Below are positions 1 to 64,000 of a stretch of DNA of 64,000 nucleotides, in pieces. The notes beneath the pieces are model-generated. The model made no database searches and was not told where the DNA came from. It saw only the letters and a list, made by a program, of their open reading frames with translations. A program made the translations under genes and the position numbers. Origin of the DNA: Octopus bimaculoides (taxonomy: Eukaryota); assembly GCF_001194135.2 (NCBI RefSeq), contig NC_068985.1, positions 35,983,991 to 36,047,990 on the forward strand, written 5' to 3'. Every line of letters begins with the position of its first letter. The first letter of the stretch is position 1.

Positions 1-330
1 CAAGTTTCCTCATTGACCACCAGATAAGGGATCGGGGGACCCTGTCAAAGGCTTTCTCCATGTCAACGAAAGCCAGGTACAGAGGTTTATCCTTGGCTAG
101 GTATTTCTCTTGCAACTGTCTCACTAGAAATAAGGCATCAGTAGTGCTTTTACCTGGCACGAACCCAAACTGCATCTCATCTAAATTGATTCGCTCCCTA
201 ATTAGTTGGGCTATGACCCTCTCTGTAACTTTCATAACCTGATCTAACAGCTTGATGCCTCTGTAATTATTTGTATCTAAAGCGTCCCCTTTACCTTTGT
301 AGCAGTTGACTATGATGCTGCTACACCAGT
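1..330 (-). mobile_element. RTE-clade LINE reverse transcriptase fragment
   Basis: Minus strand reads PLYLAFVDMEKAFDRVPRSLIWWSMRKL (RT domain with the D..KAFD motif); related copies near 35200-35350 and 39280-39450. Confidence 0.85.
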
Positions 331-402
331 CATGTTATTTATGTTGTTTTTTTTTTATTTGGTTTGCAAGATTCTTTATGTGAATTCATGTGTTGAAGCA
401 TA

Positions 403-624
403 TTTTATTGTGTCTGGGGAAAGTCATTCTGTTTTAATGCCTTATTAATTAACACACTCACCAGTTCAATTTCCATTCATTTACTTATTTTTTCTAAAAT
501 TTTCGTTGCTTCTTGCAACCTCTTCAATAATCATTGATATAAGTAAATGAGTGGAAATCGAACCAGTGAGTGTGTTAATTGATAAGGCATAAAACAGAAT
601 GACTTTCTCCTGACACAATAAAAA
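403..624. repeat. Inverted repeat (86-bp arms, ~90% identical, 50-bp spacer), probably a Penelope-type inverted pseudo-LTR remnant
   Basis: 403-488 is the reverse complement of 539-624 with about 8 differences; the spacer carries a degenerate hammerhead-like core on the minus strand. Confidence 0.7.
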
Positions 625-1049
625 ATATTATTTATGCTTATAGGTAAACTATTTTGCACAGATGTAATCTTAATCACTTCAATTGTGATTAGATTAAAAC
701 AGTTTTTAGCAATTCCATGTTAGTGTTATAAATTGTTATGGGGTTAATATCTAACTGTATCTGGACTTCTTACACTGATATACATTTTAGATATCTTGCT
801 ATTGTTATCTCTAGCTTTTATGATATAATCTGTGTAGGTAGGAAGTTTACTTCCAAACCACATATTTTCAAAGTCTGTCCAATGGTTTATGAGTGAAATT
901 TGGTAGTCTGTTTTTTTTTATATATAAAAATGGGCAGAAAATAGACTCCATCAACTGCCGGAGAGCCTAGAGATAGTAGATAGCCTCTGTTATCTAAGTC
1001 AGTGTTTCTCAAACTAACTGATGTGCATGAGAGGCCCCGTCAAGCCAAG

Positions 1050-1445
1050 TACACTTGTGCTGGTGTCATGTAAAGAACACCTTTTGACTGTTGGGCCTCA
1101 CAGAGGCAAAGTGACTGAGTTCCTTTCGAGTGTTGGGCCTCATGGAGGCAATGACTGAGACCTTTGGTATTATGTTGTGCTTGAGAAGAAGACCCATCAA
1201 GCTGAGCAAAATTGCAGTCATGGCAGATACTGGTGTCATGCAAATTGGCACCGGTGTCATGCAAATGAAACCCATGCCAGTGGCACATCAAAGCACCCAT
1301 TACACTCTTGTAGTGGTTGGCATTAAGAAGGACATCCAGCCATAGAAAAGTGCTAAGTCAGACTGAAGTCTGATGCAGCCTTCCAGTGTGCCAGCCTGGT
1401 CAAAATGCCGACATGGTTATCGGACATTAAATGATGATGATGATT
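1050..1445 (+). mobile_element. RTE LINE 3'-end/3'UTR fragment ending in a (GAT)n tail
   Basis: Same sequence as the block that follows the RTE stop codon in the longer copies (3300-3876, 38060-38550); ends ...acattaaatgatgatgatgat. Confidence 0.7.
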
Positions 1446-2289
1446 ATATATATATATATATGCACATTTATGTGTGTCTGTGTGTATGTCTGTCCCTCTC
1501 TTTCATTCTGTGTATTTCTCTTAGAGGGACTAAATATAAAAGTTCCCTATCAATAGGCAAATGACTTTTAGTTTCTGCCAAACTCTCCTGTATTGAGTCA
1601 TAAAGGATATATTTGGTAGATGTGCTAGTTGTACAATCTTGATGATGATGATAATAACGATTACGATGGCGTCGGCGGAAGTGGTGGTGGTAAATGGGTT
1701 AATAGTTCTTCCATCACTTTTGCATATTGTAAATGATGATGATGATAGTAAAAAGGCTAATAGTTCTTCCAACACTCATAGATTCTCTTGTGTTGTCATG
1801 GGTGCTTGGATATTACGAAAGGACTTAAACACATGGTCTCACATCAGAAACTTTTGTAAAAGGCTGTGTAGTCATGATCTCAATTGAATCATCACCACCT
1901 TTGTGAAGGAAGTTCAAGTGCATGTGCACATATGACTTTTTGTGTATATGTGTTTATATTTGTTCACACATGAGCTTGTACATAGGAGAACTATGGGCAT
2001 ATATTTGCACACATAATTATGTGTGTGTGTGTGTGTATATATATATATTTCAAGGTCCTAGTAAATAGGAAAACAGATAAATTACAAGTCCCTTCAGGGA
2101 GATGGCCTTGCTTGATGTATAAGAAGGGTGTTGGTTAAAACTTCATATGTTGTACCCAGTGCAGTCTTTGGATATATCAGAGGTGTAACAGTATCACAAG
2201 GAGGTTAAAGAAGAAAATAGACTTTGTGTGTGGCAAATGTATGGGTACAATATGCATAAAAAATGCACAAACAAAATGTGCAAACCCTC

Positions 2290-3050
2290 AAATTCTCGGT
2301 GGGGGTGGGGGATCAGAAGTATTAGATAGCTTCTGTTACCTCGGCGACCAAGATAACAGTGGAGGAGGAAGTTCTTGAAGTGTAGTTGCTAGAATAAGAA
2401 CGGTCTGGCAAAGTCCAGAGAGCTTCTACCTTTGTTGGTAACTAAGGGCCTCCTCAAAATGAAAGGTTGATTATACGATACTTGTGTATATAAAGCTATA
2501 CTACATAGCAGTGAAACATGGGTTTTGGGTACAGAAGACTTGTGAAGGCTTGTAAGAAATGAAGCTAGCATGCTCTGCTGGATGGGTAATATCAGGGTGT
2601 ACACATGACTAAATGATTTAAGAGGAAAACTGGGTATAAGAGACATCAGATGTTGTGTGCTGGTGTGGTCATGTGATGCATATGCATGAAGAAGTGCCCA
2701 TCTCTAATATTTGGACACTGGGCCTCACTAAGGAAATGACAAAGGACCAGGAGTTTTGGCAATTTGCTGTTCTTGAGATGCATCAAGCTAAGTAAAGCCA
2801 CTGTCATCTACCCACACATACAGACTTGTCCTTTACAGGTTCCAGTGCCACATAAAATGCACTTGTACTGGTGCTGTATAAAGGCACCCAGCATACTCTG
2901 TAAAGTGGTTGGTGTTAGGACCAGCCTCAAACTATAGAAACCATGCCACAACAATAATTGGTGTCTGGACAGTTCCTTGGCTGGCGAGCTCCTATCAAAC
3001 TGCCCAACTCATGCCAGCATGGAAAATAGACGTTAAACGAAGATGATGAT
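2290..3050 (+). mobile_element. 5'-truncated RTE LINE (RT C-terminus plus 3'UTR)
   Basis: Plus strand reads approximately SFCYLGDQ...VVARIRTVW...LLPLLVTKGL...LYDTCVYKAILHSSETW with stops and frameshifts; GAT-repeat tail at ~3045. Confidence 0.8.
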
Positions 3051-3299
3051 TTTCTGTTGTAAAAAAACAATTTTACATTATTCTGGTTGGTTATTCTATA
3101 TTTTTGTAGAGTACAAATTTATTATTGTTCCATAAGAATGTTGTTGACAGTGACTTCAAAGTTTCAGCCAGCTAAGCCATCACAGTTCAACAATGGATTA
3201 GCTGGACAAAACCAAAGTCATTGTCAACAACATTCTTGTATAAGAATCATCATCATCATCATCATCATCATCATTTAATGTCTGCGTTCCATGCTGGCA

Positions 3300-3842
3300 T
3301 GGTTTGACATGGTGCTGACGAACAGGAGCTCTCTGGAAGAAGAGGTAGACCCAGGAAGACATGGGACGAGGTGGTGAAGCATGATCTTCAAATGTTGGGC
3401 CTCAAAGAGTTGATGACAAGTGACTGTGACCTTTGGTGAGATGCTGCACTTGGGAAGACCCATCAAGCCAAGTAAAACCATAGTCATGGCCAATGCTGGT
3501 GTCATGTAACCGGCACCCATGCTAGTGGCACATAAAAGGCACCTTGCGAATGGGCAGAATAAAGGTGATTAGTGATTGAGACTTTTGGCAATATGTGGTG
3601 CTTGAGAAGAGTTGTCAAGCCAAGTGAAATTGTAGTTATGGCTGATGCTGGTGTCACATAACTGGCACCCATGCAGGTGACACATTAAAATTACCTATTA
3701 CACTCTTGGAGTGGTTGGTGTTAGGAAGGACATCCAGCCATAGAAAACCATGCCAAATCAGACTGAATCTTGGTGTAGCTCTCCAGTTTACCAGTTTCAG
3801 TCAAACTGTCTAATCCATGCCAGCATGGAAAGCAGATACTAA

Positions 3843-3876
<34 letters not shown>
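3300..3876 (+). mobile_element. RTE LINE 3' end with internally repeated 3'UTR blocks
   Basis: GRRGRPRKTWDEVVKHDL...KTHQAK* followed by the UTR and a long (GAT)n tract at 3843-3876. Confidence 0.8.
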
Positions 3877-4339
3877 CCTCCTTGCTGTCCTTTTCTCCCC
3901 TCCCTGTGCTGGCCTCCATCATCAACTCCTCACTTGCCTGTTATCCCCCTCAATACCCTCACATATCTACTACATTCCCCACTCCTGAGCCTGCTATATT
4001 TCTCACCATCATCTGCTATAATCATCTCATCCTTCCCCTTCACCCAGCCCAAGTCTCTATATCACCTCACCTATTCTCACCACCCCCAATGTCCCTTGAG
4101 AGCATGTCCTGACACACCTCAGCCATCATCTCTTTCCCTATCACTCTCTTTATCTTACTCTCCAACTTACTCTCCATTGTTTCCCAACTAGGGTGTCCAT
4201 GTATCTACTCTTCAGCATGACATTTCTATCTGTCCCTTCTAAACCTTGAATCTTTCAACTGGCACAAAACCACATGACTTCAAGAGTACTTCTGCCTTCC
4301 TAGTTGAAGGGTTTTTTTTCTTGTGCAAGGTACTTGGTG

Positions 4340-4640
4340 AACATGACGGTGCTGATGTCATGTAAAAAACACTGGTGTTGTTGTCATGTAAAAAGCACTA
4401 ATGCTCATGCCACATAAAAAGCACCCAGTACACTCTGTAAAATAGTATTAGGAAAGGCGTCTAAAGTGGTTGACGTTAAGAAGAGCATCTAACTGTAGAA
4501 ACCATGTCAAAACTGACAATGTAACCTGGTCTGGCTCTGGCCTACCCAGCTCCTGTCAAACTACCCAACTCATGCTAGTATGGAAAGGAGATGTTAAATG
4601 ATGATGATGATCACCATATATCATCATCAGCAGCAGCAGT
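4340..4640 (+). mobile_element. RTE 3'UTR fragment
   Basis: Similar to 3500-3876; ends gatgttaaatgatgatgatgat. Confidence 0.65.
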
Positions 4641-4919
4641 AACATTCTATGTTCATCTTTCATGCTTGTATTGATTGGATGGTTTAACAGGAACAATGGG
4701 GGTGTCTAAAGACTGTATTCTTCTCCAATATCTGCTTTGGCATGATTTCCATAATCATCCCTACATCCATTATAATATATGCTAATATATGTTTATTATT
4801 TTGATATTTTTAATAATAATATTTTTCTATCTTTATACAATAAGTATTTTATATAAATTCATTTGGTACTTATTGTTGGTTGATATATACATTTATTTAT
4901 TGTTATTATTGTTGTATTT

Positions 4920-5036
4920 TGACCTGAAGATTAGCTGTATTTTTGAACAGAATTTTATTTTCGATAATTTTAATTGATTTTAATCGATTTAAATTTCCTT
5001 TCTATTTGAAAATTAGTTATGAAACACGTGTAGTCA
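4920..5036 (+). ncRNA. Type-I hammerhead ribozyme-like motif with long AT-rich stem/loop II
   Basis: UGAC(4920-23)-CUGAAGA(4924-30)-stem II UAGCU/AGUUA closing ~80 nt-GAAA(5021-24)-C-ACGU-G-U-A(5032)-GUCA(5033-36). Stem I UGAC/GUCA; palindromic CACGUG in stem/loop III. The 10.1-11.1 pair is a U-U mismatch. Confidence 0.55.
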
Positions 5037-6782
5037 TTTTATTATCTTTATCTTATGATATTTACTTTGTATTATATTATACTCATTTATTGTGCTTTTA
5101 ATTATTAATTTTTCTATATGTGACAGTGGATTTTCATCGATGAGTTCATGAACCTTGGTTCTTTTCCCTAAAACTATATATTTATATATATTTTACTCTG
5201 TAAAGCTCAATTTAATTTTAATTTTTTATAAATTGATTTTAATTGAGTTTTTACCTGTAATTTTGGATTTTTTCCCCTATTATTATTATTATTATATATA
5301 NNNNNNNNNNNNNNNNNNNNNNNNNNNNNNNNNNNNNNNNNNNNNNNNNNNNNNNNNNNNNNNNNNNNNNNNNNNNNNNNNNNNNNNNNNNNNNNNNNNN
5401 NNNNNNNNNNNNNNNNNNNNNNNNNNNNNNNNNNNNNNNNNNNNNNNNNNNNNNNNNNNNNNNNTTTCCCTCCCAACACACATTTTCACTGTGACTTCGT
5501 AAAAACCTCTCACTATAGTTTGGCTACATTTAGTCTCTCTGACTGTTACTCACACCCACTTCATTTGTTTTAGTTTTTTTTCTACCACCATGATTGACTG
5601 AACACAAGTTGCATTTATATTATGTGAGATAATTCACCTCTGCTTTAATAAAACAAGTTACTCTAATTTACCTGTTCTTTGTCTATTCTTTCTCTTCCTT
5701 TTCCCTTTTTCCTCTCTTATTGATTTTCTCTTTACTTCTTTCTATCTTTCTTTTCTATTTCCTTTTTTTATCTCCTTTATTTAGATGTCTGCTTAGTCTC
5801 TTTCTCTTCTTCTTCTCTCTTGTATTTAGGATACATCCTTTTCATCCTTTTATTTTCTCTATTTACCTCTGAAAATAATTATGAAATGCCTTGCCTTCCA
5901 TCCAACTTAAGACATAGTTATCTGTAACTTGATGTAATAAAGTGCTCCCTGAAGATGGTTAAGTATCTGAATGCTTTTGAAAAGTCTATCCCAGGGTACA
6001 TACAATTACACATAAACAATATATATCAATATACATGCAAAAAATACTTGCAGAAGTCAGTTTTGTTACAATGGACAAGTCTTCTCAAGATCCTCATATT
6101 ACCAGTTTAATTCAATAATCAAATCATACATATCTCTACAGATTTATCATCCCACAAAATGTGCAAAAATGAAGACTTTTCATTTACAAACGCATCAAGC
6201 AAGAAACTGAGAAAGTCTCTTGACTTGGAAGCTGAAAAGAAATAATTAGCTAACATAGAAGCTGGTTGAGATGGAGTAAATGCAGTCATGTATAGTCTGC
6301 AGTTTTCCCACTCAATCTTTCTTATTCTTAATGGCAAAGAAAAATATCATGAAAGCAGTAAAAGTTTTTGTGGCCATGTGGTTAGCCATATATATTAACG
6401 AAATAAAATGCAAAAATTCAATAAAAAGATAAAATCTGTTACAGTATCTATTGGTAATGCATACAAAATAACCAGTAAGAGGGTCAAATATATATAGGTC
6501 AAATATGTCCATATAAACTTACAACTGGTTAATCAGAATAAAACTCAGTCATGTCAGGGAGTACCTACTATATGTGTATGTGTTGTGTGTGTGTGTGGAT
6601 GTGCCATATGTGTGTGTGGATGTGCACATATGTGTGAGTGTGCATGTGTTACATAAATGGAGATTATGTGAAATTTTAGATATAGTCTGCATAGCAGAGT
6701 ACAACAGTAGGTCAGTATTATATTAGCATTACAACTACTTCAATTTATGAGAAATAGTCCCAGGTTTTACTTAATTAACAAT

Positions 6783-7996
6783 TCAGTTCATGGAATCAAA
6801 AGATAATACAGGGGTTTTATCATCTAACAACTTTGAAAGTTTCTTTGATCTTCGTATGCTCCATACAATCACGAATGCAATTGTTAAAATACTTGCAGTA
6901 CCAAAAATGGATGCAAGGATAAGTGTTCTTTTCTTGTGAAGATTGCTTTTCAGTTTTTCAAATTTGTTACTGCTACTCTCAGTGGTAGAATAAGATATGA
7001 TATTATCCCTTCCTGAGGTGTAAACGGTAAAACCTTTGCTTGGTTTGGTAACTTTATTTCCTACAGGTGTTGTCTCAGTTTTTTTGTGTCCATTTGTGTT
7101 ATGATGAAGTAAAGTTGTTGGTAGTATATTGTTAGTTGTAGATGCTATAGATGTTTTGTGTGTAGGAGTATTGGTATTAAACATCTTTGTACTGTTCTTT
7201 ATAATGTCCAATATGGAAACTGTTGAAATATCTTTACCAGGATACAAAGTTGTAAATAATTTTGAAATGCTTTTGTTTGAATGATTTTCCATTGTTGTAC
7301 TCATTATTGAGCTTGGGAGATTTGTACCGTTCGTTGATGTCCTTGGTGAAAGGGTTGTTTTGATGGTTGTTGTTGTTAGTTCTGATTCAGTAGTGGTTGG
7401 TAATGCTGCAGTTGTAGCTGTTGATTGTGTGGTTGTAGTTGGTGGTGGGGTTGTAGTTATTGGTAGAGTGGTGGTAGTTGGTGCTTGTGTGGTTGTGGTT
7501 GGTGGTGTGGTTGTAGTTGGTGGTGGGGTTGTAGTTATTGGTAGAGTGGTGGTAGTTGGTGCTTGTGTGGTTGTGGTTGGTGGTGTGGTTGTAGTTANNN
7601 NNNNNNNNNNNNNNNNNNNNNNNNNNNNNNNNNNNNNNNNNNNNNNNNNNNNNNNNNNNNNNNNNNNNNNNNNNNNNNNNNNNNNNNNNNNNNNNNNNNN
7701 NNNNNNNNNNNNNNNNNNNNNNNNNNNNNNNNNNNNNNNNNNNNNNNNNNNNNNNNNNNNNNNNNNNNNNNNNNNNNNNNNNNNNNNNNNNNNNNNNNNN
7801 NNNNNNNNNNNNNNNNNNNNNTGTGTGGTTGTAGTTGGTGGTGGGGTTGTAGTTATTGGTAGAGTGGTGGTAGTTGGTGCTTGTGTGGTTGTGGTTGGTG
7901 GTGTGGTTGTAGTTATTGGTAGAGTGGTGGTAGTTGGTGCTTGTGTGGTTGTGTGTGGAACTGGTGGACAAGAAGTTTCTGTTTGGCGCCCATTTT
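6783..7996 (-). CDS. MAM-mucin-TM protein, exon 5 (end of MAM-like domain, Thr/Pro mucin stalk, TM helix, cytoplasmic tail, stop)
   Basis: Acceptor tttcttttcag|AA at 7996 (phase 1); frame (E)NGRQTETSCPPVPHTTTQAPTT... continues across the gap into track ORF 6783-7304; TM LILASIFGTASILTIAFVIVWSI then RRSKK; TGA at 6783-6785. Confidence 0.9.
7430..7950 (-). repeat. Coding minisatellite (78-bp and 60-bp units; TTTTQAPTTTTLPITTTPPPTTTTPP)
   Basis: ggttgtagttattgg recurs at 7449 and 7527 (78 bp apart) and at 7845 and 7905 (60 bp apart); N gap at 7598-7821 lies inside the array. Confidence 0.9.
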
Positions 7997-9158
7997 CTGA
8001 AAAGAAACAATTAAAATTAAATTAATTTTAATGGTATGAATGGAAACAGAAATAATCTGTATCCCTTACATCATCATATTTCTTATAGTCATAATCTCTT
8101 ACAATTTTCTCTCTTATAAGGTGGGTTTCACCTGTGGACTCTGTGTAAGGTAAGAGTAACAGCTTCATGTGCAGTCTGTTATAAAAACTGTAGCAATGAT
8201 TCAAAACTGAACTGCTAGATAACTGATCAAACACCACGACTAAACCACGATAGTTTCACATGATTGATCTATTAAGCAGCCAATCAGCATGAAGCTGTCA
8301 CATGATGCATTCTTCTAAAATCTTCTTCCACTATCCTATAAAAAGCTGCTTTTGGCATCAACACTCATTCACTCATCTCACCTTTTGCCATGCAGAAAGT
8401 TGAGGCAGCTGAGTGATATGTGCCACCATTCTTACCCCACTAGACAGCCTTTACAGATGACTCAGACAGACAACTCAGGAAGACAGCTAAGACATTTGAT
8501 GCAGATAGATGACCAAGAATCTCCATCACCACAAAGATTGCACAACTGTTTTCAGGTATGTTAGGCAAGTCAAATGTTGCCATATCAAATGCTTGGTGTA
8601 AACTCAGAGCAGTATCTCTTTCCCAGCATGTAATTATTGATGTTGTTCACTGTAAAAGGCCAATGCAGTCTGTCTCAATCTGTGAAAATAAATTCTTCAA
8701 TTAAAATGTTCATGGGTGTTGTTTATTTACTTCTTCACACAGCCCTAGAAACATATTTTCATTCATTAACTCAATCAGCTACCAATGCTGCATTAATGAA
8801 ACACTGTAATATACTCATGACATCTGATGACATAGCCTGCAACTACAAGTTGCAACAAAACCAATGTTATTAAACCAATTGGCAAGCCTAACCGAGTGGA
8901 TTAGTGGACTCTGATCTGAGATTGAAAACTGAAGTGAATTCCTCAAGCCTATATGAAAGCATTGCACACAAAGCTAAGGAATCATTTAACATTACATGGG
9001 ATGGAGACTTGAAGCTACTTTATGGCAACTACTATGTAGTTTGAAGACGGAGATATTTTAGAGTAAAGTGTCTTGGCCAAGAACTCTGTAAAGTGCTAGT
9101 AACAACTGGTTGTCTAGAATACTCTCTATTCTGCAATTCATGCTGACACAGAGAAAGC

Positions 9159-9230
<72 letters not shown>

Positions 9231-9239
9231 AACACACTT

Positions 9240-10510
9240 TGGCATAGGGATACTAATAGTCAGTTGTTAGACCTCAGTATCAAGCTTGAGTGTAAGCTTT
9301 CATAGATTGTTGATGAAACTACTGATGGAAGTACAAAAAAAAAAAACTGCTTGTTCTTTTAGCTAGATTTTATGATTGTAGCACTCAAAAAATTATTGAT
9401 AGTTATTTAATTCTTTTGGAAGCCAAGGATTGCTCTGCTAATGGAATTTTTTTCTCTAGTGAAAGATTCTTCACCGTACATGATATTCCTTATGAAAAAT
9501 TTGACAGGATTTACCAGTGACAATGCTAGTGTAGTAATGGGACGGAATGGAACATATGCTAGAAGCATATATTCATCCCAAAGAGACTGCAGGAATATGA
9601 AGATTTCAGGCATTTACTCTAACAAGTTCTCATAAATTATTACATGTAAATTGTACAAGATGGCTATCTTTAGAACAAGTTGTCAATAGAATAATAGCCT
9701 GCTCTAGTGTTATTTGTTACTACTGCTGCTATTGAAGATGACAACTGTGAAGATTCAAATGTGCTGAACTCATTAACAAATCCAATTGCAGAGGTGTATT
9801 ATGCATTTTTAGCATACATTTTGCCAGATATTACCAAGTTGAACTTAGATTTCCAATCAGAAAGCTATAAAATGCACAAACTGCACAAATTTATTACATG
9901 TAAATCTTAAGGGAATACTGGACAATTATTGTTAAAAAGGAAATTGTGAAAAATAAAGAGCTACATGACTGATCCATCAGTATATCTGAAATTTACAGAG
10001 GAGCAAAAGCTGAAAGCATCTACATAAAGAAAGCTTCATCTATTAGTACAACTGAATTGAAACAATTTTTATGTGTGCCTTGGGAAGGAATTTTTTCAGT
10101 GCTTTTTTGCACATGATTTCTTCCATAATCTGAAGCTTCTAGAAGTACTAGACCCAGTTAGTATTCATGATTACAATGGTCTAAGTTCAATTGTTCCTAT
10201 GGCATGCAAATTTCCAAATATTGTTCAGGAGAATCAGATTGAAGCTCTTAATAAAGAATGGAGAGAACTTAAACTTCAAGATGACATAACTGAAGCTACC
10301 AACCAGAAGATTATAGGGATAACATTTCTAAGGAAAAATGTGGAGATGAAGCTAGTTATCCAGTCCTATCATGCTTTATGTTTCAACTCCTATCATTACC
10401 ACATTCTTCAGCTGCAGTCAAGAGAATATTTTCAATCCTAAATAACATTAAAGTCAAGAATAGGTCTAAACTGCATACCCAAACAATCAATGCTATGCTC
10501 CATTCAAAAA
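9240..10510 (+). pseudogene. Decayed hAT-superfamily transposase
   Basis: Fragments such as NASVVMGRNG, YYAFLAYILPDITKLNLDFQSE, and the C-terminal hAT dimerisation motif LLSLPHSSAAVKRIFSILNNIK; many stops and frameshifts. Confidence 0.75.
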
Positions 10511-10689
10511 GTCCCTCTCTTTGTGAAATACTTCAATTAGTACCTCTCTAAATTTCTGACTGTTATATGGATCTTTAAGCTTCCATATCTTCCTTTCTTG
10601 GACTTGATTGTATCTCTAAGTCTCTGAGTCTCTGAGTCTCTGAGTCTCTGAGTCACTTGTCACTAAATTAGGTCATGTGGTACATAATT

Positions 10690-11640
10690 CCCCAGGGAAG
10701 GACTGTACATTTACAACCAACGGTTTACTTATGGAGACTATAGAATCATTCTGGCTTGTATGTCCATCAGACTGATAAGGTAAAGAGATGGCTGGCTGGT
10801 TTTCTTCAGTTAGTGTAGTAGATCATTATTTGCCTTACAGAATTTCCACAGCCTTGTCCTTTCATCATTTCTAGTGCTAAAACCATAGCCTCCATGTACA
10901 GTATGGAGTCCATCAGCGTGCTGCTTCATATGTCCATTGAAGTTACTAACCATGCATGCTGATAAGATCATTATCATTTATTATATAGGTAATCAGCAAA
11001 AAATCATTGAAATCTGTTCCCCTGTTTATCTGCCAGTCCAGACTGTCAATCATATGCAGAGATGTAACTCACATATTTTCCAAAACTTAGTGTAAGATTA
11101 ACTATCCTATCACACATTCTGATTACCTTGATCACTTTATTTACCTGTAGTAACGCCGTGCGCATGCGTAGTCCGACGCATGCGTGGAATTCAACATCTA
11201 AGCGTTCCCGCTTTTATCACTTTTTCTCGGCTGGCCGGCATTGAGCATGGACGTGTCAAGCTGTCTCTCTCCATCTTTCGAACTCTGGGGACAGCTCATA
11301 TCAACATTCCAACGTCTCAGCAACCATGCTCACTCACAGAAGGTGTCTCAACAACGGACAATTTAAGGCTGTCTATTTACCTCCTTAAATAAATATTGTT
11401 GTGTTGATTAGTTTGGAGTTCTGCATTCTGTTTATATTCTGATTTAATATAGGAAGCAGTTGTACACCTAAAGGTGTATAACCCACTATTCCTATATACC
11501 CATTTCTTTGATAAAATTATACCCACAACTCTAACACCATCGCTATTACCTACATAGAAGCATATGTACCTCTGCTCTGGCATTTCAATGATCATACTGG
11601 ATCTACAAAATATTGTGCCTGCATTGACTGTGGTTTCTCT
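10690..11640 (-). mobile_element. RTE LINE AP-endonuclease region (decayed), split by a solo LTR
   Basis: YICFYVGNSDGVRVVGIILSKKWV | NKVIKVIRMCDRIV ... ISAY ... FNGHMKQHADGLHTVHGGYGFSTRNDE. Confidence 0.8.
11146..11496 (+). mobile_element. Solo LTR (probably Ty3/gypsy), 351 bp
   Basis: Starts TGTAG and ends CTATA (one mismatch from CTACA); 4-bp TSD TACC at 11142-45 and 11497-500; internal AATAAA (~11388); CpG-rich; removing it restores the RTE frame. Orientation inferred from the AATAAA. Confidence 0.75.
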
Positions 11641-12004
11641 AATGCTGTTGTTTTGATAGAAATATCTAGTGAGTGGCCAGGAGATGGTTCTCAATACCCG
11701 AAAAAGCTTGTGCAAATGTTTATGTGTGCATGCAAGCAGAAGAGCTTTGCATGTGTACAACTGCACACATTTTACAATTTAATGAATACAATTTCCCTCA
11801 GATGTTCAGTTGATCAGGTTCAAGCACCTGCAGGTAAAAAAGGGTATGCTGTGGCCTCCACTGGGGAAAAGGAGTGAAAAGAATTACATAGCCTTCTAAG
11901 TCAAGAACAATTGGCAGTAGTGAGATTATATAGCAAACATAAACACAGCACACATACATTACATAGATACATATAAATATACATATATGTATGTGTTTGT
12001 ACAC

Positions 12005-12400
12005 AATCACATGGCTGTGTGGTAAGAAGCTTGCTTCCCAACTACATGGTTCCAAGTACAGTCCCATAGCATGGTACCTTGAGCAAGTGTCTTCTACTAT
12101 AACCTCAGGCTGACCAAAGCCTTGTGAGTGGATTTGGAAGATGGAAACTGAAAGAAGCCTGTCATATTTATACACACACACACACACACACACACACAGA
12201 TGTGTGTGTGTGTTTGTCCCCTACTGCCACTTGACAACTGTTAGTGGTGTGTTTATGTCCTGTAACTTAGCAGTTAGACAAAAGAAACATAGAATGAGCA
12301 CTAGGTTTCAAAAAGTAAGTCCTAGGGTTGATTTTTCCAACTAAAACCCTTCAAGGTTTTTTCTTTTGCTGAAGGATCATGCAGTGCAATAAATATTTAT
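12005..12400 (+). mobile_element. tRNA-derived SINE (abundant family; other copies near 20876-21318, 30306-30710, 40935-41060, 52330-52650)
   Basis: Head ggctgtgtggtaagaagcttgcttcccaac...ggttc, internal (CA/TG)n, shared tail ...cagcatggccgcagtc...tgactgaaacaagtaaaa. Confidence 0.85.
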
Positions 12401-13590
12401 TGAGAAACAAATTCATGACTAGTGAAGTAAGAATCTCACTCTCCCTCTCTTTNNNNNNNNNNNNNNNNNNNNNNNNNNNNNNNNNNNNNNNNNNNNNNNN
12501 NNNNNNNNNNNNNNNNNNNNNNNNNNNNNNNNNNNNNNNNNNNNNNNNNNNNNNNNNNNNNNNNNNNNNNNNNNNNNNNNNNNNNNNNNNNNNNNNNNNN
12601 NNNNNNNNNNNNNNNNNNNNNNNNNNNNNNNNNNNNNNNNNNNNNNNNNNNNNNNNNNNNNNNNNNNNNNNNNNNNNNNNNNNNNNNNNNNNNNNNNNNN
12701 NNNNNNNNNNNNNNNNNNNNNNNNNNNNNNNNNNNNNNNNNNNNNNNNNNNNNNNNNNNNNNNNNNNNNNNNNNNNNNNNNNNNNNNNNNNNNNNNNNNN
12801 NNNNNNNNNNNNNNNNNNNNNNNNNNNNNNNNNNNNNNNNNNNNNNNNNNNNNNNNNNNNTATGAATTTAGATGTTTCAATAACTAGAAATATTTTACAG
12901 TTGGATGCTCTCACTACCCAACAGTGATATTGGTAGCAGCTATACAGTTCAATGCTTCAACTAAGGCTTGAGTTTATTACTCATGTTTCATATGTCAATC
13001 TCTGATCTGTCAGTCTCACATATCATCATCATCATCATTGTCATCGTCATCGTCGTCATCATTATCATCATCATCATCACAATTGCTGTTCCCATTGTCA
13101 TTGCCATTACTGTCGAATCCATTGTTATTGTTGTCAACATCCACATTGTCATTGTCATCATTGTCATCATCATCATCATCATCACCATTTAATATCTGTT
13201 TTCCATGCTGGAATGGGTTGGTTGGCTCGACAGGAGTCGATAAGCTGAAGAAGTGTATCAGGTTTCAATTGTCTATTTAGGCTGGATGCCCTTCTCAATG
13301 TCGACCCCTTTTCAGAGTGTACTAGGTGCTTTTTACATGACACCAGCTCAGGTGTTTTATATGTGGCACTGGCACAGATATTTTTTATGTGGCACCAGCA
13401 TCAGAGGGTTGCTAAGTAACCTCTTAGTTGATAGAGGGAGTAGAACTGATGGAAGTAGTTGTGTGTCAGGTAAGAGGTTAGAGTATGATCGAGAGACAGG
13501 GATAATTGTTTTACTATAGAGGAGATATTTGGCCACCCCAGTAGAACAGGAAGGAGTGGGGAGGTGGAAAAGAGAAAGAAAGATAAAGAG

Positions 13591-13675
<85 letters not shown>

Positions 13676-14039
13676 AATAGATGGTGTGGGAGATGTATTG
13701 GAGCCTACCCTCAGTGAACAGGAGAGTAGGGTATAAATTATAGAGAGGGGATAGAGGAGGATGCTCCATGAGAGTATTGGGAATAGAGGAGGTTAGAGGA
13801 AGATGTTCCATGAGAGTGTTGAGTGGCTTGGAGTGGGGAGTAAGGAACAAAGAGAGAGTATGGAGAGTGTGTGGATAGGCACATGAGAGAGAGGAGGAGG
13901 GCTGCAATGAGTGTTGGGAAAATAGGGGTGTTTTGACAGGGGTCAGATAATTTGAGTGTCAGTGTGAGGGTGCATGGCCACAAAGGACATGCAAGAATGT
14001 GTGGATGGCCATGATTTCAATATCAATTAATTTACTTAC

Positions 14040-14106
14040 CATTCCATATTTTTCCAATCATGACATTTGCTTTACCAAGAAACTCAGCATTAATAATGAT
14101 TTTATC
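14040..14106 (-). CDS. MAM-mucin-TM protein, exon 4 (DKIIINAEFLGKANVMIGKIWN)
   Basis: ttttattctattttag|GAT...AAT G|gtaagt; 67 nt, phase 0 to 1, matching exons 3 and 5 exactly. Confidence 0.85.
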
Positions 14107-17100
14107 CTAAAATAGAATAAAAATAGAATGAGATTGGAAATTTTCAAAATACCATAATCCTTCAGTAGCAGGAATGAATGCTTCAAGAATCATTTTCCCT
14201 AAATATTTGGTTAATAATTATTAATTATAATTAAACATGTAGTAGAGAACTTTATAGTTGTGTTGCTGTTGCTTGTTCAGAAAATTATCCAGGGGATTCT
14301 AAGTAATTGATCAAAGATCAATGAAGAAGTTATTTCCAATAACTGAGTTCCTGTGTCCTAGGAATTTACTGTATCAGACTGATATGGTATAGTAGGAGTG
14401 CAATGGATGTCAGACTAAGTTAGAACTTAAAGCAGTTAGTTCAGAGAAGGAACTGTTTCTGTGTTCTTTGGAACTTATGTAAAAGAGATGGAGTTTGTAA
14501 AGTTAGAATTTTAGCTGACTAGCTATATGGCAGATCAGATATATGACTGACTAGTTATATGGAAAACCAGTTATAGGGCAGACCAGTTAGATGGTATACA
14601 CCTATCCAGTTATACAGTAGGGTGGTACAATTATATCCCAGTGTGGTTATATCATTTGATGTACTGTGTAATGTTTTAATATAATGCTCTACTTGCTTTG
14701 ACCAAATGTACATGTAAAATGATACAATGCTTATCAATGTGTATTTGGTTTTATGAATGTCATGATGGGACTGTAGGGCGATTTTTGTTGTATGTTATGT
14801 ATATTTGGTTTTCCTGAGATGTTGTTGACCAAATATCAACTTCCATTACTTCGTATTTGTGAATATGATTTTTTAATCAAGTGGACAGTAAATAATATAG
14901 CTAAATTAGTTTTAACATATTGAACATAATGAACATAAAATATTAACTTATAGTATATTAAATATAGAAACAACAACTTAAATATTATTTTTAATGCAGA
15001 TGTAATCTCTGAATAATTAATCACTATGATGTATTTTTTAACAAATATGTTTATTTCACTATAATATTTAGGTTAATTCCCAATGAAGAAGTTCTACTTG
15101 TCCAATCTATTTATTTTGAGTTAGCAGAGAACTTAAGTAGTAGAGTTAAAAAATCCCAACCAGCCCAGACAAAGTCCTTTCCATTATCCTTAAACATTGC
15201 ACCCACCCAGAGCTAACTCCTATACTTACTAAACTCTTCAATTTCTCCCTCTCTACAAGGATCTTTGAAAACATGCTACAGTGTGCCTCATTACCTAGAA
15301 AATTACCACCTCCCAATTATTACATTATTTTGGAGACAGCTGTTAACCACAACATTCTCCAATACCTTTCCTTAATGACCACCAGTACAGTTTCTATAGA
15401 ACAAGATCCACCGATGACTTACTCACATATATCACCCATCAGTGGGCTCTCACTTTGGAGAAATTTGGAGAATGGTTTCACACTCAATATCAGTAAAGGA
15501 CAGATCACTTGATATGTAACATTGATTCATAAGAAGTGTGAGAGCTGCAGAATTTAGAAAGTTACTGGGCATCCTATGAATTAACTAATGAAGACAGGAG
15601 CAAATATGAACCAAATGTACATAAAAAAGTACATGTATGCAGGATGAAAGTATGCTTTGAGCTCTTAATGGATGACATCAATGTTTAACATAGCTAAATG
15701 TTTGCTTGAAAATAAATGATATTGAACTCATGGAAACCTTAAAGACAAGATCTAAGATTAAGGTACATGGCAATATAGCTATTTAAAAACTATTTAATAT
15801 TGTCCATTAAGCTGACTTGTCTTCAAGAAGTTTGAAACCTTGAGTGATGTTCTGACAGCCAAACAATGGCCAATCTTAATTTGTGTATCAACTTTAGCTC
15901 TTTTCCAACATTATTGAAAATAATTGTTGTACTTATTTTCTGGCTGAGTTGGTAGAGTATTGGAAAACTAGACAAGATTCTGGCAACTCATATCCTGCTA
16001 CCAGAATATTGCCTCCTTTGCTTATTTTAATCCATTTGAAAATATTAGTCAGATCTGTTGATTCAGTTTTATTTAATACAATGCAAATTAATGTGATTGC
16101 AATTCAGAAGACATAAATTAGCCATTTAGAATCATACAAGACCATTAACTTCACTTGAACATTTATTTGTAATGTGGAGTCAAAAATTTAATTGTTTAAA
16201 ACTGTGTCATTTTCACTGAATAAAATTTGTGCTGCATCTGAAAATTTTTGATAATATTACAACAGATATTGCTAGGGATGTTTCTTTTGCTATTTTTGTA
16301 ATCATTTATCTATGTATAAAACTATTGTCAATTGATCAAGTAAATTTTGTTCTGACAAAGCTCTGCTGATGAAGTCCTGTAAGATAGAAACATGCCTATT
16401 AATCTCACTGTCCTGGTTAATAAAAAGCACTTTCAAAATTTTTTTTTTTGTCACAATAAAAGGTAAATATAAATTTTTAAAGAATTTTTCTGTGAATTCC
16501 ATTTAGTATGCAATTAGGTATTTGATTTAACAGATTATCATGTCACTTTTACTGGCTGAAACTTCCTAGTTCTAGGAAGCTGTGCTTCAAATTGCCTAGT
16601 GGGCACAGCATGAGTTTGTGTGATAAGTTCCTATGGGAAGTGTTACCCACAAAGTCTGTTATCTTTTTCAAAGCTAGTTTTTTAACTGTCATCTACTTAA
16701 TACCTCAGAAAGCAAATGTAAGTTCTGGCCCAATGAACAGACACTTTTGTATTTTCTTCTTATCACTCCCATCATACATTTCAAAGCAAACCTTGTTGAA
16801 TTGCAGCTTAGTTCACATTATGACTGTCCTTAGTATAAGGAGATGAGGCAAAGCTCCCATTACTTCTTAAAGTGCATTGGTTTTCCCAAACAAAATCATC
16901 CTACCATTTTTTCAGGCAAGAACAGCAATAAGAAATGGTCAAGAGATCTCATACAATAGAATTGGTTTTGCGTGTGCACGTATGTGTGTGTGCACATGTG
17001 TGTGTGTATTTCACGTGTGTGCACATGTGTATGTCCACATGTGTGTGCACATGTGTATGTGTCCATGTGTGTATGGTAATGAGCATGTGCTTGCATGTGT

Positions 17101-17295
17101 ATGTATGTGTGTGTGTCTGTGCATGCATGTTCATGTGTCTGTGTTTGCTGTGTTTGCACATGCATGTGTGTCTGTATTCATGTGTCCATTTTATGTCTGT
17201 GTAACCTCATGTGTATGTGTGTTCATGTGTCCATATATATGTGTTTATGTTTATGTGTGTGGGTATTCAAGTGTCCATGTGTGTATCTGTGTGAA

Positions 17296-17328
<33 letters not shown>

Positions 17329-17399
17329 GAGGGGAGAGGGAGAGAGAGAAAGAGAGAAATGATATCAGCAGAAGAATTTCGACAATAAGGAATTCTTAC

Positions 17400-17644
17400 C
17401 AATCTATAATTGCAATTTATGTGAGCCTTTGTCCAGCCATGTGCTGGAGATGCATTACAAGTCCATCTTGTATGATAAGTATCACTAAGCACACCATATT
17501 CAGCACAAATTACTGTTAACTTAACTTTACCATTTCCATTTATTCGATATAAGAAGGAAAAAGGCTTCCCATCTTCTCCGAACATAGCCGCTTGCCATGT
17601 CATTTCTGATGTACATCTGTTTTGTCCAGTGGAAACCATGTAAC
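17400..17644 (-). CDS. MAM-mucin-TM protein, exon 3 (core of MAM-like domain)
   Basis: ttttacctag|GT TAC ATG...AGA TTG|gtaaga; 245 nt, phase 1 to 0; GYMV...FSFLYRINGNGKVKLTV...RW...GWTKAHI resembles the MAM pattern FxYxxxG..LxV..W..W. Confidence 0.88.
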
Positions 17645-18516
17645 CTAGGTAAAACAATGCAAGATGGATGGATGATTAGACCAATACATAGATGAACAGA
17701 CAGATAAGCAAATACTTACATGAAGACAAACAAATTTTTATAAAAATACCTCAGATCATGACTTAATGAACTAATTTACAACATATGAATACATGTATTT
17801 ATCCATTACCCCTGATACAGTCAACACCTCATTATGTGAAATATTGAAATTATAGCATCATTAATTAGAAAATCATATCTTTAAAAACAATGAAGTTGGA
17901 AGATTGTATAACTATTACATTTTTTACATAAAATGTTATCATAAAGATTTAAGTGCATTTTATTTTTCTGTTTTCAGTAAATTTAACATGTGGAAAATAG
18001 CAAGATTTCCATCCTCATGTACCTGATTTTGAAGAGTTTGTGTCAGCCTATGGTCATAGACTTATACATTTTTTTGTTTGTTGTCATTTGTGACTTGCTG
18101 TTCAATACAATACCAAAGGAAGAAGAAAGAGAAACCTTGTATATTACAAACACATACTGTTTTAATGAACCAACTAACAGTGCCAAACAATGACAATCAG
18201 AATGCTTAAAAATGTATTTATAATCCTGATATATACTATATATACTGACAACAACCATGTCACAAATGAGATGTTTGACACCCACCAAATAATATATGTT
18301 TGAGGTAACAGTCTCTGTGCATTTTGAATGTCTAATATATCTCTCCCATGCTGTAATTTTTTTAGTTTTAACATTTCAATACACTGTCTCAGATGAAATC
18401 ACTTTCCAGAAAAGTATATCTTCATTATATATATGTATATATATATATCTGTCTGTTTCTCTGCATGTATGTATGCATGTATGAGTGTGGTGATAATAAT
18501 AATACTTATGACACCA

Positions 18517-18547
<31 letters not shown>

Positions 18548-19169
18548 CACATTCATGCACATACACATGTACATGCAAGCATCTACTCACATGCACATGT
18601 GTGCACATGAGTATGCATGCACATACATAAGTGTGCATGAGCACACATGAACATGCACCTGCACAAATGCATATGCATGCATGCAAACACATGGGCACAT
18701 GCACATATACACTAGTGTCCATATATCTGTATGCATGCATACAATGTACAGATGCACACATGCATGCACATGCACACACATGCACATGTATGCATATAAA
18801 CTCATTTGGCTATGTACAAGAGGTGAGAGTATGCAGGTAGTAAGGCATGAAGAAACGTTGGGGATTGAGGATTTCGGTCCTGCTCATGGGATGATATAGT
18901 TAGTTGGTACAGGCGGTGCAGGGGAGTAGCTGGTACTAAGGAGGTATATCCGGATTGTTAGCAGCCAGTGGTTTGAAATTTATGAGAAAGACATACCTTT
19001 GGTGATAGCAATAGGACAGATTGTATTTTTTGTTGATGGAGACTGCAGGTTGATAGATGACATGCAGGTTTCATGGAGGTAGAACTGGCAATTAAGGGTG
19101 CTGGGAGAATATGGTGGTGCCCTGTCAACAATAGTCCACTTGATGCTGGCTGTTTTATACATTTTGGAC

Positions 19170-19265
19170 ACCCTCAAGAGACGTACCCACCCATATAGGT
19201 TGGTTCTGTACAGGGATGATGGCCTGGCTATCTCAAGCCATATGAATGGGCATGACATGGTTCCG
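19170..19265 (+). mobile_element. Penelope-like RT fragment
   Basis: Plus strand contains LYRDDGLAIS (YRDD catalytic motif typical of PLE RTs). Confidence 0.55.
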
Positions 19266-19267
19266 TC

Positions 19268-20108
19268 TTGAGAGTGGGGAACCCGAAGACTGACAAGAAA
19301 TACTACATGAGAGGCCAGGATGCACAGGGGGAACAGACTGTGGTGGAGCTAGCAGAAAGTGAGGTGGAAGGGGATCTTGGCATCTTGATCGACAAAGGAC
19401 TGACCTTCAGGAACCACATAAACCAAGCAACTGCAAAAGCAAATCGAATCCCTGGAGTCACCCGACGATCATTTGACTTCATCACCCCTGTTGTCTTCGT
19501 CCAGCTGTACAAGTTTCTAGTTCGCCTGATTCTTGAATATGGACACACAGTTTGGCAACCCCGGCATAAAGCAATGTGTTGTGAGTTGGAGGATGTTCAG
19601 AGGCATGCCACCAAACTCATTGCATCCTTGAAAGAAAAGCCATATCCGGAGTGCTTGGCTACACTAAACCTGCCTAGTCTCAAACATCCCCGTCTCAGCG
19701 GAGATATGATCAACATGTATAAAGATACGCACGGCTGTACCTAACCAACCACCCCCAATTCAACTTCTAAGGCAGAAATATGAGAGGACACAGCTTGAAA
19801 TTGAAAAGATCATACTCAACATTAGAAGTAGGCTCAACATTAGAAGCTGCTTTTTTGTACAGCGTGTAACCGCAACCTGGAACTGTCTGCCAAATAGTGT
19901 GATCGCAGCATCATCAGTCAATGCCTACAAGAACAGGCTTGACGCACACTGGGGGGAGCTTCCTGCAAAATTTGATCCTGTCTGTTACTATTAGCTACAA
20001 CTGTCGAAGTGTTGTACCACACATGACAAATTAATTGTACTAGTGGAAAAGGACCTGTGAACAAGCTCCTAGGAGCTTCAACATGGAAACCATCCAGTAT
20101 CTAGTATC
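19268..20108 (+). mobile_element. CR1-type LINE 3' end (RT C-terminus plus tail)
   Basis: DLGILIDKGLTFRNHINQATAKANRI...LYKFLVRLILEY...WQP...LEDVQRHATKLI...L.LPSL; ends in a short ccagtat/ctagtat repeat. Confidence 0.85.
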
Positions 20109-20875
20109 CAATAATTCTTATTACACCAATGATACACACACATGCACACATACACATATACGCACATACACACTCGCACTCACATAAACATATATATACA
20201 CTTATGCTGTTTGTCATTCATGATGCTGTTACTAAGCACACAAGCACCCAAGGTCTTAACTAATACAAAGTCATCTCAGTGACTTTGGCATTGATTCATT
20301 CACCAATGTACTGCAATTGCTAGCCTTGCAAATATAATTGTCTCTTCTCTCTACTTATTCTATCACTACTGCAATGAACCTTCCTCATTTTAACTTGCTA
20401 CTTGAATACCACCTCCTCCAAGTCAAACCAAAACACCTGTCTTTCCTCATCTTCTAACACCTACTGTTTCACACAAGCACCTATACACAAACAATCCTTC
20501 ATCTCTAACGTGTCAACACTCTAGATATCTTGTTTTCGCAGATGTCAGCTTACAGATGTTCAAGCTGAACACGGACTTTATTGATCTAACATTTGAATGA
20601 AAATAGGTTTAATGTCTCATGACTGTGCACTGTCTCAGAGTTGGCCTGAGTAGTGTCAGCTCACAGCCTGGAGGGAAATGTTGAAATCAATGTCTACAAG
20701 TGATGTGATCTAAATTAAAGAATAAAAAAAACATTGATCTAACTGGTCTCCAATGGCTTGCAAATGTTTTGTTTGCTGTCCTTTCCTCTGAACAAAGACA
20801 GAAAAAATGCCAAAACTTAGAGTATCATTTCTGTTGTGTATATGTATATTATTGTGTATATGTATATGTATTTAG

Positions 20876-21318
20876 GTGCAGGAGTGGCTGTGTGGTAAGT
20901 AGCTTGCTTACCAACCACATGGTTCCGGGTTCAGTCCCACCGCATGGCACCTTGGGCAAGTGTCNNNNNNNNNNCCCACCGCATGGCACCTTGGGCAAGT
21001 GTCTTCTACTATAGCCTCGGGCTGACCAAAGCCTTGTGAGTGGATTTGGTAGACGGTAACTGAAAGAAGCCTGTCATATATATGTATATATATGTGTGTG
21101 TTTATGTGTCTGTGTTTGTCCCCCCAACATCGCTTGACAACCAATGCTGGTGTGTTTATGTCCCCATAACTTAGTGGTTTGGCAAAAGAGACTGATAGAA
21201 TAAGTACTAGGCTTACAAAGAATAAGTCCTGGGGTCGATTTGCTTAACTAAAGGCGGTGCTCCAGCATGGCCGCAGTCACATGACTGAAACAAGTAAAAG
21301 AGTAAAGAGTAAAGAGTA
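20876..21318 (+). mobile_element. tRNA-derived SINE, near full length
   Basis: Matches the copies at 30306-30710 and 45655-46015; (aaagagt)n tail. Confidence 0.9.
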
Positions 21319-21774
21319 TGGAATTAGTAACTGGCTGAGACAATAACATGCTTCGTGTAAAACCACTTAACCCTCAACAACAGTCAATTCACCTGGTTTC
21401 AAATCAGTACCATGAGGGCATATATTTCACTAATTAGGTAGCAGGAGAAATTTATAATTGATGAATGAATGGGGAAGGTACTGAGTTCTGTTTGATCTCC
21501 TTGTGAATTCCAACAATGACCAACTCATCTGTTTATGTACCAGGTTTTATATAGTCTGAGCTTCCAGAGTGTGATTTAAGAATAATTTGACTGCTATTTC
21601 TTGGGGATTAATAAATAAGTAAATATTCCTTCATATTTACTCAGACATTTTTGTTGGAACTGTTATATTAATAAGAAGGTAAAAGTAAGATGTGGGTAAA
21701 TGAAGAAAAAATAAGACTTTGTAATACTAATATTTCTCAAGTTTACAGAGAAAAAAAGAGAAAAAAAATCTCAC

Positions 21775-21876
21775 CTTTAGCTCCATCAAGTTGCTTGCTT
21801 GTCCATTTCCAGGAGCATTGTTCATATCCAGTAGACCAACTACACTTTCCGTGTTGGAAACTACATTCCCAGGAAC
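21775..21876 (-). CDS. MAM-mucin-TM protein, exon 2 (SWECSFQHGKCSWSTGYEQCSWKWTSKQLDGAK)
   Basis: 102 nt, phase 1 to 1; donor AAA G|gtgaga; acceptor ...tttcataatataaag| (AAG, weaker). CSFQHGKCSW matches the MAM N-terminal CxF...CxW motif. Confidence 0.85.
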
Positions 21877-23799
21877 CTTTATATTATGAAAATATAAACA
21901 TATTAGCTTTCTGAAAATATTGTGTACTGGAATAGTTTTACTTTATTTTTAATATCAATTTTGTTTTTACATAGACTCAAGGTATTAGGTTTAATATAGA
22001 AAGGGGAATTGAGATTCTGTGATGCTCATACCTTTCTCAATAGATTTAATTGAGTAAGTGGATTAAAATTGTTATATTTAAGACTTCATATTAAACATGT
22101 AACTTAGTCTAATAGTTTACGTTCCTTCATTTAGAATAGAGTTCTCATCTTTCAAGTACTCTTGCCCCAAATGTTTGGTCTATATTAGAAATCACAATGC
22201 CGATAAATTGGTTATTTAACATCAACTAGTTCAAGTTAAAGAATCAGTACAAAAGATTAGTATTGACATTGGAAATCTATTTTCAAATCCTCTCATCAGA
22301 TCTTTATGTGCACTGTTGCTCTTCAAGATAGCTGTCAGACAGAATCTAGGAGTCTAAGAAAAGCTGACTACTCATTTTCTGGTAAGGCCAAGAGAGAATA
22401 TGAAACTCATGGACACAGTGTTTTGTTTGAATACACTTCTTTAAGTCTTACTAGCTCAGATACAGAGTGCATGATTTTCCTTCACAAGATTTCATCTTCT
22501 CTGTATGTATGACACTAAACTTGTTGTTGTTGATGACACTTGGACAGTCACAGCAAACATTTCCTGGGAAAAGAACCGTGATAAGTTTTGACAACTTTAA
22601 TGCCAGAAGTGATGCAATAAAAAGATTGCCTATTTGCTTAGATTGTTAAAATATTGACAAGGTCAATGATAATTGTTAAAGCCACTTAAGGTAGGATGAA
22701 CAGGACTTAAAACAAGGCAGTTTGTGATATAGACTAGTCACTTGTCTGCATCAAAGACAGAGGGGTTGATATTCCTGAATGTAACAAACGATACAAAACC
22801 AGAAAAGCCAGTCCACTTTAACACATTGCTCTCATATGTCTTCTTGAGAAACTGTAGAATATTAAATGCTATGCAGCCCTTGGACAACCGCAAAACAATC
22901 TTTCACATAGCTGCAATAGAATCTTCTGAGAAAATTCCTGCAGCATAATAATTGGCACTCATTCTCTTTAGAAAGGTTATGTCACTTCAGTGCTGCAAAT
23001 TATAGATTCTTCAGGCCTACAAAATCTTTCCTTCTATGAGGAATCATCAAATACTTGTGACAACTAGAAGCAGAATTCAAGAAACTGTCTGAATAGGCAT
23101 TTGTAACAAGTAATATCTGGGAGATGTACTCTGGTGAAAAGAAGAAAGATACTTCAATCAGTAATAAATTGCTCTGTTAAAGCCCAAATCTATAACAATA
23201 ATTACAGAGAGACTAGAACAGATAGAGAAATGGATGGGACTTTACTGAATATCATTGAAGAAAGAAACTTGTTGACCAATCAACTTTGATGGTATTGAAA
23301 GTTTCCCATGTATGATCAAACAAGATGAATTTCCAATAATAGAAGGACTTATGATCAGATGCCATCAGGCAGAGCGCCAAGAAAAACTTGTATTTTGATA
23401 GAGTTCTTTAAAAACAGCATGCCAGTCTTCCTTGTACTTCTGCAAAAGCTTCTCATTCAATGTTGGGAAAGGGCACAGTTCCTCAGGATATGTGAGATGC
23501 CAATATTGTTGCACAATACAAGAACAAAATGTAACAGTAGTGATTGCAATAATTTACAAAGTTATATTTCTTCTTACTTTAGTTGGCAAAGGTTTGCAGA
23601 CAGAATATATCCTCAGTCACAATCATATACCAAGTAATCAACTACAGGCATGGTATTTTCATTGCATCAATTTCAAGAAAATAATGGAAACATAATCAGC
23701 CACCATATTTAGCCTTCATTAACCTAGCAAAGCTTTTGACTTTGTTGTTTAAAATGGTCTTTTAAGATGATAACATTCACTGATTGCAAACCAAATCTA

Positions 23800-25018
23800 T
23801 TGGGTCATCCCATTAATAATGCGTTTTTTTTCAATTGCAAGAACTAAAGGTTGGAGGGGGATGGGATAAAATACCTGCATCAACTTGCTATAAAAGTAGG
23901 CAGTAATTTTACCTTGTACTTATTCTTAGTGAAAGTTTTGAAGAGTGCACTTTAGTTTTAACAGTTATTTTTTCAAAGCTATAATGGAAGTGACAAAGGA
24001 GCATATTTGGTATATTTTGCTTTATGAGTTCAATAAAGGCAACAGCATATTGGAAAGTGCAAAGAATATTAATGCAGTATTTGGGGATTGGGTAATAAGC
24101 ATAAACCAGTGTCAATGGTGGTTCCAGAAATTCCAAGCTGGAAACTATAGCCTGCAAGACAAGCCTCGTCCTGGAAGATCTGTAGAGCTTGATGAGGATA
24201 TCCTGCAAACCCTGGTGGAACAAAATCCTGCTGTAACTGTTGAGGAACTATCAGAGAAGCTTAAATTTGGTCATTCCATCTTTGGTTTACTCTTTTACTC
24301 TTTTATTTGTTTCAGTCATTTGACTGCGGCCATGCTGGAGCACCGCCTTTAGTCAAGCAAATTGACCCCGGGACTTATTCTTTGTAAGCCTAGTACTTAT
24401 TCTATCGGTCTCTTTTGCCGAACCGCTAAGTGACGGGGCCATAAACACACCAGCATCGGTTGTCAAGCAATGCTAGGGGGACAAACAAAGACACACAAAC
24501 ACACACATATACATATATACGACGGGCTTCTTTCAGTTTCCGTCTACCAAATCCACTCACAAGGCTTTGGTCAGCCCAAGGCTATAGTAGAAGACACTTG
24601 CTCAAGGTGCCATGCAGTGGGACTGAATCCGGAACCATGTGGCTGGTAAACAAAATGCTTGGCCACATACAGCGAGGATGACATTGTAAAGGTTGCAGCA
24701 GTTTGAATGGGAAATGATGCCCCACCCATCATATTCGTTGGATACTGCCCCATCTGATTATCATTTATTCCACAATCTTCAAAATCATTTGGACAGAAAA
24801 AATATCAATTCTGTAGACAAGGTCAGAACAGTACTAGAGGAGTAGTTTTCATCACAGACAAGTGAATTTTGGAAGTGGGGCATTGCAAGTCTACCAGACA
24901 GATGGAAGAGCATTGTAGAAAATGAAGGAGAGTATATTTTAGATTAAAAAACTGTTTATCTTAATTTTGAAAAATAAAAAAAGTATAAAAAAACTGCAGT
25001 ATTTATGGGATGACCTAA
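23800..25018 (+). mobile_element. Internally deleted mariner (Tc1/mariner) element with TA TSD
   Basis: TA|ttgggtcatcccattaataat ... atttatgggatgacctaa|TA; HTH ORF from 23984 (MEVTKEHIWYILLYEF...GRSVELDED); C-terminal piece similar to NARPHTARMT...PHPSYSLDTAPSDYHLF. Confidence 0.9.
24281..24652 (-). mobile_element. tRNA-derived SINE inside the mariner
   Basis: Reverse complement of the 20876-21318 family; head slightly truncated. Confidence 0.9.
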
Positions 25019-26543
25019 TAATTTATCATAAGGTCTTTCCATAATGGAATGTTGAACTCTGTATACTATGATGGATCAATGTCTTGTGAATTTGGAAGGA
25101 AAAGCAGAGTTAAATAAGTTTGGTATCTTCTTAATGCTACTCATAAAACAAATACTAAAGATAGGTAAGATGGCTGAATCTGTAATATAGCCAGACTAAA
25201 TGTCAAAACTGGGATAAGAAAAGACTTGGCATTTGCTGATGTTGAAGCTATATCTTTAATCTATGCAGAAGTCTAAAATGTATTATGCACAGATTTTCAG
25301 GAGTTACAATCAGTCACAAGAAGATCCGTGTTATAATCAAAGGTAAGTAACTGGACATAGTATATAAGTTTTAATATCTTGGCTCCATTGCTACAGATAA
25401 CATTGCCTGAGAAAGAAAACTGGGAAGAAATCAACTGGAAATGAAATTATTACTCTCTCAAGACTCACTTAGAAAGTATAGCAGAATAACATCAGAGATT
25501 ATTTGCAAAGAAATACATTTGCCAGGATTGTGTTCTTTGTACAATTATTTATAGCAGTGAATTGTGGACAACATGTTTTTCACAAAAACAACAATTTTCA
25601 TGTGTTCCATATGAAGTGTTCCTGCAGAATCCTTGAGATTTGCTGGCAGGACGGGATTTCCAGGGTAGGCACATCCTCCATGTTTTCTGTTCCCACTCCA
25701 ATGACAACTTTGATAAATTGAAGATGTTCATTGCTTGGATGATGGTCATATTCCAAATTAGGTGGTCTCTGGTGAACTGGCATTTGGGTGTAAAGAAAAG
25801 GTCACCTTTTGCTGAGATACAAAAATGTGTAGAAGTATGACATGAGACTAACACATGGGTAGAAAATATTTCACAAGACCAGGATGAAATAATGTTAACA
25901 GTAATTAGCACACTCTTATATGTATGTGTACATATAAAACTTCTTTTATTTTGGCATGAGGCCAGCAATTTTGAGAGGTAGTGAAGTCGATTTCATCAAC
26001 CCCAGTGCTCAACTGGTACTTATTTTATTGACGCCAAAATAACAAAAAGTAAAGTCAACCCAGCAACATTTGAACTCAGAACGTGAAGTCATAAGAAATG
26101 CCATTAACCTTTTTATTCAGTGTGATAATGTTTTTGCCAGCTTGTCATCTCATGTTTACATGTAAATGCATGTACATATTTATGGATATGTACATGTGAG
26201 TATGTGTGCAAAAATGTGTTTGCATGCATATGTGTGCACAAATATGTGCATGTTCATGTATTTTAAGTGAGCGTGTATATGAGAAAGTATGTGTGTGTGT
26301 GTCTGTATGAGTGTAAGTGAACATGTGTGTGTGTATGTCTGTGTGAACATGTGTGAGTGTGTGTGCATATGTGTGTGAATGTGTGTGTGTGCCTGTGTGT
26401 GTATGCCTGAGGTCTTTGAGAACCATTGACATACAATTGTGCATTTTTTTTTTTTAACCTTACATTAAGCTTTAGGTATATAGATATCAAATTGACTAAT
26501 ACGACATATTTGTTACTTGAAAATAAATCTATTAATGTCTTAC

Positions 26544-26610
26544 CATATGTATATGGAAGGATTCCAATCAGTAAAAGGCAACTAATTTTTGTGACTTGTA
26601 ATATAGACAT
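26544..26610 (-). CDS. MAM-mucin-TM protein, exon 1 (signal peptide MSILQVTKISCLLLIGILPYTY-G)
   Basis: ATG at 26610; basic residue then hydrophobic core; TAT G|gtaaga phase-1 donor joins exon 2 to give ...TYG-SWEC. Confidence 0.8.
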
Positions 26611-26618
26611 TCCGCTTG

Positions 26619-26650
26619 GAATTGAATCTCTCAGTTACAATTATTTTATA
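26619..26650 (-). promoter_or_regulatory. Candidate TATA box plus initiator for the MAM-mucin gene
   Basis: Minus-strand TATAAAA at 26650-26644; YYANWYY match TCAATTC with the A at 26623, 27 nt downstream; no good YAG acceptor before the ATG. Confidence 0.35.
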
Positions 26651-26789
26651 AAAACAAGCAAAACAATGTTCAAGTTATTTCAAAGCTTCCTTCTTGAAAA
26701 GTTTTGATTAATAAGTTATCAAGTAAAATTTTGTGTTATCATTATGATCATATCCCCAAGAGTCACTCTTGCTATGACAAATTAATCCT

Positions 26790-26914
26790 CCACCACCGCT
26801 GCTGCCGCCGCCACCACCACCACCACAACCAGCAGCAGCAGCACCACCACCACCACAACCAGCACCAGCACCACCACCACCACCACAACCAGCAGCAGCA
26901 GCACCACCACCACC
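26790..26914. repeat. Compound (CAC)n/(CAG)n trinucleotide repeat running into an N gap
   Basis: caccaccac...cagcagcag units seen directly; the poly-His and poly-Gly ORFs in the track come from it. Confidence 0.9.
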
Positions 26915-27212
26915 NNNNNNNNNNNNNNNNNNNNNNNNNNNNNNNNNNNNNNNNNNNNNNNNNNNNNNNNNNNNNNNNNNNNNNNNNNNNNNNNNNNNNN
27001 NNNNNNNNNNNNNNNNNNNNNNNNNNNNNNNNNNNNNNNAAAATAAAGTACTAGTCAAGTACTGAGGTTAATGTAATTGACTAATCCCCTCCTCCTAAAA
27101 TTACTGACCTTTGCCAAAAATCACAACCATGTTTATTATTATTATCATCATTATCATCGAAGATAGTTATATAACAAAGATAGTTGAGTGTGAGACTAAA
27201 TTTCTTACATAA

Positions 27213-27547
27213 ATTAGTTTCATCCCCCTTGATTTCAAATTCAATCTCATCATTGAGAAGACCATTGAAATAAAAATTAACAGTGGAAATCTTCATATCA
27301 AGGAAGCTATATTGATTCACCACCTGAACCTGAAAAGCAACAGTCAATTGGAGATGGACTGGTAGATCCAATAAAAACATTAGTTTCATCCCCCTTGATT
27401 TCAAATTCAATCTCATCATTGAGAAGACCATTGAAATAAAAATTAACAGTGGAAATCTTCATATCAAGGAAGCTATATTGATTCACCACCTGAACCTGAA
27501 AAGCAACAGTCAATTGGAGATGGACTGGTAGATCCAATGAAAACATT
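27213..27547. repeat. Near-perfect 166-bp tandem duplication
   Basis: attagtttcatccccc... starts at 27213 and again at 27379; the copies differ by about one base. Confidence 0.95.
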
Positions 27548-27859
27548 ACAGTGACTATGACCAACCTCATAACATACATTACCAATGCCATCTTCCTCCA
27601 TTGCCATGTGAAAATACATCACAACAACCAGCAGTTGGGGAGTTACTGCTACAGCTGCTAACCCAAAGACTGAGAAGTTCAAATATAATAACGAAATCAG
27701 TGTAACTAGACATTTCTTCTGAGGATGGGCCTTTGTGTATGCAATATAAAGGCTTATGTAAAACTTTCTGCATTGTTAGAAGCTTCCTTCTTTTCTTTTC
27801 TTTTTCTAAAAATTAAGCCTTTTCTGTAATCAATTCATTCAACTATACCAATCAATGTA

Positions 27860-28620
27860 GGATGATATGCAGTGTCTAGGTTGCATGTAGATGATGTACA
27901 CTTGAGGAAAGTTAGGGAGGAATGAAAGGTTATATCATATGCATAAGAGTGAATGTCTTCAGATGTGATGGCAGAAAAAGTTATTGATATATAGAAGGAA
28001 GAGAGTGGGAACAAAATCAAATCTTGGAACAAAAAGAGGTCCATCAACACATGCCATGATCATGTGATCTGATAGGAATGTATTGATCCAAAAGATAAGA
28101 GAGTTATAAAACTTGAAGGCAAGTTGTTTAGATAAGTGATCTGCATACCAGACATGGTCAAAATATTTACTGATGTCTGGGGTAACAACATTGCTTTCAC
28201 AAACGTTTTTAAATAAACAGCCCACTGGTGAATGACATAAAAGAGCAGCTCTGATCATCAATGAGGAACTTAGAGATGAGTGCAGCTGAAAGACAGTTGG
28301 CTGGGTCAGAAGCATTGCCTTTCTTTGGAATAGAACATACTGAAATATGCTTCCAAATTTCTGGGTATCTCTTTATGATAAATGAGAGAGTAAAAAGCTT
28401 GGTGATTATGAGGGCATGTTCTGGGGCACAATGTTTGAATGTAATGGAAGGAGCATTGTCAGTGACTTTGTCGGATTGAAGCAATTGGAGGTATTTCCAC
28501 ACTTGAAACATATGTAAGCATGGTGGAGGAAAAAGTGGGATGGAAAAGAGATTTGGAAGAGATTGATGAGTTGGATGTGAAGTGAGTAGCAAAGGTGAAG
28601 GCTTTGTCTATTTGAGTTCT
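27860..28620 (-). mobile_element. Decayed non-LTR RT fragment (CR1/Jockey-like)
   Basis: WKHISVCSIPKKGNASDPANC...ALISK and DISKYFDHVW (from DISKAFDRVW). Confidence 0.7.
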
Positions 28621-29229
28621 TTTTATTTAAGCATTATTGTTGAGAAATAGAGGAAAAGTTTTAGTAGAATTTTTGCATAAGTCATAGAGCTTAAAATGTA
28701 TACTTGAACTAAGGACTCTGAGTGGCTCAGTTAAAATTATTAACAAGTATACTTCTGACTGTATTTACCCTTGACATTGAGTGGATTTTTCAGTAAATGT
28801 AGGCTTTCTCCACATGTTGCAGTGAGGATGTTACAATTTGATATTTTCTATATGACTTTAAAATCTAAGTTAAAGTAAATTCTTTCACAAGATATAAAGT
28901 TATAAATGTAGTGATTAACTGCTGTCTCTGTCAGTGATAGGAATCTTCATCTCCAGTTATTTCATTTGACATCATACATATGTATGTCTTTTCTTCTTTT
29001 TAATTTAGAATAGATTTTGATTGACCACCAACTTGTTAGTAAAATTGTGCAGGAAAATATCATGATTTAACTGTCACCTTTTAAATCTTAAGGTTTTGTA
29101 AATTTTTATAGTACTAGATATCATGACCATTTGCAGTTTATGAATTAAGGGTTTGCATTCTCTCCCCAAGATTCTAAGCTCAGCCATACTTTGCTCCATA
29201 TGTCGGTAGATATCCAGTTGCTCCAGTAA

Positions 29230-29750
29230 TAATGGATATGAAGCTGAAAGTGTATCTTGGGTACTTTGTTTGTAAACTCCTTATCAATGGTCTGTAGATG
29301 TCCTTTTCCTCTTGTATTTTTCTCACCACATTTGTGTGTCCAAGGGCAGCTTATTTCTACAACTGAAGATACTTTTTCTTTGCAGTCCTACACAAGAACA
29401 TCTGGCTGGTTGTGTTTTAATTTGGTGGTTCTATTAATTTTCAAGTTCCACCAGTACTCTTTTGATCCATTGGTCTCAATAAGGTTAACTTTATTTGTAG
29501 GTATTCTCTTTTGTGTGATCCTGTTCCAAACCATTCTAATCACTATACCATGCCTCATGGGAAAATAATATCTCACAGTTGGCAATAATGTGGTTGATGT
29601 CTTCAGTCTTGGTCTTGCGCAGCTAACATTTGTTGCCTGTCAACGTTTCTACTTTTTATGTTGTAGGTATTTGGTGGGGATCTCTTGTTCTTGGATTGCA
29701 TAGATGTAGCCTTCAAAGTAGGATGTCATAAACTTGTCAGTACTCCATGC
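29230..29750 (-). mobile_element. R4/Dong-like non-LTR fragment (restriction-like endonuclease region)
   Basis: EYWWNLKINRTTKLKHNQPDVLV*DCKEKVSSVVEISCP (PD...E RLE motif). Confidence 0.7.
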
Positions 29751-30989
29751 CATATGTATGTATGTATGTGTGCAGATTAGTATGTTTTGCTTTATGTATG
29801 TATTCTCATGCATATAGTTGCATATCTAGACATGCTCATATATATTTAAAGGATAAAATTCTGGAAAGTTTTACAGATTTTTACAGATCCAGTGATGGAT
29901 TGGATCTGTAGTCTTCATGAATGTATATGTGTTTATGTGTGTAAGTATGCATGCATTCATGTATGCCTGTACATACATGGACAGACTCAATACATTTTCC
30001 CATGGAGTACCATTATCAAATTTGAAAGAGTTCTTATCTTTTAATTACTATTCCAGTAGAAAGCTAACTGCATAACAGGTGTATTATTCCCATGAATTCC
30101 TAGACTAACTACTTTCAACAGTTGGTTTTAAAGACAAGATCTACTACCATCTTCATTACTTTTATTTTTCAAAAATTTCTGTGAGCTTATTCTATTGGAA
30201 TCTGTAATCTTACTTCTTGTTTTTAGATTTTAAACATCTTTAGGGTGAGTATTTATCTACTAATTACGTGAGTAATTTCAATAAAAAAAATCTTTAACTT
30301 TATAATAGGAGTAGCTGTGTGGTAAGTAGCTTGCTTACCAACCACATGGTCATGGGTTCAGTCCCACTGCATCTGCATGGCACCTTGGGCGAGTGTCTTC
30401 TGCTATAGCCTCAAGCCGACCAAAGCCTTGTGAGTGGATTTGGTAGACGGAAACTGGAAGAAGCCCGTCGTATGTATATATGTGTGTGTGTGTGTGTATA
30501 TATGTTTGTGTGTCTGTGTTTGTCCCGCCAACATCGCTTTACAACCGATGCTGGTGTGTTTATGTCCCCATAATCTAGCGGTTCGGCAAAAGAGACCGAT
30601 AGAATAAGTACTAGGCTTACAAAGAATAAGCTCTGGGGTCGATTTGCTTGACTAAAGGCAGTACTCCAGCATGGCCACAGTCAAATGACTGAAACAAGTA
30701 AAAAAAAAAATACATACATACATACACATATACATACATACACACATTCATACATAAGAGGAACAATGAGTTTACACTTCACCAGTCACATCTTATAAAC
30801 AAATTAACAAAACTGTATGGTAACTCTTCACAACAGGCTATTAAGAGACTCACAAAGACCAAGGCCACAATTCTTACACGTAGAACAGAGAGTGGAACAA
30901 TTGTCCCTAATACCATAAATATTTCAATTGCAATATTCCAGGAAGATAGTCCTTCTATACTTCTGTTCATTTTGGTGCTAAACCCATTA

Positions 30990-32540
30990 TCATTCCTGCA
31001 ACAGAAAACAAATGGCTATATACTAGGGTCTGCAACTGCAAGAGATATTAATGTAACCCATGATTTCTCTGTGGATGGCCTCAAGATTTATGCTAAAAAT
31101 GTTAACAATGTCTAAAAACAACAGGAATTGTTAACGACATTTTCAGCTGACATTGGAATGGAATCTGGCCAGATGAAATGTTCTTACATAATTGTTAAAT
31201 CAGTTCCCCAGACACCCACACCAAAGAATGCTACTAGTACCTAGATATTGATGAAAACATATCATACCAAGGTACTGTGAATAAAGATAATGATCAGACT
31301 AAAAAAATATGGCAGTTTGAACTCTCCTTTTACCAAAAGACAATATCCCAAAATGCTTTTGCAGTACCAGTACTGATTCCAAAATTTGGGATATTTGACT
31401 GGCCTGTAGAAGAAATCCACTCCATAGACATTAAAACATGCAAAATTCTAACATCAACTGGAAATTTCCACAAAATTAGGGATATCAACAGGCTCTACCT
31501 AAGAAGAGATAAAGGAGGTAGGGGCTTGAGATCAGTACAGATAACCTTTGAATGTTGCATAGTTTCTCTCAGACAGCACTTGCTAAACAACAGCAGCAAA
31601 AATAAATACATTAACTTAGTGCTGAAAAATGAAGAAAACATTATCCTACATGTTGGAAGCAAGCTCCTCCCATATAATCCCTATAAGCTGGACAAGCATA
31701 CCTCAAAGAAGACCTGAAAGTGAAATGCTCAGCATACCAAAACAAAGACCATACATGAATATATTTCTCATACACTTGAAGAAGATATTTACATTGACAT
31801 GAAGTGAAGCCTTTCTTGGGCTTGTGACCACTACATCACATCATACTTTGAAGACTATGCATTTGCAATCCCAAAACAGGAGATTGATACGAAATACTTA
31901 ATCAGCAAAAGAGACAGTGAAGCCCTTGGAGTTCCAAGATGTGACTGAAAATGTAGATTATGTGATAGCAGCTACCCAAAAATGTGATTAGTAGCTACCC
32001 AAAAATGTGATTAGTAGCTACCCAAAAATGTGATTAGTAGCTACCTAAAAATGTCCTAAAGGTACTACCTCCTTATGTGAAATGACACTGTTGCAAAAAC
32101 AATATATTTGGAAAAATGATTGTCCTGGAATAAATATAGAGAATACCCCAGTTATTGAATACAGACATGAATACTCGCACAAGGAATATTGGTGGAAAAT
32201 TCCCATCAAAACATCTAACAAGTGTAATCATAACAGGCCAGATATTGTTGTTTCCACTTTCTGGAGGAAAATCTGGAGTGAAGAGAAGGAGTTTAACCAA
32301 GATGCTCTGTGGCTGGAAGAAATCTGAAGAAGTTATTGTCCCTGCGTTACACCCAAGACATACAGCATTAATGGTGATACTCCTGTAACTGTGATCCAGA
32401 AACTTCAGGATAGAAAAGGGCCTGGAAATTTTGACAATCAATGTCTTTTGTATACAGCAATTGTAGTGAATTAATTGGGATGCTTGTGAAATCCTCTTGA
32501 TACAGCAAAAAATTGTTATGACTGAGGGATCCCTAATTCT
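30990..32540 (+). mobile_element. R4/Dong-like non-LTR retrotransposon 3' half (decayed)
   Basis: FAVPVLIPKFGIFDWP...RLYLRRDKGGRGLRSV and EYWWKIPIKT...HNRPDIVV. Confidence 0.8.
31970..32054. repeat. 23-bp tandem repeat, ~3.7 copies
   Basis: agctacccaaaaatgtgattagt starts at 31970, 31993 and 32016, with a partial copy at 32039. Confidence 0.9.
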
Positions 32541-32743
32541 TCTGAGAGCAACATACAAATTAGCATTTGTGAATAGGTTGAAGTATTGTAAAGAAAGTAA
32601 CTTATTAAAATGAAGCAGAGGAAAACAATTATTTATTTGTAAGTTTTCTTAACAGAGATTTAAACAGTTCTATATTTGAAAGATGCGGAATTATGTACAT
32701 TATTTACATTTGATGGATATTTGTCCTCATCTTGTTTGTTGTT

Positions 32744-32786
32744 AACACGTTTCGGCTGATGTACTCTCCAGCCTTCATCAGGTGTC
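32744..32786 (-). ncRNA. Family-A hammerhead motif, probably inactive (3-nt deletion at the cleavage site)
   Basis: GACAC-CUGAUGA-A-GGCUG..CAGCC-GAAAC-GUGUU; lacks the GUU cleavage triplet of the intact copies. Confidence 0.5.
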
Positions 32787-33359
32787 CTGCGGGGATTTTT
32801 CAAACCTGGGTTCTCATTCTTAAGTATTTTTCCGATGTTGTTATTATTATTATTATTCAGGTCACTGCTTGGAATCAAACTCGGAATCTTGGGGTTAGTA
32901 GCCCATGCTCTTAAACACTACACCATATGCTCATGGGCAATTATGAAGTGAATTTTAGGGCTTATAAATCTAATCTTTTCCTATCCTTCCTTAATACCGG
33001 TTCCCATATGCTACTCATATCTGCACTAAGTCTGCTTAGGAGGTTGTTGTGTCCTAGTATATGTGCTGCCTCTTTTAGTTTTTGTATTTTTCAGTGGTGT
33101 TCTCTGTCTATTATTTTAACTTCATCCCACAAGGGGAAGTGGTTTCCATTTTTCCATACATGATCAGCTATACCCAATTTATCAATATCTCCTCATGTCA
33201 CAGCTTTGCAATGTTCCTCTACCCTTATTTTGAGGGTGCAACATGTTTTGCCTTTGTATAACCTACCACAACTGCATTGGGATAGAGTATATGCAGTCTT
33301 TGGTCATATTCTCTTCTATTGGGGATTCTATTGGTTTCAATTCCAGGCAGTGACCTGAA

Positions 33360-33363
33360 TAAT

Positions 33364-33403
<40 letters not shown>

Positions 33404-33406
33404 GCT

Positions 33407-33502
<96 letters not shown>

Positions 33503-33510
33503 GCAGCAGC

Positions 33511-33590
<80 letters not shown>
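33360..33590. repeat. (AAC)n/(AGC)n microsatellite inside the Penelope pseudo-LTR
   Basis: Seen directly; source of the poly-N/L/V/C ORFs in the track. Confidence 0.95.
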
Positions 33591-33631
33591 AATATCTTAG
33601 GAATGAGAACCCAGGTTCGACATTCCCCCAG

Positions 33632-33677
33632 AACACCTGATGAAGGCTGGAGAGTACATCTGCCGAAATGTTGTGTT
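33632..33677 (+). ncRNA. Family-A hammerhead motif (decayed)
   Basis: AACAC-CUGAUGA-A-GGCUG..CUGCC-GAAA-U-GUU-GUGUU; C15.2->U and one stem II mismatch. Confidence 0.55.
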
Positions 33678-33738
33678 AATAACAAACAAGATGAGGACAA
33701 ATATCCATCAAATGTAAATAATGTAAATAGAGATTTAA

Positions 33739-33900
33739 ACCTTTAGCATTTATCCATATCCAACCAAAATATTCTACTTGTTTTATGACCAAACTGGTAC
33801 ATCATTGAAATCTTGAAGCTACAAGATAAAGCATGATTAATTTAAAAGAATGTGGATAAAAAAGTGTTACATTCGACAGAGTAATCTGAAGCTAAAGGGT
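33739..33900. mobile_element. Short MITE with piggyBac-like ends
   Basis: ttaa-acctttagcatt ... gaagctaaagggtt; termini resemble TTAA/CCC piggyBac ends; right-hand TTAA not preserved. Confidence 0.5.
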
Positions 33901-34289
33901 TTGTTATTTTCTTTCCATATATGCATACATAAGAAAAGAGGGGGGAGGTGGAGGGAGAGAGGAGGTGGAGGGAGAGAGGGGAAGGAGGGAGAGAGGGGAG
34001 GAGGCAGGGAGAGAGAGAAGTGGGGAATGTATTTGATGCTAAACTGTCGTAAAAACACTGATAGAATACTGTTGCTGTGTTGTTTGCTTGACTTTGTGAA
34101 ATTACATGTTCTTCATTCATGACAAGCTATTCAATATTATAATGAATTTTAAAATGACTATCAGAAAAATAATCATTCAACTACTTTCTGAAATGACTGA
34201 ATGGAAGAAACCGAAATAGACAATGCCTTTGAGTCATCAAGGTTTCTTATGCATTGGATGAGAAATTGAGGTAAAAACGGATGGACAGA

Positions 34290-34415
34290 CAGACAGACTG
34301 ACTGACGGACGGACGGACGGACGGACGGACGGACGGACGGACGGACGGACGGACGGACGGACGGACGGACGGACGGACGGACAGATGGATGGATGGATGG
34401 ATGGATGGATGGATT
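34290..34415. repeat. Compound (GACA)/(GACG)/(GATG) tetranucleotide microsatellite
   Basis: Seen directly. Confidence 0.95.
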
Positions 34416-34882
34416 TTCAGCACTTTCCTGTAGGTTTTCAATGTGTCTCAATTCCAATATCCTTCAGCTTCTAGGTAGAAATTAAAGTGTTGTGCAAAAT
34501 GCACCATTTACCACAGGAACAATTTTCACTCTGCTATTCCACAATTTCTTCATCTCTCTGATTAGGTTCCAAATTTTTTTCAGTTTTCTTGATATCTACT
34601 CTACTATTATATCTGAGTGCAAAGTCAATGATTTAAAACTGTTTGTTCTTTCTATCATCCTCTATTAACTGGGTCCTTTGCTTCAATGGTATGATAAATT
34701 TCTATGAAGAAGTCCCATACAATTCTGTAATTATTATTTACCATCACAGTTCATACTACTTCTTCATCACTTCAGATCCACATGCTAAAATAGTGGGAGA
34801 CTTAGTTAGAAACTTAGATGAGCTGTACATTATTTATATTATTTACATTTGATGGATATTTGTTCTCATCTTATTTGTTGTT

Positions 34883-34928
34883 AACACAACGTTTCGGCTC
34901 ATATACCCTTCAGCCTTCATCAGGTGTC
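34883..34928 (-). ncRNA. Family-A minimal type-I hammerhead ribozyme, core intact
   Basis: GACAC-CUGAUGA-A-GGCU[12 nt]AGCC-GAAA-C-GUU^GUGUU; stem I GACAC/GUGUU; stem III is the palindrome ACGU with no loop. Confidence 0.7.
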
Positions 34929-35017
34929 TTGGGGAAATTTTGAACCTGGGTTCTCATTCTTAAAGTAACATCAAAAAATACCTTAGGAATGAGAACCTAG
35001 GTTTGACATTCCCCCAG

Positions 35018-35063
35018 GACACCTGATGAAGGCTGGAGTGTATATTAGCTGAAACGTTGTGTT
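35018..35063 (+). ncRNA. Family-A minimal type-I hammerhead ribozyme, core intact (G.U at 10.1-11.1)
   Basis: GACAC-CUGAUGA-A-GGCUG[10 nt]UAGCU-GAAA-C-GUU^GUGUU. Confidence 0.65.
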
Positions 35064-35084
35064 AACAACAAACAAGATATGAAC

Positions 35085-35600
35085 AAGAGGGGGCTGAGGA
35101 TCAACTCTTGGTGAACCCCTACTTGTACCCTGAATTCTTCACTGTGCTTGTTGCCAACCTTCACCTTACTGGTAGCATCCCTGTACAAGGCTTGTACAAA
35201 TCTCACCAACTACTTGTCTATCCCTAATTTCTGCATTGACCACCAGATAAGGGATAAGGAGATCCTATCAAAAGCTATCTCCAAATCAACAAAAGCCAAG
35301 TACAGAGGTTTATTTTTGGCTAGGTGCTTCTTCTGCAGCTGCCTTACCAGAAATTTACTTCAAAACACCTATGTCCCAGTGTAATGTCTTAACAACACAA
35401 TCATGCCTGCATTTATACTTCTTCTGTACCAAAAGACTATAGGAATTTATAATATGCATGACAGTCACTTCTTTCTTGTTACATATTCTGCACATTGCAT
35501 TTTCCACACTTCTGTCCATTCTTGCCTTAATGACATTTGTTCATAACGACTGGCTTTGATCAGTCATAATGAGTCATTATTATTGTTATAATTCAGACTA
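35085..35600 (-). mobile_element. RTE RT fragment
   Basis: Homologous to 1-330 (LYLAFVDLEIAFDRISLSLIWWSMQKL). Confidence 0.75.
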
Positions 35601-38059
35601 GCCTTGTACCCACATTTCAAATTATTATTATTATGATTAAGGCAGTCAGCTTTCAGAGTTATCAATATGCTGGACAAAATGTTTGGCAGCATTTTGTCCA
35701 TCTTTACACTCTGAGTTTAAATTCCACTGAAGACAACTTTGTCTTTCATCAGATAAGGGTTGATGAAATACGTACCAGTTAAGCACTGAGGTCAATGTAG
35801 TCAAGTAGCCTCCTCACTCATAATTTCAGGCATTGTGCCTATAGTAGAAAGGATTATTATTATTATTATTGAGTGAGAGAGCAGCGCTCACCATCAAAGT
35901 GATGCTGGGGTACAAATATATGAAGCCCAATATACCCATCGTGACTACTCGTTTGATAAAGGTACATCAGACACATGCATCACAGCCATACATGCATGAC
36001 ATGGTGACTTCATATCAAAATAAACAGCACATGACCTTGCAGTAAGAATTTTCTTCAGGTCGAGTAGTCCATCCCAAAATGTCTCTGAATAACATTTGTT
36101 TAAGGATGATGAATGACACACTTGTATTTCTAGGGGAGAATTATTCAAAACCCTCCAAAAATCCCTCTCAACACAAGACGATGATGCTCCCAACTACTTC
36201 TGTTCATGAACAGCAATGCACATATCACCAACCACTAAGGGACTGGTATCAGCAAGATGTCTCTTTGAGTCACTTGTAAGTTTTGTTTATGCTGACTGTG
36301 TTTCAAAATCTACGTTTAAAACATTTTGCATTTGTTTCTGGAGTCTTTTATTTCTTTTTTACTTACTTCAGTCATTTGACTGTGGCCATGCTGGGGCACT
36401 GCCTTGAGGGGTTTTAGTAGAACAAATTGACACTCAGAGGGTAGCGGCAAACAAAATACCACTAAGCTTTTCATCTGGTGTGCTGATGATTCTGCCAGCT
36501 TGCCACTTTAAGGTAAAGTAAAGAAAAGACCACTGAAGTTATCCAAGAGAAAGACAAAGGCCAATATAACTTGGTACCAGTAATGTCACAACTCATTTCA
36601 ACAATTGAGTGAACTGGAGCAACATGAAATAAAGTGTTTTGCTCAAGAACACATCATACGGCTCTGACTGGGAATTGAACTCACTACCTTATGAAAGTGA
36701 GCCTAATGCTCTACTCACTGAGCCTAATCTATGTATCTATCTTAAAGGTAACCAAATACTGATATTCGTTATGTTATAATATACCTTATCTTGTAAATAC
36801 TGAAACCACTTATTTTAAAAGTAGCCAAATATTGATTTTCTTTTATCTTAAAGTATCTGAATACTGCACTTTTTTATCTTAAAGGTTGACAAATACTGAT
36901 ATTTCTTTATCTTAAATGGTAATTAAACATATTGACAACATCTGTCATAAAAACAAGTAGTATTCTGTTTGTATTTATGTTCCTTAATAATATAAACCTA
37001 AATCTGTTTTCAAGTTCAGTCCCACCATGCACCAACACATTAGGAAAGTGTCTTCCACTATAGTCTTGACTCAATCAAGACCTTGTGAGAGGATCTAGTA
37101 GACAGAAAGTGAAAGAAACCAATTGCATGGATGTCTGTGTGTGTGTGTGCGTGTGTGTGTATTTGTGCGTGTATATGTGTGTGTGTGTATGTGTGTGTGT
37201 GCATGCTTGTATGTGTGTTGTGTGTGCAGGGGGGTGTCCCTTTGTCTTGACATAGCATGATATTTATACATATGTGACGTTGTCATATAACCAGTATCAT
37301 TCATTTCCTCTTCAATGCTAACACATTTGGAATGGGGAAATATGATTTACTTGGAAACAAGTAAAGGATGGTAACAGGAAAGACATCCTGCAGTAGAAAA
37401 ATCTGTCTCAATAAATTTCATCTGACCCATGCAAGTATGGAGAAGTGGACAGCAAAATGATGATGATGATTTTCTTATAATATCTCATCTACCCAGGACC
37501 TCATATTGAGTACATTAGTGCTTCCTATGTTAAAAATTTATGGAAATTAGTGCACATAAATATATAAATTAGAACAAAAAACTGCTTCACAAAACTTTAC
37601 AAAATACTTTTAGCTATATTATTGATGTTGTGAAGGTGGCAAGCTGTCAGAATTGTTAGCACAGCAGGCGAAATGCTTTGCAGCATTTCATCTGCTGCTC
37701 CCGTTCTGAGTTCAAATTCCGCTGAGGTCAACTTTGCCAGTTATGCACTGGGGTCGATATAATTGACTAGCCCCCTTCCCCCAAAATTTTCAAGGCCTTG
37801 TGCCTAGAGTAGAAATAATTATTGGTGTTGTGATTATCATGTTTAGTTACCATTTAAGATTTTAAAATATTAGGATTTGTCTACTTTTAAGATAAGAAAA
37901 AAAAAAAAAACAGTATTCGGCTACTTTTAAGATAAGTAGTTTCAGTACTTGTAAGTTAAGATATAAGATAACAAATATTAATATTTTGATTACCTTTAAG
38001 ATGAAAGAAACAAATGTAAAATAGTTCAAGATGTTCACAAGGGAATATTTAATAATTGA

Positions 38060-40100
38060 TATGGGTGCTTTTATGCGCCACCAGCACAGGTGCCAGTTGC
38101 ATGACACCAGTATCTGCCACAACTACAATTTCACTTGGTCTGATAGGTCTTCTCAAGCATAGCATAATGCCAAAGGTCTCAGTCATTTGTCATTGACTCC
38201 ATGAGGTTCCATGCTCGACATGTGCTTTTTACATGTCACCGGCACAGGTGCCAGGTACACAACACTGGCATTGGCCACAATGCCTCCGTGAGGTCTAACA
38301 CTCAAAAGGTGCATGACATTGGCATCAGCCATTACTACAATTCACTTAGCTTGACGGGTCTTCTCAAGCACAGCATATCGCCAAAAGTCTTGGTCACTAT
38401 TCATTGCCTCCGTGAGGAATAACATTCGAAGATCATGCTTCACCATCTCATCCCATGTCTTCCTGAGTCTAGCTCTTCCACAGGTTCCCTCCACAGTTAG
38501 AGACCGGCACTTCTTTACACAACTGTCTTCGTCCATATGCATCACATGACCATACCAGTGCAGTCATCTCTCTTACACACCATATTTGATGCCCTTTGTT
38601 GCCAACAGAGGTAGGAGCTCTTTGAACTTTGCCCAACCTATTCTGATTCTTGTAGCTATGCTCTCAGAGCATCTACCTTTGCTACTGACTTGGTCACCTA
38701 GATAATGGAGGCTATCAACTACCTCTAGCTTACCCACCTGGCACTTGATGGAGTCTGTTTTATGTACATTTTTAGTGTTTATTGTACCTGTGTACCATTC
38801 AACACAAAACTTATTTTCTCAGTTAACCTCCCTATGATATTGATGCACCTCTTATGTGTTGATAGCTTACACCAGTTACGTCTTATGGAATTTCTGCTGA
38901 CACCTTTCCTACCAATCGAGTAGAGCCATCTACCTGAAGGAATCTGTGATTTGTCTACCTTCCTACTTACTAAGACTTTGGTTTTTGCTAGGTTAACTTT
39001 CGATTCTAAACCTTGCTTTCACACCTGAAACTTCTCCCCTAGTTATGATAGTGATTCAGTTATAAGAACAAGGTCATCAGTGTAGAGGAGCTCCCAGGGC
39101 AGCCCATCTTAAATTCCTCTGTTATTGCTTGGAGGACTATGATAAACAAGAGGGGGCTGAGGACTGATCCCTGGTGAACCCCTATATGTACCCTGAATTC
39201 AATGCTATACTCACATTACTGACAGTATAGCTTGTACAGCTCTCACCAATAATTCATCTATCCCTAGTTTCTGCATTGACCATCAGATAAGGGATCAAGG
39301 GACCCTGTCAAAGGCTTTCTCCATGTGAACAAAAGCCAAGTACAGAGGTTTGTCTTTGGCTAGGCATTTCTCCTGCCACTGCCTTACCAGAAATATAGCA
39401 TCAGTGGTGTTCTCCCTGGCACAAAACCAAACTGCATCTCATCTACACTAACCTTGTCCCTAATTAGTTGGGTTATGACCCTCTCTGTAACTCTCAACAC
39501 CTGATCCAACAATCTGATAATTCTGTAATTATTTCTATCTAAGGCATCACCTTTACCTTTGTAGCATTTGACTGTGATGCTGCTACACCAGTCATTGAGT
39601 ATGACTCCTCCATGTACAACCTGATTAACTATATGGGTGACTAAATCATAAACCACACCACCAAATATTTTAAGCATCTCAATGGTTATTCCAGATGGAC
39701 CAGGGGCTTTTCCCATCTTCATATTCTTTATGACTTAGTCTACCATGCTATTGTCTATTTGGATAGTTGGTCCCTCTGTTGGATCCTCACTAGGCAGACT
39801 CTCCCTCTCTTATGAGTTCTCTACATTTAGTAGCCTTTTATAGTGGCACTTCCAAGCTTCCTTCTTTGCAGGGTTACTAACTGCCAGGGACCCATCATCC
39901 ATGCAAACACATTTCTCTCCTACCACACCACGATTTTCTTTAACACAATGTCTTGCAATCCAAAACACTTCAAGCCTCTGTTCCTCACAACACAGAACAC
40001 TGGCAAACTTCTTCTTCTGTATGTATTAAAAGCTGCTCAAATTCTCTTCTGTTTATTGAGCAAAATTGGTAAAATATACTCATATTTAATGAGTGAGCTT
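38060..40100 (-). mobile_element. Long decayed RTE LINE copy (RT to 3'UTR)
   Basis: Track ORFs 39384-39722 (MKMGKAPGPSGIT...YKGKGDALDRNNYR...QFGFVPGR) and 38342-38545 (...RKTWDEMVKHDL...KTRQAK*). Confidence 0.9.
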
Positions 40101-41054
40101 TGATTACAACTTAAATCTATCACTAAAATATTTTAGAATTGCTCTTTTTAAGAGGATTACAAATCCATGATGACAACCAATCATTGATGGCACCTCATCA
40201 ACTGCATATGAAATAATTTTTGTAAGAGAAATTTTTAATTATTGGAAAATGTATCCACAATGTGTGGATTAGCTCTGTGTTCATTCAACATTCAACCCTA
40301 CCCATTTTGGCAGCCTGCCTCCTGATTCTCCTTCACATACACTCTTGTAAACCATCCACTCACCCACTTCTACTCTCACCTTGTGTGGCCACTTAGGCAC
40401 CTAGGTATTGTTGTAGTTTTGTTGTCATTGTTGTTGTTGTTGTTGGTGGTGGTAACTGTTGAACTTTTTAATATAAGTTACAATTTTACAGCAAATAGCA
40501 ACTCTTCAATAATCTTTTGATTTGTCTTGGTGTAGCACACAAAAACAAATAATAAAGCCTTATTACTTGCCTACTTTCTATGTCATTTAGCATTTGATCA
40601 ATTCTAGATGCAACTGAGTTATTACCAAATGGAATCAAAGAAATTATATCAGTTATCAAAGGTAACATAACACTTTACGCAAATGATAAAATAAGGAGTG
40701 CTTCCAACATTTAGTATTGACTTTTGAAATTTTATCAGTTGTAATAAATCTTTTCTCAATTGTTGTTTTATCTTATAAGTAGCTTTTTAATTCTAGAATG
40801 GTTTCCAAATATAATTTTAAATAAATAAAAATGACTTAAATCTTTATGGGCTCTATCTGGATCTTTTGTTTTCAAGTGCTCAGTTGCTCTTAAAGGTTAT
40901 ATTTTTAAACATATTTTCACAAATTAGACATAAGCATTGCTGTGTGGTAAGAGATTTGCTTCCCAGCTACATGGTTCATGGGTCAGTTCTACTGCTCAGG
41001 CCAACCAAAGCCTTGTAGATAGATTTGGTAGACAGAAAACTGAAAGAAGCCCAT

Positions 41055-41111
<57 letters not shown>

Positions 41112-44100
41112 GCTTAGGTAATTATGAAGTAAATATGTCAATGCATAAGAATTGTTTTGTGGCTAGGACTCATGTTACAAAAAGATGGAAAAACAAATGA
41201 AATGACAGCAATCACATTTATTTTACCAATGTTACCAAAAAAAGAAAGTCTCCCCAAATCTGGTTTTCCTTTTTTCTATAAATTTGTTGTTTTGTGTTTA
41301 ATAAATAGAATGTAAAATATAAGTTTTATAAGATCAAAAAACATATTAAGCTGACAGCACTTAACAAGGCAGACAAAAATCCTTCTGAGTAAGGGTAGAT
41401 AACTCTTACATGATTGTTTATTCTTCCTACTAGTTTAACATGAAATATTTTCTTATTGCCAACCTTTAATTTGTCGTTGGCCAGTTGAATGAATTAGATA
41501 TTGATTACCAGCCCGTACTATGTTTAAATTTTACAACTGGCATTTTAACTGCCTTTCTCAACATTGGATTTTTCTATATGTCACAGTTCAAATAAAACTT
41601 AATCGTTTTTTTTTTAATCACAAATCATTGGATGTAGAGGGATTTATTCCTAAAGTGAAATTAAACGTGTATCCTTTGCAACGTGATTCTATTCAGGTTT
41701 TATTATGCACAGGGCAGTTTTTCTTATATAGGGCACTCAGTTTCATTAACACACGCAGTATTGGCAATCTGAATTCAACTCATCCTGTTCATTTGCAATA
41801 TAATGTTATTGAAGTTTTGCTACACATCTAATATTATTACTGCTTTGTTTGGTGCTAACTTATGTGCCCTTCATTAAAATGTATTCAATACAGGAAATAC
41901 TTGTTTGCGAATGGTTCCAGTACATGCGCATTAGCTAGTGTGTATGTGTGTTGCGCGCGCGCACACACCTATATATATACACACACGCAGACACATACAC
42001 ACATATATACTTAACCTTTAGAACCCATAACACGGGTATAATGGTGGCAATGCTGGGCACGCACATCGTAGCAACAGTAAATAGATACAGAATCACTGAG
42101 TACTGCATGTTTTGATCGACTAATCGTTGGTAAATACCAGTACACGTAAATTGTGCTTAATGACAATGTCGAAAGTGTACCATAAATGTTATGACAGCCT
42201 CATCTACCATAAAATATATAATACAATTTCTACATTGTCATTGCTTCTAATCCCTGTCAGAATTTGGTACAAATAGCTCAGGAGCCCAGGCATAGGATCA
42301 AATAGCACGAATAATAGTAACGCGTGCTGAGTGAAAACTTAATAATAAAACGAATGCTAGTATACATGACTTACTCCCTATTGTATTCCTTACTTCATTT
42401 TAATGGGTTAATTAGTTCAAGGGTTATCTCCCCTGTTTTCTTTTTTTATGAACTTGAGCCCTGTCGTTTTACTATTAAGCTTTCATGTAGCGAATATGTC
42501 GGTGTAATTTTACTCGGTTATCCTGAGGTTTTAGTATAGGAGAAAATATGGATAAGTTCAGTCAATTGGATAAACCATTTCATCACGTTGTAATTAATTA
42601 ATATTTCTAGTGCTTATAAATTAAGCTTTTTTGCATTATACCTGGTCATATTTTATAGTTATCTCCCCTGACATCTGTAAAATTTATTTAAAGACGTTTA
42701 TGTATTTGTTTTGCAAGATTCCTGGTGTGAGATGGTGTATTGAAACAGATATTGTTTCGGAATGTTTAGAAAAATAAAGATAAAAATGACCATCCCGAAA
42801 TATAATAAATTTTAAACCTTTATCAGAAAATTGAAGATCCTTTACAAAAAATTAATTAATTGAACCAATGAAGAAAAAATTCAAATTAATCCATTTTTAA
42901 CATTATGCATATTTTAATAATTTACTTGCCTTAGGTACAAAAACCTCTGTTTATAGAATAATTTTAAAGAGCATAATAAAATTAGCGCTATTAATAAACA
43001 AGAGGAGCAATTGCATAAATATGTACACAGCAAAGGGAAATATTCTTGAATCTAAGATAGAGTATCCATTATATCAATTACAATAAGTTCTTTCAACATA
43101 TCGCCAGAATAAAACGTTTTCACAGGAAGACAATTCCAAAATTACTTAATCCTTGGCCTAGAACGGGGGTCACCAGTGACTTCTTATACTACCATGGATG
43201 TCACCGGTAATTCAGAAGCAGCCACTCCTTAATTCAACCCACAGTTGACGACCGGGTCAGCAGCCAATTCTGCGACAATTACAGCTACAACAAACACTTT
43301 GACCAGCTCTAAATTTACCCACGTTTCCATATCACTAACTACTAAATCAAAAGAAATTCAATTTATTGCATCTTTAACGACTTCAGATATTGCTTATGAG
43401 AAAAAAGGCGGCGATAATGTATTATTTCAAAAGTGGATAAAACAAATTCTCATACTGGGGGTGGGGATTGAAATTTTAACTGGGGGTGCTGAGCATCCTA
43501 TACCCCCCTCCCACCGTGGCTACGTGCCTGTTCACAAGGGTGATTTTTTTTAATGGTACCTACATTACTCAAATTTAGAAAATTTACAGAATACACATTT
43601 CTTTGTATTTCTTAGATGGTTCGATATGAGAAGGGTGTAAACTAGTTATCTCAATCAACGGAGCACTACCCTCGATAAAACAATTTTTGTGAAAAGACAT
43701 TAAGGCTTATACAATATAACCTTAGATATTTCAACGTGTAACGCCAGTGACTCGTTGTCCCTTGCGAGTCACTGGTGATATCCATGCTTTAAATCAATGT
43801 GATAGTTTATTCAGTGAACTGGAATACACACACACACACACACGTATATATATATATATGTGTGTGTATATTATATGGTTTTTTAAAAAGTGAAAAATAT
43901 GCGTTTCTAATTTATAACAAAATTAGATCGCTAGCGCAAAATGAATTCAATAAGTAAAGAGGTAGAATTTCTTCCACTCACTTGGCGTTTTTGAAATTTT
44001 CAAAATGTGTACTTCTAATGTAGCTTTATATACTGATGACAAAAATCGCATTCATTTTTTTTCTAGAAATTAATAAGAAGTTACGAGCATTTAAAGTTTT

Positions 44101-44816
44101 ATATTTTTAGCCTATCAGCGGCCTCCATTTGGCGATCTATCGTATGCTGATCACCATTGCCATGGAAATGAGCCCAAACCTTTACATGCTCCCTTAATCT
44201 GCTAGAAATAGCAACCAAATCTTCCTGTAACTACATAACTTCTGAAAAAAAAAAAACAAAGGGATGAAACATTGTGCCACAGCACTGTTTAATTCCTCAC
44301 TTGTGGCCGGCTGACTTAAGTCAGTCCCCGCGGATGTAAACTTTTATCGATTTTACAACCCTCGAAAACTGTAAACAAGGTTTAAATACCAAACTTTGTG
44401 TATAAGAAAAGAGAAAGTATACCTAATATTGATCTGTGGGGCCCAATAAGTGTTATGAGAGTCGTAAGTTTGATAAAAGATTACGTCTGTGGCACAATAT
44501 TTACAATTTTCGAGGTTCGCGAATTCAATAAAAGATTACATCCATGGGGATAACTTAAATGTTATTTATAATACTCAACAAGAAGCACTTGGGCATGCCT
44601 GCGACTTTCGTGATGCAATGCAGCATCAGAACAATATATATTTTTTCATAATTAGGTGAAAATTTGTAAAACTTCATGTGATAGAAGAAATTTAGCAAAA
44701 TCTTGTAATCATATATAAAAGAGAATAAAGACAAGGACAGTTCTATATTTGAGAGATGAGGAATTATGTACATTATTTACATTTGACGGATATTTGTCCT
44801 CATCTTGTTTGTTGTT

Positions 44817-44859
44817 AACACATTTCGACTGATATACTCTCCAGCCTTCTTCAGGTGTC
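44817..44859 (-). ncRNA. Family-A hammerhead motif (CUGAAGA core, cleavage site deleted)
   Basis: GACAC-CUGAAGA-A-GGCUG..CAGUC-GAAAUGUGUU. Confidence 0.45.
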
Positions 44860-44872
44860 CTGGGGTCCCTAG

Positions 44873-45214
44873 GACACCTGAAGAAGGCTGGAGAGTATAT
44901 CAGCCGGATCTTGTTCAAAACGGGGGCACCAGTATTTTCTTAACGAACACACGTGTGTTGCCTCTCTGCAAAATGTCAGAAGGAGTAAGTATAAACAGCT
45001 GAATACTTGTCAGTGATTGGTTGAAATTATCGAAATAAGACAATTTTTTACATGAAATAAATTCGAATACAAAAATTTTTTTCTGTTCTATAACACAAAA
45101 TAGATAAGTATACGAAGTTTGAAAGTCTTTCGGTACCAAAAACACTGCATAAAACATAAATGAAAACTGGTGCCCCCGTTTTGAACAAGATCCTATCAGC
45201 CGAAACGTTGTGTT
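44873..45214 (+). ncRNA. Family-A hammerhead motif interrupted by a MITE
   Basis: Removing 44906-45193 and one TSD copy restores GACAC-CUGAAGA-A-GGCUG[10 nt]CAGCC-GAAA-C-GUU^GUGUU, a perfect copy. Confidence 0.6.
44906..45193. mobile_element. 288-bp MITE with perfect 28-bp TIRs and 8-bp TSD (Merlin-like)
   Basis: TIR ggatcttgttcaaaacgggggcaccagt at 44906-33 and 45166-93; TSD tatcagcc at 44898-905 and 45194-201. GG termini with an 8-bp TSD fit Merlin better than hAT (superfamily inferred). Confidence 0.85.
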
Positions 45215-45654
45215 AACAACAAACAACATGAGGACATATATCCGTCAAATGTAAATAATGCAAATAAAGACAAGGACGTTATACATACACACACAAATTT
45301 TAACAAGCACAAAGCCTGAAGTGGTAAAGGAGCTAGTCGATGAAATCAACTTCAGTACTTCGACTCGTACTTTGCTTTATTGACTCAGAGGGTGGAGGAC
45401 GTCAGTATGAGATAAACTTAGTTTCAATCCGGAATGCAATGAACCGAAGAAATACCGACGTTCTTACGATGCTGCAAATTCATCGCCCTTTTGTCATTCC
45501 GGGCATCAAGTCGCAAAATCTGGAGAAGGAATTGGTCAATTAAACCGACTCGTAATTGACTGATACTTCTTTCATAAACTTCGGCAGGATTAAAACTCAG
45601 CACATAAAAATAATAAAGCATAACGACTCGGAGTTTAGTATACCCCCAGCTTTG

Positions 45655-46015
45655 ATACTCTTTTACTTGTTTCAGTCATTTGACTGTGGCCATGCTGGAG
45701 CACCGCCTTTAGTCGAGCAAATCGACCCAGGACTTATTCTTTGTAAGCCTAGTATTCTATCGGTCTCTTTTGACGAAGCGCTAATGTTACGGAGACGTAA
45801 ACACACCAGCATCGGTTGTCAAGCGATGTTGGGAGGACAAACACAGACACACACACACATATATATTATATACATACGACGGGCTTCTTTCAGTTTCCGT
45901 CTACCAAACCCACTCACAAGGCTTTGGTCGGCCCGAGGCTATAGTAGAAGACGCTTGCCCAAGGTGCCACGCAGTGGGACTGAACCCGGAACCATGTGGT
46001 TGGTAAGCAAGCTTC
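45655..46015 (-). mobile_element. tRNA-derived SINE (CpG-rich copy)
   Basis: Reverse complement of the 20876-21318 family with most CpGs retained. Confidence 0.9.
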
Positions 46016-46154
46016 TTTATTTCATAAATATTTGCCATAAAGGCATTACAAAGAGGGGACGAACAAGGACAAACATAAAAGGGGTGAAGTAGCCGTATCG
46101 ATTAAATATTTACAATTTTAAATATACAATCACACAACCACTCCTACGCCTAGA

Positions 46155-46400
46155 TATTCATAACTTTCAGAAAAATAGATGTTTTTTAATGAAATTCTCT
46201 ATGAATATGCATTATATCATGTAGATTCCGAATTTACAAAATTTGGGGAGGAAATATTTTAGGAAGGGTGGGGAATTTTGGAAAATTCACCAGAGTTCAC
46301 TTCAATTGACTTAACTTTCAAGAAAATGGATATTCAGAATATAACACATTTCGTAGAAAATTTCATTAAAAAATATCCATTTTTTAATGAAATCCAAAGT
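46155..46400. repeat. Diverged copy of the ~156-bp repeat unit, downstream of the acylphosphatase
   Basis: ttcataactttcagaaaaatagatgttttttaatgaaatt versus ttcataactttcaggaaaatggatatcttttaatgaaatt at ~48155. Confidence 0.65.
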
Positions 46401-47084
46401 TGGGGGCGGGGTGCAGAAATCTGTAGTTATGCCAGATAATACATAATTATAAAAGTAGTAAAATATCAATATCCAAGATGATCCAGTATTTTACGGAATA
46501 CAGTAATACCTCGCCATATCGCGGTTTATTATTTAAGCTTTCGTCGATTCCTCGGTGGTGGTGTTTCGCATTTATAATAAAAAAAATATTTATACAAATT
46601 ATACACAGATAAATAGAAACAGAGGAAAGTAAAAATGATTTCTGACATAGGTACACATGATCAAGGAAAAAGATGTGTAATGGTCAATGAAGAAATGAAA
46701 AGTCAACTTCAGCTAGATCTGAACTCAGACAGGCTACAACTTTTTGGGGAAAATAATAAGCGATTTATTTGACATAAACACGTGAGTGGTGGTACTTAAT
46801 TTACTGAAAGTGTGAACGGTAAAGTATACCATTTAAAAAGGAAAGCGAAAGACGGTCGACGGGATTTGAACGCAGAGCAGCAAGAGACATAAACAAACAC
46901 CGCAAGGTATTTTGGCAGTTATTTTTAATAAGACTCGATTCCATAAGTTCTTTAAGCAAAAGTTTTCTCCAAATCTACCGAAGGTAATAAAAAACAATAT
47001 GAATTCAATAATAAATTATACATCACATAAATTGAAAGAAAAAAAAAATCAAATGTTTTTGTAAAGATTTTCGATTTCAGGTTA

Positions 47085-47378
47085 TTAACGTATTATTTCA
47101 AATTTTTTGAATTTTAAGGTTGGGATAAAAACTTCTTTGGAAAATTCACATTTTTCGATAGATGAAGAAGGACTCCCTTCTTCTGATAACCACTTTTTCA
47201 TGGGGACGATTTGCTCTCTTGAACCCTGAATGACGCCTTTCACAGTCTTCTGGTTAGTATTCATTACCCAGCCGACTACATTCAATTCTTTCGCTTTAAT
47301 TTGAGTACATTTGCGGAAAAAAACACCTTGGACTTTACCAAAAACTTCGTAGTTCACTGTTACAAATTTTCCAGACAT
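47085..47378 (-). CDS. ACYP: Acylphosphatase (97 aa, single coding exon)
   Basis: VFGKVQGVFFR signature with the catalytic Arg; GWVMN with the catalytic Asn; GSPSS motif; length typical of animal ACYP1/ACYP2. Confidence 0.97.
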   Translation of the reverse strand: MSGKFVTVNYEVFGKVQGVFFRKCTQIKAKELNVVGWVMNTNQKTVKGVIQGSREQIVPMKKWLSEEGSPSSSIEKCEFSKEVFIPTLKFKKFEIIR

Positions 47379-47954
47379 ATTTAAATTTTGAAAAAGGAAA
47401 ATGCAAGCGTTGTGCTATCAGAAAGCGTCATTAACGGTAACAAGGTAACATATATTGCGTCACCGTTATTATAGTCAACTCTGGTAACTCGCCCTTAGAT
47501 TGATATTCTTCAATTAAAAAAGACCTAAAAAGTAGTTCAAGGCGGTAAAATCATGTTACTTGTCTGCTAGAAGTATTTCTTAACGAAAGCACTGTGTAAC
47601 AGAAATCCCGATCTCTTGAAATCCCCTGGATGTGTGCAACAAGGAAAATACGTACATAATGAGTGTGTTTGTAAGATAATGTTCAAATACTCTGTCTACG
47701 CCTTCAGAGGTCTGCTCTGTCAGAACTCATCTGAGGTTTAACAACATAGTGGTTATATTTGTGTATGTTCTTTTGTTTAATTCAGAATAAATTTTGACCG
47801 GCCACTTGGTAAGGTCAATATACAGTTTCAGACTCGTTAACGAAAACAAAACAAAACAAAAAAAAAAAGCCCCAGCCTACTTGATGTAAAAAAAAAATGT
47901 GTAGAAAACGAATATGAAAAAAAAAAAAAATTGCGCAAACGAACGAGGTGGGGG

Positions 47955-48252
47955 CGGAGAGAACTTTCGGAAAATTCACAAGATCCAATTTTCCCTCATA
48001 ACTTTCGGGAAAATGGATATATATTACTGAAATTTTATAGAGATACCGTTCAAATGACGCAAATTACGATTATAAAGAAATTTCTGGGGAAAATGTTTTT
48101 CGAAGGAGTGAGGAGCAGACTGTCGGAAAATTCGCACGATCCGTTTTTCTCCTTCATAACTTTCAGGAAAATGGATATCTTTTAATGAAATTTTACAGAA
48201 ACACCTTTCAAACAACATAGATTACAATTATAAAGAAATTTGTGGAGAAAAA
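47955..48252. repeat. ~156-bp tandem repeat array running into a 942-nt gap
   Basis: cggaaaattc(a/g)ca recurs at 47968 and 48124; the array ends at the N run 48253-49194. Confidence 0.8.
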
Positions 48253-50239
48253 NNNNNNNNNNNNNNNNNNNNNNNNNNNNNNNNNNNNNNNNNNNNNNNN
48301 NNNNNNNNNNNNNNNNNNNNNNNNNNNNNNNNNNNNNNNNNNNNNNNNNNNNNNNNNNNNNNNNNNNNNNNNNNNNNNNNNNNNNNNNNNNNNNNNNNNN
48401 NNNNNNNNNNNNNNNNNNNNNNNNNNNNNNNNNNNNNNNNNNNNNNNNNNNNNNNNNNNNNNNNNNNNNNNNNNNNNNNNNNNNNNNNNNNNNNNNNNNN
48501 NNNNNNNNNNNNNNNNNNNNNNNNNNNNNNNNNNNNNNNNNNNNNNNNNNNNNNNNNNNNNNNNNNNNNNNNNNNNNNNNNNNNNNNNNNNNNNNNNNNN
48601 NNNNNNNNNNNNNNNNNNNNNNNNNNNNNNNNNNNNNNNNNNNNNNNNNNNNNNNNNNNNNNNNNNNNNNNNNNNNNNNNNNNNNNNNNNNNNNNNNNNN
48701 NNNNNNNNNNNNNNNNNNNNNNNNNNNNNNNNNNNNNNNNNNNNNNNNNNNNNNNNNNNNNNNNNNNNNNNNNNNNNNNNNNNNNNNNNNNNNNNNNNNN
48801 NNNNNNNNNNNNNNNNNNNNNNNNNNNNNNNNNNNNNNNNNNNNNNNNNNNNNNNNNNNNNNNNNNNNNNNNNNNNNNNNNNNNNNNNNNNNNNNNNNNN
48901 NNNNNNNNNNNNNNNNNNNNNNNNNNNNNNNNNNNNNNNNNNNNNNNNNNNNNNNNNNNNNNNNNNNNNNNNNNNNNNNNNNNNNNNNNNNNNNNNNNNN
49001 NNNNNNNNNNNNNNNNNNNNNNNNNNNNNNNNNNNNNNNNNNNNNNNNNNNNNNNNNNNNNNNNNNNNNNNNNNNNNNNNNNNNNNNNNNNNNNNNNNNN
49101 NNNNNNNNNNNNNNNNNNNNNNNNNNNNNNNNNNNNNNNNNNNNNNNNNNNNNNNNNNNNNNNNNNNNNNNNNNNNNNNNNNNNNNNNNNNNNNTTTCAT
49201 TAACGGGTCTCAAACTGTATACTGACCGAAAGTAAATTTTTATCACCTCACCCCCACACTTTTCACCAAAAGAGAGGAAAAACCATGAAAATCCTGATTC
49301 AGAAAAAATATGCGGCCCGGATATTTTGGAAATTTTTTTTTTTTGGTGGAAAGCTTGGGATGAGGTGGTAAAAATTTACCAGAAAGGTATCTTGTTTTAT
49401 GCATCATCCTTTAAATCTTAAGGTCTTGCAAACTTTAATAGTCCCAGATATTGCGACCATTTGTAGTTGAATTATTTTCACAATCTCCACAATTCTTGAA
49501 GAAATGCAAAGATCATAAATAATGCTCTTCTTACTTAGACTAATGGTGCACAACAAAGGAGAGAATTTCCAAAGAAGAAAAAAGTTATTAAAAATTGCAG
49601 AATTATAATACAAACAAATTACTTCTGTCAATATTTCATGCTTCCATATAAGATAAGTTGTTTTCCGCTTCTATATAAATAAAAGTGAAATTCTGTCTGT
49701 CCGTGACCCCTGTATCTCAGTCTACATTTGCCCTGCATAGACATATACCTTTTTGGAATCAGGATGATCCCAGGGTTGAAAATCTGACTTTCATTTGGTT
49801 CTTGAACATCCAGCATTGGGATCTGACGAAAGAGCATTTGGGTGACTGTGAGAGATTTTAAATGGTTTACAAGCGCTATAATAATAAATGCGACATTCTG
49901 TGTTAGAAAACTGACCAAAACTTTTTGAATTTAATACCAAACCTTTGTGACAGTTACCTCCATTAGCTACAATAATACAATTAGCTAGAGTCAAGGACAA
50001 TCACTCTAAATCATTGGACTTCACCTCTTGCAGCAGTGCTTTTCCTATGTTGGTTGTTCCAGAGTTGGAAATGGCAACAATCTCTTCATAGTAACACCAC
50101 AGTTAAAACCAAGAATTTTGTTCAGCTTTACAGTGATCTCCAAATATCACAATGATACAAAATTCTCCAAATATGATACTCTGTGATATAAATTTGAGAT
50201 GGTAGGATACCAATAAATGTTTCATTATTATTGCTCTCA

Positions 50240-50460
50240 TAAGGTAGTTAGCTAGCAGAAACGTTAGCACGCCGAGTGTAATGCTTAGCGGTATTTCATC
50301 TGTCTTTACATTCTGAGTTCAAATTCTGCCGAGGTCAACTATGCCTTTCATCCTTTCAGGGTCGATAAATTAAGTACCAGTTGCATCCTGGGTCAATCTA
50401 ATTGACTGGTCCCCTCCCCCCAAATTTCGGGCCTTGTGCCTAGAGTAGAGATTATTATTG
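50240..50460 (+). mobile_element. Second tRNA-derived SINE family (other copies near 35640-35870, 37630-37830, 45320-45630, 25960-26140)
   Basis: gcagaaacgttagcacgccg...gagttcaaatt(c)cgccgaggtc...ggggtcgat...(att)n tail shared among copies. Confidence 0.75.
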
Positions 50461-51333
50461 CTCTCTTCTGTTTGGGACTGAAGGCTCAATAAGCCCTCAA
50501 CAGGAACTAACTTAAAAGTCTGCATGGAGTGTGACTTTGAAGCTAGTTCGTAATAGTTGTAAAGCTTAAAATCTGTCTCAACAACTATTTATTGGGATTT
50601 TCCCTGGATGTTTAATTTTAGTCTTTATAGTATTTTAAATGTTAATTATACTTTCACTTATTTAACTGACCCTACTCTAATACTTACCCAATCCTTTTTC
50701 CCTAGAGAGTCATCCTTCTAGAATACCCTCTTCACCTATGTTTCTCCTGCTGTCATTAAATTACAGTCATTCAAAAAGAGCATCAACCATATCAAGCTCA
50801 CCAATCTTGGAAGGTCTGAAAAGATCATGAATGTAGTCCTTTCCTTCTGACTAAAGCCATTAAAAAAGAAAAAAGTCAATATTTTTTCTGTAATGAAAAA
50901 AGTCTAAGTATATTAAACATATATGTTTTATTCACACTAGAAAGAGAAGACATGTAAAGGTGGTTCAGCAAAGTTGATCTCAGAACAGTAAAGCATCCAG
51001 TTTGTCAACTTTACTTTGCTGTCTCCACTGCTCTGTGAGGAAGATTCACCTGGAGCTTTCGTATGTCTCATGAGCCTATAGATCTGAACTTAAAAAGTTC
51101 CTTTCAAACCTGGGCAAGATATTTTCTAAGGAATATCAGAACTTAGTATCAGTGATGGAATGACACAGGTGTGTCTGGCAAAATGTTCTTTGGTGGCCAG
51201 TTCCATTCCCTCAGTTCTGAGTTCAAATTTTGAAGCCAAAATTCATTTTCATCTTTATATTTACCTTTGTAGCATATGCCTTAAGGGATACTTCTCTCTT
51301 TCTCTCTCTGTTATATATATACATGGATACAGA

Positions 51334-52296
51334 CGTAGTGGATAACAGCTAGCCTTTGCCCACACTTTTGGACCCTGTTGTGTCCATCACTCTGTTTGGT
51401 TGGTATTGGCGCATTTTGTCTCCTGTTCTATTGTGCGCCAAGATGCAACCCAACCAATCGCAGCCTTCAGATAATGTCGCATGAGACAGGCTTTTCTGAA
51501 CCCCAGTTTGAGCTGACTGAATGTTATAAACAGCTAGCTTCTCACTGTCACAGTTTGTCAGTCTTCTCGGCTCCAAACCTTCTGAGGTTTAGCCGCTGAC
51601 TACAGAGCACACAGCCAGTTCCAGCGACGACAACAGCCACATGGAGGCTCAACACTCAACCAGCAGCTTACGGCAAACTCCATCTTCGTCGCCACCATCA
51701 TCTTCTTAACTACACCAACTTCTCTACGTACACACCACCAGCAGTATTCGCAAAGGTTCTATCTCCACACTGTTTGTGAATTACTTCACCATGGTTAACA
51801 GCGAGTACAACCTGCGAGACCTCCTGTACCAAGTAACTGGCCACAGCATCGTAGCCTCAACTTCTCGGGCGACAGTATCTTTTCTCGGCTCTGCTTTGCT
51901 GCCAAGACTTCTTGTACAGCACCTCTACCACTGTGTACCTTGAATATGAACTGGTATTTATCGTCCTTCTGTCTGGACTTTCTTCTAACGCCCTTATAGA
52001 CTGTTTTCTATGCTCTGTACTTATCACACACACAAACATCCATGTTTGTACACACATACACTTTGCTTACATGACGACCTGTCTATTATTATGTTTATAT
52101 GTTGCACTCACATACACAGACACACATGTTGACGTATCAATAAAATCTTCTCTTAAACCTTCTACCGGTTGTGTCTCTCTTTACCCTCTAGCACTTATAC
52201 TCATTTATCCTCTTTTTGTACTTTTATTTGTATCGACCGTGCGATGTACTAAAGGAGCCATTCCACGTCACCTCTCCTTGTCGCACGGTCCTTACA
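51334..52296 (+). mobile_element. Possible solo LTR (~960 bp)
   Basis: CpG-rich unique block; starts cgtag (TGTAG-like) and ends cttaca; TATA-like ttataaa (~51523) and AATAAA (~52139); no TSD found. Confidence 0.35.
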
Positions 52297-53609
52297 CCTT
52301 TCTTTCCAGCAATTATTTTTGTGCATATGATTTCTGGTTCTGTTCTACTGCACAGTACCTTGAGCAAGTGTTTACTTCTATAGTCCCAGGTCGACCAACG
52401 CCTCATGATTGAATGTGGTAGACAGAAACTGTGTAGAAGCCCATCGTTTGTTTATGTGTATGTGTGTCCCCTCTCCACTGCTCGACAACTGGTGTTGGTT
52501 TGTTTACGTCTCTAATTTAGCGGTTTGACAAGAGATGATAGCATGAGTCCCAGATTTAAAAAAAAGTACTGGGGTCGATTTGTTCGACTAAACCCTTCAA
52601 GGTGGTGTCCCAGCATGGCTGCAGTCCAATGACTGGAAAGCGTAAGAGATAAAGGATATGGTACGCATTATTGAAATATAAATTGACCTCAGTACATGAC
52701 TGAAACATATCTTATCATTTACTTCCAAGAGGAATGAAAATAAAAGTTGACCTTCGTGTAATTTGAACTCAGAACATAATAAATGGTCGCAACTAAATGC
52801 CACATATTATTTTGTCTGATGCGCTATCGATGTTGTCAATCCAAATTCCACATTAATATTTATACATAAGCATTCACTGATGCAGTCGTCTTTTCTCTCA
52901 CTTTTTTACTTTACATCTCTAGCATTCCTATGATTGTCTATCTATCCGTTTGTTTCATTGTTTCTACGCCTGTTCATGTGTCTATTCATCTATTTATGAT
53001 AGGGTTACCTTCAGAAGAGGGCTACGGAGGCCACTCACACGAGGAAGGACTCACTACATTTGTCACCCCGCTACACCGTAATGTTCTTTCACGGGTCTGT
53101 CAACTCATCTCTTTCTTTTTCGTCATTCATTCCATCCATCCATTCCTTTTTGTTTCGATGGATGTGGTGGGCGTTGTTATTATTCATGTTTGATTTTCAT
53201 GGCTTAATCACAGCTCTACAAAGCACTAGGATTATTATTTACTATCTCCGAAGAATTGAAAGCTCATAAAAAGTTGAGGCCAAGAAATCAAGTTCCATTC
53301 GATGTAGGAAGCAAGAACTTCATATCAACCTTCAAGGCAAAGAGGAATTAACAGCGAATTGAAACAATACGGACTTCGATCAAGGTTGAGTCCAGCGAGA
53401 AGCTTCTCTTCAATTTGACTTGTTGAATGAATGCAACTGGATATAAGTGGTATATTAGGAAAGGAAATGAAAATAAATAAATAAATGAAATGAAATGAAT
53501 ACCATTAGAGAAAGGAAAAAAAGAACTAAAATCAAAAAACGTAAACACACATACGCATACACACAACCACATATATACACAATGAGATACTGATTATAAC
53601 AATATGTAC

Positions 53610-53652
<43 letters not shown>

Positions 53653-56600
53653 ACGATTACACTGAGAAAAGGAGATACAAAAGGGGGGAAAAGTCGAAGA
53701 AATAGAAATGTATAACAAAGAATAGAATTGAGGAAAAGGGAGAATGGATCAAAGGAATGAAAGAAAAAGAAACAATAAATGAAGGAAGAAATTATAATGA
53801 CAATAAGACAGGCACACACAAGATAGAATAGAATAGAATAGAATAGATAGATATGGATAGACAGATAGTGGTGATGATGGTAAAGGAAGAAGCAGGGAAA
53901 TAAAAGACAAGTTACAGAGTCGCTTGATTGAAACAGATCAGATGAAAAGAAAGACTGACATAAGTAAATGGACTTTAAGAAAGAGAACAGCTGAATGAAA
54001 ATTTTGAGGATTGGATCATGATAGTAAAACAGGAATCATTGAAGCTTAGGTCTCCGAAATGTAGGAGGGAAAAATTTAGTGAAGTGAGAAATGAAAATGA
54101 GACGAGAAAGAAAGAATAAGAGAAAGAGAAATGAGAGTGAAAGAAGAAAACAGCACAAGTCAATAAAAGAGGAAGAAAAAAGAAAAAAACTAAATGGGAC
54201 ACGAAAATTGAAAAACAAAACTGAGAGACCCAGTATTGAAAGTAGAAACAAGAGAAGCAGCGAAACATTAGATTTTAAAAAATGAAATGAAATAACTGCC
54301 AGCGAAGTAAGTAATGAGCGAATGGAAATGAGAAGGCAGGGGAAACAAAGGGGAGGAAGTAATTGGGAAGAGAAAGAAAGATAGAAATACTGATAGAGAG
54401 GGAGTAATGAAAGAGAGCAAGGGAAATGATGATAAAAAGTGATAACGAGTGAATAGGAGAATAAAGTAGAGAGAGAGAGAGAGAGAGTGAGAGGCAGACA
54501 GCCAGAATGGCCGAAAAGAGACGTATGTTAGAGAAAGAGAAAGAAAAACCAGAGAAATGAGAGTAAGTTAAAGAGAGAAAAGAAGATAAATTAAAGAGGG
54601 GATACACCTAAAGAGAAATATGAACATGAGAGACAAAAAGGAAAGAAGAATGAAAGAAGAATTACAGAACACAATAGAAAAGAGCGCTTCAATTACGAAG
54701 AAAAAGAATAAGATTAATAGAGAAGTTGGAGGGAAAGAACAACAAAGAGGGCCAGAAAGAGAGAGAGTAAAATACATTTAAAAAAAAATCAATCAGCTTT
54801 AAGATAGGAAAGATGATTAGTGATAGAAGTGATGAATAAAGAAACAAAGTGTGAGACGGATCAAAATGTGAGGAGTGTATATGTATCCACAACCTACGAC
54901 CCACCCGTAGTAAGATTGAACAGCCTCTGCAATTTAGTCATAAGAGAACCAATACTCTTCACTTAACTTTCGTTTTCTAACTATCTCTCTTTTTATGTTT
55001 GTGGGTGAGGAGAGAGAGAGAAAGAAAGAAAGTGAGAGAGAGAGCTTCATATTCTTTACTGTCTCCCCCACTCCCCCAAAAAAGAGAAAACAAAAATTAA
55101 AAATATATCGAGAGAAAGGAAAGAGTTAGATAGTCTTCAAAATTTAAGAATGCACTATTATTATTGTTGCAATTATTGAAAGAGATGTCAATATCAAAAC
55201 AAAAATCACACCAAAATAATAACATCAGTGTTGATAGCTAAACTATAACATCAATAACTACAATAATAACAACGAAATGCCAACTAGCTAAAGAGAGAGA
55301 GAGAGAAGGGGCTGTTGAGTGTGAGGGAGGCTGGGTGAGTGAGAGAGCAACTGAATGATTGAGTAAAAGAGAGAGAGAGATAGATAAATCGTATAGAGTA
55401 GTTAACTCGAACATATACGAAGAACAGACTCTAACGGCTGGCTTGATTTGCAATGGTTCCTGTTGATGTTGTTGCTGTTGTAGTGGTTTCTCTTTCTTTT
55501 TCTTCGCCGTCGTATACATCGTCATCGCTGAAGGATTACTCTATTGGATGATATGAATTCTTTGGCAGGTAGGTAAATGAATTTGATTAGGGATAACTGT
55601 TTGAGACAGTCACTTAAGGTCTGTCGCACATACATCTCCGACACATACGCCTGTCTTTCAAGCCTTTTGTCTCTTCCTCACCCCCTCTTTTCTCCCAATA
55701 AACTGTCAATCTGCTACAATTGTATTTTCTGAGCTTTAGTGATTCTCATCTTTATCAAACCGTCCGACAAGTTATTGACATGACCAAGCTGCAAGTGTCT
55801 TGTTTCCATCAACTAGAACATGCTGCTATCTGTCACATAAGAACGAACTATGCATGACCACAATAAAACGCACGAACACAACTGGTGTGCTTTTGTCAAT
55901 CTTTGTTTCAAATTCTCCAAAATGTATTTCCCATGTTTTTTAAACACTTTGTCCTGTTCAGACAAACCCCCTTTGTCTCAGTTTATTAGTGATTATATCG
56001 ATAATAATAGCAGTGGTGATGAGTAGCAAGTCAACGATGTAACTCTGGAGATAATGTTCATGTTAATGATGAAAACAATATAATATATTACCTCTCTAGA
56101 TTGCAATAGTGTTTTGACACACGTGTCATATACACAAATATGCATAAGCATACGAACAGACGAACGAATGCATTCAAACGCATATTTGCGTGGTGCGTGT
56201 GTTGTGTGTGCACTTATGTATTTTAAAAACACTCGTATATTTCAAAGGGGAAAAAATCCGGCAGTGAGACTTACGATGTATTTCATGCATATTGCCAATG
56301 AAAAGATCCCACTCTGACACACACACACAGATTTATATATATATATATCATCACTATCTGTCCCCCTCTCCTACATATGTATATATACAAACGTATATAA
56401 GCATATAGAAGTATATTATATAAACATATATATTTATATGATATATATATATATTAAAACACACACACACACACACTCATAAATATAGGCATATGTACGA
56501 GTATGTATGCTCCTATATATGCTTGTATATGTGTGTGTGTAAATATAACCATGCTCATGCTGTATACATATACAGGTAAATTTATAAAGATAGCTAGCTA

Positions 56601-57859
56601 GCTAGATAGATAGATAGACATAAAGTGTAAATGTAAGCCTTCACACATATATGTATATATGTTTGTGTATACATATACAACTATGTGAATGATGTATAAA
56701 AATAGGCAAATATCCGTATATGTATGAGTGTGTGTGTGTTTGTGTATATATATACACACACGTTTGCATATGTGTGTTTATATATTTACTCTTTATAGAT
56801 ATGTTTATATGCATATGTTTGTATGTATATATATTGATACTTACATATGTGTGTATGTGTGCGTATGGTCAAATACTTAAAAAGTTCATATCACAGTCGC
56901 AATGTATCTTTGATGCCACTGCATTGCATGTTGGGCAAGTGTCTTTTATTATCGTCTTGTATTGACTCAAACTTTGTGAGTGAAAATGGGTAGACAGATT
57001 GTCTACCCTTTGTCACAGTTCAAACCTTGCCACACATCATGTCGTGCTGTTTCAACCTGATGATTTCATTGATGGGTCATCTACTTGTGGAATGCACACC
57101 TGCTTTACATGCTAATTCAATCAGTAAGGAATTCAGTACTTTGATAAATTGAATTCTCATCTCAAAACCTGTGGAGATTGAATTGTACATCATCATCATC
57201 ATCATTTTAACATCTACTTTCCATGCTTGTTCGGGTCAGATGAAATTTGTGGCATAGATTTTTATGGACGGATTTCCTTCTTTTCACTAACCACCTCTTG
57301 TTTTCAAGCAAGATAATATTTCACCACTGTCAGGCAGATTTTCACTGAAGATTGGAAAATGAACAACACTGCTTGTATGATGGTGGCGCTTGTTTACAAC
57401 TATAACGTGATTTTAAGACAGAGACACAATTACACACATATATACATATATCATCATCATCGTTTAACGTCCGCTTTCCATGCTAGCATGGGTTGGACGA
57501 TTTGACTGAGGACTGGTGAACCAGATGGCTACACCAGGCTCCAATCTGATTTGGCAGAGTTTCTACAGCTGGATGCCCTTCCTAACGTCAACCACTCCGA
57601 GAGTGTAGTGGGTGTTTTTACGTGCCACCAGCACAAAGGCCATATATATATATATACATACACATGTACATACATATGTACATGTGTATGTGCATGTGTG
57701 TGTGTATTCATCATCATCATCATCGTTTAATGTCTCTTTTTTCATGCTAGCATAGGTTGAATTGTTTGGCATAAACTAACAAGCCAGAGGGCTGTACTGA
57801 GCTCCAGTGTCTGTTTTAGCATGGTTTCTACAGCTGGAAGCTCTTCTTAATGCCAACCA

Positions 57860-58170
57860 CTTCACAGTGTGTTGTTGTTTGTTCCTTTTCGAGTCATGCC
57901 TGGCTCATAAGGGCTGGTTTCCCAGTTTCATTGGCATATAGGTTCCCCACCTGGATGGAATGCTGGTCCGTCACTGGTGAGCTGCTAGATGCAGGAGGAA
58001 AGAGTGAGAGAAAGTTGTGGCAAAAGAGTCAGCAGAAGTTTGCCATTACCTTCTGCCGGAGCCATGTGGAGCTTAGGTCTTTTGCTCATAAGCACACACA
58101 TCGCCTGGTTCGAACCCGCAATCCCTTGACTGCGAGTCTACTGCTCTAAACCACTAGGCCATGTGCCTCC
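57860..58170 (-). mobile_element. Third tRNA-derived SINE
   Basis: Minus-strand A-box TGGCCTAGTGG and B-box GGTTCGAACC, followed by a non-tRNA body; no acceptor stem, so not a tRNA gene. Confidence 0.7.
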
Positions 58171-58639
58171 ACTCTTCCCAGTGTACTGGGTGTTTTTTTC
58201 AGGGCACCAGCAAGACAAGCTCCCTCAACTAAGAGAGATATAGTTTTGAGGGATATAAAAGTATTAGAGAAGGAGAAGACAAGAGTCTTGCTGAAAAGGT
58301 GAATACATGGCTTCCCCATCAAGAAAGAAAGAGAGAGATGTGAGGTCAAGGCACAAGGTGAATATGAGGGACAGAAAAAGGATAGAACAGGAATGTTGGG
58401 TGTCTGATGTAAGTGGGCTAGAGTGAAATTAATGTGAGAGATAATTAGAGATGGAAATTGAGTTGGATGCAAGGAGAGGAAATGAAGGAAAGGAAATAAC
58501 TGTGAGTCAAGGAGGAGGAAGTGACAAAAGATTGTAGTAGGATTACAATTAGAGGATAAGTGGTATCATTTACAACACCTGAGTGAGTAGTGCCACAGAA
58601 GATTGATGGAGGGATGGAGAAGATAAGTTGTGGGATGGG

Positions 58640-61330
58640 GGAAAATTTGACAGGACCTCAGCACTACTGAGATGAATGGGTCTTCTCAAGCACAGTACAT
58701 TACCATTTGTCTTGGTTTCCCATTATCTCTTCCAAGAAGCTCAACATCTTAAGGTCAGCTTTCACCACTTCATCCCACATCTTCCTGAGTCACCCTCTTC
58801 CACTGGCTCCTTCCACATTTAGCAATTGGCTCGTCTTTATACAACTGTCCTCATCCATCTTCATCATATGACCACACCAGCAGTCTTCTCTCCTGCACAC
58901 TATATCTGATGCCTCTTATGTCCAATTTTTCTCTCATGTCTTCTGTCCTACATGCACATTGATGTTTCACATCCAGTGGAGCATGATAGCTTCATTCTTT
59001 TCTAGCCTTCACATGTTCTCTGCATTAACAACCCAAATTTAACTATTATTTAACATTGTTGTTTGTATACGGGCATTGTACAATCTGCCCTTCACTCTGA
59101 GAGAGAGGTGCCTTTTGTTATAGGTAATAGTTCTCTGAACTTTCTCCAAACGTTTCTTATTTTAGCAAAATACTTTCAGCACATCCCTCCCCTCTGCTAA
59201 TTAAATCACCTAGGTAACAGAAACTATCTACTACCTCTAAGGATGTTCCAGAAAATTTACTATATACTTTTAGTGTTTATTGCATCTGTGCACCTGCCAT
59301 AAATAATATCTACTGTCTCTCTTAACCTTCCTGTGATTCCACTGCACCTCTTATGTGTTCATAGTTTGCGCTGTGTACAACATATAGAATTTCTACCAAC
59401 ACCCCTTCTACATATTGAACAGGGTCATTTATCTGAGCGATTAACACTCTATTTTCCTGCTAACTAGAACTTTGGTCTTTCCTAAGTTAACTTCAAGGCC
59501 TTTTGACTCCAGATTTGTTTCCACACCTGGAATTTCATTTCTAATTCTGCTACAGTTTCAGCTGTGAGAATAAGTTCATCAGCATAGAGGAATTCCTATG
59601 GCCAGCCCGTCTTAACTTCCTCTATTATGACAGGAGGACTATGATAAATAAGAGGGAACAGATAACCGAACCTTTATGAACTCCTACCTGCACACTAGAT
59701 TTATTACTATATGCATTGTTAACACTCATCTTAAGGACAGCATCCATGTAAATTGTTTAAACACCTCTCACTAGCCATTCATCTACTTCTAGCTTCTGAA
59801 GTAACCTCACAATTAGGGAGCAAGACACCCTTTCTAGTTCAGTGAATGCCAAGTACAGTGGTTTACGTTTTGCTAATTTCTTCTCCTGCAGTTGCTGAAC
59901 TCTAAAGAAATCATCTCTTTGGCACAACACCAAACTGCATCAAATCTAGGTTAACCTTCTTCCCAATTAATTAAGCACTGACTATTTTGATGACTTTCAT
60001 AAGCTGATCCAGTAATATGATACCTTTGTTATTACTTCTTGCTAAGGTATCTACTTTACCCTACAAACAGTTGACTATGATGATATTACATAAGTCACTT
60101 GGTATGATAGCTTCCTGTACAACATAATGAACTGTATGGCTGACTAGGCTATATCATACTCTACCAGCTATTTTAAACATTTCAGCAGTAATCCCTGATG
60201 AACCAGAAACATTCTGTGTCTTCACATTTTGATTGCTTTGTCTATCACAGGGGTTTTCAAACTTTTTAACTTGCGGACCCCTTTATATTTCAGGCTTTAC
60301 CTTAGGGACCCCCTTATAAACGCTTATGAAATTTATACATAAATATTTGCTTAAAATAACATATATTTTTACATTTATTTATTTAACAATATTTAACAAA
60401 TAGGTTTATTGTCAATTAAAAGATTTCGATTAAAAAACATATATAAAATCAAATTGCCCATAAAAAGTATTTGCTGTCCACAGACCCACTGTCTTGTTCT
60501 TGCGGACCCCCTGTGGTCCACGGACCACAGTTTGAAAAACCCTGGTCTATCACACTTCTATTATCAAGAATGGCTGAACCTTCTGTTTGGTTCACATTAG
60601 AAAGACTCTCTTTCTCCACATTTAGTAGCTTTTCATAATAACATTTCCATGTCTCTTTTCAGAATCACTGAGTGTGAGTGTGCCATTATCCTTCTCCACA
60701 CACTTCTCTCCCACATCTTGATTTTCTCTGATACACTGCCCTGTAATCCAGAACACCTATACCTTCAGTCCACATGCCATAGAACATTGGCACACCTCTT
60801 CTTTTCTGCTTCTCTCTTTACTAAATATACTTATCTCTTAGTTTCTCTTCTAATTGCCTGATATACTTCTCTGTTGCCCCCATATTTCCAAACCTTCCAA
60901 GCCTGCCTTTTATTTTTTATGGCTCCTCTGCCATGTCACCCTTGGTTTGGCTGAAACTTTGCATCAGCCACGAATTTGATTGTTGCCCTCAATAGGTTGT
61001 CCAGAAGGAACTTTTAGTTCTCTACATAAGTCTCTGTCTCTTCTCCCCTGTCAAATGCTTCAATTAATATATCTCTAAATTTCTAACTGTTCATTGAACC
61101 TTTAAGTGTCCATAAGTTCCTTTTACTGACTGGTTTGCATTTCTGGGTCCTTTTAACTCTAAGTTTGAAGTCACTACCCACTTACCTATGTTGGTCTGTA
61201 CAATCCTCACCTGGGGAAAGACTTTGCATTCACAGCATCTGTCCTTCCCATTTTCTAGTCAGAATGTAATCAATCTGGCTTGTGTATTCACCAGACTGAG
61301 AAGTGATCAGCTGACTAGCTGTTTTTAAAT
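58640..61330 (-). mobile_element. Long decayed RTE LINE copy interrupted by a hAT MITE
   Basis: Homologous to 38340-40100 throughout (QFGVVP, KxWDEVVK, endonuclease-RT linker). Confidence 0.8.
60248..60544. mobile_element. 297-bp hAT-type MITE with 8-bp TSD
   Basis: caggggttttcaaac ... gtttgaaaaaccctg; TSD gtctatca at 60240-47 and 60545-52. Confidence 0.88.
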
Positions 61331-62149
61331 TTGTATTGTACATCATCAGGTCATCTGCATGACAGAACCTAAGAGCCTTGTTCTCTCCTCATTTCTAGGA
61401 CTCCTTAGTCCAGAAATTGAAGCTATGATTTTATGACCATGAGTGCAACACCCTAACCAACAGGTTACATCCTTTGACTATATATATTGATGTATGCATT
61501 TCACTCCACATGTATTATTACTAATAGTTTTATATACATGACAAGTATGTTCATCAGGCACTGATTATTCTATGAAATCAAGAAGTTTAAATAGAGGACT
61601 GGGCAAACCATATTTCATAGAAGAATACACTAATAGGTGATCCACTAAACTGAACTGATGCAGAGCATTCAGATGATTTTAAATCGGAAAAAAATATAAA
61701 AAACAAAGTAAAATGTTAAGGTTATAAATTATAAAAATTAAATTAAATCAAATTATAAATGTGTCAATATATAAATATGAAAATATATATAGATCTACAG
61801 ATAATCCAAAGGCTATACAAATATATACAAATACATAAGCTATATGCAATACATAAATTATACAAGTACATAAAAATATAATATACATAAATTGCATAAA
61901 AATATAAATGGGAAAACTCTATGGTATCTGTTATAAAGGTCTATAATTATAATATATAAAAATAAAAATTACAAAAAGAATACAAAAGGATGGAAAAAAA
62001 TATAATGTAAATATAAATATGAGATATATATCGACACAATGAAAGAAGAAACTATATCTATATTCTTAGGCGTTATAAAATAAAGTAGAAAAATCGACCA
62101 ATCAATCAGGAATTGGTGGAATCTTCCCATTTTTTAAGATATATTTAAA

Positions 62150-62510
62150 CATGTTTACATCCACTAAAAATCTCTGACCTCGAGTTATATCAAGTTCGGA
62201 ATCTTAGATCTAAATAAAATCTGTGCCCTTTCGGCCAAGCAAAGCATACATCTATTAGATCCTTTTTTTAATTTAGACCTTACTATTATTCCCTATTTGA
62301 TCACATTTGATACATTTTTCTCTTTCACGGCCCAAATGCAGCTTGCCAACTTTGGTTTTGCTTTTCTCTGTAGTGGAATGATGCCATGTGGTTAGTGTAG
62401 CGTTTTTTAGAAATTCTTTCACATAATCCGATGTATGTTCTTTTATTGGTTGCGTCACTATTATTAAGGGTTGCCAAGACCCCTGGTCTGTATATAATGA
62501 ACTTCATCAT
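62150..62510 (-). mobile_element. Penelope-like GIY-YIG endonuclease fragment (different family from 32666-33728)
   Basis: Track ORF: IIYR...NKRTYIGLCERISKKRYTNHMASF (GIY...YIG...R...H). Confidence 0.75.
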
Positions 62511-62760
62511 ACACATCCAATGGAGCTTCCTGGATCTGCCCATGTAAAAGTACACTAGTGTCATGCAAATGGCACCCGTGCTGGTGGCATGTAAAAGCAC
62601 CCATTACACTCTCTGTGTGGTAAGCATTAGGAAGGGCATTCAGCCATAGAAAACCATACCAAATCAGACTGGAGTCTGGTGCAGCCTTCAAGCATACCAG
62701 CCCAGTCAAACCATCCAAACCATGCCAGCATGGACAACAGATGTTAAATGATGATGATAC
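62510..62760 (+). mobile_element. RTE 3'UTR fragment (similar copies at 13180-13400 and 57190-57900)
   Basis: Same tail family as 1050-1445; ends gatgttaaatgatgatgat. Confidence 0.7.
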
Positions 62761-64000
62761 ACACACACACACACACATATCACTGAATTTCCTTTGAATC
62801 TCCTGGCTGGGGAGTTGAGCCTCAGTTCTTTTAGCCTCTCCCAATAGCTCATCTATTACACTAAGACAATCTTTTTGGTGTAGTGGCATTGGATTGCTTT
62901 GAGTTCCACAGTTAGTTTGATGCTTTGTGGTGACCATAATTGGGAGCATTAATCCAGACAACTTGGAACAAATGTTGTCCATAGGAGCAACACAGATTCC
63001 TTTTTCCATTTTTCCATACTGGCATAGATATTTCTCATATATACATTGACCCATGTGCTCCACTTGTCATGCAAGTCTGTACTGAATATCAATCTAATTA
63101 TTTTTCACATACTTTTGTCAGGCCACACATAACCCACTTTCAGATTTCATATCTCACTATTGTACAACAGAGGAAAATTTCTTTTCTACTCATTTCTTAC
63201 TCTTGCTGCAGTCTACTCAGTATGATTGCCTCTAACACTCAGTTGATCATAAACTACTACTTCTGATGTGCATGTTTTTCATTTCATAGGTGCCATTTCT
63301 GTTAACTATTCCTGTAATCTGTTACATTGGATGCCCTGATTTTTCTGTCAGTCTGCCAAAAATGCTATTGCACCTTTTGTGTACCTATTGCTTGCAATTG
63401 GCATGCATTATTGAGCTTTTACTTACTCCTTCCTACATAGTGAAAAAGGCCATTTACCAGATAAGTCTTAGGTATCATGATCTTGTTTTACAAAATTTGA
63501 TCTTCAATATGTCAGCCTTTAATCCTTTGAACATGAAATCATTCTTTCAGGTTTGGAACATTTCTTTCAACTCTTTGACAGATTCTGCAAGGGCATATAA
63601 AGTAAGGATCTAATATTGCAAAAGTTTAAGGGTCAAGAATGATCACAAAATCCAATCAGCTAGTCATCTATACATTGTTGCTATCTTAATAATATGCACC
63701 TGGAACGATGCATAATTACTCATGTGGATTTCCAGGTCTTGCATTGGCTCTAACTCCAGAACTGCAATATATTCCACCCCCAACTCAGTCCTGTGTATTC
63801 TGATTATAATCTGTACCATATTATGTACCTTATTTTGTACTTTATTATTATGTACCTTATTTTGTACCTTATTTATATATAAAATACTACAATTAGCTGT
63901 CATTTTTGATGGCACAGGGCTAGTATTTGTATAACTCGGCTCATTAGTTTAGGATTTCTTTTGACTGTTCTTCTCCAGTGCATTTTTGTTGCAGTTGTAA

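Follow-up and report, generated by a model that had tools for sequence, protein, structure and literature searches.

The question raised by this locus is whether five segments, spread over about 20 kb of the minus strand in a 64,000-nucleotide stretch of Octopus bimaculoides DNA (the window), belong to one gene, and what kind of protein that gene would make. The first-pass annotation had joined them into a hidden gene for a receptor-like protein with a signal peptide, a MAM domain, a mucin stalk and a transmembrane helix. The segments form the five coding exons of LOC106875480, and the features discussed below are as follows.

26644..26650, minus strand: TATAAAA box, candidate core promoter, read in the window 40 nt 5' of the ATG
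26544..26610, minus strand: exon 1, 67 nt, ATG at 26610-26608 and putative signal peptide MSILQVTKISCLLLIGILPYTYG; end phase 1
21775..21876, minus strand: exon 2, 102 nt, coding for the MAM N-terminal portion and its CSFQHGKCSW motif; phase 1
17400..17644, minus strand: exon 3, 245 nt, MAM core GYMVS...FSFLYRINGNGKVKLTV...WTCNASPAHGWTKAHINC; phase 0
14040..14106, minus strand: exon 4, 67 nt, final MAM strands DKIIINAEFLGKANVMIGKIWN; phase 1
6783..7996, minus strand: exon 5, 1214 nt including 224 N, MAM end ENGRQTETSC, mucin repeats, stalk, transmembrane helix, tail and TGA at 6785-6783
7428..7953, minus strand: Thr/Pro mucin-like tandem array built of 60-bp (20-aa) and 78-bp (26-aa) units, gap-interrupted
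7598..7821, no strand: assembly gap, 224 N, inside the mucin array of exon 5
6924..7427, minus strand: non-repetitive Ser/Thr/Asn-rich stalk (QSTATT...NLHKKRT), from composition
6855..6923, minus strand: predicted transmembrane helix LILASIFGTASILTIAFVIVWSI, Kyte-Doolittle 19-residue window maximum 2.43
6786..6854, minus strand: basic cytoplasmic tail, 23 aa, RRSKKLSKLLDDKTPVLSFDSMN, from sequence

Exon structure and public gene models

The exon lengths of 67, 102, 245, 67 and 1214 nt give the phases 1,1,0,1. An AG precedes each internal exon, every donor is GT, and the joined exons run for 1695 nt without a stop as far as the TGA at 6785-6783. Exons, GT-AG ends and phases were thus recovered exactly where the first-pass annotation had placed them, and exons 1-4 and both ends of exon 5 match RefSeq XP_014779121.1 (P0019). 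At the base composition of the window (stop frequency 0.069 per codon), about 200 non-repeat codons would stay stop-free by chance with a probability of about 1e-6. In O. vulgaris, a tandem cluster on OX597818.1 contains two or more copies with five exons, and these and a syntenic gene (at L004) are spliced at identical positions. Exon 1 is 100% identical to P0001 and P0019, and its GT donor is kept in O. vulgaris copies A and B, where the AG and GT of exon 2 also stand at identical positions. The splice sites of exon 3 are kept in both copies and in the syntenic gene, and the exon 5 acceptor TTTCAG is likewise kept in O. vulgaris. Exon 4 has an alternative donor 4 nt downstream (GGTAA/GTAAAT), chosen in the UniProt model and in one O. 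vulgaris model; the donor of the five-exon model is also that of P0019 and of O. sinensis P0002 and P0003 (junction WNENG or WNEHG). The TATA box and the roughly 40 nt to the ATG are kept in four O. vulgaris paralogous first exons, two of which have diverged further upstream, which agrees with the TATA-type promoter proposed earlier.

That the five segments are chance open frames, or parts of different transcripts, is effectively refuted. Exons 1-4 are joined in two independent public gene models, every splice site is kept in three O. vulgaris gene copies, and the same layout occurs on single contigs in distant relatives. Moreover, a complete MAM domain needs exons 2 to 5 joined, and the joined sequence folds confidently. 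For expression, exact-protein look-ups with P0001 and the exon-5 open reading frame gave no match, and support is indirect, from the RefSeq models and the transcript-like contigs of distant relatives.

The gene was not hidden, however. RefSeq and UniProt both already list it, so that what is gained here is an improved gene model rather than a new gene. XP_014779121.1 (336 aa, "uncharacterized protein") was reproduced residue for residue from the window. It shares the first four exons, the exon-5 acceptor and the stop with the five-exon model, and differs solely in a 684-nt GC-AG intron (7880-7197) cut from exon 5. That intron spans the assembly gap and takes out most of the mucin array together with a piece of the stalk. 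UniProt A0A0L8GPU6 ("MAM domain-containing protein") contains exons 1-4 at 100% identity, whereas exon 5 is swapped for a GAT microsatellite exon that is not conserved as coding. The five-exon model, which keeps exon 5 whole, is the fullest of these versions.

If A0A0L8GPU6 were the true transcript, splicing would run from the donor 4 nt downstream to 13244-13016, and the product, lacking both mucin and transmembrane helix, would be a MAM protein that is secreted and ends in an Asp/Asn-rich tail. This model, too, was exactly reproduced from the window, with donor GTAAAT and acceptor CTTCAG. Its terminal exon, however, is a GAT/AAT microsatellite whose acceptor AG is TG in O. vulgaris copy B and which carries frame-breaking indels in both O. 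vulgaris copies, and the RefSeq models of O. bimaculoides and O. sinensis choose the other exon 4-5 junction. We therefore regard it as very improbable. Of the models, the five-exon one has the best support from cross-species comparison. Its practical value lies in annotation: the three public models for this locus and its O. vulgaris counterpart all disagree, and neighbouring copies are split or fused in the O. vulgaris annotation.

The mucin array and the predicted membrane anchor

Contiguous O. vulgaris sequence is collinear across all three assembly gaps of the gene. Two of these, at 12453-12860 in intron 4 and 20965-20974 in intron 2, are intronic and therefore leave the coding sequence untouched. 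The third lies in the mucin array of exon 5; in its place O. vulgaris has some 322 bp of repeat. TRF found a 78-bp period downstream of this gap and a 60-bp period upstream, each with 97% matches, and both units are multiples of 3. Both flanks encode the same TTTTQAPTTTTLPITTT peptide. The frame is fixed upstream by the splice phase and downstream by being the only open one; the flanks demand a gap length of 2 mod 3, which the stated 224 N fits. The joined readable sequence is indeed the single stop-free frame that had been claimed, the gap aside. In-frame continuity over 7598-7821 is compatible with the sequence only, because the gap length is an estimate.

The readable parts of the product have the features of a type I membrane-tethered mucin, in that a signal peptide precedes tandem repeats rich in Ser, Thr and Pro, and only one helix and a short tail follow them. 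Hydrophobic segments span residues 1-21 and 517-542. The first belongs to a predicted signal peptide of residues 1-23 with the cleavage context TYG/SW. The stalk region consists of Ser, Thr and Pro to 55% (Thr 35%). The predicted transmembrane helix is kept in O. sinensis P0002 and in O. vulgaris P0005 and P0020, and it is followed by the 23-aa tail, in which no Pfam domain was found; the tail of the O. vulgaris syntenic gene is RRSKKHSKLLDDKVPVLSLDAMK. Signal peptide, mucin stalk, single helix and tail are thus as first annotated, and the product of LOC106875480 would be a type I membrane glycoprotein, with glycosylation and topology predicted.

It could still be that the gene is real and the membrane-anchored product is not made, either since the gap hides a frameshift or stop or since the copy is decaying, which would leave a secreted MAM-mucin protein or nothing functional. 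Several relatives point that way. At this place the syntenic gene of O. vulgaris carries an array of another kind, with 18-bp units (TTTT[RT]P), and, as assembled, one unit is short by 2 bp, which parts the MAM domain from the stalk and helix; annotators made two genes of it, P0004 and P0020. The X1 isoform of O. sinensis terminates immediately ahead of the transmembrane helix, O. vulgaris copy A carries frameshifts and has lost one conserved Cys, and a MAM-only paralogue of 191 aa is conserved between O. sinensis and O. vulgaris. For dN/dS, the MAM exons gave 2.0-2.4, and the stalk and helix 0.7-0.8. Neither is significantly different from 1, and out-of-frame controls gave similar values, so that no purifying selection is detectable between the Octopus species.

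Against this stand the shared Thr/Pro peptide of the gap flanks and the frame described above: it runs from the splice phase into the one frame that is open downstream, and a gap of the stated length preserves it. The stalk and helix part also has about 200 codons without a stop. The stalk (6924..7427) shares about 78-81% of its residues with P0005 and P0020 of O. vulgaris, and the two indels that set it apart from the syntenic gene are of 15 and 30 nt, each divisible by 3. Copy B of O. vulgaris, from its ATG to its tail, is intact, and a 2-bp deletion within a long, near-perfect repeat may plausibly be an assembly error. Loss of the anchored product is therefore unlikely, though it deserves some weight. 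The best explanation, which we consider probable, is that the five exons are one real O. bimaculoides gene with a membrane-anchored MAM-mucin product. In its favour, when substitutions at 8-12% divergence were neutral throughout, only 1-3% of simulations left all 488 readable codons free of stops.

A divergent MAM domain

The MAM domain had been proposed at residues 24-170. Pfam PF00629 gave no match to residues 1-175 even at E<=10, and none to O. sinensis P0002 and P0003. A profile of the Octopus sequences, however, finds P0007 (E 4e-15), P0008 and P0010. Against PF00629, whose cut-off is 26.4 bits, P0007 reaches 38.7, while P0008 and P0010 both fall short at 24.9. When the family profile (A2) was compared with the PDB, it matched the neuropilin-1 MAM domain 5L73 (E 5.5e-6) and neuropilin-2 (1.3e-4), and more weakly MDGA1, LAST-MAM and meprin alpha (E 0.07-0.5). 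An AF2 model of the region is all-beta with a pLDDT of 84.5; its best Foldseek match in the PDB is again 5L73 (E 3e-7, TMq 0.68), and meprin beta 4gwn has a TMq of 0.70. The fold alone is not specific, because bacterial CBM jelly-rolls score nearly as high. The jelly-roll holds 8 cysteines, of which 6 are family-conserved and 2 Octopus-specific. The motif CSFQHGKCSW, which carries the N-terminal Cys pair that MAM domains conserve in a C-x-F-E-x3-C-x-W context, is read directly, and C27, C34, C43, C67, C119 and C170 are invariant or matched in the family alignment. Through the P0007 intermediate, the match to 5L73 and the modelled fold, the proposed domain is supported despite the direct Pfam miss, and residues ~24-170 form a compact, divergent MAM domain.

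Its best profile and fold matches are the homologous MAM domains of neuropilin, meprin, RPTPmu and MDGA, with which it shares an N-terminal C-x-F-x4-C-x-W and a F-x-Y-x2-G-x-G strand. It differs from them in its length (about 145 aa versus 160-170), in a cysteine pattern of its own, and in falling below the Pfam threshold. Pfam found no CUB, Ig, FN3, F5/8C, astacin protease or PTP module in the protein. Membership in the type IIB receptor tyrosine phosphatases, neuropilins or meprins was rejected on the lack of partner domains and the 23-aa tail.

Two other systems resemble the protein in layout. Zonadhesin, which acts in sperm-egg adhesion (three MAM, mucin, four VWD, EGF, transmembrane), is also a type I protein with MAM N-terminal to a mucin-like array. 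Zonadhesin evolves fast, and it resembles LOC106875480 on that point. The octopus protein, in contrast, has a single MAM domain, is far smaller and passes from the stalk straight into the helix; no Pfam match to VWD, C8, TIL or EGF domains was found in either half of it. The likeness is an analogy of layout rather than membership. The tethered mucins CD164/MGC-24 and endomucin have, like LOC106875480, a signal peptide, variable Ser/Thr/Pro-rich repeats, one helix and a short tail, and O. sinensis P0002 gave a weak MGC-24 match (E 0.085). They are, however, without a MAM head, and the likeness is one without demonstrated homology.

A small family and its possible role

An exhaustive HMMER search of 1.84 billion representatives yielded no more than 8 credible relatives. 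Those with a named source all belong to Octopus or cuttlefish, and the four others come from transcript-like SRA assemblies, which fits the lineage-specific protein first suggested. The distant relatives have the signal peptide-MAM-stalk-helix layout on intronless, transcript-like Logan contigs of 1.4-1.8 kb. A search for orthologues and tandem paralogues had been suggested, and relatives were found as the O. vulgaris cluster, the syntenic gene and the O. sinensis models. O. sinensis LOC115212404 (X1, X2) and LOC115212323 and the O. vulgaris cluster likewise have five exons, MAM domains about 80% identical, as well as a shared stalk, helix and mucin start (ENGPQTENSCPPVPPTTTQAPTT); exon 4 is joined to exon 5 at this same junction in the RefSeq models of O. 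sinensis, which include mucin and helix. They are mostly paralogues, however, with another tail (RRSDLLNERRLV) and short mucin arrays, and some copies have frameshifts or a premature stop. Judged by sequence, these proteins form a small MAM-stalk-transmembrane family, tandemly duplicated in Octopus, whose named members are cephalopod only. No published description of such a family was found in the literature searched.

Family copies turn over by birth and death, with coding change at about the neutral rate between Octopus species. Heads at or above the neutral rate, and repeat arrays remade between species, make up the family profile behind the recognition reading considered below.

As for function, the presumably heavily O-glycosylated stalk would lift the MAM domain far off the membrane, where it may bind another copy of the protein, or a partner that belongs to the extracellular matrix or to another cell. 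MAM domains bind in such ways in RPTPmu, meprins and zonadhesin. Since the 23-aa tail is so short, the protein is most likely a component of adhesion, recognition or the glycocalyx rather than a signalling receptor, and an adhesion, gamete or epithelial role may be suggested.

A more speculative proposal, which we think improbable, is that this MAM-mucin-stalk family, known so far only from cephalopods, is a recognition system for gametes, self and non-self, or microbes. If it were true, variation in the head together with stalk length would tune specificity. The family would matter only if expression or binding data linked its members to a specific recognition process. LOC106875480 marks a small and fast-evolving family of MAM-mucin membrane proteins, undescribed in the literature searched, whose profile fits that of surface recognition molecules.

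Exon structure and public models of the locus

The first-pass annotation had joined five minus-strand exons (26610-26544, 21876-21775, 17644-17400, 14106-14040 and 7996-6783) into one gene, and this structure was reproduced. The exons are 67, 102, 245, 67 and 1214 nt long with cumulative phases of 1, 1, 0 and 1, and all donors are GT and all acceptors AG. Joined, they give a 1695-nt frame that starts with the ATG at 26610, closes with the TGA at 6785-6783 and has no stop in between; it encodes 564 residues, including 76 X from a 224-N gap. The gene is not hidden, as had been claimed, because the public RefSeq (LOC106875480) and UniProt (A0A0L8GPU6) models could be reproduced from the window. 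The UniProt protein, 237 aa long and named "MAM domain-containing protein", shows 100% identity across exons 1-4, and was rebuilt with an exon-4 donor 4 nt farther on (GGTAA/GTAAAT) and a last exon at 13244-13016. The RefSeq protein XP_014779121.1 ("uncharacterized protein LOC106875480", 336 aa), found by a search using the exon-5 stalk, was rebuilt residue for residue from exons 1-4 followed by exon 5 as 7996-7881 and 7196-6783. Exact-protein look-ups of the UniProt protein, an O. sinensis RefSeq protein (P0002) and the exon-5 ORF returned no record.

The RefSeq intron within exon 5 (7197-7880, minus strand, 684 nt) runs from a GC donor to an AG acceptor, and takes out the assembly gap together with the greater part of the mucin array and some of the stalk. 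It appears to have been introduced to bridge the gap. Isoform X2 of O. sinensis likewise omits an in-frame internal portion of exon 5; the two omissions are either pipeline work-arounds for gaps or stops, or genuine internal splicing of exon 5. Of the three models, the five-exon one is the most complete. The observation was confirmed and its interpretation supported, with both the gene and its MAM label publicly available beforehand.

The choice of the terminal exon was examined by comparison with other Octopus genes. Two alternatives to exon 5 are present:

13016-13244, minus strand: last exon of UniProt A0A0L8GPU6, a GAT/AAT microsatellite read as poly-Asp/Asn
9035 to about 9115-9117, minus strand: short open exon (KQPVVTSTLQSSWPRHFTLKYLRLQTT, then stop) with a TCTAG acceptor, matching the last exon of the O. 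vulgaris model P0004

The acceptor AG of the UniProt exon is TG in one O. vulgaris copy, and indels break its frame in both; this exon is probably a mis-annotation. The TTTCAG acceptor of exon 5 is conserved, the WN/ENG junction between exons 4 and 5 is common to the O. bimaculoides RefSeq gene and two O. sinensis RefSeq genes, and proteins of O. vulgaris and O. sinensis contain recognisable counterparts of the exon-5 stalk, transmembrane helix and tail. The exon at 9035-9117 may be an alternative 3' exon, whose isoform would be MAM-only and secreted, or may be an artefact of annotation. Candidate polyadenylation signals 3' of the stop on the minus strand are ATTAAA at 6111, 674 nt past the stop and the nearest, AATAAA at 5854 and 5781, and ATTAAA at 5649.

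The promoter was described as TATA-type, and a TATAAAA box does lie 40 nt 5' of the ATG. Four first exons of O. vulgaris conserve the stretch from TATAAAA to the ATG, two of them despite divergence farther upstream. A GGT/GCT microsatellite (26800-26914), which begins about 190 nt 5' of the ATG, enters an assembly gap (26915-27039), at the position of which O. vulgaris has about 544 bp of sequence.

Intron 1 contains a mariner/Mos1-type transposase fragment (23942-24349, plus strand), whose ORF matches Pfam HTH_48 (E 8e-19). Intron 2 contains a 162-aa ORF (19256-19741, plus strand) with no Pfam match, which looks like the C-terminal portion of a reverse transcriptase from a non-LTR retrotransposon; the adjoining stretch 20112-19260 gave no alignment to the O. 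vulgaris copies. Also in intron 2, an insertion of about 465 bp relative to these copies (20855-21320), which holds a 10-N gap, matches several other sites of the O. vulgaris locus at 75-77%, and is therefore probably an interspersed repeat. A CAG/CTG run of about 100 units (33266-33743) has several open frames (poly-Gln, poly-Leu, poly-Cys) and gave spurious tblastn matches to low-complexity tails. Rfam gave no matches in the window.

Identification of a divergent MAM domain

Pfam did not detect MAM in the window protein or its Octopus relatives, so the match to PF00629 expected of the protein itself was not obtained. A single-sequence PDB search gave one chance-level match only (YpfA, E 0.78), and a single-sequence AlphaFold run (pLDDT 54) was superseded by one on a nine-sequence alignment. 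When 1.84 billion representatives were searched exhaustively by HMMER with an Octopus profile, nine proteins only were returned, and a further word-indexed search, using the family alignment, added none. One of the nine, a 2015-aa bacterial repeat protein, was discarded, its 12 matches to one 50-residue profile stretch being an artefact of low complexity. In the other eight, a signal peptide or N-terminal start precedes one or two copies of the same domain, after which comes a Ser/Thr-rich region. In three distant relatives on Logan contigs (P0007, P0008 and P0010) this region is followed by a transmembrane helix and a short tail. P0007, which has two MAM domains, passes the Pfam MAM cut-off of 26.4 with 38.7 bits, and P0008 and P0010 fall slightly under it at 24.9 bits.

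Against the PDB, the nine-sequence profile matched the crystal structure of the neuropilin-1 MAM domain (E 5.5e-6), then neuropilin-2 (E 1.3e-4), with weak matches to MDGA1, LAST-MAM and meprin alpha (E 0.07-0.5). AlphaFold with the nine-sequence alignment produced an all-beta model (pLDDT 84.5), whose best PDB match was the neuropilin-1 MAM structure 5L73 (E 3e-7, TMq 0.68); meprin beta gave a TMq of 0.70. Bacterial carbohydrate-binding jelly-rolls scored just behind the MAM structures, which means that fold by itself does not single out MAM. The domain also contains a CSFQHGKCSW motif and six family-conserved cysteines. Taken together, the relatives, profile match, predicted fold, motif and cysteines identify it, as judged from sequence and modelling, as a compact, divergent MAM domain. 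The proposed MAM assignment is thereby upheld, and the UniProt name agrees with it.

Octopus relatives and the reading frame

Of the relatives sought, a syntenic gene and tandem copies were found in O. vulgaris, and tblastn revealed no tandem paralogue within the window. The O. vulgaris locus L002 (OX597818.1:30045210-30108142) contains two tandem five-exon copies, A and B, and further first exons. The copies have the same exon lengths and AG/GT positions as the window gene, and introns similar in size. Locus L004 (29956479-29976970) and L002 together make up a tandem cluster with four or more MAM-mucin genes. Copy B shows no damage between its ATG and its stop; in copy A, exon 5 is frameshifted twice and a Cys has become Ser. 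The public model P0005 combines the two copies into a chimera. Both copies and O. sinensis LOC115212404 share the tail RRSDLLNERRLV, which makes them paralogues of the window gene. About 70 kb beyond the copies, L004 holds a gene collinear with window 17996-6047, whose tail RRSKKHSKLLDDKVPVLSLDAMK matches that of the window gene. Tail sequence and this collinearity rule out copies A and B as orthologues, and the L004 gene is the syntenic one. A MAM-only 191-aa paralogue is conserved in O. sinensis and O. vulgaris, and several Octopus copies are damaged or truncated.

We then considered whether the frame continues across exon 5, which contains one of three assembly gaps in the gene:

20965-20974: gap in intron 2, 10 N inside the insertion of about 465 bp
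12453-12860: assembly gap in intron 4
7598-7821: gap in exon 5

O. vulgaris sequence is collinear across all three, and the scaffold joins are therefore sound. The exon-5 gap lies inside a tandem array with 60-bp units upstream and 78-bp units downstream, each 97% matches. The peptide on both sides is TTTTQAPTTTTLPITTT, the upstream frame being set by splice phase and the downstream one being the sole stop-free frame. In-frame joining requires a gap length of 2 mod 3, which 224 fits, although 224 is an estimate. In the L004 gene, the array consists of 18-bp TTTT[RT]P units, one of which is 16 bp. This 2-bp deletion (at about L004 9806-9818) shifts the frame, and annotators accordingly split the gene into P0004 and P0020; the short unit may be real or an assembly error within a near-perfect repeat. 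The single stop-free frame claimed for O. bimaculoides holds on both flanks, and its continuity across 7598-7821 is therefore plausible but unproven. The main rival reading, which we consider unlikely, is that O. bimaculoides does not make the anchored form and that the product is secreted or decaying.

Introns align with O. vulgaris at 85-90% identity, equal to exons, so nucleotide conservation does not mark exons and was rejected as a coding test. Against the L004 gene, dN/dS was 2.0 for MAM exons 3-4 (23 non-synonymous, 3 synonymous) and 0.82 for the stalk and transmembrane region; against copy B the values were 2.4 and 0.71. None differed significantly from 1 and shifted-frame controls were similar, which makes dN/dS uninformative as coding proof and purifying selection undetectable at Octopus depth. 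The gene may be either diversifying or weakly constrained. Non-repeat stalk indels are of 15 and 30 nt, and in neutral simulations at between-species divergence (an upper bound for one lineage) 488 codons stayed stop-free in only 1-3%. These two results lend modest support to a maintained reading frame.

Architecture and proposed role

The remaining proposed parts, a signal peptide, mucin stalk, transmembrane helix and 23-aa tail, were also recovered. The N-terminus is hydrophobic with a TYG/SW cleavage context, the stalk region is 55% Ser+Thr+Pro (35% Thr), and a hydrophobic helix of 23 residues is followed by RRSKK and the tail, in which Pfam found no domain. Five N-x-S/T sites occur across the whole protein.

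These features are best read as those of a tethered mucin that bears a MAM head. MAM domains bind a partner or themselves in RPTPmu, meprin and zonadhesin. By analogy, the predicted O-glycosylated stalk would lift the MAM domain above the glycocalyx, where it could bind a partner or itself; since the tail is short, adhesion or recognition would be favoured over signalling.

The predicted layout persists over longer times: at 23-30% identity, the same architecture recurs in a cuttlefish protein and in contigs of three SRA projects. The contigs (L001, L003, L005 and L006, from Logan assemblies of SRR27666058, SRR27666087, SRR20545817 and SRR30931881) are transcript-like, 0.9-1.8 kb long, and encode distant relatives. 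The tails at the ends of P0007, P0008 and P0010 contain N-x-L-Y or NPLY motifs, which are absent from the Octopus tail. In the searchable literature, including that on octopus or cephalopod MAM proteins and mollusc mucins, nothing relevant was found and the family is undescribed. It would merit attention if its members prove to be expressed in gametes or at immune or epithelial surfaces.
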